Below, in pieces: positions 1 through 64,000 of a stretch of 64,000 nucleotides of DNA. Both the position numbers and the translations under genes were made by a program. The notes beneath the pieces are model-generated. The model did not search any database. It was not told the origin of the DNA and worked only from the letters and a program-made list of their open reading frames with translations. How positions within the stretch are numbered: position 1 is the first letter of the stretch; the number at the start of each line of letters is the position of its first letter. This DNA is from Amphiscolops sp. MND2022. Lineage: Eukaryota. The stretch is taken from NCBI GenBank assembly GCA_964187785.1, contig OZ076409.1:49230001-49294000 (forward strand), written 5' to 3'.

Positions 1-960
1 GTCTAGCGATGTCATTTTCAAAGTTTAGAGAACGAAAGAGCAGCTTCAAATAGTCTGCGAAAAAGCCAGGTTATAGAGTCAAGGAATATGCTGGCAAATC
101 GTTGATGAAAATTAAAAATAACAGCGGACCCAATACCGATCCTTGAGGGACACCACTTATAACACGAATGGTGTTTGACAAGTAGCCGCAGAAATATACA
201 AGCTGATGCCTGTCCTTGACATAGGAACTGAGAAGTCCAGGAATTCATCATCAAATCCAAACCTAGAAAGCTTCGATAACAGAACGTTCAGAGGAACTTT
301 ATCGAATGCTTTGGCATAATCGAGATATAGAATGTATTGTTGTCCGAACTTACCAAATTTGATAGTTTCAATGAAATCAAGCAGCTGTAAGACAGCCCTC
401 TTTCGTGACTGTAATCCAAACAGACTTGGATTGATATGGTGCCTGTTTTTCTCAATAAGAAAGTTAAAGAGAAGTCTTTCAAATACTATCGAGACTTTTG
501 GTAACAAGCTTATAGGCCTATAGTTGGCAATATCGTTTTTGACTCCAGACTTGAACATGGGATTGATATACGAACTTTTCCAGATAGGAGGAAATGAGCA
601 TGTTGAAAGATTGACAAGAACAGTGGAAGGAAAATACTGGCGAAAAATTGTGGCCAAAGATAAAAAATTTTACTTGGAAAACTGTCCGAAGTTACAGCTG
701 ACGAGCATTTAGTTCTCTGAATGGAGTTCAGTATTAGGTTTCCGTTGAGAGACTGAAGAAATTCGACAAATTTTAATGTCTTGGAGGACGCCGCAGAGGG
801 AGGAGCAAGCACAGGAGTTTCAATACCGGTCACAAATTTTGAGACCTCGGCAAGAGGAAAGTTTACGAAGTACTGCATCGTGTCAGAATGTTACAAAGTT
901 CAATAGAAATACATCTCGTGGGATGCCCTACGAAGGTATCATGTTGACAAACGATTCCAC
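1..960 (-). mobile_element. Degenerate non-LTR (CR1/L2-like LINE) reverse transcriptase fragment, copy 1 (cut by the window edge)
   Basis: ORF 157-657 has LINE RT motifs WK...NPMFKSG...NYRPISLL...FERL and LDYAKAFDKV; minus-strand SGVPQGSVLGPLLFLIFIND at ~100-160; frameshifted; 5' limit approximate. Confidence 0.85.
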
Positions 961-2039
961 TATTTAACCAATTGGTATCAGAATGATGGAAGCACACTCT
1001 GGAAAATAATTTTATTTTCGTTTCGTCAAGTTTCTCCTACACTGTATGAACTATTTTTGTGGATTTTCCCCCATTAAAGCAACGAAACTTATAGTACAAG
1101 ATTTGGATGCTTTCAGTGAACCTTATCAGGTTTGCACTTTTGTAAATTGCGAAACAGACTGGGAAATGTGCCTGAAATTGAATTTAGCTTCTAAATTTTA
1201 TAAAAATAGAAATCTATGGCAAAAACGTTGTGGAAATAAATATGCTTTTTGATTTTTCAAGAAATAATTTGCAGTTGCAAAAATTTAAACTCGAAGATAC
1301 TGAATTTTGCCACACAAAATCTCACTACTTCAATCAGTCCCCTAATATATGCTGTGATGTTTGACATCAAAAAGCAGTCATATAGAAAGATAAAAATCGC
1401 GTTCTTTAGAACTACTTGAGCAAATTGGCGGCAGTGGAACACAATACAGAGACGGTTCTTTGATCATCTTATCGTAGAAACATGGCCATGTATCGGGACT
1501 CAATTGTTCCTAATTACAATTGAAGACCAACTTTCAACAAACCGTGTCTTCCTTCATAACTTTATTAGCAAAATCGTGAAATTGCGACAAAAGCATAATT
1601 TTTTGCATTGATTTCATGTCTTACTTACATGTGAAAATTTACGGAAATTTGAAATTCCTAGAAGTTTTTGAAAGAGGGAGCGAAATCGCGATAAACCGAA
1701 ATCTTGTTCGAGACTCAGCTCGTCCAGTTGTTTGAACTTAAACCCTTAAATGCGAGGAACCATTCAAGTTTCCCTACTGAAATGGTTTTTTGTGTTCTGA
1801 AAAGTAATTTTCGAAGTTTTGAAAAATTCGATCTAAAATAGCTCCTGAAATCGACGGATGAAAAGGACAGTTGATACCCTGTTGTAATGCCCATCATCGA
1901 TATCGAATATTGCCGATTCCAGACAAGCCTTCCAACAGAAAATTGATTACAAATCTACTTTTGACATCGCGCAATTGTTCTGAAAAAGATGATGCCGTTT
2001 GTAAAAACTTGCAAAGGCCACTTTTATCATATAAAGCGC

Positions 2040-3870
2040 GTTGTTGTAACGACACGTGATACTATGAGATGGATAGACTTGGATACAAAATAGATAGACT
2101 TGCCTGCTGAGGTCATAGAATGCAGAGTCAGATAATACTGAGAGTACATTTACGTGTACTCCATGAACAACAAATGAAATAAGTGCAGATATTGTGTAAA
2201 TCAATTGGTTCAGTTAACAAAAATGTCTGGCATTTTCACTTATCTTTAGTATCATTGAGCTCAATAATCGAGTGTCGATGTAGATAATTATCTATATTAG
2301 CAGATCTTGAGAAGAACGAGTCGTCTGCTGGTGAGCCACGCAGAAGCTTTATTGGGTTGAAACCTTTCCTTCTCTTGTTTTCCCTGTGTTCAAGTTTGAT
2401 CTGGACATATTCACTATGATTGAAGATGTATTCGTTAGAAATAATATCAACAAACATGCATATTAGACTCAGCTGGATATGGAATGCCAGAGGGAGCTTT
2501 TTGTATTTGTGTAGTATTTCGGAATAGGACAATCGGCAGCCAAAAATCCAATGTAAACAAAATTTTCGAAAGTTCTGCAATATTTTAAACATCTGCTAAA
2601 CTGCATGCCAAACTTGCGAACCATAAAAGATGATTGAAACGACAGTGGTCATGTAAAGGTTGTAATTGACATCCGATGGGGTAGACGAAGGATTAGTTGT
2701 TTTCAGAAGGAAGATTATTCTTCTTGCTTTGTTCAGTTTATAGTTGATATGGTTTGTCCATTTGAGATTAGAAGTAACAATCAAACCCAAATGTTTTTGC
2801 AGAGTAACCTCAATAATTTCATCAGAATCCAATTGTAACATCACTCGAAAGTAAGACATTTGGTCATTTCTACATTTGCAATCACACCGTTTTAGAGATT
2901 CCAGAGAGCGAGTCTAGCGATGTCATTTTCAAAGTTTAGAGAACGAAAGAGCAGCTTCAAATAGTCTGCGAAAAAGCCAGGTTATAGAGTCAAGGAATAT
3001 GCTGGCAAATCGTTGATGAAAATTAAAAATAACAGCGGACCCAATACCGATCCTTGAGGGACACCACTTATAACACGAATGGTGTTTGACAAGTAGCCGC
3101 AGAAATATACAAGCTGATGCCTGTCCTTGACATAGGAACTGAGAAGTCCAGGAATTCATCATCAAATCCAAACCTAGAAAGCTTCGATAACAGAACGTTC
3201 AGAGGAACTTTATCGAATGCTTTGGCATAATCGAGATATAGAATGTATTGTTGTCCGAACTTACCAAATTTGATAGTTTCAATGAAATCAAGCAGCTGTA
3301 AGACAGCCCTCTTTCGTGACTGTAATCCAAACAGACTTGGATTGATATGGTGCCTGTTTTTCTCAATAAGAAAGTTAAAGAGAAGTCTTTCAAATACTAT
3401 CGAGACTTTTGGTAACAAGCTTATAGGCCTATAGTTGGCAATATCGTTTTTGACTCCAGACTTGAACATGGGATTGATATACGAACTTTTCCAGATAGGA
3501 GGAAATGAGCATGTTGAAAGATTGACAAGAACAGTGGAAGGAAAATACTGGCGAAAAATTGTGGCCAAAGATAAAAAATTTTACTTGGAAAACTGTCCGA
3601 AGTTACAGCTGACGAGCATTTAGTTCTCTGAATGGAGTTCAGTATTAGGTTTCCGTTGAGAGACTGAAGAAATTCGACAAATTTTAATGTCTTGGAGGAC
3701 GCCGCAGAGGGAGGAGCAAGCACAGGAGTTTCAATACCGGTCACAAATTTTGAGACCTCGGCAAGAGGAAAGTTTACGAAGTACTGCATCGTGTCAGAAT
3801 GTTACAAAGTTCAATAGAAATACATCTCGTGGGATGCCCTACGAAGGTATCATGTTGACAAACGATTCCA
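2040..3870 (-). mobile_element. 5'-truncated degenerate CR1/L2-like LINE (RT core plus 3' region), copy 2
   Basis: ORF 3068-3568 (RT motifs), then 2596-2859 (QKHLGLIVTSNLKWTNHI, typical LINE RT C-terminal block) and 2236-2592; several frameshifts; ends approximate. Confidence 0.85.
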
Positions 3871-5776
3871 CTATTTAACCAATTGGTATCAGAATGATGG
3901 AAGCACACTCTGGAAAATAATTTTATTTTCGTTTCGTCAAGTTTCTCCTACACTGTATGAACTATTTTTGTGGATTTTCCCCCATTAAAGCAACGAAACT
4001 TATAGTACAAGATTTGGATGCTTTCAGTGAACCTTATCAGGTTTGCACTTTTGTAAATTGCGAAACAGACTGGGAAATGTGCCTGAAATTGAATTTAGCT
4101 TCTAAATTTTATAAAAATAGAAATCTATGGCAAAAACGTTGTGGAAATAAATATGCTTTTTGATTTTTCAAGAAATAATTTGCAGTTGCAAAAATTTAAA
4201 CTCGAAGATACTGAATTTTGCCACACAAAATCTCACTACTTCAATCAGTCCCCTAATATATGCTGTGATGTTTGACATCAAAAAGCAGTCATATAGAAAG
4301 ATAAAAATCGCGTTCTTTAGAACTACTTGAGCAAATTGGCGGCAGTGGAACACAATACAGAGACGGTTCTTTGATCATCTTATCGTAGAAACATGGCCAT
4401 GTATCGGGACTCAATTGTTCCTAATTACAATTGAAGACCAACTTTCAACAAACCGTGTCTTCCTTCATAACTTTATTAGCAAAATCGTGAAATTGCGACA
4501 AAAGCATAATTTTTTGCATTGATTTCATGTCTTACTTACATGTGAAAATTTACGGAAATTTGAAATTCCTAGAAGTTTTTGAAAGAGGGAGCGAAATCGC
4601 GATAAACCGAAATCTTGTTCGAGACTCAGCTCGTCCAGTTGTTTGAACTTAAACCCTTAAATGCGAGGAACCATTCAAGTTTCCCTACTGAAATGGTTTT
4701 TTGTGTTCTGAAAAGTAATTTTTGAAGTTTTGAAAAATTCGATCTAAAATAGCTCCTGAAATCGATGGATGAAAAGGACAGTTGATACCCTGTTGTAATG
4801 CCCATCATCGATATCGAATATTGCCGATTCCAGACAAGCCTTCCAACAGAAAATTGATTCAAAATCTACTTTTGACATCGCGCAATTGTTCTGAAAAAGA
4901 TGATGCCGTTTGTAAAAACTTGCAAAGGCCACTTTTATCATATAAAGTTCATTGACCCAATTCGACTAGGTGTAAACCAAACGAAAAAGGTCCTTTTTTG
5001 GGATACTACCTCCCCAAAGCAAGCTACAGAACCATATTTGCTATCAAAAGTTCGGCTGTTGTCGGTATGAAGGTGTGGTTTCGACGAATTTTGATCAATT
5101 GCACAAAGATCAGATTGTTCGCTGTTTCTATTTTCATTCTTGTTTCCTCTGTTGAATGCATTTTCATTACAGTGGCTAGTTTTTTTCTCCAGTAGCTCTG
5201 ATCCGTTCACTTTTACGAAGTGAAGTATGAAATACAGATAAAGCAAATATTATACGGTAAAGACCAATTGGCTTAGGCAGCACACATATTCGAATTGTTG
5301 ACGACGTTATATCCGAAAAAATTGCATTTACCAAGAAGAGGCCGATGTTCGAAAGAGCGCTCGCACGTGACACAGCACGCTTTATTGCGTTTTGCGAAAT
5401 TTAAGGGTCTCCTTTTGGGTTTTTCAGCGCTATGAGACTTTACGGAAAGAAAAACGAAATGTTTTCCAAAAATTGGCTTTTTGATGTTTCGAGTTAGTGT
5501 GCGACTTTTCTGGAAAAATTAAATTTAATCAAAGGGTACGCCTTGCCAAGGCTCAGTGAGTTTCATAAATGTTTTCGGCTTGAAAAAAAATAGTTTAGCG
5601 AGCTTAAAGTTCCTTTTTGGCTCTATGAGACTTTTCCAAAGAGAAAAATTCGATTGTGTTCCACCAGTTGGGGAAAGAGGCGTATTTTGAGTCTTATGGT
5701 GCTGTAAATTCGATGAATATTTTCACAATGCTCTGGACCTTCGCATAGACAAAACACCGTTTTGTAAACTTGAGCG

Positions 5777-5976
5777 NNNNNNNNNNNNNNNNNNNNNNNN
5801 NNNNNNNNNNNNNNNNNNNNNNNNNNNNNNNNNNNNNNNNNNNNNNNNNNNNNNNNNNNNNNNNNNNNNNNNNNNNNNNNNNNNNNNNNNNNNNNNNNNN
5901 NNNNNNNNNNNNNNNNNNNNNNNNNNNNNNNNNNNNNNNNNNNNNNNNNNNNNNNNNNNNNNNNNNNNNNNNNNNN
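5777..5976. other. Assembly gap (200 N)
   Basis: Run of exactly 200 N. Confidence 1.
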
Positions 5977-6644
5977 AAAGATTTCATCTATTTTTTTCCA
6001 ATTTTTCGACAGACTTCATCAACCGGAACGTTGGAAAGGGTCACCAAGGAAAGAATATGTTGTCCAGTATCCTTTGAAAAGAGATAAATGCAGTTTTTCA
6101 AACGAAAACTGTCGAATTGACATCGGAAAAGACAAAATTTCGAAAACTTTCCGATTTTAAGTATTTTTGTTCAATTTTTGTCGACAATTTTTCTTCTTCC
6201 AAATCTTCCATACTTCTGAAAACTACAAAAAGGTGTTAAAATGGTCAATAATTGGAAATTGAAATTTTTGTTTTTTTTGAGGGCTATTCTGGATCACTTT
6301 GTAGCAACAAGCTTCAAATTACTATTCACAAAAAAATACAGCAGAGGTGTTGAGCTCAGTAGATGTTCTCATCAGTCGAAACGTCGGAAAACATAACAAA
6401 AATCGCCCTAAACTCTCAAACTTGCATATTTTAGTTTCTTTGGCTAGTTGTTGGTATTTTTCAGTCACTTTTCGATAAGAAAGACGTAAGTTTTCTCTCC
6501 TGAAGAATGATAGGTAGGTACTCCTTTTGCCTTACTACTCTGTGTATAGTGATACCCACTAAAACATCAAAAAAAACGAACAAGTTGCATGAAGATACCA
6601 GAAACGAAAGGAAAAACTTTTTTTTACATTTCAAGGCTTTTTTT

Positions 6645-7848
6645 ATAACAACTCGTGTTTTTTTGGAAAATAGGCTAATTAAGTGCTTTATGGCGTTGAT
6701 TTTTTTTGTATAGTAACCCTACCTAAAACTACAACACTCGGACTAGAAAGTTTAAAAATGTGGAATAATGACTTCGTAACTGTTTATTATTTTCCGCCCA
6801 TATTTCATATGGGAAAGGAAAATATTTAAATCAAACGGGTTTTTTTTACAAAGTTTGCCAAGCACCAATTTATATTTATATTTTCCTTTAAGGGTGTTTT
6901 CCAAAGAATTCAACCCACAAAAACTTAACTTCGTGCAATTTGTGATTTGAGAGATTTCTGGAGTTTTTTCAGTTGACCCCACGGACCCCAAAATGACCAC
7001 ACAAACAGTAAAAACTGCAAAAATTTCCAATTTTTTACGTTTTATTGCAATTTTTGTCAATTTTTCGATAGATGTCGTGGATCAAAATGTTGAAAAGGTT
7101 CGAATGGGCAAGAATTCGTTGTCCAGTAGTCGTTTATGAAGTTATAATTGCTTTTTTTGGAAAAAAAGACTCAACACTGACAAAAAATTCTCGATTTTTA
7201 CGTTTTTATGCTATTTTTGTCATATTTTCGATAGACTTCGTGAATAACAACTCGTGTTTTTTTTGGAAAATAGGCTAATTAAGTGCTTTATGGCGTTGAT
7301 TTTTTTGTATAGTAACCCTACCTAAAACTACAACACTCGGACTAGAAAGTAAAAAAAAGTGGAATAATGACTTCGTAACTGTTTATTATTTTCCGCCCAT
7401 ATTTCATATGGGAAAGGAAAATATTTAAATCAAACGGGTTTTTTTTACAAAGTTTGCCAAGCACCAATTTATATTTATATTTTCCTTTAAGGGTGTTTTC
7501 CAAAGAATTCAACCCACAAAAACTTAACTTCGTGCAATTTGTGATTTGAGAGATTTCTGGAGTTTTTTCAGTTGACCCCACGGACCCCAAAATGACCCCA
7601 CAAACAGTAAAAACTGCAAAAATTTCCAATTTTTTACGTTTTTTTGCAATTTTTGTCAATTTTTCGATAGATGTCGTGGATCAAAATGTTGAAAAGGTTC
7701 GAATGGGCAAGAATTCGTTGTCCAGTAGTCGTTTATGAAGTTATAATTGCTTTTTTTGGAAAAAAAGACTCAACACTGACAAAAAAAATTCTCGATTTTT
7801 ACGTTTTTATGCTATTTTTGTCATATTTTCGATAGACTTCGTGAATAA
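6645..7848. repeat. ~599 bp tandem duplication
   Basis: ataacaactcgtgtttt...ggaaaataggctaattaagtgc at 6645 and 7244; near-identical spurious ORFs 6752-7060 and 7342-7659. Confidence 0.9.
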
Positions 7849-10175
7849 GAATGCTGAAAATGGCCAACATTGCACTAATTCGTTGTGCAGTAGGCTTCTC
7901 CGAAGAGATAGTTGCTGTTTTATAAATGAAAATGTCTCAAATAGACACCGAAAATCACAAAAATCCCAAAACTTTTCAATTTTTAAAGATTTTATCTATT
8001 TTTTTCCAAATTTTCGACAGACTTCGTCAACCGGAACGTTGGAAAGGGTCACCAAGGAAAGAATATGTTGTCCAGTGTGCTTAGAGAAGAGATAAATGCA
8101 GGTTTTTAAACGATAACTGTCAAAATGACATCGGAAAAAAAAGTTTCAATAATTTTCCGATTTTCAATATTTTTGTTCATTTTTTGTCGAAATATCGATA
8201 GACGTCGTGGACTAGAATTGTAAAACGCCTAAAGCATGGGTGTTGTTTCCGCGAGTTTTTGTTACGAGATAAGTTCAATTTGTAAAAGAAAAATGCCTCA
8301 AATTGACCCTGAACTGTCAAAAAAATTGAAGTTTTTGTCGTTTTTGATGCAATTTCTGTACATTTTCCGGAAGTTTTCGTTCCAAGTTCCAACACAAAAA
8401 ACTCAACAACGAAAAAACGAACTTTGCATTACATTCTGTGGAGAGAACGTTCCAGTGTTTTGCTTCAAAAACACTTCAGAATGACTCCGAAGCTGTCGAA
8501 AAATTTCAGCATCTTCGTTTTTGTGCTACTTGTGTACTTTTTGAATAGTTTTGGAGTCAGAATCTTGGCAAACGTTCAACGAAGACTGAATTCATAAGCC
8601 AGTAGTCTTTTGAAGAAATGTTTGCAGATTTGTTGGAAAATGGCTCAAAGTTGACCGCAAGAAGTCGAAAATGTCGAAATTTTTGTCGATTTCCAACATT
8701 TTCAGTGAATTTTTATTTGAGATTGGAAGATTTCGATGAAACAAAAGCTTCGAAAAGCTCCAGATGATAAAACTAGGTCCGAAGCACGTTTTTTGAAGCA
8801 ATTGTCTACTTTCTGGTCGAAAGTTTTCTCAAAATGACCCAATTATTGGAAACACTGAGAATTTTCAAGTTCTTTTTACCATTATAGGCAGTGTTCTGTA
8901 CTATTTTTGAGCTACTTCCTTGCATGGAATGGTTTGAAAAACTCAACTATGACCAATCGAGGTACCTCCAGTGGGAAATTTTGGAGAGATAATTGCATCT
9001 TTTCCTTGGAAGTGGCTTTAAATCACCTAAAAGTACGCGAAACATCAAAAAAGCACGCTGTTTGACAAACTAATCCCAATTTTTGTTCGAACCACGAAAG
9101 TTTTTGAAGAATAGAACTTCCAATGACCTGGGCGTTGAAACAATAATGTATTCAAAACGCAAATGGGGAAAAAGTGGGATGAAGTTCATTAAGTTTGCAA
9201 CAAAGGTGTCAAACATACTATATTTTCTTTATTTTCGACAACATAGCCCCAATTTTCGACCCTTTCCGAAAAAATACTTCAATCAGAAATACAATAGGCA
9301 CAGGATTGAAAAGTGTTTCGAAAAATTAACAGACAAATTCATTCGCCCAACTTTCAAAAACATTACTTGAAAACGTAAATTTCGACCACATTTATACAAT
9401 GTTTAGTACTCAAAAACCTCCAATCAAAGTAACTAGATATGGAGTACAATATGGAGTACAAAATATTTCGAGCAACTCCGTGGGCAAAAATGGTGTAAAC
9501 ATTCTACAACAGCTAAACTTGGTGTCCAGTAGGCCTAACTTTGAAGTGACATCTGTAGGTTCATTCCACAAACTGACCCCAAAGTTGTCAAAACTATTTC
9601 CAATTTTAATGGTGAAACTATGTGCAATAATATAACAAACCCTGATCGATGAACTTTCCTAATATTGCAAAAGATCTATTTCTAAGCTTTTTCTATTTTC
9701 TCAGTGTCAAAAGAACCTCATGTAATACGCCTGAGACTAGGAAACCACTTTTTGCCCAACAGGCACCAAAAAACCCATTTTTTAAGTTTTTTTCTGGTAA
9801 AGCTTTTTGTTGGGGAAACGAGTTTCAGCTCGCAAAACTACCTGTCTGAAGCCGAAATCAGCTATGAAAGCAGGGGGTACCCTTTGACGAAATGAATGTT
9901 TCGGAAAGACGCACAGAGTCGAAAAACTGAATTGATGTAATTTCCACAATCCAGAAGAAACCTCGTCAGTTCTATATGATCAAAAGTAACTCAGAAGTCA
10001 CAATCAAGACTCGGGAAACCTATTTCCTTTACAGAAAACCTCAAAAATTAAAAATTGCGAAAAATGTTTTTCAGAAATTATTTTCAAAAAAGTTTTTGAA
10101 AATTTTCTTTTTTCTCGGTGAGTCGCATAGTGCCGAAAAAAAACGAAAATGGCCTGCTATCGCAGAAATACTAAA
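6645..10175 (+). repeat. Composite interspersed repeat with degenerate ~165-185 bp internal units (left copy)
   Basis: Recurrent ttttcgatagac(t/g)tcgtg...ttgtccagtag motif (7062, 7225, 7661, 7826, 8011, ~8195; also 5977-6160); colinear reverse-complement similarity to 13845-15606 and 24240-25210. Confidence 0.7.
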
Positions 10176-11243
10176 TTAGTTGTTTCCTTGAAAAATGGTC
10201 TAAAATGAATCAAAGCTTTTTTTCCGAACCTTTTTGCGTTTTCATAGTGCAGTGGCTATTCTTGAGCTTCAAATTTATTTAATTGTAGGACAGTTCGGGG
10301 CGGAAAATATCTCGCTGCTAAGCGGGCGTCTTGTTCTTAAAAAATCCAAAAATTGCAATCGAAAGTCCCCTCAAGCATGCCCAGGGGGTCTATGCTTCAT
10401 AAGGTTATAACCTCAACTAGACGTGTCAATTAAGAAAAGGGAAAACGAGTCAGACAAATATGATCAGAGCTGATGAAACCTGGGTTTACACCTAGTTTTG
10501 CGCTGAAATACCATAATTTGTGTGGTCAAAACATTCGACCAGTTTATTCAGATATGACGAAGTACTTGTTGCGTCTCGGCTAATTAGGTATTGATTGGCC
10601 TAAATTTATGGAGTGCTTGTGCCTCAGAAGATGCAACTTTGGTGGCTCACGCTTCATGAGGGTATGGTGGGAGCATGTTCTTCTCAGGATCCAGAAATTG
10701 CACAAAAATAGCTTAAATGAGACAAAATTTGAAAGTAATTTCGAAGATTCCGGGAAGTCACAGCGTTTTTTATAGTAAAAACATCAATTTTCGTTTCTGC
10801 AAAGCATGTTAGATACCTGATGGTTTCGTCATGTATTTTTTTGTATATTCTAAACTCTGGAGACCATCAGAAATTTGCACAAAAGTGTATGAAGTCGGTC
10901 GAAAATAGGTAAATTTTGGTTAGGTTGGTATCATTTCGGTGTCATTTTGAGGCACTTTTTGAGGCACAAAAATTTCAATCATCTCGACATATGCTTATCC
11001 CACAAACTTTAGTTTATAGCAGTTGAATTCCGTGGAACAACCTCCATAGTTTGGGTATGAAGTTGTAACATTCCAAAGTAATTGCTAAGTACTTCAGGTA
11101 ATAAATTTTTTTGCCATTTGGGAAATAATTAAATTATGAAGCACTACACTTCGCCAGTCGACTGTCTTAACTTATGTTTTACTGTGAATTATTGAAAACC
11201 AGATACCAAAACCTAAGTTTATGGATGCTAACCAGATACCTTG

Positions 11244-11706
11244 TGTTACGACTATTGGTCGGTGTAGTTTTAGAGCTAGTCGCATTTATTATTTTTACAG
11301 GCGTAGACGTTCTGGTAACGGAGATGTTTTCTGGCTCAGAATCAGAGTCTTGATTGTTCAGATGTACAGGCTGTTTTATACTCAAAGGTGCTATCAATTT
11401 AACGTTTCCTTTTGATTCTCAGCTAATATCTTCGTTAGATCAGACATGATTTCTTTTTTCAAAGATGTTTTTATCTCATCAAGATTTTCAGGTTCAACTT
11501 TAAGAGTTTTGCTAGGCCCAGCTACTAGGTTTTCAGATAAATTATTTTCAGCTATTGGAGCTTCAAATTCTCCGGAAACTAATCTAATTGTCATTTTTGA
11601 ATAGAGAAGAAAGAAGATCTTTGGAATTGGTGAATTCGTCAAAGAGAGTTTTTCGTTGATACAACGGAACAATTGAACATGAAACGATTACAAGACTAAT
11701 TTTACA
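11244..11706 (-). mobile_element. Putative solo-LTR remnant carrying a frameshifted gag-N-terminus-like ORF
   Basis: Bounded by TGTTACGA (11244) and TTTTACA (11706); ORFs 11394-11672 and 11179-11397 join by a frameshift into a coiled-coil then Ser/Thr-rich peptide running to the boundary; no TSD found. Confidence 0.4.
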
Positions 11707-12563
11707 TGTCTCTAACTATTTATACTTTCCTAACATCATTTGCTCTTCACCTAAAAATTCCTAGGTATCATAAAAATCGAGTTTGTTCATCAAAAAGTGC
11801 TGATGATTCAAATTATTTCGGTTCCGCGTCATACAATCAGGCAACGAAATTCCTAGTTGCCTCACTATTCCGTAAATTTTCGTTGAAATCAGTTTTGATC
11901 AGGCGATCCCATTTCCCGTCTGAGCTTCAAAATTGCGGCAAAATGAAAATCTAGCTGACATTTTCATCAGCGTAGGCTTGCCGGCGTGATCAATTAGTCA
12001 ATTCCCAACTTGGGAAAGCTGAGATTCGAAGCGAAAGTATGACTCGCAAAAATGATGACGGAGCAAAAAAGTTTAGGAATGGATATGAACAAATGATGCT
12101 GAAAAAGACTTGTTTATTTGTTGAGAAAATTGCAATTGCACCAAAAGCAACAAGATCAAAATGACAAGGTCACAACGAACTTGAACAAGGCATTACTAAT
12201 ATAGTATGTAAAACCCGAAAAAATTTACAAATGCGAATTGAACATTTCATACAAAATAACCAAAATATAAGTACAAACTCGTGCATAGTATGGCTATAGT
12301 TAGAACATTACAAAGTAGTGATAAACTGGCATTAACAGGTAACAAGATTCATTTAGGGAACATTATTACTTCAACACGAATGCTCTATGATCTTGACGGA
12401 CACAGTCCGTTATACAAAACGATACAAAAATTCCAAAGTCAGAGTTTTAGCTCATTAAATAAATGAATGCACATCGTGAACAATTACGTTCATATCTCGT
12501 AAGAGTATTGCACTATTGAGGTCATAATCCGAGTTTTCCAAAACTTCCTTACAGTACAGCCTT

Positions 12564-13466
12564 TGTCATGTGAAATCCTATACCTAAATATTTAAATGCG
12601 TCGATTCAGAAAAATCTCGTTTGAATTTTGTTTGAACCAAGACTTCGTAGTTATGCTTTTACAATTCGCTCCGTATACGCTCCGTACGTTATAAGCTTAG
12701 CTATAGCTAAGCAGTGGAGTACAATTTTACAATCTGCTTGGTAGTCGCTCCCTACATATTAAGATTAGGTATAGTTGAGCAGCGGTGGCTGGCGGAGAGA
12801 AAGCGGAGAGCGTAGGGGACTTCATTTTCTTTCTCTTAGCTAGTTGGCGTTGCTAGCTCAAATAATTAAGTAGAGGGACGACGCTATTGGTCCGTAAAAA
12901 GAGAAACACCGGTTGCTAGTTTAGTTGAGTGACGCTGGCATAACGTTGTAAACATTTGCTTAAATTCACTTGACTGAGATTTTAAGTGGATATTCACCAC
13001 TACTTTAATACCGGAAAACAATTCCTCTATACTATTTTGTATGTTCTTTTCATTTTAGATTGTATGAATTCCGTTGGGATCGAGTTAAGTTTTGTTTTCA
13101 ATGTTTTCTTTTTAGTGGTGGAGAATGGAAGAAATGATCCAAATTTGGTTCCCGTTTTAGTTTTTAGATTAGTATGGAAGTTTCAAAAGACAGTACCGGA
13201 AATAAAGAATAACGTCGCGTGTGAAAACCTTAAACCGGAAGTTTTAGTAAGCTCTAAAATCATTTCCAAAAACACTCAGTAATGCTTACGTTAGATTTTC
13301 GTATCCGGAAAATTATCTAGAAATATTTCGACTGTTCTGTAAATAGAATCAAGTTAATAGTTTAGAAATACCTATTGTATTCTTGTGCTCGTCCTCTGCC
13401 AATTCCTGGGTGGCAAGTACAATACCGACCGGGAGCGGGTAGTGACACCTTCAAGTTTTCGTAACA
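12564..13466 (+). mobile_element. Putative solo LTR (~900 bp)
   Basis: Starts TGTCATG, ends CGTAACA; flanks CCTT/TCTT (4-bp TSD with one mismatch); composition distinct from flanks. Confidence 0.55.
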
Positions 13467-13844
13467 TCTTTTTTTTCATTTTTTACTCTTATTTTTTCTG
13501 TGATAGCAGGAAAAATATAGAAATCTGAACTATGCAACTTTTTTCACAGTCAACTTTTTGGTACCTACTGAAAAATTCAGATATGTTGTTCGGCCGTGAG
13601 TATAAGCGTGAAGTATAAGTTTCAAGTTGCCGACAAAAATTAGTTTCTCGTGCGATCAAACGAGCGAGTGGTAATTATGCGGAGTATGGGTTCATCTCGC
13701 ACTCAACCAAAAAGATTTTATGTTTTAAAAGTAACGGGGAGACCAAAGAGTCCTCATTTAGAACTTTCCCGGGACTTCGCGAAGACGATTTTGTTTCCAA
13801 ACATAAATTCTCTTATTTTTGTTTTAGCAGAACCAACAGCGTTT

Positions 13845-15606
13845 TGCAAGCATAGCTGGCCACTTTTCGTTTTTCGGTACTATGCGATATACCTACTTTG
13901 AAAAAATTTTTCGAATTTTTTTCGGAAAGATTTTTCGATCTTTTTTGCAATTGTCAGTTTTGTGAGGTGTCATGTGAAAAAAATATGTTTCACGAGTATT
14001 GAGGGTGACATATCTGTTCTTTTTTGGACCTTTTGGAACTTATGCTTTTTCCTAATGATAGTAGAATTTACATCTTTCCAGCTTTTTTCCGGTTCTGTGC
14101 GTCTTTCTGAAACTTTCATTTGGTGCAAGGTCGCCCTCGCTTCATGGCTGATTTCAGTTTGAGTAGTTGGTTTGGCACCGTGGGACTTTTCCGAAAAAAA
14201 ACAAAAGTAGGTGTTTTGTTTTTTCCTGTTTGAGAAAAAGTGATTTCCAAGTCTCAGGCGTAATTCTTTTGGTATTTGTTTTGGCTCCAAGAACACGGCA
14301 AACGTTTGAAACTAGTGTCCTTTGCAAGTTGAAGAAACAAGAGCGGGGCGACTAGGCCCGGCCTGTTAAATTATTGCACATAACGTCATCCGAAGTGTCA
14401 AACACTGGAAAAATTTGATAATTTCGACGACTATGGGGTCGATAAGAGGAATTTTGACATGAAACAAAAGGTGTCGTTTCTTAAAAACCTACTAGACACT
14501 GCATTTAGTGGTTGATGATGGATTACAACATTATAACCCAAGCAATTACTCGAAAGTTCTTCGAAAAAAGTATAAAAAATCGCCGGTTTTTATCTTCCTT
14601 CGTGAGTTACTGCAGAAAAGTTTCCCTTTGGGAAGTGTACTCCATACCTAGTGATTCGGCTTGAGCTTACTGAAGATTACTTGTGTGACAAAAAATGCTG
14701 CAGAAGAATTTCACGTTTTCAAGTGAAACTTTTTGAAAGTTGTGCTAATGAACCTTTCCGATATCTTTTCCGATATCTTTTCCGATATCTTTTCGAAACA
14801 CTACCGGTAGCTTCACGTTTCAACCCTGCAGATATGGGTTTTCTGATTAAATGACATTTTCGGCAAAAGATCTAAAATTATGACTATGTTGTCGAAATGT
14901 GAATAACTTTGAAAATTTTGACACTTCGTTGTCAAATTTGAGTGGCTTTACCCTATTTTATTTTCCCACACTGCGTTTTAAATACCCTTTTGTTTGAAAA
15001 TGAGGTCATTGGAAGTTTTATTCTTCCAAAAAGTTCGTGGTTTGGACAAAAAATGAAATTGATTTGTCAAGAAACGTATTTTTGTCGTTTTTTGGTTTTC
15101 GGGGTGTTTTTGAGACCAATTTCAACAAAAACTAGCAGTTATAATCAAAATACACCTAATGGATGCCAAGATTCGTGGTTGTTGAGTTTTTCAAAAAATT
15201 AAGTGCAACTAAGTTCTCAAACATTTCACAAAAGTTTGCAAAAAAAGTTGATTTATCGAAAAATCTACAAAACGTTTTCTAATCTCAAACAAAGGACAAC
15301 TTAAACTGTCAGGAAGTGGGAAAGTGTTTGACTTTTTCACGTTTTGCTGTCAATTTTGGGTCATTTTCCAACCAATTTCTGGAAATATGTTTTGAAAAGC
15401 TTACTGTTATTTGAGTTCAGTCGTTTTTGAACGTGTTCCAACTTTCTGACTCCAAAACAATTTAAAAACTTGAGTTATATTAAAACAAAAAAAGGTTGAA
15501 ACTTTTCTCTGCTTCGACAATTTGGAGTCAGTCTGAAGTGTTTTCGAAGCAAAACGTTGCAACGTTGTCTTCAGAAAGTATATTGGTATTGTCTGCTTTC
15601 GAACGG
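13845..15606 (-). repeat. Composite interspersed repeat, right (inverted) copy, part 1
   Basis: Reverse complement matches ~8430-10175 in order (tatgtgcaataat.taaca; cgcctgagact.ggaaa; tcgcatagt.ccgaaaaa; ttttgcttc.aaaacacttcaga.tgactcc). Confidence 0.7.
14753..14796. repeat. 12-bp minisatellite (CTTTTCCGATAT) x ~3.5
   Basis: Directly visible. Confidence 0.85.
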
Positions 15607-17114
15607 TGTTGCGTATCAATATATAGTACATTCCATAAAAAAACAATAAAAAGTATCGTTTCATCCAATCTTTTGCTATCTAGACACCTAGTGTTCTGAG
15701 TCATGTTTTATTCATGTAATTGTTGAATAATTCCTAAAAGTTTCGGGATTTAGATAATTCATGGTGCCCATAGTTTTTGTCTTCATCTACCTTAAGCAAT
15801 CTTGAGATATAATTTTTGCTTTGCCACTTCTACAACACACGACTACAAAATGAGGTAGAAATCGAAACTATACTTTTTTTATGGTGGCCATAAAGAGGCA
15901 ATATTCGATTCGTCTACAAAAGTTCTTTTGATCAAATTCCTCCAGGCGGCATTTTCGGAAAGCAGATGACGCATCTTCGAAAACCTTTGGAACACCAGAA
16001 ATGACACCCAAATCTCTCGAGAAAAACTTACCAGTAGCCACTTCTACAACACACGACTACACAATGAGATAGAAATCGACGCTATACTTCTTTCATGGTG
16101 GCCATAAAGAGGCAATATTCGATTGTTCTACAAAAGTTCTTTTGATCAAACTCCTCCAGGCGGCATTTTCGGAAAGCAGATGACGCATCTTCGAAAACCT
16201 TTGGAAAACCAGAAATGACACCCAAATCTTCTCTGGAGAAAAACTTGAGTTTGAACCCAAACACAAAAAATCCCCGAAAAATTGTTCGAAATTTGCTCGC
16301 AAAAGAATTCAAAGTGAAAAAGGAAGTAGTAGTTTGGCATGACATTTTGAACAACAGTATTTCCCGTCATGATAGCAACAACTTCCGTGCATCGCCGGTG
16401 ACAGAAAAGATCGAGGTATTGAAAAACCTTCTAAACACACTCAGTGCTCTGGTGTATTGCCACGGTTCTTGTTCTCCTGACATTTTTGAACAATTGAAAG
16501 GCTTAGATGCCGATCTTGACATCAAAGTGTTCAACATTGTCAGAGACTTCATTTCGCCCAAAAAACAAGAAGGATACCGAACTTTTGAAAATTTTCAAAG
16601 CACTGCACCAGAGTCCTGAGCTTGAATTAAAAAATTTGAATTTCTTGCTCCGTAAAGAGAACGATTTCACTGTCATTACTGACAAAAGCCGTCCTAAAAG
16701 GCCAAGTAGGCATAGTCGCGACGTCGTTAAGAGAGCAGCTACTATTTTAGGGTCCCCGTGAAACCCGGATTCTTGTTTGCTGTGGAGACAGTGTCCAGAC
16801 TTCACTGTCTGGTTGAAGTCTGAACAGCCCGTTGTTCTTTCAGAATGGTGTCCAGACTTAATTGTCTGGTTGATACTTTGCAAGCTTTTTCTTCTCATAC
16901 ATCCGACTGTCTCAAAAGAGTCCGAATTTCAATGAACGGTTGAAATTGAGTCAGTAATATTGCTTTAACCCTCCTCATTCACGAACATTAGGCTTTTTTC
17001 GATACTCCAGGCCCCTAATCAACTCTTTCGGAAAGTTAAAATTACATAGTTTGTTCTTTCATTCGTCCCATTCTTTGTCTCATAATCTCTTTGGACTTTT
17101 GGATTTTGTCCACA
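15607..17114 (+). repeat. Putative ~1.5 kb 5' LTR of the degenerate BEL element
   Basis: First ~240 bp homologous to 23990-24232; 3' limit inferred from ...GGATTTTGTCCACA, resembling the ...AGATTTTACA end of the young BEL LTR; internal ~215 bp duplication (15823/16037); no PBS visible. Confidence 0.5.
16215..16761 (+). pseudogene. Frameshifted ORF inside the putative BEL 5' LTR, unknown product (possibly SGNH-hydrolase-like)
   Basis: ORFs 16215-16619 and 16507-16761 join by one frameshift into a globular-looking protein (LSLNPN...VVVWHDILNNSIS...LSALVYC...ALHQ); fold assignment is a guess. Confidence 0.4.
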
Positions 17115-17219
17115 CAACACGTTTTGATTATATCCAAAGTGACCCGATCAATTCCACCGTATCTGAACTTTCAATCTAAAACATCCCGCTGATCTGATTG
17201 TCAAACCAATTCGAAAAAT

Positions 17220-20200
17220 GTGGACCCGGTTCATAATCAAGTTAAAGTGTTTAGAGAGTCGCTAAAAAACTGCAATGGATCTGAACAATTCCAGAAGGAT
17301 CTCGTAGATGCCGTTTACAATTCTGAACGTGTTTTTCGTGTTGAGCGATTGATCGAATGTTGCAACGCATCCTTGACAAAAGCTTTCACAAAGCACGAGC
17401 AACTCCTAGAGCTTGCAAAGAAGTCCACCGAGACCGCTTAAACATCGGTGGACCTCAAAAAAAGGTTGAACGACATCTTCGTGGAAAATGATCAAATCTC
17501 AAAAAAAGCAAGAGATTACTTTGACCAACGTCTACTACCGGACAACTCATCTCAGACTTCACGCCAGACAACGACGATCAAGACTGAGTCTAGCTAAGCA
17601 TCTAGCTCCAACGTGTCAAAGATATCTAGTCAACCACAACGTGATTTCAATTTTGCATAACAGCGACGTGTGGAGATCCAGAAACAAAATGAAGAAACTC
17701 TACGCCTGGGAAAGCAGAAGCAATAAATCCAACTTGAACTTCAAGAACTTAAACTGCAGAAACTGCGGAAGGAACAGGCTCTAAGAAATGAGGAATTGAA
17801 GGAAGAAAACCGTCGGAAGCTTGGCAGAACCTACTTTGGCCAAAATGGAACCTCAAGAAGACTTGTCAGACTCCAACGCCGACCTTCATGAATCTTTGTC
17901 TCGTTTGAGTGCTTCTAACAAAGACAATGAGACAGAGCGGATCCATGATTGGATCAACAACTCTTCTAGCGAAACTGAAGCTAACCTTTTACATAGCAAG
18001 GATGTTCAGCCAACCTTACCGCAAGCAGGCTCTACGGGCACGTTCCAAGAGGTAACTTCTGAAAACCATGTTCAATTGCCTCCACCTCCACATTTTGTAC
18101 CATTGAACGAAACATTGGACTTTTCCAACAGCAATCAGCAACCCTCACTCACAAGTGAGCACTCCATTACCTCTAAGACAACTGATTCACATACAAGCAA
18201 CGCGCACACTACCGAATAGTGTGCCGGCACCGGCCGTCCCAGCGACACCTGTTACTTGGAGAGGAACAGTATTCTACGTACCACATCCAGTTGTTGCCAC
18301 ACAAGCCGTTGCAGAGCTAACGACTCGACCTTCATCTTGGTTCCCAAGTGCGACCGCAGCTCCGTTCTTCCCACCTTCTCTGACCACGGTACCGCCTAAA
18401 AGTTCTGCAAGTCTGACACGGTCTGAAGTCGCGCAACTACTAGCGTTAACTAGGAAAGATCATCTGTCAGAGTGGAAACTGTCACAGTATAATGGAGACC
18501 CTGTTCAATGGCACGAGTGGTTCGAACAGTTCCAGAGCGCCAATGATCCTTAACCTCCTTTCGATGATGCCAAGGTGACGTATCTTAAAACGCTGGTTAC
18601 TGGAAAAGTCAATGTTGTCATAGGTAAGTTTGCCTACTGTGTAGCTATGTACAAAGATGCACTCAAAACTCTTCAGAGTAAATTTGGTCAACCACAGGCT
18701 GTAGTAACTGCATACTTGGACAAACTTGCTAACGTTCCACTCGTGAAGATGCGTAACAGCGAAAGCATCATTAGGAACTCTGCAACAGTGAGTTCGGTGG
18801 TTGGCGTTTATCGGTTCCTTAACCACAACCATGATTTGTCCAGTGCATCACTGCTCAGTCATGCGGTCCAGAAGTTTCCACCGAACATGTATAACAAGCG
18901 GGCCAGTAACAGCAAGCAATTGTTCTTATTGGCTACAGATAAAGAGAGAAAACGAGACAAACAAAACAGCAAGACTTAATAAGACTTGAAAAACAATAAA
19001 CACATTTACTTTCTGTTCTGAACAATATGTCCCTTAATCTCAGTTGTCAAGTGTCTTTTAATCATAACATTATTTCTGTTGAGCAGTAAGTACACTTCCT
19101 AACGCTAATTCACTTTAATTTAAACTAATAATTTTCTCCCTTCAAATTCTTCTTGTTTAACAAAAGTACAAGTATTCACGACGTCTCTTTCCTCAACCTC
19201 CCTCAAACTTCCCTCGAAATTAAACCCAAACTTAAACCCTTCGGGGCCTTGTTTCACCAAAACCTACCATCCTGTCGCCGCCCGTCTGATCCTGTCCCAG
19301 ACTTGATGTCTGTAAGAATCGCAGTTATTACTTGCCTCAGTTACTATAATAACCTTCTGAATCTTGATAAATGTAAGTCGGATCTTTCTTACTCTTTCAA
19401 TTTAAAGTATTTCCAACTGAAAATAATTTTTGCAAACAGGAACAATTTTAGCAAATAATAAACTTAGTAAATTCAGACTTTCATGACAACCGTCCACACA
19501 TCCGAAATAGTGAAAACAGCTAGCTTCTGTGCATCAATGTAGCAACAATAGTCACGGTTGGTAAAATGAAAGAAGCTTGGTCTTTGCATACGGTGAAGCG
19601 CAACCTAGTCCGACCGACACTAATTGAGTTTGATTGGTTCGAAGACAGAGCCGAAGCTCACGAAAGACCGAAAACAGCTTCAGGAAAGACCAAAGGGGAC
19701 GAGAGTACCCAATTTGGTGTAACGAAAAACACGACGACGTCCAAAGTTTCTGCAACGACCTCGATCAACCAACGAAAAACCAACTCCAACGCAAAATCCG
19801 ACAATGTGTCAACAAATTTCGTAGCCTACAAAGAGAAACTCCCTCTGTGCGGAGGAGCAAACTCTTGCTTTTCTTGTTTAAATGACGGTCATTCTTTACG
19901 ACAGAGCCCACAACCGCGAAAATGCATCAAAGAGGGACGCGGAAGCTCCCACAACAGGTTCCGTCATGGGGCCGACCGATTTTTTCCGAACAAGAACCAA
20001 GCTCTTAACAAACGAAATCTAGAGACATCATCCTGCATTGGATCAACAAAGGTTGGCATGCAGGCTGATGAAAGCCGAGCTTGCCGTCTGTTACTGTTGT
20101 TAAGGGTCTTTTGCAAAATACGGAAGTTGAGTTGGATTCCAATAACAACTCTGAGAAAGTGTTAGCTCCTTGCAATTCAACATGTAGTCATTCTTCGATT

Positions 20201-23200
20201 TCCGCAAGGTTAGCGCGCAAACTAAACGTTCGAGGGTTACCTTCAAAATGACCGTACATGGGATCAATTACCATCATGTTGTTTATGCGCAAACGTTGGA
20301 GCTCAATTTGACACCCGGTCATTGAGGTGGCTCTTGCTCCCACTTTGCCATCAAACCGTACGTTAGAGAAGACCGCAGTGGGGGAACCGACACCATCGAC
20401 GTGTACTACCTGAAAACAAGGTATCGTCATTTAGAACTCGTATCTTTGAACAGATACAGCTACGCTGACGTCGTCATGATCCTGGGTCAGGACGTGCTTC
20501 ACTTAATCCGCCCACTTGAGTAATTCGAATCCGACTGTAAGAATGCTACAGTTGCCGTCCGTCTCCAGTTGGGCTGGGTACTGAGTGGACCTCTTCCATC
20601 GACCTCTGGAATATTCTCAACGTGTTTCAAGGCTGTCGCGTCCAACAATGATGCTGATTACGAACTAGGCGACCAACTGCGCAGCTGGTATGAAATGGAA
20701 TCATACGGAGCTTTTAAACAATAGACCCCCGTTCCGCAGCCGATGCGAGAGCGGAGAAGAAGCCTGACTGAACGACATACCACGACGGGTAGCATTATCA
20801 AATGGGTATGTTATGGGCTGAGAATGAGAGTAGTTTGTCGAATAACTACGTTTCGGATTAGTCCAGTTGAAGTCGCTAGAACGCCGCCTCGAGAAAGATG
20901 TTAAGATGAAAGAGCGAAACTCCAAATCCATCCACGATGACCTCTCTAAAAGTTACATAGATCACGTCGACAAAGCTGATTGCTTCAAAGTGAGTAATAC
21001 CCGCTAGTGGTACCTTCCGCACCACCCGGTTGTTAATCCAAACAAACTGAGTAAAGTTCGAGGAGTGGTGAACGGCGCCGCCAAGTTTCCAGGCCATTCA
21101 TTGAATAACTCACCCTTGACTGGACCGGACTTGTTGCAGAGTCTCATCCTCATTTTAATTCAGTTCCAACGGTATCCGTTATCTGCCGACATTGAAGGAA
21201 TGTACCTACAAGTTGGAGTAATTCCAGAGGACAGGCCCTCACTTCGTTTCTTGCGGCGCGAAGACCCAGCATCTGATGTAGCTGTGTTGCAGTATGTCCG
21301 TCATATCTTTGGATTTATAGACTCCCACTGTTGTGCGAACTTTGCTCTGAGGAGAACAGCAACGCACAACCAATCAACGTTCTCTGAAGCCGTTCAAAGT
21401 GTTTCCAGTAATTTTTACGTGGATGACTACCCACAGTCAGGCCCGACGGTTGAAGTAGCAACACGCAAAGCCGAGGATCTAGTGAAACTGCTTTCTTTGG
21501 GAGACTTCAAGTTAACAATGTTCGTTCCAAACGTATCCTCGATCCCAGCGCAAATGGAAACTAATCGAACTCCAGAGCCCAAAGTGGAAGAAATCCCGAG
21601 TGGTGAAGAATCGTCGCATGTGCTTGAGTTGAACTGGAACCACACTACCGATAACCTTGTAGTCAGCCGCGGTACAAACTCTCAGATCAAAGCGACGATT
21701 ACACTAAGGGTATTTTTGAGCCTGGTCTCTTCTGTGTACAATCCAATTTGGCTAGTTGCATCGTATATTATCGAAGGACGCCTGCTGCTCAAAGATATCT
21801 GGAGGCTAAGCGGGCAGCATTGGGCCTGACGCTCAACATAACCAGGACTTTTATGTGCACCGATAGCACTACTGTTCCACAATGGATTCACTCAATCGAG
21901 AAGCAACCGGTCTTCATAGCTAACCGTGTGGCGTTGATATTGGATCTAACTACGACGGATAAGTCGAATTATGCTTATTCGAGCATGAACCCAGCCGATA
22001 CAGGAACTGAAAGTCTGTCAGGATCCGCTCTAGCAGACAGCAATTGGATGAAAGGACCCGATTTCTTGAGAACATCTAAATGGTCCTATGAACAATCCGA
22101 AGTTGAAGAAACCAAACCATGAGTCCAATCTGTTACCAGTACTGGAGATGTCAACTACCATGGTGTCCGCAACTCAGTCTACAATTGCACAAACATTCGA
22201 GTGGCGAAAGTATTACCCATATGAGAAAAACTGCCGTCCTGTTGCTACATGTTACGACTGTCGTACAAGAACAGTCTCTACAGGAGTCCTATTGGTGCAA
22301 TCACAGACCCGGTGGAACTGGAACATGTCCAACAACGACTGCTTTATATAGCCCTATCCGAATCGTTCCCTTCCGAGAAAAATAATCTTTTGAAATCTTC
22401 GCCACTCAGTACAACTTCCCAAAAGCTCAATTTCCCCCTTTATTGAACCGAATGGTTTGATAAGAACTTCTGGACGTTGCCAATTTAACGTTGCCACGTT
22501 TGATGTTAAACATCTCGTTCTGCTAGATGGTCGTCATCTCATGGTGTAACACTCGTCCACAAGAAACATTGCCACCAGTGTCGACTACCTACGAGCTTTA
22601 GTGCAGCAAAGCTTTTTTGCTGTAGTCAAACTGAAAACCACCCTGAGAGCAATTGTTTTGCGCCGCGTAACATGTCGAAATCGAAGAGCCGAAATTTTAA
22701 ATCCAATAATGTCAGGTTTGCCGCAAGAAAGACTCGCTTTCAAAGAACCTCCGTTCTCCAACATGGGTATGGATTATGTTTGACCATTCTTTGTATCTTT
22801 TGAAAGATTTACTGACAAACCATGGGGTTTCCTTTTTACCTGTTTCATGACTCGGGCCGTCCACTCTGAAGTGGTCCCCAGCATGAACATAAGTAGCTGC
22901 GTGATGGGCTGCGTGATACCCATTCGTAATTTGATCTGACAATGGCACAAACTTTGTAGCCAGCGAAAAAAAGCTCATGTACAACATCAACAATCGGATC
23001 CAACAAATCCTCAACGACGCACTGTTGAAAAAATAAAGAACTAAGGGGAAGTTCAACCCCATCATGGAGGTGTTTGGGAGCGCGTAGTCCAAAGTTTCAG
23101 ACACGACTTCTACGCAGTCTTGGGAATTGGTCGCCCGACCAATGAAAGTTTGTCGACAACATTTTGCCTCGTGGAACAATGCATAAATGTTCGACCGTTA

Positions 23201-23615
23201 ACACCCGCGAATACTGACGCCACGGACCTAGACGCGCTTACACCGAACCATTTCGTGTTGGGAACTGCCAGTTCTCCGTTACCGACTACATTTCAGGCCG
23301 AAGTAGACCACTGGAAGCGGTACATTCGAGCGCAAGCGTATTCAGACGTAGTTTGGAATCGGTGTCTCAAGGAGTACGTTCCAACACTCAATCGCCGCTC
23401 GAAACGGTCGCATCCATCTGACTTAGAACTCGAAGCCGGAGATCTAGTTTGGATAGTAGAACCTACTGCTCCAAGAGGACACTATCCACTTGCCAGTGTT
23501 GTCAAGTTAAACTAAGGCACCGATGCCGTGGCTTGGTCAGAGGATGTTAAGACCTCTTCCAGCAATCTGGTCCGTCCACTTGTCAAGCTCTCTCCCGTTC
23601 TTCCTGTTCCTGAAT
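17220..23615 (+). pseudogene. BEL/Pao gag-pol pseudogene (many stops, frameshifts and deletions)
   Basis: See element entry; includes the gag core motif (WKLSQYNGDPVQWHEWFEQF, KVTYLKTLVTGK) and the integrase C-terminal block. Confidence 0.85.
18888..19562. mobile_element. ~675 bp insertion (solo-LTR-like) interrupting BEL gag
   Basis: gag reads QKFPPNM|KEAWS across the insertion (compare QKLPPNMREAWS in the young BEL); flanks AACA/AAAA resemble a 4-bp TSD; starts TGTATAAC. Confidence 0.75.
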
Positions 23616-23691
23616 AAAATAGTTTACAGTTCTCTAATCATTTTGCTTTGAAAACATGTATCTCAAAAACATATAACATTGTTTACACGTG

Positions 23692-23915
23692 TGAGATGCA
23701 GACGCCAGACTGCCAATCTCCAATTGAAGAACTGTCTTAGTTTGAGAGTTGTCTAGTACTTAGTTACAAAAAAGCTCTGAAAGCCTTACTTAGCTGTGAC
23801 TTATTTATGTTAATGTGTTGTTGTAACTCAATATATTCGAGAATCACATATACTATTGTTGAATTGAAGATCCGTATGTTACATCGTTTTACCTTTAGGT
23901 TCAACTATTTTAACA
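23692..23915 (+). mobile_element. Solo LTR (224 bp) in the BEL 3' UTR
   Basis: TG...CA termini with perfect 5-bp TSD ACGTG (23687-23691 / 23916-23920); strand tentative. Confidence 0.8.
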
Positions 23916-23989
23916 ACGTGTTTCCCGAAAGTGGCAAAGAATGAATTTCTATTTGGGTTTTTTCTTCACATCCCTCCGATCCCGGAGGA

Positions 23990-24232
23990 TGATGCGTATC
24001 ATTATATAATACATATCAGAAAGTACAATGAAAAATATCGTTTCATTTGATCTTTTGCTATCTCGAATCTTAATGTTCTGAGTCATGTTTTGTTCTTGTA
24101 ATTTTTACCTAACTCCCAAAAAATGCTGGATTCAGTTGATTCATGGCGCCCGTATTTTGTTAGTTCATCTACTCTAAACAATCTTGAGAAACAGCTTTTG
24201 CTTTGCCACTTCTACAACGAACGACTACAAAA
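23990..24232 (+). repeat. Truncated 3' LTR of the degenerate BEL element
   Basis: Follows PPT-like CCCGGAGGA; homologous to 15607-15850. Confidence 0.75.
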
Positions 24233-24239
24233 CGAGTAA

Positions 24240-25210
24240 AATTGACACTATATTTCTTTTAAACGTTTATCAGCTTCGAACCCTTGATCTCTCGGAATTT
24301 GTATAGAAATTGCAATAAAACGACGAAAATTTAAAACTTTGGAGTTTGCTACATCTTTTGGGTCACTTTGCGGTATTTTTCTATAGCACACTGTACTTAT
24401 GTTTCGGGAAAGGCCTACTGGAACAGCGAATTCTTCCATTTTTAAACAATTTCCCATTCTAGTCCTCGAAGTCTTTCGAAAATTTGACAAAAAAGTATAA
24501 GAATGGTGAAAATCTGAAAATGTTGGTAATTCTGTCTTTTTCTGTGTCATTTCGAGACTTTATTTATTTAAAAAAACACCCATTGTCACTTCACTAAGCC
24601 TAGTGGACAACAAACTCTTTCCTTGTTGACTCTTTTCAACATTCCAATTTACAAAAGCTGATGAAATTTCACAAACATTGCATGAAAACAATAAAAATCG
24701 GGAAATTTTGGATTTTTCACATTTTTAGGGTCATTTTCTTTTCGGAAAACCGCATTCATTTTTTTATAAGAGACTACTGGACAAACATTTGTTGCCTTGT
24801 TGAACGTTTTCAACATTCTAATCCTCGAAGTCAATCGAAACTTTGACAAAATTAGCATAAAACGATAAAAATTGGGAAATTTTGGACTTTTTGTGAATTT
24901 TTGGGTCATTTTCTTCATTCCCAAAAAAGTCCCAATTTCTCTACAAATACATATCGCCCGAAGCTAAAGTTATGTGAATTGAATTCTGTGGGTGACACCC
25001 TTCAATTCGAATATAAATTTGGAACATGGCAAATTTAGTGAAAAAAACGGTTTGATTTAAACATTTTCCTTTTCCATATGGAATATGGTGGACGGAAAAT
25101 AATAATCACAGTCCAGATGTGTGAAAATTTCTTACTTCGAACCAAAAAAATTATTCTGATAAAAGATTTCATCTTTAGATAGGCCAGTTGAGAAATTTTT
25201 TGAAAGTTCA
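24240..25210 (-). repeat. Composite interspersed repeat, right (inverted) copy, part 2 (~180 bp units plus unique block)
   Basis: tgga(a/c)a units at 24420, 24603 and 24777; 25040-25115 is the reverse complement of ~6780-6845. Confidence 0.7.
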
Positions 25211-26192
25211 TTTCAAAACTTCGATGGTTAGGGTAGAAACAGAAATGAACCACGAAAAATAATAATTGCTTGAGAAAGTGAAATTATGTCAAATTTCATG
25301 ATTGAAATTTCAGCAGGGTTGACTAATTCGTGCGCCAATGAGATGACGTAATCATTTTTTGTAGTTTTATTCCATTTTGAGATAATTATTCTTCTTAGAC
25401 GGTGAGTAATGCTCGTTTATCTCTCATTTACTTGATCTTAAGTTATATTTTTAATTTCCAGCATTACGTTTCTTTTTGTAATTTAGTTTCTGTCATTTGC
25501 TTTGTGACAGATACCTAAAAATGACGTAAAACTTTGAGACTGAATACTTTTCAAACAATTTTCAATTAATTTACCTCAACCTAAAGAACTACTCCGTCGA
25601 AGAAATATTTATGTAGACCATTTTTGCACCAATTTATGGAACGGCTAGGGAGAATTTTGAATTCAGTAGTGGCTTTCCGCTGAAAATAAAAAATCACTCG
25701 TTTAGCTTTCAGGTTCGGAGAAATGGCTTTCCAGGCTCCCCAGAGGCGCCAAACGAACACCTCAAACATGTTTATACGGAGAAGTAACATCCCGTGCCAG
25801 GAAATCAAAACTTTTCCTCCATACTTTGCATATGAATTCCTTGAAATACACCGAAATCTGATCAGGCTATGATGATTTCTATGGCGAATAGTGGGGATAC
25901 GACTGAGGAGAAAAGTTCCAGAAAATGTGCTGATATTCTCTGAAATAAGTAACTAATCACTTGAGATGAATCTAAGAAATGATTAGTTATTTTGCACGTA
26001 ATTGGTACTTTTTTTTCCTTTCCCTGCCCTATCTTCGCACTTTTTCCTCAATCGGAACAAACACCAATCATATCACCTAAAGAGCGTCTTCAATAAAGAC
26101 GACGTTTTAACAACGTTATCCTTTGTCATGAAATCACTGAACTCGACTGCATAAAATATTAAATGGACCAAGTTCATGTTGAAAGATTTCGG

Positions 26193-26618
26193 GGCTCTTT
26201 TCTGTTTTCCCCCCACCACAAAAATTTTTGGAAGTAAATTTCTTTAAAAATATTAGACTACCCTAATTAAAAGTAAAACCTTCTTTCACAATGGGAAGAT
26301 AACGTCTATTGGAACGTCTAATGGATTAGTTTTTTACTTGAACAAAACATTGTTCACGCTTTTTGACTATAATTATGTTCGTATTAAGTGTTTATTGATT
26401 ACTCAAAACAGGAAGCTGTTGATTTTTTCATCAAAAATGCGTGACTACATATTGAAAAAATGCGAACAAAGTCTGTATCTGAATCCTAAACTGTCACACT
26501 AAGAATAAATGTAAATTCGAAGCTTTCTGATTTGTATTTAAGTCTTTTTGTTATTAGATTTTCACTAATTTTTCAAAAAATTTTTTGGTGGTGGGGGGGG
26601 GGGCAACAGAAAAGAGCC
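26193..26618. mobile_element. MITE with GG...CC TIRs and 8-bp TSD (Merlin-like)
   Basis: TIR GGCTCTTTTCTGTT...CCCCACCAC / GTGGTGGGG...AACAGAAAAGAGCC; perfect TSD GATTTCGG (26185-26192 / 26619-26626). Confidence 0.85.
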
Positions 26619-26773
26619 GATTTCGGAAAAAAGTTTTAAGTGACGAAAATGTCATTGATGAACACTATAGGGGGTTTTGTACCCCCCAGCACTAGTAAAA
26701 TCTAGTTTCAAGAAGTTTCTGAAGTATCACAGTGCCAAGAATCCAAAACAGGTTGCTTGGGTTACTAATAAAC

Positions 26774-26828
26774 AAAAGCGCCCCAGACAAAAGCGCACCA
26801 GACAAATGCGCCCCTAACAAAAGTGCCT
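26774..26828. repeat. 15-bp degenerate tandem repeat (AAAAGCGCCCCAGAC) x ~4
   Basis: Directly visible. Confidence 0.7.
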
Positions 26829-27530
26829 CAGTTGGCAACTGGCGGTCTTATAACACTTTTCCAACAACCAAATTTAATTTCGTCACTCCACTTGAATTCT
26901 TATCAACACAGTTTTTCCTTTAAACACGATGCATTACCATGTTGCACCGTTGAAAAATTGATATAAATATTTCAGAAGTGCCAACATTAGCAGCTTAACT
27001 GGTTTGAAAGGGTGATTTGGTAAGTTTGAAAATGCTAAATTGGGTATAACCACGAAGGTTTTATACTCATTCAGTGATTTCAATTACGTTCAATTAGAGG
27101 CGGATCTGTTCAACTAAAAAAGTAAGGAGGTGCTTCACATAGGAGGTTTCTAACTGGGGTGCTTAAACCTGTATAAATGCCACTTCAATTTACTTTTAAG
27201 TGAGAACGCTGTGGTTTTTGTTAGAGCAAATTTATTCACTGTCTGTAATCGTCGTTCACTCTTATTTTTTAACATGACTCTTTTCTGTTTTCTCCCTCAC
27301 CACCAAAAATTTTTTGGAAAATTAATGAAAATCTGATAACAAAAAGACTTGAATACAAACAAGAAAGCTTCAATTTTAAATTTATTTTCAGGGTGACAGT
27401 TTAGAATTGAGATACAAACTTTGTTCACACTTTTTCCCTATGTAGTCACGCATTTTTGATGAAGAAATCAACAGCTTCCTGTTTTGAGTCATCAATAAAC
27501 ACTAAATACGAACATAATTATAGTCAGAAT

Positions 27531-28826
27531 CAGGCTTGCCCTGGATGAAGTTAAATGCAAATCTTTAAAGATTCTTGCCAATATCTTGCATTTGATGGCT
27601 ATCTTGCAAGATTGTGGACCTAAATTCAAATCTTGCAAGATTTTTCAGAAGTATGCAAATCTTACAAGATATCTTACAAGATTCTTGAAAGAAAAACATT
27701 TTGCTGCAAATATCTGACAATGCAAATCTTGCAAGATGATAAACTAGAATACCAGTCTTGCAAGAATCTTGCAAGACAATGCAAATCTTGCAAGACAACA
27801 AATGAGTTATGATAACGTAGTCAACAGCTTCACCAATTGTCGAAAAAAAGATTATTTTTCTCTTGTTTTTGCGTTTTTTTTCCAAAAAATGTACGCCTAT
27901 CATCAATTTAGGTTCGTTCGGCTTGATTTCGAAGTCTCCATTGTGTACGTGATAGAGGGTCATTTGTTTTCCAATGTACTTCATCAAAACTGAGTTTCAA
28001 ATGTCAGTTTTTTATTGCAAAAATTTGGCTTTCAGGGCACATTATTAAAATCACACTTCTAGAGTTTTATTTATTCTAGAGTTTGCATTTTTGGGTCCTT
28101 CACAATTTTAGAAGTGAGACTCTGGCTGTGATGGAGAGTGTCTTTATAAATCGGATCCCTTAATTCCATGAATACTTTTGATTTGAAAATTCAATTCTTT
28201 CAAGATTCTTCGAGAAAATGTATATCTTGCAAGATTATCATTGAAAAAATGTTTATCTTGCAAGATTCTTGCAAGATGTCTTGAAGAAAAATGCATTTTC
28301 TTTAAAGATAAAAATGTAAGAATCTTGCAAGATACGCATTTTTTTGGACTAGGGTGTGCTTTTGTCACGGCGTGAATCGCGTGTAAGATAGCGTGTAATT
28401 GGCCGATTGGATTTTTGCGTGTAATGGCGTGTAAATGAGCGTGAAATCAGCCTTATATTTGAGAGAAATGTAAAATCTCAGAAAATCTACTCACCCGTAT
28501 TATGAAGTATGGTTACTTAGTTGGGTCGCCGGCGGGCGGGCGTCGAGAGAACAAACCCCACTGAGATATTCAATAATTTTCCAAAAAACTTCGGTTTTGG
28601 GGGCAGAAAAGAGCCACTTTTGTTCTTGTTTTTCAACGCTGGAAATTTGTAACTTTAATTTACATCTTTGGATGTATCAATTTTTGAAAAAAAAAACGTA
28701 AAAGTAGCGTGAAATGAGCGTGTATTTAGTCTCTGCGCGTGAAATAGAGCGTGAAATTACGTAAAAATTGCCGTGAAATGCGGCGTGAAAATCGAAGAAA
28801 TTTTCCGTGAAAAACGCACAGGCCTG
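27531..28826. mobile_element. hAT-like MITE nested in the Merlin-like MITE
   Basis: CAGGC...GCCTG termini; perfect 8-bp TSD GTCAGAAT; ~22 bp TIR restored after removing the inner insert; many subterminal GCGTG(A/T)AA motifs. Confidence 0.85.
27539..28354. mobile_element. CCC...GGG MITE with 2-bp TSD (CMC/EnSpm-like) nested in the hAT TIR
   Basis: CCCTGG...CTAGGG, TSD TG; arrays of palindromic TCTTGCAAGA in both subterminal regions. Confidence 0.75.
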
Positions 28827-29099
28827 GTCAGAATGTGTGAACAATGTCTTGTTCAAGCGGAAAACTACTCTAATAGAAGTTGACTTCCTGGTATGAAAAA
28901 AGGTTTTACTTTTAATTAAGCTAGTGTACTACAGTTTTTATAAAAACTTACTTTCAAAAATTTTGGTGGTGGGGGGGCCGAAACAGAAAAGAGCCTTTAA
29001 CAGGAAATGCTCACTGAAAAGAGCCAAAAAGAGCATACATTTCGATTAAAAACGACTTTACATTTTTTTCGTATCTTCTGGTGAAGGAAAAGTGTACAG

Positions 29100-32000
29100 G
29101 AAATCAAACTTGACCTGATCCCATGCAACAAACCGGATCTCTTTGAATCATGGAGGCACACGGGACCCAGACTCAACGGGAGGAACTTCATCACGAAGAA
29201 AGAGAAAGAGCAGCGCAAGAACTGTGCCCTGCAGGTGAAAGAGTTCAGAAAACCCACTGACAAACAGACATATCTTTTCACTGATGAGTCCGAGAGGGTT
29301 GGCGCATTGAGGGAAACCTATTTGGACAATCCCAACATTCGAAAATCCCGATGTGGTTAGCTGTGGAGAAGAACTTTCACCAGAGTCTAGTGTACTGTAT
29401 GAATAGTGACGAAAACTTCAAATTTGGTTTTTGAACTATTACAAAGTTTACAAATCACTGATTATCTATTGTTTTTGGGAGACATTTTTTGTGATGGAAT
29501 CTCTGTGGCACAAAAATACTTTTGTTTTCTATCTATGATTTGTTTTTCTACTCATCGTTTGGGAAACTTCCTTCGAACAAATGAAAGCTTCGTCAGACAC
29601 ACATGAAATTCCATCGCATATAATGAAAAAGTAATCCAATAATGCGATTTATAAAACTTTTATTTTCAGGTAAAAAGCATTATAACCAGATCTACCAGCC
29701 TGAACTGGAGGAGCTCACCCACGGGGAAAGGTACTGCTACGAAAATGGGGTGGCCCAATGTCTGGGCGAGTGGCTAGAGATGGAGCCCAGCCCCGACCCC
29801 AAAGCTCACTTGCTGGACTTCATGAAGGTCAACAAAAACTGCGAGATGCTCGGATTAGTACCTGAACGCGAGTTCGAAACTTACAGGTAAACACTACAAT
29901 GCTAAAAAATGAGGATTTTTCGGACAGAGCAGGAAAGTGAATATTAGGCGACGCCTAAACCCGCCATTTCGTTCTGATTTGTAATTTTTTTACTGTTTAT
30001 GTTTTTTTAAAATCTAACATGATGCTAGTACCATCTATTTCCAAAATGCGGCCCATTTAAAAAAAGATTACCTAATATAATATTTTGATTGACTTGTTCG
30101 TTTAGTTTTTGCAAGATTCGTGGTTTGCGGCGTTTTTAAACAGAAACAAATATTCTCTAGCATAAGAGCAAGCACTTTCGGATAATTCTTTTCCCCAAAT
30201 TCCCCTTCTTAATGGTGCCTAAATTGCATCTGTTTCGCCTAAAAAGGTCACTTTTCATTTGCCACCTAAATAATACTTTCTTACTGATGAGGCCTAATGA
30301 ACATTTTAAAACCTTTTTTCAAACTAAAACTTTAACTTGTGCCATTTCAAACACTTGTAATTTACGTTCACGTGTTTGAAACCGTAACGATATTTCTTGA
30401 AAATAGTCTTCAAATCAAATTATATTTGAACTTTGCAATAATTAAATACAAAATTGCGGTTGCTTCCTAGTAGTGATCTTAGAAGAAAACCGTGTTATCT
30501 TGCTACTTTTTCCACTGAGTGTACCTCCTCATTTTTGGCTCAATGCTGATTTAGTCATGATTTCTTGTACTTTATGTAGAAAATACGTCAGAAACAACAA
30601 AGACTTCAGACAAATAGAGAGAAAAATAACAGGAAGACGCGACCAGACCATCTACTACCCCAAAGACTTGACGTTCGGAAAATGTTCAGAAGAACATGAG
30701 TGTATATACGACATTCTGACCCACAAAGAGGCGAAGGAGTGGCTGAAACAAAGGAAGTTATTGGATGCAGAGATTTGTAAGGAGTTGATTGAGAAGTTCC
30801 GCCAGAAGAGAGATCACGACCTAACGAGGTCAACTGAGCTTAGGTCAGCGCACAATCACTGGATCGCTTGTCCCCCTGCTGAGTCACCGAGAGAACTCAC
30901 TAGACTCAGGAAGAGAGCCAAACCCAAGATCAGCACCACTTGGGATATTGATGTGAGTGTGATACTAACTTACGAAGCTGCAGTTTTTCAGAAGCTTCAA
31001 AATTTGCACTGCAACACTTAAAAAAATTCCAAGTACTTTATTCAGTCAAATGCTTTCATTCCTTCGACTTCTTTCTCAATATGCACCGTGCCAAGTTCTG
31101 TTTTAGAATAGCAGTTTTGTTTTGTTGTTGTCGGCATAACTGCGGAATTATCGGAAGAAGTGAAACCTCAACAGTCGAAAAATCAGTTTTATTTGAAAAA
31201 TTGATCTGAAAACCTAACAGTAGAAACGGTACTCCGACTAAGGACTAAGTGCTGTCCCTATTTTATAAGTGTGGTCCCTGTATATTTTGTCGGATTTATT
31301 ATTATAACGTCGTCAGCTATGTTCACATACCCCAAGTGCCCTAAATGCAGGAGCGAAGCGAAGCGGAGCGACGTGCCACATGGCCATGGCTCAATGTTGC
31401 TACGTGGCGAAGGGAGCGAAGCGATCGAGCCATACAACAAATATGCTAATCTCTTCTAGGGATCACATTTAATCAGGAGTTTTCAGACCGGTTGCATAAA
31501 TTTTGTAGGGACTACACTTAGCCAGGAGTACCGTAAAAACAGCATTTCTCATTCAAATTATGATCAACAATCTGCAATTTTTCATTACATTTACTGACTG
31601 GCTTGAATATCATGCGCAAAATGATCAAATGCATCGTGAACTTTCGATGATTGCTTGATAATATGTAGGAACTATTTTGAGCTTCAGAGGTTTGTTTTTC
31701 ATTTGCACAGTGTTCAGTGCTTAACTTGTTTTGCAGGGGCTCTATTATATTCCTTATGGCAAGGGTTCCTTGAGTATCTTTAAATTAGAATCCTTCTTTC
31801 AGGAGGCACTTACCATTCTGAACTGTCACCCAGAAGCAGACTATAGACTGACCAAATTCTCTCTACCATCGAAACACAACTTGTACTACAACAAGTTGCA
31901 TAACCTCCCTGAGGACATGATTCATATAATCAAAGAGCCGGAAGTGAAGAAGGACGAGGGGTTCGTGGACTACGCTGGAAACACTCTGGAGACTACCAAG

Positions 32001-35000
32001 CTCAAGGATGGCTGCAATGTTGCATGCAAACAATGCAGAAGTCTGCAATGTTGTTGTGCCGGGCTGACGAAAATGGAAGGTAAGTCCAAAAGAGCTTCGT
32101 TGATGTAATTTCTAGAACAGATTCTAGAACTCTAACTGTTGCGATAGCAATACAAATATCGTTAATTTAAAACAAACAAATTATAAGGCAGCTTGGCTCA
32201 GCGGTAGAGTACAAGGCCGGTATTTGACCGGCGTGGGTTCGATTCCCGGACATGGAAAATATTTTTATATTTTGGAAATGTTTCTCTGATTTCGGTAAAA
32301 ATACTCTCGAAAAGGCCTTGCTATTCAGATCAAAAAGTGAGTCATATTCTTTTGTAATTTTGTGATCAAACTTTGAGTTGGCGGTAATTATTCTCTTGTT
32401 TGGTTTTCTCATTGAAAAAGTTGAATAGACGTTTGTGATAGCGAGAATGTGATAGCATTTTCTGCAACAATTTCCGCTATGGTTGGCGTGTTCCGTTCGC
32501 TGAAATACGAACACGATTTGTCAAGTGCAGCCTTATTGGGTCAAGCCGTGCAGAAACTACCCCCAAACATGAGAGAAGCTTGGTCTATGCACACTGTCAA
32601 GAAAGATTGGAGCCGACCAACCCTCTTGGATTTTAACGAATGGTTGAAAGATAAAGCCGAAGCACATGAGAGGATGAAAATCTCAACCACAAAGCCCAAG
32701 AGCGATGAAAGTGCGCAATCAGTTACTCGAACAAAGACTGGTACGAAAGTTTTTGCCGCAACAAGTTCTAGCGCATCTTCAAAAGAATCCAGAACTAAGC
32801 CAAATCAAGTGCAACTAAACTGTAACGTGTGCAAGGATAACCATCCACTGTGGCGCTGTCGCGTGTTCCTTGATAAAACGCCGACCGACAGAGCAAAGAT
32901 TGTTGCCGAAAACAAACTTTGTTTCTCCTGCCTGAAAGGAAACCATTCTTTCCGACAATGTCCGCAACCACGAAAGTGCAACAAAGATGGATGTAACAGC
33001 TCTCATAACACCCTGCTACATGGCGCAGAGAGAGTTTTCCAACCAAAAACGACACCGAAATCGTCCAGTAACCAAGCAACTGGATCGCGTAACCTCAAAA
33101 CAACTGTGAATAAAGCTGGAGAGAGCTCCGGAGTTTGTTCCGTGACCGATGTGAAAGGACTGCTCCAAATTACTGAAGTTGAAGTTCACACTTCGACTAC
33201 TTCCGCCAAGGTATTGGCACTGTGTGACTCAGCCTGCAGTCACTCTTGGATCTCCGAAGATCTCGCAACCAAGTTGAACGTAAAGGGCTTACCGACCAAA
33301 CTAACTGTTCATGGCATCAATTCTCAACAAGTTGTTGACACTCAAATAGTTGAGCTTAAGTTGACACCTGTTCATTCGGGTGGCTCTTGCTCTACTTTCG
33401 ATGTCAAACCTTACGTCAGAAAAAACTTGCATGTTGGAAACGATGTCATTGATGTTGACCAATTGAAGCAACAGTACCCTCATTTGGAGCCCGTCGCTCT
33501 AAGCAAGTACACTTATGGAGACGTCGAAATGATACTGGGTCAAGACGTGTTCCACTCAATCCGCCCGTTGGAGTATTTTGAATCCGACCGAAAAAATACC
33601 CCAATTGCCGTCCGATTACCGTTGGGTTGGGTTTTGAGTGGACCATTACCTTCGACTACAGGACTCGTCTCGACTTGCTTCAAAGCTGTCACGCAAAGCG
33701 AGGCTGACTCCAAGTTGGCCGATCAACTTCGGAGTTGGTTAGAAATGGAGTCGTTTGCTGCAATGAAACAAATAGACCCGCGCTCTGCTGACGATGCTAG
33801 AGCGTCGAAGATTTTGCAAGAAACAACATATCATGACGGATGCCGATATCAGGTCGGTATGTTGTGGGCTGATGACGAGAGTAGTCTCCCGAACAACTAT
33901 TTTTCAGCCTTAGTGCAATTGAAATCCCTTGAACGCCGACTCGAAAAAACTCCTGAACTGAAAGCGAGTTACGCTCAGACCATTAAGGACGACTTCGACA
34001 AGGGATACATCGTTCAAGTCGACAAGTCAGACTGTTTCAGAATTGACAATCCGCGTGAGTGGTATCTACCGCACCACCCAGTGTTCCACCCTCACAAGCC
34101 AGGAAAAGTACGCCGTGTACTCAATGGTGCAGCGAAATTTCATGGTGTTTCACTGAACAGCAAACTTTTAACTGGTCCTGACTTGTTGCAAACGTTAATC
34201 CATGTGCTCATGCGATTCCGACAACATCCCTATGCTGTATCCGCTGACATCGAGGGAATGTTTTTACAAGTTGGTGTGATCCCTGAAGACCGACCGTCTC
34301 TTCGTTTTCTGTGGCGGGAGGACCCAGCAACAGACGTCGCTGTGTACCAATACGTACGTCACATCTTCGGTTCGAAGGATTCGCCAACGTGTGCCAACTA
34401 CGCTTTGCAACAGACTGCTCGTGACAACCGAATCCAATTTCTTGAAGCCGCCAACAGTGTCGAAAACAATTTTTACATGGACGATTATCTTGAATCAAGC
34501 CCCACCGTCAACGAAGCCACCAAGAAGGCTCAAGATCTTGTTGAAATGTTGGCCAAAGGTGGTTTCAACCTAAGGTGGTTCAAAGGTGGTTTGTCAGTAA
34601 TGTTCCAGGTTTGGTGAAAATTGTCGACCCGAAATATCAACTGCCTGCCGAATCGAACGAGAAAGTCTTAGTAACAAATGAAGAGACCTCGCATGTTTTG
34701 GGTTTGAAATGGAACCATAGTCGTGACACCTTGGTTGTCAGCAGAGGAACTACACCTGACTTGAATCGACCAGTAACACAGCGTGTTGTCCTTAGTTTAG
34801 TGTCCGCGGTGTATGATCCCATTGGTCTTGCGGCACCATATACTGTAACAGCCCGCCTTTTGTTGAAAGACATTTGGCGCCTGAGTGGGCAACAATGGGA
34901 CAACAATCTGCCTGACAACGTTAGCAAAAAGTTTCTTGAATGGGCTGCAGAGCTCCCCAATTTGAGCGAAATAACCATTCCGAGATGTTATTTTCGTGGA

Positions 35001-38000
35001 ACCATGAGAAGTGTTGAGTTACACGTTTTCGGCGACAGCTCTCAAGATGTCTTTGCCGCTGTTGCTTTCCTCCGTGCGCGAGTGAGCCGCAACGAGAGGA
35101 CTGAAACCCAGTTAGCCTTTGTCTTTGGGAAAGCTCGTGTTGCCCCGATGAAAGCGCTCACAATAACGAAATTGGAACTCCAAGCCGCACTCTTAGCAGC
35201 CCGACTGAAGGATGAAGTTCAACAAGCACTCACGGTACCTGTTGAGCGAACGTTCATGTGGACCGATAGTACAACTGTGCTCCAATGGCTCCATTCCATT
35301 GACAAAAAACCCGTATTTGTCGCCAACAGAGTTGCCGAAGTTCTTGAGTTGACGACAGTTGACGAATGGAACCACGTGCCAACAGCCGACAACCCGGCAG
35401 ACGCGGGCACGCGCGGTCTGCCGGCAAAAGCCCTTTTCGACAGTTCTTGGCTCAAAGGTCCCAAGTTCTTGATGACTCCTGATTGGCCTTTTCAGCCGTC
35501 GGAAGAGATCTTGAAAACTAAATTGAAAAACTATGATTCCAATGAAATCAACGCCGACTCAGTCTACCAAGAGACAACAGCAAATACCGCAAGTGTAACT
35601 CCTAATGTCCTAACTCTCGAATGGCAAAGGTACAGCTCGTACGAGAAACTTTTGCGCATTGTTGCATTCATTTTGCGTATTTTGCCGAGATTCTCTGGTA
35701 ACAGAACTAAAACAGGAGCAATTACTGATCCTGTCGAGCTTGAAAGTGCTGAACAAAAATTGTTCTTCTTGGTACAGTCCGAAACGTTCCCGAACGAAAC
35801 AAAAAATCTGCTGAAGACTTGTTCATTGAGCAAGCCTTCAGTTATAAAAGATTTCTCCCCCTTTATCGGTCCAAACGGCCTTCTCCGTGCTCAAGGTCGA
35901 ACAAAACATCTGGAAATTGCCAACTTTGACGTCAAACACCCTATTTTACTCGATAGCCGGCACCCCGCAGTTCGTTTATTTTTAGAACATCTTCATGAGA
36001 AACACTGCCATCAAGGCGTCGAGTACTTGAGAGCCTTGATACAACAGAAGTTTGCCATTGTCAAACTGCGAACGACCTTAAGAACGATCCAAACCAGATG
36101 CGTAACATGTCGCAAACGTAAAGCGGAAACGCTGACCCCGATTATGGCAGATCTGCCAAAAGAACGCTTGGCCTTTTCATCGCGACCTTTTACAAATACT
36201 GGCTTGGACTACTTTGGCCCCTTCTACGTCTCCGTTAAACGCTCCACAGAGAAGCGGTGGGGATTTCTCTTCACATGTCTTACAACTCGCGCTGTCCATT
36301 TCGAAGTTGTGCCATCAATGGACACCAGCAGTTGCGTCATGGGAATTGAGAGATTTGTTTCACGTAGGGGCATCCCTTCTGTTATCTTGTCAGACAATGG
36401 GACTAATTTCGTTGCGTCAGAGAAAGAACTCCTCCAGAACGTTCTCAAGTGGAATCAACAGTCAATTGCTGAGTCTATGGTAAAGAAAGGTGTCAGGTGG
36501 AAGTTTAATCCTCATAGTGCTCCACACCATGGCGGTGTCTGGGAAAGGCTAGTGAGAAGTTTTAAGCATACTTTCTATGCGATACTCGGCAACCGACGCT
36601 TGACTGACGAAATTCTAACAACGGTGTTTTGTCTTGTGGAGCAGAGCCTCAACGCTCGTCCGCTGATTCCAGCAAGCGCAGATGCAACTGACTTGGATGC
36701 TTTGACACCTAACCACTTCTTGCTTGGAACAGCTGGATCGTCTCTACCGTCCCATTCTAACTGTGATTTCGACCACCGCAAGCGATATGCACGCGCCCAA
36801 GCTTATTCTGACGCTATCTGGAACAGGTGGCTTAAAGAGTACGTGCCGACTTTGAATCGTCGCTCAAAGTGGTGCACACAGTCCAACAGGCAATTGAAAA
36901 CCGGAGATCTCGTTTGGATTGTAGAACCCACTAACCCGAGAGGCTACTACCCTCTCGCACGTGTCATCAAACTCCATTTTGGCAGCGATGCTGTCGCTCG
37001 CTCTGCCGAAGTTAAAACCACGTCTGGAAACCTTGTCCGTCCGGTCGTGAAACTAGCCCCAGTCCTTCCTTCCCCTGATTTAATTGATTTATCATAATCC
37101 ATTTTAATTGTACTTAACTTTTGAACCACATGTATCTTCAAAATATGTATCATGAATTTTCATTCCAAACTGATTATGGAAAACATGAAAATAAAATCGA
37201 GAAAAAAGTTTGTTTTTGACATTTTAACATTTTTCATCTTCTTGGGCCCGGAGGATGTTGCGATAGCAATACAAATATCGTTAATTTAAAACAAACAAAT
37301 TATAAGGCAGCTTGGCTCAGCGGTAGAGTACAAGGCCGGTATTTGACCGGCGTGGGTTCGATTCCCGGACATGGAAAATATTTTTATATTTTGGAAATGT
37401 TTCTCTGATTTCGGTAAAAATACTCTCGAAAAGGCCTTGCTATTCAGATCAAAAAGTGAGTCATATTCTTTTGTAATTTTGTGATCAAACTTTGAGTTGG
37501 CGGTAATTATTCTCTTGTTTGGTTTTCTCATTGAAAAAGTTGAATAGACGTTTCTTCTCATCCAAATCTTTGGCATCAATCAAAAGATTTTACACTAACA
37601 GTCAGGAATTTGTTAAACCGTGAATGAATAAAGCAACGTTTTTGAAGGAAAACTGTGAAATTTATCACTATTGAGTATTATCACGCCAATACAGAACCGC
37701 ACTACAAAAATTAGCAGAAACGAATAAAAATTTACGCTGTGGGTGGCATTTGAGGGCCCTACCATTTGAGGCACTTTCAAAATTTTCCCAAAATGACTAA
37801 AGCTACGAATTTTGTATTTTTTTGTCGTTCAATACTGTCGAAAAGCTTCTATAGATATATAGTTTGAGCATAAAGTTCGAACAAGGCAAAATTTGGAAGG
37901 AAACGCGGCTTAGAGGTTAACTTTCACATAAAATATGATCGGAAAATAACAAAGTGTCGCTACATGAAGTACACAATTCCCATTGTTTTTTCATCGCAGT

Positions 38001-38139
38001 GAACGTTGTATACTTTGAGAATATTTTTTATTTAGAAGAAGGCGCAATAGAACCCGAAGAACTGCCGATTCTGGCTGACCAGATGGTGAATAGAGATCGC
38101 AAGGTCATGTTTAGTGATAAGGTTGAGGAACATGATTAG
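29100..38139 (+). CDS. Spliced gene of unknown function, 5' incomplete; exons 29100-29355, 29670-29886, 30580-30952, 31803-32079, 38036-38139 (~408 aa)
   Basis: Four GT-AG introns with consistent phases (1, 2, 0, 1) join into one open frame ending in TAG at 38137-38139; Cys-rich motif CNVACKQCRSLQCCC; the upstream in-frame extension to an acceptor at 29003 contains a TGA at 29082. Confidence 0.75.
31227..31533. mobile_element. Small TIR element (Tc1/mariner-like MITE) in intron 3
   Basis: CGGTACTCCGACTAAG ... CTTAGCCAGGAGTACCG inverted termini; TA on the right flank, AA on the left. Confidence 0.6.
32137..32434 (+). repeat. 5' LTR (3' end deleted)
   Basis: Matches 37256-37553, then jumps directly into gag. 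Confidence 0.9.
32187..32266 (+). ncRNA. tRNA-like Pol III module in the 5' LTR (not a functional tRNA)
   Basis: A-box TGGCTCAGCGG 32194-32204 with D-stem GCTC/GAGT; hairpin GCCGGT-ATTTG-ACCGGC; B-box GGTTCGATTCC 32236-32246; T5 at 32262-32266; acceptor stem does not pair. Confidence 0.7.
32449..34617 (+). CDS. BEL/Pao polyprotein, part 1 (gag C-terminus with Cys/His knuckles, aspartic protease, RT); N-terminally deleted
   Basis: CNVCKDNH..C, CFSCLKGNH...C, C..DGC...HNTLLH; ALCDSACS; WYLPHHPV, LTGPDLL, FYMDDYL. Confidence 0.92.
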   Translation: MIAFSATISAMVGVFRSLKYEHDLSSAALLGQAVQKLPPNMREAWSMHTVKKDWSRPTLLDFNEWLKDKAEAHERMKISTTKPKSDESAQSVTRTKTGTKVFAATSSSASSKESRTKPNQVQLNCNVCKDNHPLWRCRVFLDKTPTDRAKIVAENKLCFSCLKGNHSFRQCPQPRKCNKDGCNSSHNTLLHGAERVFQPKTTPKSSSNQATGSRNLKTTVNKAGESSGVCSVTDVKGLLQITEVEVHTSTTSAKVLALCDSACSHSWISEDLATKLNVKGLPTKLTVHGINSQQVVDTQIVELKLTPVHSGGSCSTFDVKPYVRKNLHVGNDVIDVDQLKQQYPHLEPVALSKYTYGDVEMILGQDVFHSIRPLEYFESDRKNTPIAVRLPLGWVLSGPLPSTTGLVSTCFKAVTQSEADSKLADQLRSWLEMESFAAMKQIDPRSADDARASKILQETTYHDGCRYQVGMLWADDESSLPNNYFSALVQLKSLERRLEKTPELKASYAQTIKDDFDKGYIVQVDKSDCFRIDNPREWYLPHHPVFHPHKPGKVRRVLNGAAKFHGVSLNSKLLTGPDLLQTLIHVLMRFRQHPYAVSADIEGMFLQVGVIPEDRPSLRFLWREDPATDVAVYQYVRHIFGSKDSPTCANYALQQTARDNRIQFLEAANSVENNFYMDDYLESSPTVNEATKKAQDLVEMLAKGGFNLRWFKGGLSVMFQVW
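34575..37097 (+). CDS. BEL/Pao polyprotein, part 2 (RT end, RNase H, integrase); separated from part 1 by a frameshift
   Basis: YDPIG, LHVFGDSS, GKARVAP, KLELQAA, WTDS, NPADAGTRG; H..H/CxxC; GLDYFGP, SDNGTNF, WERLVR, LTPNHFL. Confidence 0.92.
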   Translation: MVQRWFVSNVPGLVKIVDPKYQLPAESNEKVLVTNEETSHVLGLKWNHSRDTLVVSRGTTPDLNRPVTQRVVLSLVSAVYDPIGLAAPYTVTARLLLKDIWRLSGQQWDNNLPDNVSKKFLEWAAELPNLSEITIPRCYFRGTMRSVELHVFGDSSQDVFAAVAFLRARVSRNERTETQLAFVFGKARVAPMKALTITKLELQAALLAARLKDEVQQALTVPVERTFMWTDSTTVLQWLHSIDKKPVFVANRVAEVLELTTVDEWNHVPTADNPADAGTRGLPAKALFDSSWLKGPKFLMTPDWPFQPSEEILKTKLKNYDSNEINADSVYQETTANTASVTPNVLTLEWQRYSSYEKLLRIVAFILRILPRFSGNRTKTGAITDPVELESAEQKLFFLVQSETFPNETKNLLKTCSLSKPSVIKDFSPFIGPNGLLRAQGRTKHLEIANFDVKHPILLDSRHPAVRLFLEHLHEKHCHQGVEYLRALIQQKFAIVKLRTTLRTIQTRCVTCRKRKAETLTPIMADLPKERLAFSSRPFTNTGLDYFGPFYVSVKRSTEKRWGFLFTCLTTRAVHFEVVPSMDTSSCVMGIERFVSRRGIPSVILSDNGTNFVASEKELLQNVLKWNQQSIAESMVKKGVRWKFNPHSAPHHGGVWERLVRSFKHTFYAILGNRRLTDEILTTVFCLVEQSLNARPLIPASADATDLDALTPNHFLLGTAGSSLPSHSNCDFDHRKRYARAQAYSDAIWNRWLKEYVPTLNRRSKWCTQSNRQLKTGDLVWIVEPTNPRGYYPLARVIKLHFGSDAVARSAEVKTTSGNLVRPVVKLAPVLPSPDLIDLS
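37256..37594 (+). repeat. Complete 3' LTR (339 bp)
   Basis: TG...CA, preceded by the PPT and followed by TSD CTAAC. Confidence 0.95.
37306..37385 (+). ncRNA. tRNA-like Pol III module in the 3' LTR
   Basis: Identical to 32187-32266. Confidence 0.7.
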
Positions 38140-38586
38140 TCATCTAATGAAACCATTTTGTAAAGTGGTCATTATGTGATGAATTATTTAGATATTAAAT
38201 CAAATAACTGAAAACCAATTCGAAAAAGTTTCTCATGGAATTTTTCGTTTCCTCGCAGAAATTGAATCCAAGCAGCAATTTTTTCGTAGTCGATCAGGTC
38301 ACCGTCTACTATCTTCTATATAGATAGTTATCTTTATATTTGTTTTTTAACCTTTCATTCGCAAAGGTTCGTAGTTTTGTTCCAATTTACAGCCAATTTC
38401 AACTAACTTGTCTCATTTAACAACCTTCCACTAATGAAAAGAACTTTTTGTGGAAAATAATTGCGATCAAAAACTACAGTGAAAAAAGCATTGCTTTTTG
38501 GTACAGCGAAAGTGCGCTAACGATTTAAATTTGTACAACTTAACTCTTAACTCTGCAAACATATGAACACGCATTTGTGATTCCAT

Positions 38587-39440
38587 TCACAGAAGTCCTT
38601 GTTCTCTTCTCTCTCGTTTCTTCTTTTCAACAAACTCGGCCCATTTGTAAGAAGCTTTGGCGGTAGCTGACAGTTGCTTGAAACTTGTGAAGCCCTGTGG
38701 TAGTCCGAATGAGGGTCCCGGCTGGGGTTCTGGCTCTGGCTCTTTTTTGGTTTCGTTTCTGGGCGAGAGTTCATTTGTTGCAAACTCCAACTCTTCTAGA
38801 GCACTGTGGAGTTTCTCGCGGTTGGGGAATTCTGCAGTGCAGAAGTCTTCGAAGTCAACGTCTAGAGCTACAACAAAGTAAATAGTTTTTTTGACGTGAA
38901 CAGAATTCAGTGGAGGTATGTATTTACTGGGAACTAATTTATCTAGAATCTCTCACTAGTTATATTTGTAACTAAAGTCTCGTCTACATCTCGTTTTGAA
39001 GCTTATCAAATGTAGCTCCCGGACGCCCCATGTTGAGCTTTCCTTCAGAATCTGTACAGATCTGTGAGCCTCATTCCATTGAGGATCTGTAAAGATCGTG
39101 CGACTGCTTCGACAGGACAGGTTCAAAATTTCAAGGATCTTTGCAGATGTTAAAAGATTTTCTGTGCAGATTTTTTGAGAATTTATTTTGAGAGCTTCTA
39201 GGGAACCAATGTACTGCATTTTTGGGCTTCTTCAACTAATTGACCAAGTATTTCAGCTGACAAAGGCTCAGTCAGTTGAAACTCTTCATCACTAAAAAAT
39301 TTTGAGCAGGAAAGCTTTTCCCAATAACGGTATTTTATGACTGATGAACGAGAATGTTCGTTGGCTATGCACGGTAATTCATTCGTTTCACTTGAACTTT
39401 CTAAAAGTGATTGTTGAATTTTGAGAGGCTCGTTTGCCAT
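38587..39440 (-). pseudogene. Intronless disrupted ORF (~284 codons), unknown product
   Basis: ORFs 39198-39440, 38956-39219 and 38587-38790 link through one frameshift (~39215) and tandem TAG-TGA (38953-38958); the frame stays open from 38952 to 38587. Confidence 0.55.
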
Positions 39441-39474
39441 ATTGACTTTTGGTGGATAAAATTAGACATGTGGC

Positions 39475-42400
39475 TAAAGTAGGTCAGGAAAAGTTCAAAG
39501 AATGTATTAAGACTGGAATGGTTCAAAGTAACAAAGCTGTATCAAACGACTGTACTTTATCTTCAACTTGTATCTATCTGTAACTACATGACTTCAGAAC
39601 ATAAGATCATTGGCAGGTAGTTTTGTGTCATGTTATTCGCCAAGGTTTATCATTGACACTTGTTGGATTGACACATTTTTGATGCTTGTGTCACATTCCC
39701 TCCTCCATGACGTTCAGGGAAACCAGTCGTGCTGAGGGGGGTTGTTCTTGATTCGTGGAAACGGAGTAATTGGATATCTCCTTGGAATGGTGAATGTATA
39801 CTCAGTTCCTAAATGGATCACTGTTAAAAATACTCAACACCACCTAGTTTGACTGTTCTTTTTGCATTTTTTATTCTTTCAGATCTACGTGGCTCTATGG
39901 TTAGATCTAGTGGGTTATTTTCCCCGTTATCATTTTGTTTTAGCCGTACTTTACCTGTGGCGTTCTGATGTACGGTTTCTATGCCGGAAGTGCCTTGATT
40001 CCGGATTGGTGTTCCGGATGTGTCCGGTTGTGCTGTGTCTTCGGGCGGGACCAGTTCCGTGCTACATCCGATTGGGGAGGACGGCATCTGTGTTTCCGAC
40101 CGTAGGCGTTCGACTTCCCGGCCGATCATGTCCCTGAGTGTGATGTCTTCGGTGGCTTCTCCTTCTGAGGTGGTCATATCGGCTTGATCGTTTGTCGGTT
40201 CCGAGTCGTTGCTAGAGGAGTCGTGCAGTATCACGCGGCTGTATGTTCGTTTCTTTGACGGCATGGTCGGAATTGCGGTGTAACTGGTACCGGGTTCGTT
40301 GTTGTTATTGTCTTGTCTGGCCACCTCAAGGCGTAGATGCGTTTCACACAGATCGCCACTGCTGAATTTCCCGCATCTGCGGCATCTGTTGGTTGGCCGT
40401 CTTTGTTCTTCGGGTTTTCTTGGTGTCTGAAATTTTAGGGGTTTTGACGCCAGTTTTTTGTGTATTATCTTCCCTTCAGAGATAGTTACCGTGTGTTTTG
40501 TTTCTGCTACTGCTGTTAAAATCTTATTTGTTTTAAAACCACATTTCATGGAATTCGGTTTGTTTTCTTTCTCATAAAATTGGTAGTTTTTAAAATCCCG
40601 GCTTACCGAGCGTCCTTTCTTCTTTGGTTCGTTTAACACCAAGTAGTCGGCTAGTTCTCCTCCTGCATCATTGATAGTGACGACCTGTAGTTCTGTTGGT
40701 TGGGCTAAAACGTAATTGGTTAGCGTTTTCTTCCAATTAGCAAGTAGACATTCCGGCTTGTCTATTAAATTAATCAGAGCGGTGCGCGGTTTTCTACCTA
40801 GATGCATTTGGAAGGGTGTCATTTTTAGTTTGCTGTGCGGCGTTTGTCTGATTGTTCTTATTGCTAGTTGGACACTGTCTTCAAAAGTTAGGCCGTCTGC
40901 CATGTTTGCTCGGGTGAGCGATTTAATTGACCGGATAGCTCGTTCAACCAGACCGGTGCCGGTGTGTAAATTTGGAGTGCACCGTATACGTTTAATATTT
41001 TGGTCTTTACAGAACTGTTTGAATTCGATGCTTTTAAAGCAGCTTCCGTTGTCGGTTCGAATAACCCTTGGTATCCCGTTGTCCGTAAAATATTTAGATA
41101 AAAATTTCTTGACGGTCCGTGTATCCGCGCTTTTGCAAATATGTGCGGTCGGCCATTTGATAAAACGGTCAATTGCTACTAAAATATATACATCGCCGCG
41201 TGTTTTTGATTTGATTGGACCGGCGAAATCCAATTGGATTTCTTGATTTGGTTCCGTTAAAATGTCTAAATTATTTTTTTCCGTGGACGGAATTTGAGTA
41301 GTAAGATTCTTACCTGCGGCTCTACAGCTTGGGCATGATTCGGCTTTTTCGTGGATTTCGCGGTTCATTCCCGGCCACCAGAAGGCTACGGCTAGCTTTT
41401 CCAATTTTCCAGCCGATGTATGTCCGTGGTGTAACATGGCTATCACCGTTGTCCGCATGTTTTCCGGAATCACTATCCTGTCGTTGTAGAACAGTAGGCC
41501 AAATCTCGTGGATAGATGTGACCGGTGTGGACGATCGGGATAAAAAATGCTATCCGGTTGTTGGTTTTCGATGGCCGCGATTGCATTGAGTATCTTTATA
41601 TCTCGTGCTGTTTCGTCAACCAGCAGTGGGATGTCCAGTGCGAAATCTTTTTCTACTCTTTTGATGGTTTCTTCTGTGCCTTGATTTTGGTCGTTGCTGA
41701 GTGTATTCTTTATTGCTGTCTGTTTGAGTCGGATTAAGTTTACGGTTTCGTGCTTCTTAAATTTCTTTAGAGCACTTGTGGGGCACTTGTCACGTTTGAT
41801 GTGACTAGTCTCGCTTTCTCCGTCCGATTGGTTGTTGTGCAGCCAAGATTCGTTGTTGTTTTGTTGATATTCTAGCAGGGGTGTCGTCTCGAGTGTTTCG
41901 CAGTATCTGAAGAAGCGGTTATAAATTTTGATGTTGATTTCTGCGATTCTTTTTCAGCTTGCCTGATTTGGTCGATACTCCTGTATCCGTTCACTTTCTT
42001 TGCCTTTCCCGACAATTCGTGTCCGATCCGGCTTCAGTAAGTGATTTCTCTCGATCCACAGGCGTTTGGTTTCTGGGGAATGGCCCCTTTTCTTGAAGAT
42101 GAAATTCATATCTATGCCATTGACTTTGTCCATTTTTGAATTTGATGATTCGCGATCGATAATGTTAATTGGCAGCGGTGAGGTTTTAAACAAATGAGTG
42201 TTTGAATTCTGTTCGCATGAAATTTTGTCGTGCTGTGATTGGTCGGAATTTTCTCTCGCGTTCAGTTGTTCGGTGAATCGCTTTATGCTTCCTCGCTCTC
42301 GATTGAATTCAAATAGGCCGTATATTTCGTTAATGACGAACTCTTCGTCGGCTTCCGCTTCGTTTTGTCCGTCCGCTTTGTTTTCTAATTCGGCAATTTC

Positions 42401-45400
42401 GGTCGGTACGATCGGATGACGGCTTAGATAATCCGTAAGCGGAATGTTTTTACCGGCCGTGTATTGAATATTAATATCGAAGTGGCTCAATCTATCCAAC
42501 CAACGAGTTAACCGTGCACTGTATTGTTTGTGTGCCCGATTCTTTTTCAGTAACGGTTGTAATGCCTGGTGGTCTGTTAGCAAATTAACTCTTTTACCGT
42601 AAACGTAATATCGGAAGTGCTCTAATCCCCATAAAGCTCCCAGTAACTCTAGTTCATTTATTGCGTATTTTCTTTCGCAGTCGGTTAAAAATCTACTGGC
42701 AAAAGCTATGGGCCTGAATACTATACCTTCCTTTTGCCATAGGGTCGCTCCCAGTCCAGTATTGCAAGCGTCTGTTGTGATATAGTTGTCCCTTTTTGGG
42801 TCGAAGTGGGCAAGACACGGGGCTTCCGTAATTTCCTTCTTCAGTTGTTCAAAGTCGTCGTCTATTTCTGCTGTCCAATCCCATTTGACATCCTTTTTGA
42901 GTAATCTCCTCATTCGATCGGTTTTCTTTGACAGATTATTGATGAATTTGGATAAGTGTTGTATCGATCCAAGGAAGGATTTTAACTCCTTCACGTTTTT
43001 TGGTGCGGCTAATTTCGTAATTGCCTCCGTTTTGTCCTCGATTGGTTTTACGCCATTCTGATTAATAAAGTAGCCGAGCCAGGTTAGTTCTTTCTTGAAC
43101 AGTTCCGTTTTCTTTTCGCTGGCTCGGTATCCGGCGTTTTGTAGTTTCTTCGGTACTTCTCGCAGTTCTTTTTCATGATCATCAATGCTTCCATTCGTCA
43201 CGCAAATGATGTCATCTAGCCAAACAGGGGTTTTAAATTCTAGCACGTTGTCAATGTGTTCTTGGAATACCGTCGGAATGTCAGATAATCCGTAGAAACC
43301 CTTCTTGAAGCGGTAATGACCAGTGAAGTCTCCGCCAATTATTGAAAATACACAGTGTTTGGCTGCTTCTTTTGCTAATTTTGCCTGGCCGTAGGCGTAG
43401 TCCAGGTCTATTTTAGACATCCAGATTTCGCCTTCGCCGTTAGTTATTTTGGCGGAGATTTTGCTGATTAATTCCTCCATGTTTGGCATTGCTGCTTTTC
43501 GCTTTACGCATGCCTCGTTAAGTTTTCTTGAATCCAGGGCGATTTTGACCGACTTGTCCTTTTTGATGGTTATGACGGCAGGGGAAATAAAACAATTTTC
43601 TGTAGTCTCGTCCGCTTTCTCGATATGTCCCGATTTGATAAGTTTCTCCAGTTCATCTCGGACGCTTTTTTGAAAGTGTATGGGGACTGGTCGTCCCTTT
43701 TGTTGTATGGACTTTACATCTTTCTTCAGCTGAATGTCGATTGTTAGGTCTTTTATGGTGTGGTTGTTTTTGAATAAGTCTTCGTGTTCGTTGATAATTT
43801 TCTTTCGTCTATCTTCTTCTTCCACATAGCGGATCACATTTGTCTTTTTGCTGCCTTGTAGTCCAATTTCCAGTCTATCCAGCCAGTCCAATCCCAACAG
43901 TGGTTGTGTGTTTTTGTTCTCTGTGATCAGGATAGGTATGGTCTCTTTGCTTTTTTCCGTTTTCACTTCGACCATGGCCTCGCCCTTGAATTTGATGGGG
44001 TTTTTATTCACGTCGACAAAAGTTTTTGTCGTTTTCTTTATGTCTTTTGGTGTGATAATTGGAGGTATGATGGTCACGGGTGAGCCTGTATCAATGATAA
44101 ATTCTATTGGTTGGCCATGGACCAATAGGATTGCTTTGTAAAAGTCAATGCGGTTCACACCGTTGACGGACTGAATATGGTCAATCTCCGGCCATGGTTC
44201 GGTACTGCTGTCCGATGAAGCCGTTTCTTTTATCCGGCTGACGGTCTTGGATTTGCATACTTTGGCAAAGTGTCCCATCTTTTTGCAATTGTTGCATTGA
44301 GCCTTCCGTGCCGGACAGATATGTTCCATTGACCAGTTTGGTTTTCCACAAAAGCGGCAATCCCGGTTTGGAAATTTCTTTTTCTCGGTAAAATTTGTTT
44401 TGCGTTTCCGTGACTGGTTGGTATGGCCGATCAATTCGGTGGATGTTGAGCTGTTTGATGAATCTTTCCGGGCTTTTTTGCTTTTCGGCCTCTTGTCCCC
44501 GTATTTTCGGTTGTAATTGTCAAGTTCTATCGTGTCGAGGACGAGTTGTAATTTCAGGGGGCCTCTTATGAATTTATCACGGGCTTTTTTGTCTTTTATT
44601 GTTGATGCGAATTTGTATGTAATGATTTCCTCTGCTGTGATGTTGCCGAAGTCGCACTTTCTCTCGATGTCTACGAGTCTCTTCCAGTATTCATCGAGTG
44701 TTTCATTGTCTTCCTGCTTCATGTTAAAGAACTGTGCCCGGCTATGAAATATATTTCTTGCAGGGAGGAAAGTTTTCTTGAACAGGGTTAGTAGTTCGGA
44801 AAGATTCACTTCTTTCAGTTCACGGCCCCATTGACCTCTCATGATTTCATGTTTGGCTTTTGGGCCAAGTGCCCAGATAACATCACCTTTAATGTGGTAG
44901 ACTGTGTGGGGATCCATGTATTCTGTCCCTTCATCGATGATTTCTTCTAGATTTCGGTTATATGTCAAATGGATGTATTCCGAAATCTGCTCCCACCACA
45001 TTTTGGGATTGATTTTGGTGAGGTCTGTTTCCCTGTCTGATAGTATGGGAATTTTGTATTTGGTTTTCTCCATCCGTTCTGACGATGTTGTAGTGTTGTT
45101 CGTTCTGGATGATCGTTCCGATATATTCGGCTCACCTTCATTTAGGTTCGGATTGGTGTTGTTGTTTTCCATTGTTTTGATCAGATTGCTGACTGCGCCA
45201 TAAAGTAGGTCAGGAAAAGTTCAAAGAATGTATTAAGACTGGAATGGTTCAAAGTAACAAAGCTGTATCAAACGACTGTACTTTATCTTCAACTTGTATC
45301 TATCTGTAACTACATGACTTCAGAACATAAGATCATTGGCAGGTAGTTTTGTGTCATGTTATTCGCCAAGGTTTATCATTGACACTTGTTGGATTGACAC

Positions 45401-45421
45401 ATTTTTGATGCTTGTGTCACA
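39475..45421 (-). mobile_element. Full-length Ty3/gypsy LTR retrotransposon
   Basis: 221-bp LTRs 39475-39695 and 45201-45421 that appear identical; perfect 5-bp TSD GTGGC; PBS TGGCGCAGTCAGC (minus strand, 45200-45188; tRNA-Ser-like); PPT GGAGGAGGGAA (39696-39706). Confidence 0.96.
39824..45172 (-). CDS. gag-pol polyprotein (gag, zinc knuckles, protease, RT, RNase H, spacer, integrase) in one frame, interrupted by a single TGA at 41954-41956
   Basis: CNNCKKMGHFAKVC; IIDTGS; KIDLDYAYGQ, VWLDDII; TDACNTGLGA, ELELL, TDHQAL; manual translation of 41953-41474 is open and in frame with ORF 39824-41473 (HHGH/CPSC, LDFAGP, TDNGSCF, VERAIR). Confidence 0.93.
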
Positions 45422-46247
45422 GTGGCGACCATCTATGATAGTAGAGGTGTTGATAAAGTGCTGTTGTAATACTTCGGGAATATGGTTTGCAGGAGTAGTT
45501 TTAGTAATCACTGGTAACTCGGAATACGTTCTGGTTATTTATTGGTCGTTTTCGTATAGTTAATTTTTGACAATTTCCTGGAATATCTGCCAGGATCTGT
45601 ATCAATATATCCAGATTGTTTCAAAAAAAGACCAAAATACCCGAGAACTCGAACGGTTTTACATTTCATTACAGTTCTGGTTCAGTCCTTTTCAGTATAA
45701 GTATCATTATTTTCATCAAAAATGCTGATAGTGCAAAGCTAGATGAATTTAACCAAGTTTCAAATAGTTTCCGTTTTGACACTGCTCCTGGCACCAAAAA
45801 GGGCTAATTTTGGTTTTACATTGGTGCCCTGTGAACTAAAAATGATTTCGAACCGCATTTTGATAACATTCGACACTTTCTATTGTCTAAAATGTACAGA
45901 AAATAATGGTGAACCAAACGATTTTTAGTTTCTCATTTTTACAGGGAAGAATTCAGTTTTAGAAAAACTCAGGAATTGAAGAACACGAAAAACTATTAAG
46001 CTACAAAGAACTAAGAATCGCCTTATTTGGTTTCTCATGAGCAACGTAAGCCCACGGGTCGATTTCTTGTTTGATTATAATCAAACCAGAAAATGGTCCG
46101 TCGTTTGTCTTTTTGCGCCTAGCCACTCGGCCATCATAAATTTTGGTATAAATCAATCCCGTAGTATTTTCTAAAACCAAATATAGACTAAAAGCCGTTT
46201 GACTCAGCATAATTTTCGGTACTTTTCAGGCAATAGAAAGTGTGGAA

Positions 46248-46352
46248 TGCAAATTATGGAATCGTCCTGACCATTCTTTGTTGCTGATTACAGGAGCATA
46301 TATGCTCCTGTAATCAGCAACAAAGAGTGGTAAGGACTATTCCAGGATCTGC
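46248..46352. repeat. Long palindrome (52-bp perfect core 46275-46326, no loop)
   Basis: tctttgttgctgattacaggagcata|tatgctcctgtaatcagcaacaaaga, with imperfect extension to ~105 bp. Confidence 0.95.
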
Positions 46353-47129
46353 AAGGTTGGAAGTGATACTGGTAGGGGCTTCAACAGTCCTTACTACACG
46401 TTGCAAATACTTCTTCGTTCTTGGGATCGAATTCTCTCATTAGGAGTGAGAACAGACTATGATAGATGCTACAGCGCCTCTACTAATTCTAAAATTCATG
46501 AAAAATCTAACTATATTTCATCAATGCAATTAAACAAGATCCATTTCAGACTCAGGCTGTAAGATTTTTAGTTTTCCAGTAGCTTTAACTATTTGTTGAG
46601 AATAGCTCCACTACAACTCAATTAAACCCGTAGGTACCATGCACGAGACAAGGACTGGCTGAGTATCTACATAAATTTTTATTAACTCCGAAGAAGAGAC
46701 GAATCAACTTAATCGAAGGCGGTGGGGGTAAGTGTGACAAGGAAATCACGATCTTTACAACTTTGCTATTTTTCCCTCTTTCAGGGGTTTGTCTCGCTAC
46801 TCTTGGACTGTTTGAAATTATCTTTTCGCTGATGAAAAGAAGCAGGTTGAACTTACCATACATCAAATAAATAAGTCGAGTAATAGACACAAATACAATT
46901 TCACATCCACGAATAATAGAATGAATAATATGATAACATCGATAATAGCGGAGAATATTACTGAGTATATTAGCAGGCATATTAGGAGGCATATAACACA
47001 AGAGAACAGTAAACAAGAATTTCAGCAAGGTTAAGCTTTTGTATCCGTAAGGATGGGGGTGATATCGAAGATATCGGAAGAGTCAACTCGCCGCAAAATC
47101 TCTATCGGTCTTGGAGTGAAAACAACAAT

Positions 47130-47244
47130 CCGTGTATTATCAGCCCACTTAGGCTTAAACCGTGTATTATCAGCCCACTTAGGCTCAACCGTGTATTATC
47201 AGCCCACTTAGGCTCAACCGTGTATTATCAGCCCACTTAGGCTC
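47130..47244. repeat. 29-bp minisatellite x4 (CCGTGTATTATCAGCCCACTTAGGCTCAA)
   Basis: Head-to-tail units without spacers. Confidence 0.95.
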
Positions 47245-48299
47245 TTTTACATGTAACACGATAGACCAGCAGTCCACCCTACTCCCGGGTCGAAATCCGT
47301 ACTAGCGAAAAGCGGGGTAGCAACAAATCAGGCAACTTCAGGTTGTTAGGCTGAAGGCACGGGCTAACCGGCCAGACGAAGTAAATCTGCAATTTCGATA
47401 GTCCGGCGTCTGATGCGGGATGCTATCGGACGCAAAGCAGCAAACCGTTCTCTAGATTTCAACTCACTTTGTGTGTCGCTAAAATGGCGCACACTTCGGC
47501 CTAAGTTACTTTTTCGGCAGTTTAGTCATATCATTATTCATAGTTTATCATCTTTCCTTTTTCGGGTTCTGACTAAGTGTTGAGCAATACAGTTTTTTCC
47601 TACTTCGGTACTGAAAGTTCATTAGGAGTACATTTTCTCAGCACGAGTTTGTCCTAGTTCCACCTCCTTGTCAATCATGACTGATGGTTTTACTTCGTTT
47701 TCAATAGAATTTAAGGGGTGGTGCTACTGACTCAGTGTTTCCCACTTTTGTAAGCACGACTTGAACTTCGGCTTACTGATTGACATTTGCACCTTTTGCC
47801 AGGTCTCTTTTTCTCACGCGGTTCCTGACAACTCTCTCCAGCTAAATCTGGGTGAAGGAAATAATTTTCTACAATTTACAATGACCTAAAAGGCGATTTC
47901 AATTCATATCAAAAAAAGTCGATTTTCGTGTTACAACTTCTAAGGGCAAAAACAAGGTGTTCCGATCACGGGGGGCAAAAACCAAGTACACCATTTGAAA
48001 GTACAGATCGTGGGCTACAAAAGCTTACTCCATGGTTTTCTTTCTATTTCAACTCCTTCACAATGAAAAACGCCTTTAAAGTTTGGTAGTCAAAAATCAC
48101 CCATCGGTTTTCACGCAAATCTCAACTTTGGAGTGCTAGTACTCAGTCAATTTGAAAGATACAGGCTGGGGGTTTATATACATCGTTAGCCCAAGCCATT
48201 AGGAGTATTTTGCACTTTAGATGAGGTCTCTATCTTTTCTCAACAAAATTTGATAGTACTTTTTCTGAAAGTAGTCATTTTCCCGATTTTTATGTCTGG

Positions 48300-51221
48300 C
48301 CAACGAGTTAGCCGTGCACTGTATTGTTTGTGTGCCCGATTCTTTTTCAGTAACGGTTGTAATGCCTGGTGGTCTGTTAGCAAATTAACTCTTTTACCGT
48401 AAACGTAATATCGGAAGTGCTCTAATCCCCATAAAGCTCCCAGTAACTCTAGTTCATTTATTGCGTATTTTCTTTCGCAGTCGGTTAAAAATCTACTGGC
48501 AAAAGCTATGGGCCTGAATACTATACCTTCCTTTTGCCATAGGGTCGCTCCCAGTCCAGTATTGCAAGCGTCTGTTGTGATATAGTTGTCCCTTTTTGGG
48601 TCGAAGTGGGCAAGACACGGGGCTTCCGTAATTTCCTTCTTCAGTTGTTCAAAGTCGTCGTCTATTTCTGCTGTCCAATCCCATTTGACATCCTTTTTGA
48701 GTAATCTCCTCATTCGATCGGTTTTCTTTGACAGATTATTGATGAATTTGGATAAGTGTTGTATCGATCCAAGGAAGGATTTTAACTCCTTCACGTTTTT
48801 TGGTGCGGCTAATTTCGTAATTGCCTCCGTTTTGTCCTCGATTGGTTTTACGCCATTCTGATTAATAAAGTAGCCGAGCCAGGTTAGTTCTTTCTTGAAC
48901 AGTTCCGTTTTCTTTTCGCTGGCTCGGTATCCGGCGTTTTGTAGTTTCTTCAGTACTTCTCGCAGTTCTTTTTCATGATCATCAATGCTTCCATTCGTCA
49001 CGCAAATGATGTCATCTAGCCAAACAGGGGTTTTAAATTCTAGCACGTTGTCAATGTGTTCTTGGAATACCGTCGGAATGTCAGATAATCCGTAGAAACC
49101 CTTCTTGAAGCGGTAATGACCAGTGAAGTCTCCGCCAATTATTGAAAATACACAGTGTTTGGCTGCTTCTTTTGCTAATTTTGCCTGGCCGTAGGCGTAG
49201 TCCAGGTCTATTTTAGACATCCAGATTTCGCCTTCGCCGTTAGTTATTTTGGCGGAGATTTTGCTGATTAATTCCTCCATGTTTGGCATTGCTGCTTTTC
49301 GCTTTACGCATGCCTCGTTAAGTTTTCTTGAATCCAGGGCGATTTTGACCGACTTGTCCTTTTTGATGGTTATGACGGCAGGGGAAATAAAACAATTTTC
49401 TGTAGTCTCGTCCGCTTTCTCGATATGTCCCGATTTGATAAGTTTCTCCAGTTCATCTCGGACGCTTTTTTGAAAGTGTATGGGGACTGGTCGTCCCTTT
49501 TGTTGTATGGGCTTTACATCTTTCTTCAGCTGAATGTCGATTGTTAGGTCTTTTATGGTGTGGTTGTTTTTGAATAAGTCTTCGTGTTCGTTGATAATTT
49601 TCTTTCGTCTATCTTCTTCTTCCACATAGCGGATCACATTTGTCTTTTTGCTGCCTTGTAGTCCAATTTCCAGTCTATCCAGCCAGTCCAATCCCAACAG
49701 TGGTTGTGTGTTTTTGTTCTCTGTGATCAGGATAGGTAATGTCTCTTTGCTTTTTTCCGTTTTCACTTCGACCATGGCCTCGCCCTTGAATTTGATGGGG
49801 TTTTTATTCACGTCGACAAAAGTTTTTGTCGTTTTCTTTATGTCTTTTGGTGTGATAATTGGAGGTATGATGGTCACGGGTGAGCCTGTATCAATGATAA
49901 ATTCTATTGGTTGGCCATGGACCAATAGGATTGCTTTGTAAAAGTCAATGCGGTTCACACCGTTGACGGACTGAATATGGTCAATCTCCGGCCATGGTTC
50001 GGTACTGCTGTCCGATGAAGCCGTTTCTTTTATCCGGCTGACGGTCTTGGATTTGCATACTTTGGCAAAGTGTCCCATCTTTTTGCAATTGTTGCATTGA
50101 GCCTTCCGTGCCGGACAGATATGTTCCATTGACCAGTTTGGTTTTCCACAAAAGCGGCAATCCCGGTTTGGAAAGTTCTTTTTCTCGGTAAAATTTGTTT
50201 TGCGTTTCCGTGACTGGTTGGTATGGCCGATCAATTCGGTGGATGTTGAGCTGTTTGATGAATCTTTCCGGGCTTTTTTGCTTTTCGGCCTCTTGTCCCC
50301 GTATTTTCGGTTGTAATTGTCAAGTTCTATCGTGTCGAGGACGAGTTGTAATTTCAGGGGGCCTCTTATGAATTTATCACGGGCTTTTTTGTCTTTTATT
50401 GTTGATGCGAATTTGTATGTAATGATTTCCTCTGCTGTGATGTTGCCGAAGTCGCACTTTCTCTCGATGTCTACGAGTCTCTTCCAGTATTCATCGAGTG
50501 TTTCATTGTCTTCCTGCTTCATGTTAAAGAACTGTGCCCGGCTATGAAATATATTTCTTGCAGGGAGGAAAGTTTTCTTGAACAGGGTTAGTAGTTCGGA
50601 AAGATTCACTTCTTTCAGTTCACGGCCCCATTGACCTCTCATGATTTCATGTTTGGCTTTTGGGCCAAGTGCCCAGATAACATCACCTTTAATGTGGTAG
50701 ACTGTGTGGGGATCCATGTATTCTGTCCCTTCATCGATGATTTCTTCTAGATTTCGGTTATATGTCAAATGGATGTATTCCGAAATCTGCTCCCACCACA
50801 TTTTGGGATTGATTTTGGTGAGGTCTGTTTCCCTGTCTGATAGTATGGGAATTTTGTATTTGATTTTCTCCATCCGTTCTGACGATGTTGTAGTGTTGTT
50901 CGTTCTGGATGATCGTTCCGATATATTCGGCTCACCTTCATTTAGGTTCGGATTGGTGTTGTTGTTTTCCATTGTTTTGATCAGATTGCTGACTGCGCCA
51001 TAAAGTAGGTCAGGAAAAGTTCAAAGAATGTATTAAGACTGGAATGGTTCAAAGTAACAAAGCTGTATCAAACGACTGTACTTTATCTTCAACTTGTATC
51101 TATCTGTAACTACATGACTTCAGAACATAAGATCATTGGCAGGTAGTTTTGTGTCATGTTATTCGCCAAGGTTTATCATTGACACTTGTTGGATTGACAC
51201 ATTTTTGATGCTTGTGTCACA
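48300..51221 (-). mobile_element. Duplicated 5' half of the Ty3/gypsy element (LTR 51001-51221, PBS, gag-PR-RT-RH; ORF 48240-50972 truncated at the junction)
   Basis: 910-aa ORF nearly identical to 41954-45172 up to ...SARLTRW, then reads into flanking DNA. Confidence 0.93.
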
Positions 51222-52048
51222 GTGGCGACCATCTATGATAGTAGAGGTGTTGATAAAGTGCTGTTGTAATACTTCGGGAATATGGTTTGCAGGAGTAGTT
51301 TTAGTAATCACTGGTAACTCGGAATACGTTCTGGTTATTTATTGGTCGTTTTCGTATAGTTAATTTTTGACAATTTCCTGGAATATCTGCCAGGATCTGT
51401 ATCAATATATCCAGATTGTTTCAAAAAAAGACCAAAATACCCGAGAACTCGAACGGTTTTACATTTCATTTCAGTTCTGGTTCAGTCCTTTTCAGTATAA
51501 GTATCATTATTTTCATCAAAAATGCTGATAGTGCAAAGCTAGATGAATTTAACCAAGTTTCAAATAGTTTCCGTTTTGACACCGCTCCTGGCACCAAAAA
51601 GGGCTAATTTTGGTTTTACATTGGTGCCCTGTGAACTAAAAATGATTTCGAACCGCATTTTGATAACATTCGACACTTTCTATTGTCTAAAATGTACAGA
51701 AAATAATGGTGAACCAAACGATTTTTAGTTTCTCATTTTTACAGGGAAGAATTCAGTTTTAGAAAAAACTCAGGAATTGAAGAACACGAAAAACTATTAA
51801 GCTACAAAGAACTAAGAATCGCCTTATTTGGTTTCTCATGAGCAACGTAAGCCCACGGGTCGATTTCTTGTTTGATTATAATCAAACCAGAAAATGGTCC
51901 GTCGTTTGTCTTTTTGCGCCTAGCCACTCGGCCATCATAAATTTTGGTATAAATCAATCCCGTAGTATTTTCTAAAACCAAATATAGACTAAAAGCCGTT
52001 TGACTCAGCATAATTTTCGGTACTTTTCAGGCAATAGAAAGTGTGGAA

Positions 52049-52153
52049 TGCAAATTATGGAATCGTCCTGACCATTCTTTGTTGCTGATTACAGGAGCAT
52101 ATATGCTCCTGTAATCAGCAACAAAGAGTGGTAAGGACTATTCCAGGATCTGC
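52049..52153. repeat. Second copy of the long palindrome (core 52076-52127)
   Basis: Part of the 5.8 kb duplication. Confidence 0.9.
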
Positions 52154-52935
52154 AAGGTTGGAAGTGATACTGGTAGGGGCTTCAACAGTCCTTACTACAC
52201 GTTGCAAATACTTCTTCGTTCTTGGGATCGAATTCTCTCATTAGGAGTGAGAACAGACTATGATAGATGCTACAGCGCCTCTACTAATTCTAAAATTCAT
52301 GAAAAATCTAACTATATTTCATCAATGCAATTAAACAAGATCCATTTCAGACTCAGGCTGTAAGATTTTTAGTTTTCCAGTAGCTTTAACTATTTGTTGA
52401 GAATAGCTCCACTACAACTCAATTAAACCCGTAGGTACCATGCACGAGACAAGGACTGGCTGAGTATCTACATAAATTTTTATTAACTCCGAAGAAGAGA
52501 CGAATCAACTTAATCGAAGGCGGTGGGGGTAAGTGTGACAAGGAAATCACGATCTTTACAACTTTGCTATTTTTCCCTCTTTCAGGGGTTTGTCTCGCTA
52601 CTCTTGGACTGTTTGAAATTATCTTTTCGCTGATGAAAAGAAGCAGGTTGAACTTTAATTACTATACATCAAATAAATAAGTCGAGTAATAGACACAAAT
52701 ACAATTTCACATCCACGAATAATAGAATGAATAATATGATAACATCGATAATAGCGGAGAATATTACTGAGTATATTAGCAGGCATATTAGGAGGCATAT
52801 AACACAAGAGAACAGTAAACAAGAATTTCAGCAAGGTTAAGCTTTTGTATCCGTAAGGATGGGGGTGATATCGAAGATATCGGAAGAGTCAACTCGCCGC
52901 AAAATCTCTATCGGTCTTGGAGTGAAAACAACAAT

Positions 52936-53050
52936 CCGTGTATTATCAGCCCACTTAGGCTTAAACCGTGTATTATCAGCCCACTTAGGCTCAACCGTGT
53001 ATTATCAGCCCACTTAGGCTCAACCGTGTATTATCAGCCCACTTAGGCTC
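52936..53050. repeat. Second copy of the 29-bp minisatellite
   Basis: Part of the 5.8 kb duplication. Confidence 0.95.
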
Positions 53051-55033
53051 TTTTACATGTAACACGATAGACCAGCAGTCCACCCTACTCCCGGGTCGAA
53101 ATCCGTACTAGCGAAAAGCGGGGTAGCAACAAATCAGGCAACTTCAGGTTGTTAGGCTGAAGGCACGGGCTAACCGGCCAGACGAAGTAAATCTGCAATT
53201 TCGATAGTCCGGCGTCTGATGCGGGATGCTATCGGACGCAAAGCAGCAAACCGTTCTCTAGATTTCAACTCACTTTGTGTGTCGCTAAAATGGCGCACAC
53301 TTCGGCCTAAGTTACTTTTTCGGCAGTTTAGTCATATCATTATTCATAGTTTATCATCTTTCCTTTTTCGGGTTCTGACTAAGTGTTGAGCAATACAGTT
53401 TTTTCCTACTTCGGTACTGAAAGTTCATTAGGAGTACATTTTCTCAGCACGAGTTTGTCCTAGTTCCACCTCCTTGTCAATCATGACTGATGGTTTTACT
53501 TCGTTTTCAATAGAATTTAAGGGGTGGTGCTACTGACTCAGTGTTTCCCACTTTTGTAAGCACGACTTGAACTTCGGCTTACTGATTGACATTTGCACCT
53601 TTTGCCAGGTCTCTTTTTCTCACGCGGTTCCTGACAACTCTCTCCAGCTAAATCTGGGTGAAGGAAATAATTTTCTACAATTTACAATGACCTAAAAGGC
53701 GATTTCAATTCATATCAAAAAAAGTCGATTTTCGTGTTACAACTTCTAAGGGCAAAAACAAGGTGTTCCGATCACGGGAGGCAAAAACCAAGTACACCAT
53801 TTGAAAGTACAGATCGTGGGCTACAAAAGCTTACTCCATGGTTTGCTTTCTATTTCAACTCCTTCACAATGAAAAACGCCTTTAAAGTTTGGTAGTCAAA
53901 AATCACCCATCGGTTTTCACGCAAATCTCAACTTTGGAGTGCTAGTACTCAGTCAATTTGAAAGATACAGGCTGGGGGTTTATATACATCGTTAGCCCAA
54001 GCCATTAGGAGTATTTTGCACTTTAGATGAGGTCTCTATCTTTTCTCAACAAAATTTGATAGTACTTTTTCTGAAAGTAGTCATTTTCCCGATTTTTATG
54101 TCTGGACTTTCAACTTTGGAGGCCAATATCTCGAAACCAGGGCATTTTTCGGAAAAACGCTTCTGCTAAACGCTGTGCGCCTGGGTCTTGTGCGTCTACC
54201 CTGAAAATTTCAGCTCGATATCGCCCAAAACGTGCGGGGGGGGGTTCGCATTTTGGTAGGTCGACATCCCTATCGGCTGAAAGAAATCACAACTTTAAAT
54301 TCTTGGGGGTTCTTCGCTAGCGCACCGCAGCACTCTATTTATTATTCTATTCACTCTTCCACTTCAATTCTCAAGTACGCTGTGAAGGGGGCGGCTATTG
54401 TGCGCTTACACGTTGAGTACTACGCGATAACATGCGAAAAACGGCTTTTTAGGCCATTTTAGGGCTGTTTTTAACGTTTGCTGGCTCAGTTCTCAAAAAC
54501 TACTGAATATTATTTATTTTCCAATTAACACAAGTTAGGGCATCCATTTATCTTTAATTTAAGCCATATCCGAACAATTTCTGACAACTGTAGCGATCAC
54601 ACGAAATTTTTAAACGAAACTCAATTTTGGAAAATCGTCAAAATTTTATATGCACTTATTTTTAAAGCGTCTCCCCGAAATGTTCCCGGGGTCGCACAAC
54701 GCTCATATTCTCAACTTAAGCTCTCCTTTGGATGGGCTTTTGAATGCTGAAAACCGTTTGTTGCTATCTTTTTTCATCTTCGAGAAATCGGGTTTTGATT
54801 TTTAATTTCTATTAAGAGGGGGGATTAATTCAAAGTGTGCGGCGGCCGTTTTCTTATTAGCTACGCGTACAGCCACTCACAGCGCGTTCTAATTTTCATT
54901 CCTTTCGCTTTCTGACACGCTTAGGTGAGTTGCATTCAATGCTTATACCGCGTACTGTGAAGTTTCACTCTCGCATACCCTCAAATACACGTATTAACAT
55001 AGCGATTTTGACTAAATTCTACATACCGTGAAA

Positions 55034-55984
55034 ATGGCTTCATCTTCTAATTCTCGATCTTTAAAGTACAAAACTGATTACTCAACACGTAGTCAGAGTG
55101 TGGTTGACCGTATGAATGACATTTACAACACTTTTAATGCTAATAACACTGTTTCTGACTTTACTATAATTCATGAACTTTGGCCCCGTTTCCCCACTAT
55201 TTCCCCTGTTAATTTTAATTCTATTTCTCCCCCGCAGCCTTGCATTCTTGCCGGCGTTAATGTTCAGCCTAGGGGCATTTTAAAACAGCTTTCTGATAAA
55301 CCTGATTTAGTTTGGGCTGATTTTGAGAACATTCCTGATTATCCTTTAATTAATATTACAAAAGGCCCGGAGTATTCTGTAACTCGCGAATTTATTAATT
55401 CTATGCAAGGGGATATGGACTTTGCTAATTGTCTTACGTCTTTTTCTTTTCTTGATCAAATTGTAACTAGCTGTATAGGTTTATTAGTACAGGGCCCTTG
55501 GTTTTCGTATGCGCATATTGAAGTTGGAGGAGGCGCTTCTTATGCACTTCTGCATACGGGAATCAAAATATGGTGTGCGACCACCACTAATAGTTCTTCT
55601 CGTTTGTTAGAACGTTGCTGCAATAATGCAAATAACTTCATTGATTTCGTTCAAAGGGGGCCACGGGACAAGGAGGCTAATTATTTAAGATTTACTATTC
55701 AGCGGCCGGGGGATTTAATTTACGTTCCTAGTTTGCGGCCTCACGCCGTCCTCACCCTAGACACAGGTAAGCCTACTATTTTATCGGGGTGGGACGCGTC
55801 TACCATTGCTGATTCAACCATCATTACTCGGACACTGGATGAGTACATCATAGGAGTTCGACGTGGCACCTGGAGGAAGATTTTACGGACACAGGGCAGA
55901 GAGGCACTACGAAATTGGGTATTTACTCCCGCAAAGGGCCCTCAAGCATCTAAAGAGAATTTACGCAAACACTGGACTTATTGA
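55034..55984 (+). CDS. Intronless JmjC (cupin-fold Fe/2-oxoglutarate oxygenase) domain protein
   Basis: FSYAHIE (HxE), GIKIW, FTIQRPGDLIYVP...PHAV (distal His); ATG at 55034; AATAAA at ~56094; TGA at 55982 may be premature (frame continues 13 codons to TGA ending 56026). Confidence 0.8.
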   Translation: MASSSNSRSLKYKTDYSTRSQSVVDRMNDIYNTFNANNTVSDFTIIHELWPRFPTISPVNFNSISPPQPCILAGVNVQPRGILKQLSDKPDLVWADFENIPDYPLINITKGPEYSVTREFINSMQGDMDFANCLTSFSFLDQIVTSCIGLLVQGPWFSYAHIEVGGGASYALLHTGIKIWCATTTNSSSRLLERCCNNANNFIDFVQRGPRDKEANYLRFTIQRPGDLIYVPSLRPHAVLTLDTGKPTILSGWDASTIADSTIITRTLDEYIIGVRRGTWRKILRTQGREALRNWVFTPAKGPQASKENLRKHWTY

Positions 55985-57292
55985 GAGACTTATTGTCCGC
56001 ACTTACTTTCTAAATTATCTGTTTGATTCTTTTGTTTAATTAGTCGATAACACCCCCGGTTCGTTTTCATAACCTTGCTGAGTAATTAATTTAAATAAAC
56101 TTCTTTACTATACATACGAAAAAGGTCAAAAATCCTACACAGGCAAACTAAAAGTTTGACAAAAGTTACTACTTTTACTGGAACAACACTTTTCTATGTA
56201 TTTGTGAAGATATTACGCTCACTTCATTTTCTGACTTTTCGATGCAAGTTTTGAATGATTTTTGATTGCATGTTGCTAAAATTATTCAAGGCAGAAAAAA
56301 ATTCCGGTGCATAGTAGTATCTTGTATATCAAGATGCCAGTTTTGAATTATTATTACCTCTCATGTGCAGTGTGAGGTTTCTCAATATATACGAGTTTCT
56401 CACCTGCTTGGCGTTTTTCCTCTCGTCTACTTTTGACAAAATTCCACCACTTGGCAGCTGCCCACGCACTTAGCTCCAGTTCCCTTAATTCTAATGTTGT
56501 TCTTGCGTTGTGCAACTAAAAAAAATCACTAAACTGTTTATACTCTGAAACCCAAATCTTCAGTTGCTTTTCATATTTCATGCCTTCCAGTCAGATCGTT
56601 TACAGCAGAACCAATCTTTACTCCCATTTGAATTCTTGTAATGAGAATTGACTGAAACAAGCCGGCAACGGCATAAGGCTCAAAAACAGCAAAAGAATTT
56701 CAAAGCGTAAAAGATTTTCTTTTGAATAAATTCTCGATTCCACAGTACCAAAAAACCCAAAGGGTGACCCTTTTGGGCCCCATAAGGGCTTTTTTTGCTC
56801 TCAGCCGCACGAAAAATATATCTATTTATCAAGGCAAATTATTTTATCAAGGCTTCTATCAGAAATTTATTATTTTTTATCAACTTTTTTTTCCAAAACT
56901 ACCAAAAACCAAAATGGGAACCTTGTGATAAATAAAAGAGTTTCCGAAAAACAGTCTCAAAGTAGCAAAAAAACGCCAAAAAAACAACCCTCAATGCTTC
57001 ATTGTATTCAAATAATTCTGTCAAAATTTGAAAGGGAGGCTCCCTACGAACAATGTTCTAGTTTTAGGAGTTTCGTGAAAATTTGGCATTCGGCATGAAA
57101 TGGTCAGTTCGACCGGAATGAAAAAAAATTGCTACGAAAATTCATAGTAGTCGCGTTTTATTTCATAAAGCGCCAACTAAAAATAAAATGAACATGATCC
57201 TAAAATTTTCCGAAAATCCGGAACTTCTTGAGAACAATTTTTCAGGAATTTTCATAATGCTTGTTATTGACTGATTTGAAATCAACTAACAA

Positions 57293-58582
57293 TGTTATCG
57301 TTCGTTGTATCATCTCCTGGAAAGTCATCATCAAAGAAAAGTTCATTTGCAGCACTCTGAATTAATTAGATACAACATACTTTCACTCACAATAATGTAC
57401 TCCATTTTATAAAAAGTTGACGGATTTTCACCGGGTTTTCATGGAAGTTTCTAGTTTTCCGAGGTAGATGGCATTGAAGTACTTTCCTCTCGGGTTCGCG
57501 AGTTCCTTTTTTGTAGGACTTTTCTCTTTGATTGTGTTGGAAATATCACGGCTGCAGTAGTGTTTACACTCTCCGTGTCGCTGCTATCTGCATCGAACAC
57601 CGCCGCTCCCGCGCGCGAAGCAGAGGTGGTGCTGCTGACAGTAGTGGGCGTAGAGACTGCAGTTGTTGTGGTAGACGTTTCGTTATCTAGAGTTAGATGT
57701 CTAAACATAGCTCGTTGGAAGGAGTTGATGTCCACTCGTGGGCGGTGGGGCGGCTGGGGGTGGACCTGGAAAGATCTATCCCAGGGAGATTCTCCGTGCT
57801 GCACCCAACTCCACATATATTGATGCATCGGTGCTCTCCAGTGAAATCTAGTACTGAGGGGATTCCCCTCAGCTCTGGGGCCTTCGTCAGGCAAGGCAAG
57901 AATCCTTACCAAAGTAGCCATAAAATTGCTCCGTTCGGGTTTTTCGATGGAGGCCTGAATTACTGCCATCAGAATTTGCCGGGTCATTTCGCAGTATAAG
58001 CTCAGTCTCATCCACTGGGGATACCACAATGCGTCCAGCGGAGAGTACTTCTCCAGGTGGAAATAGATATAGTCCACGCCAGGCGCGGGTGTTTCGATTT
58101 TGTTTAATCGGTATGTAGTCAGTGGGTTTCCTGCTCGTAATGTGAGCGGCAGAACGCCTGATGTCATGGGCATATTCGCATTACGGGTGTCATCATTTGC
58201 GGTGCTGTACAATTGCGTTGGCACAAAGGCTGACAAGTTTCCTCCTTGAATATTGTAAGTATTGGCAGACGACGTAGATTGCATTTTCAAGAGTGTTTTT
58301 TTTTCTATCTTTAAGTTGAAAATAATTTTTGAGGTGGTTGCAACTGTAAACGACTGATCAGTTAAGGAACAATTTTTATACTGACTGGATTTTTTTTTTG
58401 TTATTTTTGTAAAATTTTACTTTCCCATCATTTAATTGATTGACATATCGTTTATCACAACTTTTAAAAATTTTCCCTCGTTTGTCCAAGTGGGGAACAC
58501 CGTAGAATGACCTATCAGTTGAGTTATGAGGGCAAATAAATACAGGGGGGGTGGAGTTTAGTACAAATCAGCACAAGTTACA
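57293..58582 (-). repeat. Putative 3' LTR (~1290 bp)
   Basis: On the minus strand, purine-rich GAGAAAAACCGTGAGAATATA just after the env stop is followed by TGTAAC (58582); ends ...CGATAACA (57293); partner LTR is outside the window. Confidence 0.55.
57451..58290 (-). CDS. Accessory ORF (279 aa, unknown function) inside the putative LTR
   Basis: Uninterrupted ORF, same strand as pol/env; Trp/aromatic-rich central region and Ser/Thr-rich, basic tail; first ATG at 58284. Confidence 0.7.
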   Translation of the reverse strand: MKMQSTSSANTYNIQGGNLSAFVPTQLYSTANDDTRNANMPMTSGVLPLTLRAGNPLTTYRLNKIETPAPGVDYIYFHLEKYSPLDALWYPQWMRLSLYCEMTRQILMAVIQASIEKPERSNFMATLVRILALPDEGPRAEGNPLSTRFHWRAPMHQYMWSWVQHGESPWDRSFQVHPQPPHRPRVDINSFQRAMFRHLTLDNETSTTTTAVSTPTTVSSTTSASRAGAAVFDADSSDTESVNTTAAVIFPTQSKRKVLQKRNSRTREESTSMPSTSEN

Positions 58583-58613
58583 TATATTCTCACGGTTTTT
58601 CTCGGGAAGACTC

Positions 58614-60881
58614 TCATTTTGGATGAGGCTTTGGCTTCTTCGTCTCCGTTGGGACAGAGTCACCGGTCCCTGTTTTCACTTCCTCCCGTGCGGATGTTGT
58701 GGGAAGATTCTGGAGTTGCTCTGCTATGCGAGCCAGCCGGTCTGCATCGGTTTCGTCTCCTCCTCTTCGTCTCCAACCCAGTACTCGCTGAATGCACCGC
58801 TGCATGAGGAATAGTTGTCCCTTCTTGATCGCCCAGCACAACAGTGCAAATAAAATTAAAACAATTAATGTAACAACACAAGGTAACACAATATCTTTCC
58901 ACACCTTTTTGATGACGGTTGAATGAACCTTTTCGACCTCAGTTAAAAATGGCTTAGCAATTGCGTCTAGCATTTCTTCCGTAATTGCTCGGTCTGGCAA
59001 TCCTGCTAAGTTTAATTTTAAATGAGATAACAATTCTTGATGGACATCTCCCATTAAAGAGGGAGGAATTACCTCTTCTAGGTCTTTCAGATTTTCGAAT
59101 AAAGGACGTAGTAGAGGGGTAGGCGTAATTCGGACGATTTCGCTGGCTTTACCTGTTGCACAGGATACCGGGTCAGGAGTCAAGAACAAGCCAGCGTTCG
59201 GGAGCTGCAGTCTTCCTTCACACGTAGGCCGAACTAGACAACTTTGGCATGCGGGGACTCGGTAGTCAATTGTGCCGGTCATATTTTGCATGGTAAAGTC
59301 GCCTTTGGCCGAGGTTAACAAATAAGTTGAATCGTATAAGTATATGGCTTGGGGATGCTGCGGAAGGGCTACAACTTCTTGTGCACACAACTTCAGTACG
59401 GTGGCAGGGAGATTAAAGAACAAACCGGTGAGACACGTCGTTTTCTGCGATTTAGTAGTCGAGAAAGGTTGTTTACATAGCCTAAGCCGGTGGGAGCCCC
59501 AACAATGCGTTGACAATTCTTGTTCGGTTACTTCCGCAAAATTTGTTTTATCCCAAGACATTAACAAATGTGTTTTTGTAAGTTGATATTGCGTTGCGCG
59601 TTCGGAATTGGGAATCGGTTGCGGGATTGGAGTCGCTCGATATACTTCATGAATTCCGTGTCCCGCGTACATTGGAATTTCGAGCAACATGTGTAAACCT
59701 TCATCCGTCACATACGCATCTCTTACAATTTCAAACGAATAGTAGGCGGCGATTAATTTCCTGGGGATAGCCTCATTAAGACCGGTAACATGATAAGAGT
59801 CTAAAATTTTCTTTAACGTCGACGGCGGAATTAAGGAAATTGGCAAGTAGCCATGGACTAGCGATGACATAGCTTCTTGTAGCATAGACGCCATATTAGA
59901 CAACGAAATGCGTCTCTGGTTGATATCATTAACAATTCTTTTATACTGAGTAGTTAGATTTTGGAAGGCGGCGGCTATAATTAGAGTGTTACGGTGTCGG
60001 TCTTGAGTTAGCCTAACAACACACTCTGCTTTCTCTACATAATCCGTTATTTCGTCTATCACTCCATTAACGGTGCTATTTAACATCTTGATGTTATCGT
60101 CTAAGGACTGTTTTAGCGTCAATAACTTTCGGCCTTCTACATCAGCAGGCAAGCGTACGGTTATCGCTTCTAACAGCTCCGTTCTCAAATAAACTACCTC
60201 ATCTTGTAACACTTTAATTTCTCTGGCCAGTTCTTCAATAATTTCCCGTTCTTTACTTCGGCACACGGATCCAAAGGGGATCAGGTCATCAACGAAGCAG
60301 GAGATTTTATCTGTCACGGAGCCAAATATCGGGCGCAGAAAGACATGAGCTAGCTCACTTCCGATCATCGATCCCGCTACGGTTCCAACAATAGATCGAG
60401 AGTAGCGATTAGGTTTTTCTAACGGAATGTCGTCTACCGTATGGTTAAGAAATACGGTTAGCGCTCTCCGCATTGCTAGCCAATCTTGTTGAAACATTTT
60501 ATGGCTTTGAAAAATTTCTGCAAGGTTGTCGCGCAAAAATCTTTTCCAATATTCGAATAAATGAGGATCAACACATTCATGATGGAACATACGGATATCA
60601 AGGGATACTAGTCGAGCTAATGCATTGTCCAAAATTTCGTTCAGTGGTTCCGGGTCCAATTGGGGTATTTGGGGAAACGGAATAAAAGTCCAAATGGTCT
60701 TGATAGACTTAACGAGTACAACTGGCGGTTCCGGAGTGAATGCCGCGCCGGAAATAGAATGAGTACCATTTACGAACCCGGGTTGGTTGAATCTCCGCTG
60801 GAAGTCGAAGGGGTCGAAGGTGTCTTCGTCTCCTCGAATATCACCCGTGAAAATAATGATAACAAGTACCAAAAGTTTCAT
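58614..60881 (-). CDS. env: Env-like glycoprotein, baculovirus-F/errantivirus-type class I fusion protein (755 aa)
   Basis: Signal peptide MKLLVLVIIIFTG; furin-like RYSR followed by hydrophobic SIVGTVAGSMIG; heptad repeats; GYLPISLIPPSTL and LEIPM...VYRATPIP motifs; Cys-rich region; several N-x-S/T sequons; TM IVLPCVVTLIVLILFALLCWAI. Confidence 0.85.
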   Translation of the reverse strand: MKLLVLVIIIFTGDIRGDEDTFDPFDFQRRFNQPGFVNGTHSISGAAFTPEPPVVLVKSIKTIWTFIPFPQIPQLDPEPLNEILDNALARLVSLDIRMFHHECVDPHLFEYWKRFLRDNLAEIFQSHKMFQQDWLAMRRALTVFLNHTVDDIPLEKPNRYSRSIVGTVAGSMIGSELAHVFLRPIFGSVTDKISCFVDDLIPFGSVCRSKEREIIEELAREIKVLQDEVVYLRTELLEAITVRLPADVEGRKLLTLKQSLDDNIKMLNSTVNGVIDEITDYVEKAECVVRLTQDRHRNTLIIAAAFQNLTTQYKRIVNDINQRRISLSNMASMLQEAMSSLVHGYLPISLIPPSTLKKILDSYHVTGLNEAIPRKLIAAYYSFEIVRDAYVTDEGLHMLLEIPMYAGHGIHEVYRATPIPQPIPNSERATQYQLTKTHLLMSWDKTNFAEVTEQELSTHCWGSHRLRLCKQPFSTTKSQKTTCLTGLFFNLPATVLKLCAQEVVALPQHPQAIYLYDSTYLLTSAKGDFTMQNMTGTIDYRVPACQSCLVRPTCEGRLQLPNAGLFLTPDPVSCATGKASEIVRITPTPLLRPLFENLKDLEEVIPPSLMGDVHQELLSHLKLNLAGLPDRAITEEMLDAIAKPFLTEVEKVHSTVIKKVWKDIVLPCVVTLIVLILFALLCWAIKKGQLFLMQRCIQRVLGWRRRGGDETDADRLARIAEQLQNLPTTSAREEVKTGTGDSVPTETKKPKPHPK

Positions 60882-61341
60882 CCTGCGACTATACTAGCGA
60901 GTCGGAAGAGGACGAAAGTTGATAATAGGGTATAATAAGATAGCACAAGACGATAATAGGTTTTTTTTAAAGGTTTCTAAAGCGTAATACGGGAGGCAAA
61001 AGTCGATCGAATTGATTGTAGAGTTGATAACTACAATTTTTCTATTCTAGCGACTGGCTAAGTTGAGGTTAAATTACGGAATGAAGCAGAGTCGATAGCG
61101 ACACGGATGACGCTCTTTTTCTGACTCAGCACCTCGTGACGGACTGTTCGAGCTTACGTTAATTCGATTAGTCATGCTCGCGAACGGCTAAACGAATGAT
61201 GAGCTTCATTACTTCGGATGACTCAACTCACCTGACCATCACCCGAAGACATCATTGTTATTTTGGCTTTACCACGTGTTCGTCTATGCCGAAGCGTACT
61301 GGCGGTCGACGATTCCGTGTCGTTTCGATTATCAGCGAATC

Positions 61342-63003
61342 TTAACGTTCGCTTTCGTTGTCCTCCTCGTCTGAAGGAGGCGAAGTATTTCTATTGTCGT
61401 TTATTTCTTCATAAACAGGAAATGAAGACTCCTCTGACGGTGCGGGGACGTCTATATACAACGGGCAATTAGTCCGAGTAGTCTCTTCGTCGTTTTCGGC
61501 GCTTATCACGCGGGGAACGTCATGAAATGACACGTGCGGCCGGTTTTTATTGGCTTGGATTTCCGCCGAAGTAGGGCGGAACACATGATACGGTCTATTT
61601 TCGGTCTCTTGGTCGGATGAATCGGATTCATCTGCGACTTCTTCATAACTCGGAAGCGTTTTTGTTGCCACTCGTTCGGATCGTTTCGGGAGGGATTCGC
61701 CAAGATACGGTTTAAGACGATTAAAATGGATATTCTGCCACTTTTCCGGGCAACCTGGCTTGCAAATCTGATAGTTCACTTCACTGGTCTGACTCAATAC
61801 TTCGTATGGACCGTGCCAAGGGAGATGGAACTTTCGGGATTTCGCTTTGTGTGGCTCGAATAACCACACTCGGTCTCCTGTTTTAAAACTTTTTCCATGG
61901 ACCTTTTTCTGATAATAATCCTTCTGACGACGTTGTTCTTTCCCCATAGTCAGTTGCGCATGACTATGTACTTCGAATAGTTTATCACTCAACTCGGCTC
62001 CTACCTCGCCTAATTCTAAACGGGGGTCGCCAGGAGGTTTCGGATAGAATAAGTCGATCGGATATTGTGCTTCTCTCCCGTACAACATCGAAAACGGGGT
62101 CGTACCGAGGGTCTTATGTACGGTGGTATTGTACACAAAATTGACGTGGGGCAAGTAGAGATCCCACTCCTGCGGTTTTTCGGCGCAATACTTAGAAATA
62201 GTATCGGCAATAACTCTATTGAACCTTTCTACTTGACCATTTCCTTGGGGATGATACGGAGAAGTCCTAGTTTTATCGATCATGAAAACTTGGCAAATAT
62301 CTTTCATTACTTCACTGTTGAAGTTAGTTCCTTGATCCGTATGTAAAGTATCGGGAGCCCCAAATTTCAAAATCCACTCTTCGACTAAAGTCGTGGCCAC
62401 CGTCTTAGCCGTCATGTCTTTCAAAGGAACGGCAACCGCATACTTTGTATACAAATCGGATATAACTAAAATGTATCGCGCCTGTGACTTTTTCGCTAGC
62501 GTTACGGGTCCCAAGATATCTGCTGCAACAATACGAAACGGCGCCTTTGCTTCGATTGTTTGCAAATGAGCTTTTCGACCTTTTCCCGCCGTTGATCTAG
62601 CCGCGCAACGCGTGCATTTTGCAATATACTTTTCTACACTTGACCTGAGACCAGGCCACCAAAATCTCTGTTTAATCCTTGATAACGTTTTCTCGGCTGC
62701 AAAATGACCTCCGCTAAGAGGGGAGTCATGTAACTGATATAACACTTCGGCTCTCATAGTCGAAGGAACTACTGCCTGCCATATTTCACGTTCACGATTG
62801 CTAGGTTTCCATTTTCGATAAAGGACTCGATTGGCCAGCGCTAGCTGATCCCAATCACTCCAAAGTTCTAACGCTTCTGGACAACTCCATCCTAATGCTA
62901 CTTCTCTGGGGATGGGGTTGGGCCCTAAATCTTCCAATGTACCATCTATCCGAATTCCACGTCTAACCATTTCACGGAATAGTAATCCCGTACTACGATC
63001 CAT
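61342..63003 (-). CDS. Ty3/gypsy integrase (pol C-terminus)
   Basis: HDSPLSGGHF...CTRC; AADILGP, HTDQGTNF, SPYHPQGNGQVERFNR; GPY motif WHGPYEV. Confidence 0.95.
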   Translation of the reverse strand: MDRSTGLLFREMVRRGIRIDGTLEDLGPNPIPREVALGWSCPEALELWSDWDQLALANRVLYRKWKPSNREREIWQAVVPSTMRAEVLYQLHDSPLSGGHFAAEKTLSRIKQRFWWPGLRSSVEKYIAKCTRCAARSTAGKGRKAHLQTIEAKAPFRIVAADILGPVTLAKKSQARYILVISDLYTKYAVAVPLKDMTAKTVATTLVEEWILKFGAPDTLHTDQGTNFNSEVMKDICQVFMIDKTRTSPYHPQGNGQVERFNRVIADTISKYCAEKPQEWDLYLPHVNFVYNTTVHKTLGTTPFSMLYGREAQYPIDLFYPKPPGDPRLELGEVGAELSDKLFEVHSHAQLTMGKEQRRQKDYYQKKVHGKSFKTGDRVWLFEPHKAKSRKFHLPWHGPYEVLSQTSEVNYQICKPGCPEKWQNIHFNRLKPYLGESLPKRSERVATKTLPSYEEVADESDSSDQETENRPYHVFRPTSAEIQANKNRPHVSFHDVPRVISAENDEETTRTNCPLYIDVPAPSEESSFPVYEEINDNRNTSPPSDEEDNESER

Positions 63004-63034
63004 TCTCTGACCATACGCTAGGTCGCTATCTGAT

Positions 63035-63600
63035 CTAGTCCATGAGATATGCCCCCCCCACTTGCTCTGATATTAACATTTCTTCAGGGGTAACGACGGA
63101 ACAGGCGGAATCTGCACTTGATGAACGCGGGGTACCTCGTCTTGCCGAAGTCGAAGGGTACAATTGCTCTTGGTCTCTCGGTGTATACACGGAGATCGTA
63201 AAATACGAATCTTGAAACACAACCTCTAGACAAATAGCTACATTCACCCACTCCAATTCGTCATCGACGCAACCTATTCTAGGCATTGCAAGTTTGGAAA
63301 TTCCATGGGAGCTAGCATGTTCTTTCACTCTCAATAGACTTTCTTTTAATACATCGTATTTGGCAACTTCTCCTTTACAATGCTTGGTGATCAATATGTA
63401 CACATAACGTCCTTTTCAACATCTTGGTACACTAGAAAACCTCCAACACGATTTACCGACTCTGCGAGAGGTGGTAAATGGGAATACTTTTTTACGAACG
63501 ATTTCATGGGAGCAGTGGCTACTCTCATGTCGGCAGATACACACAAAACTAAGGAATCGGGGGATTCGAAAAAATCCCCTTCTCGATAACGGACTACCTC
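63035..63600 (-). CDS. TARG1/OARD1 (Poa1p/DarG-like) macrodomain within pol, split by a frameshift at ~63410
   Basis: VRYREGDFF...SLVLCVSADM...(fs)RYVYILITK...YDVLKESL...GISKLAMPRIGCVDDELEWVNV...LEVVFQD..FTISVY. Confidence 0.8.
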
Positions 63601-64000
63601 TCTAGGTGGGTGAGAAATTTGCATTTTCAAATGCCGAGCTACATCCTCTGAGTTTTCCAATTTCTCACGAGCTTTGGTTCGGGCGGCTCTAAGATCGCGT
63701 TCGGCTTCAAACAAAGCACTATCAAATTCGGTGAATTCGGGGATCGGTCCCCTTAACGCATCTTCTTCGCCGGGGAGCCATTGGGGTACGTCATTCGGTC
63801 GTCGACTAAGACCGTCCGCATTGCAATGTTTATCACCTGGACGATGTACTATTTGATAGTCATATTCCTGAAGTTTCTGAACCATTCGAAAAGTCATTCC
63901 ATCCGCATTTTGTCTAAACAACCATTGAAGACTTGCATGATCTGTGCGAATAATACATTTGGATCCGTAAATGTACGGTCTGAACCACTGGACGGCTTGA
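63601..64000 (-). CDS. Ty3/gypsy RNase H C-terminal part and linker (partial, runs off the window)
   Basis: AVQWFRPYIYGSKCIIRTDHASLQWL...LQEYDYQIVHRPGDKHCNADGLSR. Confidence 0.92.

Follow-up and report, generated by a model that had tools for sequence, protein, structure and literature searches.

A putative tRNA-derived Pol III promoter module in the LTRs of a BEL/Pao lineage, with promoter signals kept in related subfamilies

Introduction

Salmon swim bladder sarcoma virus, a coding vertebrate retrovirus, carries an intact tRNA-Met gene in the U3 of each of its long terminal repeats (LTRs). LTR promoters for RNA polymerase III (Pol III) are also described in miniature elements, whose genomic RNA is believed to start from them. 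Helenus elements (TRIMp3) are non-coding, measure 311-1263 bp and are thought to produce their genomic RNA from such a promoter, while their autonomous partners are expected to use Pol II and to lack long LTR stretches in common with TRIMp3 (PMC10886601). That study reports no acoel, with 0 matches for four acoel terms in its supplement (PMC10886601). In foamy viruses, Pol III cassettes in the LTR make short RNAs that are separate from the Pol II genome (PMC3993851).

A stretch of 64,000 nucleotides from Amphiscolops sp. (hereafter the window) was analyzed, in which a sequence-only reading had noticed a tRNA-like Pol III unit in both LTRs of a BEL/Pao element. The one precedent that it cited was Cassandra; tRNA-like LTRs are already known under the name Helenus (PMC10886601), and small-RNA genes of the Pol III type are known from the LTR U3 of coding foamy viruses (PMC3993851).

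The host element

The BEL/Pao copy spans 5458 bp (32137-37594) and is flanked by the 5-bp duplication CTAAC. The features to which the text refers are listed here, all on the forward strand.

15607..24261, +: older, decayed sister BEL/Pao element, used for comparison; LTRs without B box; primer site TGGTGGCCAT near 15882
32132..32136, +: target-site duplication CTAAC on the left, repeated at 37595-37599
32137..32434, +: truncated 5' LTR with the initial 298 nt out of 339, from its identity to the 3' LTR and from the reading frame that aligns to P0144 from residue 590
32181..32186, +: TTATAA, 5' of the module; not common to relatives (triplet 32181-32183 differs in 14/14)
32187..32266, +: 5' copy of the tRNA-derived module (LTR positions 51-113) with the T run
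32194..32204, +: Pol III type-2 A box, by motif
32216..32232, +: central hairpin of 6 bp, about 4 nt off the expected place of the anticodon arm; loop variable in relatives (fold, relatives)
32236..32246, +: B box of Pol III type, beginning 42 nt after the A-box start, by motif
32262..32266, +: T5 run that may terminate Pol III (T-run count); region one base shorter in relatives (frame difference)
32318..32361, +: motif block TTGCTAT, TGAGTCAT, TTGTAATT; common to the module-free sister family, seen by eye
32425..34617, +: rest of gag, protease region and reverse transcriptase (RT); stop-to-stop frame of 730 aa with RVT_1, 96.6% to P0144
34545..37097, +: second frame of 850 aa with Pao Peptidase_A17, integrase and DUF5641; frame break relative to the first, 98.0% to P0144
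37244..37255, +: purine-rich tract adjoining the 3' LTR, by sequence inspection
37256..37594, +: 3' LTR, complete, 339 nt, TG...CA, by LTR comparison
37306..37385, +: 3' copy of the tRNA-derived module, with no difference from the 5' one, by LTR comparison
37595..37599, +: right target-site duplication CTAAC, matching the left copy

A domain search detected the pol domains in the order RVT_1, Peptidase_A17 (E 1e-41), Integrase_H2C2, rve and DUF5641 (E 6e-23). The Pao-type Peptidase_A17 and DUF5641, together with the succession of RT, RNase H region and integrase, identify the element as BEL/Pao, and its ends show the expected TG...CA LTRs, short target duplication and purine tract, with the 5' LTR truncated. 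The closest named proteins (P0096, P0103 and P0112) are BEL/Pao proteins of the acoel Convolutriloba macropyga and share 43-57% identity with the pol frame. Searches for loci encoding the pol protein found none in viral contigs and none in prokaryote genomes; elsewhere, a single distant contig of 2.9 kb matched at 36%.

The copy is young but defective. The 298 nt of its 5' LTR are identical to the matching part of the 3' LTR. The 5' LTR stops at nt 298 of 339 and is fused straight into mid-gag, so that the LTR end, the primer-binding site and approximately 590 codons are gone, and the first open reading frame accordingly aligns to the relative P0144 from residue 590. The reading frame is in addition disrupted in the RT around 34545-34617. 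The earlier description of a coding BEL/Pao element was correct as to identity, given the pol domains, but this copy does not retain an intact gag-pol. The family has an intact member in P0144, known from its protein of 2138 aa; the window frames are 96.6-98.0% identical to it.

The LTR module

A tRNA-derived module occupies LTR positions 51-113 in both LTRs and is followed by a T run. The downstream copy is identical at an offset of 5119 nt (37300-37385 with TTATAA included). All of the parts that had been listed for it (TTATAA, A box, D-stem, 6-bp hairpin, B box, T5 run and a missing acceptor stem) were located in both LTRs where the sequence-only reading had placed them. Their presence in both LTRs had also been taken as a sign of passage through reverse transcription; the copies are indeed identical, but this is weak evidence, since a single round of replication places whatever U3 contains in both LTRs.

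The A and B boxes conform to the Pol III consensus and lie 42 nt apart from start to start, and the G+C content is 0.61 across 32187-32250 versus 0.35 for the LTR. A strict pattern of A box plus B box occurs twice in the window, at the two module copies, versus 0 occurrences in 300 sequences simulated with an order-2 Markov model of the window, which excludes a chance motif match. The assignment of tRNA-derived Pol III boxes is supported. The predicted fold consists of three short hairpins without an acceptor stem, its stability does not exceed that of shuffled sequences (z -0.44), and D-stem-like pairing is present in the window copy. A candidate Pol III transcript of about 76-80 nt is predicted from the T run. 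Inspection of the sequence revealed no evident target duplication or tail around the module itself.

The proposed check with tRNA finders and covariance models came back negative, with ARAGORN detecting no tRNA in the module and Rfam giving no match at the gathering score, and nothing scored beyond a 13-nt T-loop segment of tmRNA (E 0.88). These results and the missing acceptor stem exclude a genuine gene for a tRNA or tmRNA. From TCAG to CCCGG the module measures 52 nt, as do 37 of the 39 natural loci retrieved by a pattern in which 47-57 nt were permitted; the tRNAs called at the pattern matches are nearly all Gly or His, and the highest identity of the module to the comparison tRNAs is 52/72 bases. 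Judged by its sequence, the box spacing is of the tRNA-Gly/His type; as the comparison loci are viral and the pattern was derived from the module, this assignment describes geometry and not the parent isotype. The module also has the A and B boxes that mark a tRNA-derived SINE head. Free copies of such a head were absent from the window and none lay clearly outside an LTR among 19 peptides (a weak test, with P0203 the least certain), and the exact 27-base module pattern had 0 matches in metagenome contigs.

The motif block at 32318..32361 may represent the Pol II core of the LTR, although a MAFFT alignment did not bring it into register with the sister family. The LTRs of this older family (15607..24261) lack the module. 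As the sister family transposed without it, the module is not essential.

Related subfamilies

Relatives were traced as spurious antisense gene calls, which are translated antisense frames of LTRs; silent positions are therefore invisible, and frameshifts inflate the divergence of the flanks. P0192, a 917-aa tandem array of other source with only B-box-derived words in common, was excluded ahead of the count of 18 LTR-derived peptides. Every peptide anchored on the downstream LTR (14/14) continues into module sequence. This rules out a one-off insertion in the window copy and supports a family-wide presence of the module, which is not missing from most of the LTRs seen in this way. Both boxes are compatible with 13 of the 18 peptides at a distance of 41-43 nt, and four (P0191, P0193, P0198 and P0202) have a damaged or deleted box.

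The D-stem and TTATAA, which had been regarded as parts of the unit, do not appear to be conserved, since each is found in 0/14 relatives; together with the fifth T they are peculiar to the window copy. As the D-stem is broken in 14/14, RNA shape is not what is kept. The central stem is broken by four single-copy changes, with no compensatory change seen among these relatives. The 3' arm of the central hairpin is invariant in 14/14, with five changes in its loop.

A distant pair of relatives retains more of the module than of the downstream LTR: 14/18 versus 6/18 residues in P0201 (Fisher p 0.009) and 15/18 versus 8/34 in P0203 (Fisher p 4e-5), a difference that is partly built in because the profile used to find them included the module. 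Their common module changes fall at a free B-box position and in the hairpin loop, and both retain the two boxes at the exact 42-nt spacing, although neither the sequence nor the length of their flanks is the same. The interior between the boxes is different in P0194, which nevertheless fits both of them at a distance of 43 nt (shuffle null 1.2-2.7%, 118-273/10000). Between the two close subfamilies, conservation of the 66 nt located 3' of the module almost equals that of the module itself (19/22 residues in P0188 and P0195); in P0196, the module keeps 17/18 residues and the downstream part 24/34 (p 0.044). Two LTR peptides come from contigs equal in length to those of pol proteins (P0196 with P0024, P0190 with P0123), a coincidence that does not link them given how common BEL copies are.

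Transcription limits and primer site

Between the module and the next LTR there are 39 runs of T4 or longer, eight of them T5, and the first lies 12 nt past the module core. With 39 such runs Pol III cannot make the genomic RNA. A Cassandra-like genomic promoter is thereby ruled out, and the earlier proposal of a promoter, taken as one for the element's genomic RNA, is not supported. For the relatives P0185 and P0190, a primer site compatible with the sister-family site TGGTGGCCAT was deduced from three codons, with a pattern that also matches two unrelated window sites. The 3' end of the module does not complement TGGTGGCCAT, and a self-encoded primer was rejected by inference, as the module does not match the deduced site.

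Discussion

The explanation that we favor, with the chances evenly balanced, is that one BEL/Pao lineage captured a tRNA-type Pol III promoter in its U3 and kept it as a DNA element with a likely role in chromatin. A tRNA-derived type-2 promoter of Gly/His-type geometry would have entered the putative U3, its probable source being a SINE head or a tRNA retrocopy, and several subfamilies would then have inherited it. The kept feature would be a DNA signal, namely the A box and the B box set 42 nt apart, to which TFIIIC and TFIIIB most likely bind. Pol III would make a short RNA terminated by the T run, and the occupied site would keep chromatin open or insulated directly 5' of the Pol II promoter for the genomic RNA. 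As a genomic-RNA role is ruled out, the boxes, if under selection, would have another function, which most likely concerns chromatin. Under such selection, one host containing a BEL family that has the module and a sister family that lacks it would provide a natural comparison of whether TFIIIC sites aid retrotransposons against silencing.

Clearly less probable, though a serious contender, is a neutral passenger, with a SINE head or a piece of a tRNA having inserted into the U3 of a founder and been copied along, its apparent conservation being due to young subfamilies and a harmless sequence. The module would then be an ordinary captured SINE head. The module-free sister family, the box lesions in 4/18 peptides and the similar conservation of the downstream 66 nt in close subfamilies agree with this, as does the statement that 'not a few' Repbase LTRs contain part of a tRNA (PMC10886601). 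It is harder to reconcile with P0201 and P0203, which hold both boxes and their spacing despite differing flanks, with the box-compatible ends around a different interior in P0194, with the missing tail and target duplication around the module, and, as a weak test, with the lack of clearly free head copies among the 19 peptides. That the product matters, as a small-RNA gene whose 76-80-nt RNA serves as decoy, silencing modulator or primer, is improbable. A terminator at tRNA distance 3' of the B box and the invariant hairpin arm with its variable loop would fit such a gene, for which foamy viruses with Pol III RNAs in the LTR U3 are a precedent (PMC3993851), but the unremarkable fold, the broken D-stem, the uncompensated changes in the central stem and the lack of a long hairpin of the pre-miRNA type argue against it, and a primer function conflicts with the non-complementary 3' end.

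Just as little probability is given to an origin of the lineage's U3 from a Helenus-type miniature by recombination, with the boxes serving the miniature partner. The boxes fit the Helenus description, P0194 resembles a subfamily LTR in which the 5' part has been exchanged, and the elements behind the distant LTR peptides are known from these peptides and not from coding sequence. Nevertheless, animal Helenus elements have Gypsy-type primer sites and target duplications of another length, the terminator directly 3' of the B box would halt a Helenus-like genomic transcript, and no miniature partner was found in the window. A more far-reaching form of the favored explanation, rather doubtful although less so than these last two, is that an autonomous BEL/Pao lineage domesticated the promoter to serve its LTR as a chromatin element under selection, retained it while the subfamilies diverged and even exchanged the interior with the boxes in place. 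Internal deletion of such coding elements, already begun in the window copy, would then be a direct route to Helenus-type miniatures, in place of SINE insertion into an existing miniature. If true, this would be another origin for Helenus-type elements.

Compared with known systems, the degenerate module of this BEL/Pao lineage differs from the intact tRNA gene of Salmon swim bladder sarcoma virus. The foamy virus cassettes are alike in that their A box, B box and terminator lie in the U3 of a coding retroelement, but they are tested miRNA precursors with long stems, whereas the BEL module is tRNA-derived and known from sequence alone (PMC3993851); a long stable stem-loop ending at the terminator is absent from it, with three short stems in its place. 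Cassandra and Ajax are 5S-derived, non-autonomous TRIMs (PMC10886601), in contrast to a tRNA-type module in a BEL element, and the LTR-to-LTR transcript of Cassandra is excluded here by the T runs. Helenus and the BEL element share a tRNA-derived segment in both LTRs that retains the A and B boxes, has lost most of its tRNA function and does not serve as primer, and the motifs of the Helenus/TRIMp3 segment (TRGCY, YGG and GGTTC) are present in the module. Helenus is short and non-coding with presumed LTR-to-LTR Pol III transcription and, in animals, a 4-bp target duplication, whereas the BEL element has a BEL/Pao polyprotein, a terminator after the B box and a 5-bp duplication. A design described so far mainly for tiny non-coding elements is thus carried here by a coding BEL/Pao element, and its related subfamilies, judged from their peptides, keep the promoter signals and spacing and not the tRNA shape.

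Follow-up and report, generated by a model that had tools for sequence, protein, structure and literature searches.

Two questions are raised by the last part of the window (the whole stretch of DNA analysed here, 64,000 nucleotides long): what kind of element lies there, and what might the reading frames that it carries beyond gag and pol do? The window element is a copy of a multi-copy, env-bearing Ty3/gypsy LTR retrotransposon family with modular cargo, whose layout is gag–pol (PR-RT-RH-macro-IN)–env–ORF4 between LTRs of 3.0–3.8 kb with 5-bp target duplications; a family member with every part present is ~18 kb long. The preliminary description, made from the window alone, had read the minus strand as RNase H, macrodomain, integrase, a 755-aa ORF and a further ORF, and both the ORFs and Pfam bear this order out. 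The C-terminal part of RNase H (63860–64000, minus strand, PF17917) reaches the window's edge, and the sequence past position 64000, fetched as that description had advised, supplied the reverse transcriptase, protease, gag, primer-binding site and 5′ LTR, all beyond the window end, together with the target duplication. The gag protein (464 aa, CCHC knuckle, PF00098) is encoded upstream of pol, and the two frames overlap at a TTTAAAC heptamer. The order PR-RT-RNase H-IN, determined by Pfam on the open pol frame of another genomic copy, is of the Ty3/gypsy (Metaviridae) type, and the other parts of such elements were all found: two LTRs with TG...CA ends, a target-site duplication, a primer-binding site and a polypurine tract. 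The integrase frame (61342–63072, minus strand; PF17921, PF00665, PF22938) contains H2C2, core and p58-type C-terminal domains and an acidic tail, and like env and the further ORF it is uninterrupted in the window copy, as first described; the integrase is nonetheless out of frame with upstream pol, and frameshifts lie inside the macrodomain, at the macrodomain/integrase junction and at the protease/RT junction (the last beyond the window). The window copy is pol-defective.

The 3′ LTR of the window copy (52359–56139, minus strand, TG...CA ends) is of the JmjC-bearing variant (below) and is 99.4% identical to the 5′ LTR of the same copy (L011 3562–7339, beyond the window). Its length is 3781 bp, because the boundaries are fixed by the target duplication, whose five bases at 52354–52358 (minus strand, at the 3′ end) recur identically before the 5′ LTR beyond the window. 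A 5.0-kb direct repeat, 52359–57361, was rejected as the LTR, since it includes 1.2 kb of duplicated host flank: positions 56140–57361 (minus strand) are a copy of the host DNA flanking the 5′ LTR and occupy the region of the polypurine tract, which was found in 6/6 other copies read and is absent here. This duplicated flank is confined to the window copy and is either a rearrangement or an assembly error.

The env ORF (58614–60881, minus strand, 755 aa) sits inside the LTR pair and displays a hydrophobic N-terminus, an RYSR with a hydrophobic stretch after it, long helices, a Cys-containing beta region and a transmembrane segment at about aa 656–690; it thus has a signal peptide, a furin-type site, a fusion peptide and a TM (the signal and fusion peptides as judged from sequence). 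By these features the element can be classed as a putative errantivirus in the broad sense, an env-carrying Ty3/gypsy element. A pyrimidine tract and AG directly precede the env ATG, and this AG is a possible splice acceptor. The label "F-type", which had been given to this env, found no backing in Pfam, as none of 20 aligned env proteins matches Baculo_F or Fusion_gly; weaker evidence may hint at a glycoprotein F, namely atlas scores of 0.91–0.93 to Baculo_F/Fusion_gly clusters (of low recognition value) and BFVD matches at E 3e-7 to 1e-5 that include baculovirus F (model pLDDT 49, TM about 0.2). Foldseek against the PDB gave nothing at E ≤ 0.001, PDB profile, Foldseek PDB and VIA searches together gave helical-bundle matches and nothing firm, and no env relatives were confirmed in viral_contigs.

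Env-bearing Ty3/gypsy elements had been introduced as best characterised in insects, but Chary and Hayashi (eLife 2026, PMC13524379, in the portion available) describe "ancient errantiviruses" from many non-insect phyla, and env in a non-insect gypsy element is therefore already known. Those elements share with ours a multi-copy gag-pol-env organization between LTRs and an env with signal peptide, furin-type site, hydrophobic peptide and TM. The present family differs from them, as far as that portion goes, by a macrodomain in the RNase H–integrase bridge, a fourth ORF, 3–3.8 kb LTRs and an LTR-borne JmjC; the terms "macro" (as a domain) and "JmjC" are absent from the paper's main text and seven supplementary files. 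An exact-pattern search did not find the host primer tRNA, and the element's primer site matches the tRNA-Asn(GUU) 3′ end given in the available part of PMC13524379 at 10 of 12 bases.

The further ORF, ORF4 (57451–58284, minus strand), is present as reported, but it is 277 rather than 279 aa long from its ATG and sits after env and ahead of the 3′ LTR; an LTR-borne position is ruled out, as ORF4 stands before the polypurine tract. It has a conserved core at about aa 40–195 and an S/T-rich tail carrying a basic patch, and it gave no Pfam family, no PDB match with a 4-sequence profile and no usable atlas match.

Macrodomains seem to have been annotated in some gypsy polyproteins, and a macrodomain in gypsy pol may already be known. 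The one present here (approximately 63180–63610, minus strand) lies between RNase H and integrase and is TARG1/OARD1-like: frameshift-split in the window copy, it matches Pfam weakly (E 0.025), and when read from another genomic copy it matches human TARG1/OARD1 in the PDB at E 3e-21. Equivalents of K84 and D125, the catalytic Lys and Asp of TARG1-type ADP-ribose hydrolases (PMC6397177, in the part available), are retained in the alignment. However, the published TARG1 pattern, TKx(30,35)Px[IL]GxGxD, fails at the second glycine of the GxG loop, which is Val in 12 of 14 relaxed-pattern matches among the loci examined and Ile in a 57% subfamily; the remaining two matches retain Gly and have the motif of a gypsy family H macrodomain. 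The N-terminal glycine-rich loop is also lost. Thus, of the ADP-ribose module proposed at first the fold stands, and its activity is doubtful because the pattern is broken at that glycine. As a part of Pol the domain would act on the replication or integration complex, binding ADP-ribose there or removing it. This resemblance to TARG1/OARD1 (C6orf130) and DarG (PMC6397177 and PMC9967889, as available) is tempered by its embedding in Pol and by the Val/Ile.

A JmjC (2OG/Fe dioxygenase) ORF at 55034–55984 on the plus strand lies outside the region first described and went unnoticed there. It occupies the 5′ end of the LTR (probably U3) and is present in both LTRs, antisense to the element, with a length of 316 aa in the window copy, against 330 aa in nine of the 12 copies read; there are two antisense AATAAA signals, the nearer about 110 nt downstream of its stop, and the strand opposite it has 14–35 stops per frame. 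The window protein has H161-x-E163...H237 and K178, which we take from JmjC enzymology to be the metal (His-Glu-His) and 2OG (Lys) ligands; the HxD/E...H triad, 2OG-binding Lys and cupin-type fold of JmjC oxygenases are all present, and these ligands are unvarying in 12 JmjC sequences with identities down to 13%. As a single sequence it scores below the Pfam threshold (19 bits versus a cut-off of 24), and five related element-borne JmjC ORFs exceed this cut-off. The domain stands alone, several families adding a basic C-terminal tail, and has no reader domain (PHD, Tudor) attached. No PDB match was obtained with the single sequence or a close-relative profile, a representative-library search gave no named outside relative among the best 150 of 383 matches (mostly fragment-length), and no relatives were confirmed in viral_contigs or metagenome_contigs.

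Is this cargo maintained by the family? The LTR pairs are 99.1–99.9% identical within each of the six copies compared (6/6), and the genome contains 22 full-length env matches at 97–100%; such near-identity indicates recent activity of the family, as had been supposed. CpG-biased substitution among env copies is weak at most (9 of 38 transitions). Full-length JmjC matches number 35 at 95–100% identity (32 without a stop), and in a 57% subfamily 8/8 are open. Comparisons with six 82–84% copies and two 57% copies gave JmjC dN/dS values of 0.12–0.13 and 0.13–0.15, respectively, at divergences near synonymous saturation. Purifying selection acts on every cargo ORF across genomic copies, which supports the accessory functions proposed earlier, although they number three and not two. 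On the other hand, env is present in 4 of 20 sampled copies and absent from 16, a distribution that the preliminary description had named as counting against its reading, yet env and ORF4 stand inside the LTR pair. JmjC is likewise carried by 4/20, the LTR variant without JmjC outnumbers the other, and env, ORF4 and JmjC are all missing in 14/20; the modules are gained or lost independently, and eight env-less copies have no common sense ORF above about 110 aa as substitute cargo.

What, then, would the JmjC protein do? We give about an even chance to a model, built on sequence, in which it is a counter-silencing enzyme that acts on chromatin or silencing proteins. Gag-Pol would be made by −1 frameshifting, Env from a spliced RNA and JmjC from its own antisense transcription unit, and reverse transcription would copy the JmjC ORF into both LTRs in every round, so that lone LTRs would keep it. 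The product would be a nuclear Fe(II)/2-oxoglutarate dioxygenase opposing host silencing, most likely by stripping repressive histone methyl marks or demodifying silencing proteins. Since only 4/20 sampled copies carry JmjC it is dispensable in cis, and by acting in trans it would let the JmjC-less and env-less majority ride along. Placement in both LTRs, purifying selection, unvarying ligands and JmjC-only fold matches all argue for this model, as do the antisense JmjC ORFs of other elements and the pairing of JmjC with SET domains in other repeats, both described below.

Counter-silencing genes of mobile elements come mostly from DNA transposons and, to our knowledge, animal retrotransposons are generally taken to evade silencing through regulation, without a chromatin enzyme of their own. 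HTLV-1 HBZ (on the antisense strand) and MMTV sag are separate genes located in the LTR or 3′-terminally, and neither, as far as we know, belongs to the JmjC enzymes. Bdelloid rotifer LTR retrotransposons (Rodriguez et al. 2017, PMC5408684, in the part available) carry additional ORFs for enzymes (DEDDy exonuclease, GDSL esterase) across unrelated retroelements, and a paramyxovirus-like env in one clade; their extras are ORF3s downstream of pol, whereas here the enzyme is antisense and within the LTR. The text of PMC5408684 uses neither "JmjC" nor "macro", the terms sought do not occur in PMC6431247, and our literature search, which covered listings and the openings of abstracts and not Repbase, GyDB or Dfam, showed no retrotransposon-encoded JmjC or macrodomain. 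An LTR-encoded, selected, 35-kDa JmjC with intact ligands makes the host mark that it would remove directly testable; it would show LTRs, including lone LTRs, to be trans-acting protein-coding units and would name a transposon-silencing mark in a host without sign of 5mC.

A different substrate is the main rival: the targets of an active JMJD6-like enzyme, a hydroxylase or arginine demethylase, would be proteins of RNA processing or of small-RNA pathways (splicing, export, PIWI/Tudor contacts), or the primer tRNA, rather than histones. We consider this unlikely. JMJD6 is mainly a lysyl hydroxylase, and it is the best match, not a KDM, in a profile search of the PDB (profile A3), an observation against the histone-demethylase reading; that search found only JMJD6 (E 3e-5) and, with lower scores, KDM7, KDM2A and PHF8 (16/16 rows), the last three being histone demethylase-side matches that speak against the rival. 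JMJD6 also leads by VIA (Z 6.3, rmsd 4.2 over 160 residues), ahead of JMJD5 and TYW5, with a poor predicted model (pLDDT 46), and the stand-alone domain with its basic tails would suit such an enzyme. Foldseek gave 13 matches at E ≤ 0.001, all JmjC enzymes, but placed the KDM6-type UTY level with JMJD6, and SET domains accompany JmjC in other repeats of the genome.

Quite improbable is a TET/JBP-like role, in which JmjC would oxidise bases in element RNA or cDNA or reverse a host base mark. The available part of Kojima 2025 (PMC12730594) provides the precedent, an element-encoded Fe(II)/2OG dioxygenase swapped among unrelated lineages of fungal DNA transposons and proposed there to counter silencing, and TYW5 is among the VIA matches; that enzyme belongs to another family and acts on DNA, Kojima reports finding no retrotransposon with TET/JBP, and the present case concerns JmjC in animal LTR retrotransposons. 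The fold matches are to JmjC and neither to TET nor to AlkB. The two best DNMT matches in the genome, those tested, are DNMT2 and neither is DNMT1/3, and CpG is not depleted, which together speak against 5mC as the target. Least probable of all is that the ORF is a passively carried host gene fragment or non-catalytic decoy without a replication role, since the many cargo-free copies and the commoner JmjC-less LTR that would fit this are outweighed by the low dN/dS near saturation, the invariant ligands, the lack of a close host gene among five host-type JmjC matches inspected and the recurrence of the antisense arrangement in unrelated superfamilies.

This recurrence was seen as distantly related JmjC ORFs antisense in the LTRs of BEL/Pao elements, which also indicate that the host is an animal, and in a second gypsy lineage of the same genome; of eight further regions examined, BEL/Pao elements included, seven have JmjC antisense and 3′ of pol, and separate repeats of at least 18 kb contain JmjC together with SET domains. 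Antisense JmjC in unrelated elements of one genome suggests a common route to escape silencing. We put forward only tentatively, as rather less than evenly probable, the wider reading that Ty3/gypsy and BEL/Pao elements of this animal lineage, from two superfamilies, have in common a family of self-encoded chromatin erasers, which the LTR/3′ region would express antisense and LTR duplication would amplify, with a first retrotransposon histone demethylase and an anti-silencing toolkit (JmjC, TARG1-like macrodomain, SET+JmjC giant repeats) in a host seemingly without DNA methylation. Against one common cassette, this family's JmjC did not cluster with the other element-borne JmjCs in a rough FastTree tree. 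A copia ORF lies near one JmjC-bearing repeat (L108), a repeat not itself assigned to copia.

The minus strand at 57451–64000 carries, in the order given by the preliminary description, the end of RNase H, the macrodomain, integrase, a 755-aa ORF (env) and an extra ORF (ORF4) that is 277 rather than 279 aa long; integrase, env and ORF4 are all uninterrupted, as had been claimed. The 10 kb adjoining position 64000 contain gag (464 aa), the primer site and the 5' LTR, and the LTR boundaries are set by a target duplication of 5 bp, which places the 3' LTR at 52359–56139 (3781 bp; its partner is 99.4% identical). The pol gene of this copy has three frameshifts, located inside the macrodomain, in the macrodomain/integrase gap and, beyond the window, in the protease/RT gap. 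Host DNA duplicated from the 5'-LTR flank occupies 56140–57361, where the polypurine region should be, and this oddity probably lies behind the earlier placement of ORF4 within the LTR; in other copies ORF4 ends ~280 bp ahead of it. A separate 1.75-kb piece of this LTR (3' part, 99%) at 46558–48299 sits between two nearly identical gag-pol copies from an unrelated gypsy element (41954–45220 and 48240–51020); LTR sequence cuts the second copy, which suggests local duplication.

The element's backbone is of an already known kind, and its novelty rests on a feature absent from the preliminary description rather than on those first flagged: the opposite strand of the LTR carries a JmjC ORF (55034–55984, plus strand), 316 aa long in the window copy, whereas nine of the twelve copies examined have 330 aa. 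Frames opposite to it are stop-rich, and an antisense AATAAA lies ~110 nt beyond its stop. Thirty-five full-length matches at 95–100% identity (32 stop-free) are mostly paired 14.2 or 11.7 kb apart, one per LTR; the commoner 3.0-kb LTR has 0.44 kb of unrelated sequence in place of the JmjC region. The window ORF matches Pfam JmjC below threshold (E 0.002), and among 55 relatives JmjC was found in 14 and JmjC_2 in 29 at E ≤ 0.1. The protein belongs to the JmjC fold class and its ligands are conserved; its model is poor (pLDDT 46), yet the 13 matches that Foldseek gave at E ≤ 0.001 are JmjC enzymes without exception. Searches of the openly available literature listed no retrotransposon-encoded JmjC. 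Enzymatic extra ORFs common to different retroelements are reported from rotifers (PMC5408684), and fungal DNA transposons are described as carrying dioxygenase cargo (PMC12730594).

The genome contains at least 62 env matches (59 of 769 candidates scored), of which at least 22 are full-length at 97–100% (18 stop-free), at least 26 full-length ORF4 matches at 96–100% (25 stop-free), and at least 150 pol macrodomain matches at 88–100% (150 of 1146 candidates scored). Ten env-bearing copies include six with a single open 1610-codon pol frame, eight with ORF4 and three with the JmjC-type LTR. When every seventh pol match was sampled (20 of 150), four copies had env and ORF4 (env unbroken in two), four had the JmjC LTR (two of them also with env) and 14 had none of the three; the cargo is therefore modular, and the full architecture is found in a minority of copies. 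A subfamily (two copies mapped) repeats this architecture at 75% (env), 56% (ORF4) and 57% (JmjC) identity, so it is old and no accident of the window locus.

Env is present and open; the F-type identity claimed for it is likely but unproven. Its N-terminus is hydrophobic, a further hydrophobic stretch comes after RYSR at 159, and it also has a beta-rich region, long predicted helices, four N-glycosylation motifs and a TM segment; pN is 0.17 and pS 0.82 against the subfamily copy. Neither it nor its aligned relatives matched Pfam, and comparison with PDB structures gave nothing firm; an atlas search placed it near the Baculo_F and Fusion_gly clusters (0.91–0.93, though with a low recognition value), and Foldseek with a pLDDT 49 model returned viral glycoproteins including baculovirus F (E 3e-7 to 1e-5). 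Gypsy elements with Env-F are reported widely from animals other than insects (PMC13524379), so env by itself is not new.

ORF4 evolves under selection: dN/dS is 0.09 and 0.11 against two copies at 72% identity, both with stops of their own. Pfam, PDB profile and atlas searches matched it to no known family. It adjoins env wherever it occurs in the sampled copies, and we tentatively guess that it is a small accessory protein with a regulatory or env-associated role. A non-autonomous LTR(JmjC)-ORF4-LTR(JmjC) derivative (L046–L047; contig C7 of genome G000, 22.433–22.447 Mb) keeps it without gag, pol or env, which argues that it is more than an env helper.

The macrodomain, taken from another genomic copy, matches human TARG1/OARD1 at E 3e-21, has dN/dS of 0.10–0.13 and keeps equivalents of the TARG1 catalytic residues K84 and D125 (residues as in PMC6397177). 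At the second glycine of the phosphate loop it departs from the pattern published for TARG1, and it lacks the N-terminal glycine-rich loop; it may be a hydrolase whose specificity has changed, or a binder. Elsewhere in the genome, a TARG1-like domain that fits the pattern lies C-terminal to integrase in a second gypsy lineage. In the gypsy pol at L100:4603–8637, a TARG1-like macrodomain (E 3e-23) comes after integrase and keeps its GxG loop, and a JmjC ORF in antisense orientation comes next; no macrodomain match was obtained for a close relative whose RT is 99% identical. In mammals, the silencing of L1 has been tied to ADP-ribosylation (PMC4695847), and TARG1 is reported to remove ADP-ribose from DNA (PMC9967889); the macrodomain could be protective during element replication.

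A genome scan for JmjC gave 62 matches, the majority multi-copy. The second env-bearing gypsy lineage (L082–L085, L104–L105; G000 C7:12.009–12.021, C12:55.300–55.312 and C4:73.66–73.67 Mb), with terminal direct repeats of ~0.45–0.5 kb, carries a JmjC ORF in antisense orientation, with pol on one side and env on the other; its RT is 28–30% identical to that of the window family and its env is a distant homologue (hhalign 99%). Its JmjC gave 130 matches, many paired ~7 kb apart, and in seven of eight regions fetched the ORF is antisense and 3' of pol (no pol is in view in the eighth). Three scanned regions are BEL/Pao by Peptidase_A17, and in three the ORF is in both LTRs; in the BEL/Pao elements (L092–L099, L106–L108) it has 270–340 codons and lies inside 1.4–1.9 kb LTRs or directly 3' of pol. 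These ORFs share 13–22% identity with the window JmjC, and the two histidines, the lysine and several residues of the core do not vary. The window JmjC fell apart from them in a rough tree, so there may have been one capture or several. Two further dispersed repeat families, each at least 18 kb (L074–L081, L086–L091; G000 C7:8.645–8.665, C1:6.283–6.303, C1:26.45–26.47 Mb and others; copies ~99.5% identical), combine a KDM2/7-like JmjC with SET domains (Pfam E 2.5e-8, 3.8e-11) among many ORFs, with BRCT, a C2H2-like finger, tandem arrays and, by eye, a Tudor-like stretch. No transposase or RT was recognised in the regions fetched, and they may represent giant elements of a new kind, equipped with both a writer and an eraser of chromatin marks.

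The window JmjC ORF would be expressed antisense from the LTR, and its protein would act in the nucleus and in trans. The most likely reading, to which we give about an even chance, is that it takes repressive methyl marks off histones or silencing proteins. JMJD6-like action on RNA-pathway proteins is possible but distinctly less probable; JMJD6 leads both the VIA structure comparison of the model (then JMJD5, TYW5 and PHF2) and the profile of the other-element ORFs (E 3e-5), where KDM7, KDM2A and PHF8 follow. Oxidation of nucleic acid appears improbable, though TYW5 is among the VIA matches; the best two DNMT matches (two of five tested) are DNMT2, with DNMT2-like genes at L129 and L130, none tested is DNMT1/3 (intron-split genes could escape the search), and CpG observed/expected in the window is 1.0, that is, without depletion. 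That the ORF is a passenger or decoy is slightly less probable still, the window ORF being under selection (dN/dS 0.12–0.13 against six copies at 82–84%, and 0.13–0.15 against two at 57%, where dS nears saturation). The other-element ORFs likewise have pN < pS (dN/dS 0.22, 0.39 and 0.51; two pairs saturated).

The window also holds a run of N near 5700–5900, two LINE-like RT fragments of 170 aa that are identical to each other and separated by 2.9 kb (157–669 and 3068–3580), and two BEL/Pao-like elements by ORF motifs, of which one is degraded (17800–23515) and the other has two long frames that are open (32425–37097).

Follow-up and report, generated by a model that had tools for sequence, protein, structure and literature searches.

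An F-type envelope gene in a probable Ty3/gypsy retrotransposon family of Amphiscolops, with a macrodomain in pol and a JmjC-like neighbor

Introduction

A stretch of 64,000 nucleotides from Amphiscolops sp. MND2022 (contig OZ076409.1; hereafter, the window) contains a long open reading frame (ORF) that resembles a viral envelope gene. This raises the question of what kind of element the frame belongs to, whether its product can fuse membranes, and whether it serves the element or the host. The original prediction, made from the letters of the DNA, was an intact class I fusion-like envelope gene (env) with the hallmarks of baculovirus F and errantivirus Env, competent for fusion, and thereby either a vehicle of spread between cells or hosts or a gene available for host co-option. 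The analysis presented here favors, with good confidence, the reading that a family of Ty3/gypsy LTR retrotransposons, broadly errantivirus-like, has recently expanded and that the ORF is its envelope gene, encoding an F-type class I fusion protein.

Results

An Uninterrupted Envelope Gene

The env ORF is on the minus strand, with its ATG at 60,881 and its stop at 58,614, and runs for 755 codons without interruption. The plus strand across 58,614-60,881 is stop-rich and has no open frame, and the chance of a 755-codon open frame at the local composition is ~1e-19. The undisrupted gene of 2.27 kb that had been predicted is thus exact in its coordinates, and the anatomy ascribed to it is recovered as well, with the features in the following positions.

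58614..60881, minus strand: env ORF, 755 aa, predicted F-type class I fusion glycoprotein (anatomy, profile, and fold)
60831..60881, minus strand: putative signal peptide, residues 1-17 (hydropathy alone)
60396..60407, minus strand: RYSR, minimal proprotein-convertase site (R-x-x-R), residues 159-162 (motif)
60336..60395, minus strand: putative fusion peptide, residues 163-182 (hydropathy; low pLDDT in the model)
59856..60257, minus strand: long heptad-type helices (N-terminal heptad region), residues 209-342 (sequence and model)
59160..59504, minus strand: Cys-rich beta region, residues 460-574, with eight conserved Cys (model and alignment)
58902..59108, minus strand: membrane-proximal helices, residues 592-660 (model)
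58836..58892, minus strand: transmembrane helix, residues 664-682 (KD 3.18), then a tail of ~73 residues (hydropathy)

By hydropathy, the protein has a signal peptide (hydrophobic residues 3-13 at the N-terminus, KD 3.18), a single C-terminal transmembrane helix, and a cytoplasmic tail. RYSR fits R-x-x-R but not R-x-K/R-R, and the hydrophobic peptide that follows it (residues 164-182, KD 1.44) contains three Gly and two Ala. Heptad-type stretches are found by a sequence script at about residues 208-345. The two predicted motifs, GxLxxxLIxPxxL and IP...Y...PxP, are at residues 344-356 (as GYLPISLIPPSTL) and 402-424, respectively. The ectodomain contains 12 Cys and five N-glycosylation sequons. 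Relatives of the protein are numerous. Of 8,000 candidates, 34 are related to it at 39-99% identity, and a representative library yields 492 at E<=0.001. In an alignment of 69 rows, picked by length from the 34 relatives and 150 listed matches, each of the 12 ectodomain Cys is retained in 83-98% of the rows spanning it.

Assignment to the F-Type Class I Fusion Proteins

The original prediction named the Pfam family Baculo_F and a structural comparison with the F proteins of baculoviruses and paramyxoviruses as checks. The profile search gives a divided answer. The env protein alone has no Baculo_F match at E<=0.1 and no match among PDB sequences, but Baculo_F is matched by 7 of its 69 aligned relatives at E<=0.01 (best E 5e-7). 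The profile of the 69 relatives matches PDB entries 9w4d and 9w4c (E 7e-8 and 1e-7), named only "fusion protein", and has paramyxovirus and pneumovirus F as weak further PDB rows. The Atlas look-alikes of env belong to Baculo_F or Fusion_gly clusters at 0.92-0.93, with a low Atlas recognition score.

Structural likeness is found, at modest scores. The AlphaFold model of env has a mean pLDDT of 79.9, with values below 50 in the cleavage loop and fusion peptide. Foldseek gives 210 matches in the PDB at E<=1e-3, led by the F proteins of hMPV, hPIV3, and RSV, and 51 in BFVD, led by chuvirus-like glycoproteins and baculovirus F (E 1e-18 to 1e-13); an uncharacterised abalone herpesvirus protein is also among the leading BFVD matches. 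With hMPV F and with RSV F in its post-fusion form, VIA aligns 309-315 residues of the model (Z 7.8-7.9, rmsd 5.5), and coronavirus S2 equals or slightly exceeds F (Z 8.9) over fewer residues. These values (Foldseek TM 0.2-0.47 with large rmsd, VIA Z <9) are modest yet consistent, and they point to an F-like ectodomain fold. A three-copy prediction for residues 203-532 scored 0.01 against a mark of 0.42 and is counted neither for nor against a trimer.

Although no score is strong by itself, the separate tests agree, and they support the assignment of env to the F-type class I fusion proteins, without any special tie to baculoviruses. The predicted hallmarks of baculovirus F and errantivirus Env hold in the broad sense of a class I F-type retroelement Env. 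In the narrow sense they do not: the best folds are spread over chuvirus-like, baculovirus, and pneumo- and paramyxovirus glycoproteins, and a "baculovirus/insect errantivirus" label is too narrow because the env protein itself lacks a Baculo_F match. With baculovirus F (PF12259) and insect errantivirus Env, the protein shares the GxLP..L.PP and IP...Y..P.P motifs, and baculovirus F is among the top BFVD matches, but identity in the fold matches is 11-14%. The pneumovirus and paramyxovirus F proteins (RSV, hMPV, hPIV3; PF00523) are the best matches among solved structures and cover most of the ectodomain, but at ~10% identity, and in the env described here both the ectodomain (~645 residues) and the helical region that follows the fusion peptide are longer.

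The Ty3/gypsy Element and the Question of Domestication

Env is flanked by the following features.

61261..64000, minus strand, continuing past the window edge: 3' part of a Ty3/gypsy pol, with the end of RNase H, a macrodomain, and integrase (Pfam and ORFs)
57451..58281, minus strand: ORF-X, 276 aa from the first ATG, with a Ser/Thr-rich C-terminus, between env and the JmjC-like ORF (ORF)
55034..55984, plus strand: candidate JmjC-like 2-oxoglutarate/Fe(II) oxygenase ORF, 316 aa, antisense to env (weak Pfam match, triad, and relatives)

Upstream of env, on the same strand, the window contains the end of an RNase H (RH) and a complete integrase (IN). The closest long pol, P0508, is 99% identical and belongs to a cluster of 624 members, fragments included; another relative, P0503, is complete (1,552 aa) at 68% identity. 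In both, the domains follow one another as PR-RT-RH-IN and the top PDB match is Ty3 Gag-Pol, so that the succession RH-IN in the window, together with the full order in these two relatives, identifies a Ty3/gypsy (Metaviridae) pol. In a sister subfamily, the complete pol (1,552 aa) and an env of 754 aa are on a contig of the same size, equal size being a proxy for identity, and long pol and full-length env co-occur in two sister subfamilies when contigs are equated in this way. The env cluster has 47 members, and a length of 755 aa is shared by 11 of the 15 that are listed; ten copies of this length differ by 1-16 residues from one another and by 4-13 from the window copy. Judged from these comparisons, env is part of a young multi-copy Ty3/gypsy family.

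Neither gag nor an LTR pair, primer-binding site (PBS), or target-site duplication was seen within the 64-kb window, the 5' end of the element being outside it, and the segment 54,106-64,000 has no second copy as a long repeat elsewhere in the window. A Pao/BEL element neighbors the Ty3/gypsy element in the window and, Pao/BEL elements being metazoan, speaks for an animal as host. No relatives of env or pol were found among viral contigs, and none of env or the JmjC-like ORF among genome contigs. Identical copies of the window's JmjC-like ORF, ORF-X, and two pol pieces were absent from the collection searched (0/4).

The pol of the window copy is broken three times, by frame changes near 63,415 and 63,055 and by an in-frame stop at 61,342-61,344, and the JmjC-like ORF is broken once. 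These breaks may be real mutations or assembly errors. With its damaged pol, the window copy is probably non-autonomous, and the cell-to-cell or horizontal spread originally envisaged is unlikely to start from it alone.

Env is intact in a copy whose pol is broken three times and whose JmjC-like ORF is broken once, which might suggest that the locus is a host-domesticated, syncytin-like fusogen. When the four breaks are spread by length, though, an intact env has P 0.15, and since it is expected by chance it makes no case for co-option. The gene is also one of 47 near-identical cluster members, for which reason the suggested availability for the host is unsupported; it still adjoins integrase, and the breaks themselves may be assembly errors. 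Domestication is, accordingly, extremely improbable, and env is better regarded as a gene of the element.

Cleavage Site, Selection, and Fusion Ability

The R-x-x-R site precedes a hydrophobic peptide in all 30 close full-length relatives examined. Ser occupies the P2 position of the site in 16 of these 30, all of them in the window's subfamily and its nearest sister. When the rows are restricted to those of 640 residues or more, 24 of 31 have a basic site with a hydrophobic peptide behind it, against 196 of 1,550 shuffles, and the R-x-K/R-R form is found in 20 of the 24 long homologues that have a clear site. The hydropathy of the fusion peptide is lower in the window env (KD 1.1) than in distant relatives (KD 1.25-2.4).

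Divergence between subfamilies was assessed with a sister-subfamily contig (L001; 1,761 nt), the sole metagenome contig found and too short to reach the ends of the element. Over 505 codons the two env genes have 70% amino-acid identity, with a pN of 0.19 and a saturated pS of 0.82, and the env of the family has therefore been under purifying selection. Env is also intact and full-length in six or more clusters, at 37-99% identity.

Given this selection and the conserved succession of R-x-x-R and hydrophobic peptide, it is somewhat probable that the Env of this family truly fuses membranes. A different possibility is that Env is of F origin and yet a non-working fusogen in the window's subfamily, retained since the copies are too young to decay. 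It would agree with the minimal cleavage site, the weaker hydropathy of the fusion peptide, the three private substitutions of the window copy, and an intact ORF that, within the subfamily, is expected by chance (P 0.15). It is at odds with the strong purifying selection between subfamilies, the retention of R-x-x-R and of all 12 ectodomain Cys, and the presence of intact Env in these six or more clusters, and we consider it quite improbable. The fusion competence originally predicted is plausible.

A TARG1-Like Macrodomain in Pol

The pol contains an additional domain, placed after RNase H and before integrase.

63182..63609, minus strand: TARG1/OARD1-like macrodomain, divided between two frames in the window copy (profile and PDB match)

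The match to the TARG1 type has an E of 9e-15 for the C-terminal half in the window and of 2e-20 for residues 782-924 of P0508. Of the 120 pol matches listed, 6 have a macrodomain, and these are six of the seven closest; these profile matches show a TARG1-like macrodomain to be part of the family's pol. Some 135 residues separate it from the integrase zinc finger.

The likeness to human TARG1 (OARD1/C6orf130; PDB 2l8r and 4j5r) extends across ~140 residues of the closest pol and includes a Lys and an Asp aligned with the catalytic pair of TARG1, which we take to be K84/D125. The pol macrodomain differs from the human protein in that the GAGIA loop is replaced, the Gly-rich loop not being conserved, and in that the Gly after the RIGC motif is Val or Ile. 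Because of the replaced loop, the domain may not bind ADP-ribose as TARG1 does, its binding being possibly altered or lost. ORFs with macro domains are mentioned for epsilon-like ERVs of fish in the available part of PMC4977317. A macrodomain in a gypsy pol was not found described in our literature screen, which covered search results and left subscription papers and Repbase reports mostly outside.

A JmjC-Like Gene as Probable Cargo

The JmjC-like ORF lies 2.6 kb beyond env on the opposite strand and ends 14 residues before the end of its nearest relative. It has 153 relatives, the nearest cluster comprising 67 members at 97%. The Pfam JmjC match has an E of 0.0019, below the cut-off, and no other domain is matched. 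Residues H161, E163, and H237 form an H-x-E...H triad that is invariant in 13 of 13 rows and conserved at >=90% in 40 rows, and a Lys is conserved too, so that the H-x-D/E...H pattern of JmjC oxygenases is present with weak support from the fold. The model has a pLDDT of 55.6. Foldseek finds no match for it at E<=1e-3, all the weaker rows listed being of JmjC type (a mixture of KDM6, FIH, and KDM4), and VIA ranks JMJD5, JMJD6, FIH, TYW5, and JMJD7 first (Z 5.5-6.6). The JmjC profile has no match among PDB sequences. The ORF may thus encode a JmjC-like oxygenase, an identification that is weak by every single test. It resembles the JmjC hydroxylases JMJD5, JMJD6, FIH, and TYW5 in its triad and conserved Lys and in that the top VIA rows are all JmjC proteins, but it has no close cellular relative.

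That Gypsy elements can carry a 2-oxoglutarate oxygenase has a precedent in orchids, where the cargo is an AlkB-type demethylase (PMC9289625). There, the enzyme is AlkB-type and the accessible text mentions no env, whereas here it would be JmjC-type and near env. The same screen of search results turned up no description of a JmjC gene within an LTR element of an animal.

The env and JmjC lists have 11 contigs in common, all subfamily-matched, when contigs are equated by identical size alone and near-equal sizes are not counted. They include 3 of 18 contigs in the window's subfamily, 5 of 10 in its nearest sister, 2 of 15 in a third, and 1 of 22 among singles; the env groups E4-E6 share none (0/15, 0/13, and 0/4). 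Like is paired with like: 97% env with 97% JmjC, and the subfamily at 75% for env with that at 57% for JmjC (5/10 contigs). Across 12 co-located pairs, the pairwise identities of env and JmjC are correlated (Mantel rho 0.72, 58 of 66 comparisons usable), and none of 10,000 permutations reached this value. Since the env groups were defined after the lists had been seen and the 12 pairs amount to three clusters, the P values make the case look stronger than it is.

The JmjC-like gene might instead be a separate repeat, from another transposon or a multigene family, that is near these elements by accident. Its opposite strand, its distance from env, the unproven character of any boundary that includes it, and the several JmjC clusters without any listed contig in common with env all fit such a separate origin. 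Accidental neighbors should hardly pair like with like on all 11 shared contigs, these being equated by size, or yield the permutation result, and a separate repeat is unlikely. Co-mobilization of the JmjC-like gene with the element is, on these comparisons, the probable explanation.

If so, the gene may be inside the LTR, for which one site in the window is a candidate edge.

56040..56062, minus strand: candidate polypurine tract and 3' LTR start, a G-run followed by TGTTA at 56,052-56,062 (pattern)

If this edge is right, the JmjC-like gene is inside the LTR. There are four such sites in the window, and the pattern misses the known LTR junctions there, so the site is only a candidate. Near-identical JmjC pairs occur on single contigs, identified by size. 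One pair (330/330 aa, three differences) is on a contig of 66 kb where a full-length env is present too; the others are 368/368 and 178/178. Env likewise shows two near-identical pairs on single contigs by the same measure. An LTR-borne JmjC gene is consistent with, and unproven by, this edge and the JmjC pairs. Placement of accessory genes in U3 has parallels in MMTV sag and in nef. A tentative and rather doubtful extension is a complex-retrovirus-like gypsy lineage that would combine an F-type Env, a Pol macrodomain, ORF-X, and an antisense JmjC-type oxygenase gene in a long LTR, with two enzyme copies per integration acting on host chromatin or silencing factors. ORF-X itself has no Pfam family and no usable Atlas match.

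Discussion

How such an Env would work can be sketched from the locus and from better-known members of its class. Env begins 460 nt downstream of the integrase ORF, its ATG directly preceded by a pyrimidine tract and CAG, and because of this arrangement it would be read from a subgenomic RNA, either spliced or from an internal promoter. The signal peptide would direct the protein into the secretory pathway, where, as in other proteins of the class, it would be glycosylated and trimerised. A furin-type convertase could then cut after RYSR, yielding two subunits joined by disulfide bonding, one of ~145 residues and the other, with the fusion peptide at its start, of ~590. Upon a trigger, the N-terminal helices would extend and the membrane-proximal helices would fold back, merging the membranes; the fold is that of the model, and the refolding is patterned on paramyxovirus and baculovirus F. 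In Drosophila gypsy, particles move from somatic to germ-line cells. By analogy with that element and with Oikopleura Tor (PMC4402516, in its available part), particles made by intact sister copies might pass from somatic to neighboring or germ-line cells. More speculatively, the macrodomain and the JmjC-like oxygenase could counter host silencing or ADP-ribose signaling.

Env-carrying elements of this general kind are widespread. Chary and Hayashi (eLife, PMC13524379; cited from part of the article) described 1,512 env-carrying Ty3/gypsy elements, termed "ancient errantiviruses", across most animal phyla, with an F-type Env, a furin site, a fusion peptide, and many near-identical copies. Compared by these features, the element of the window has the same pol-env order, a Ty3/gypsy pol, an ectodomain of F type along with a furin site, a fusion peptide, and a transmembrane helix, and many near-identical copies; on these sequence features, its env is another example of the kind. 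The two differ in pol's bridge region, which in PMC13524379, as far as the accessible text goes, contains a "mini" or "pseudo" RNase H domain and here contains a TARG1-like macrodomain followed by ~135 further residues. The terms "macro" and "JmjC" are absent from the main text of that article, as represented in its accessible part.

Two further non-insect gypsy-type elements with env are comparable, according to the parts of the sources at hand. The TelKA env of rotifers is F-like and has an RXXR site, and the extra ORFs of the rotifer elements encode GDSL and DEDDy proteins (PMC5408684), in contrast to the JmjC-like gene and macrodomain described here; JmjC and macro have no occurrences as terms in the available text of that paper. 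The Env of Oikopleura Tor is a glycosylated membrane protein with cleavage-sized products, its env is expressed from an internal promoter, and expression occurs in embryos beside germ cells (PMC4402516). Fusion itself is not among the features reported for TelKA and Tor in the accessible portions of these two papers (PMC5408684 and PMC4402516). Within the same limited screen, neither a macrodomain nor a JmjC gene was found described in env-carrying gypsy elements.

Env alone adds a member to a class that has been mapped across animals before (PMC13524379, from its available part) and would not surprise a specialist. The added value is in the company it keeps, a macrodomain in pol and a probable JmjC cargo. 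Should both the macrodomain and the JmjC-like gene belong to the element as fixed parts, the family gives a direct way to ask how abundant, recently active enveloped retrotransposons counter host silencing. If this is true, the same family could show which host marks matter in the host animal.

Possible Noncoding Signals around env and JmjC

Two short noncoding motifs (window 58,480–58,545, − strand) lie 3′ of env, the F-type class I envelope ORF, and are conserved at positions 1,625–1,745 of L001, a metagenome contig carrying a sister env subfamily. They have been kept between the subfamilies although the Env proteins share only 70% identity, and may possibly be promoter or processing signals. 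Immediately upstream of the ATG of the JmjC-like oxygenase ORF there is a possible 78-nt intron (GTGAG...TAG, window 54,925–55,002, + strand), and an AATAAA is found about 110 nt 3′ of its stop codon.

Other Elements and Duplications

A second gypsy element, lacking env, occupies window 39,475–45,421 (− strand), with identical LTRs of 221 bp and a 5-bp target-site duplication. It is included in a 5.8-kb tandem duplication (99.7% identity, window 42,500–54,105), because of which it has a third LTR; this may be either a genuine duplication or an assembly artefact. An LTR-like stretch at window 52,522–53,057 (+ strand), with a duplicate copy at about 46,721, is preceded by a G-rich tract, contains AATAAA and four 29-bp tandem repeats, and adjoins a second TGTAAC start at 53,058. 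Within window 1–4,947 there is also a direct duplication of 2,036 bp (99.8%) that includes a reverse transcriptase fragment.

The Pao/BEL element at window 32,137–37,553 (+ strand) has a pair of identical 298-bp LTRs, in spite of which its ORF is split over two frames, and it seems to lack the 5′ end of gag. An older, degraded copy, with 69% identity to this one, is found at window 20,177–23,515. Among the window ORFs scanned, the sole host-gene-like match is a weak one to CFAP77 (E = 4e-4, below the cut-off; window 30,446–31,021, + strand).

Relatives of JmjC and Pol

P0338, a JmjC relative (66%), and P0516, a pol relative (52%), are assigned to bacterial metagenome bins, where both are probably animal DNA. 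GDSL/SGNH Pfam domains are present in P0516 and in another related pol protein, P0513; this lineage therefore seems prone to acquiring additional enzymes.
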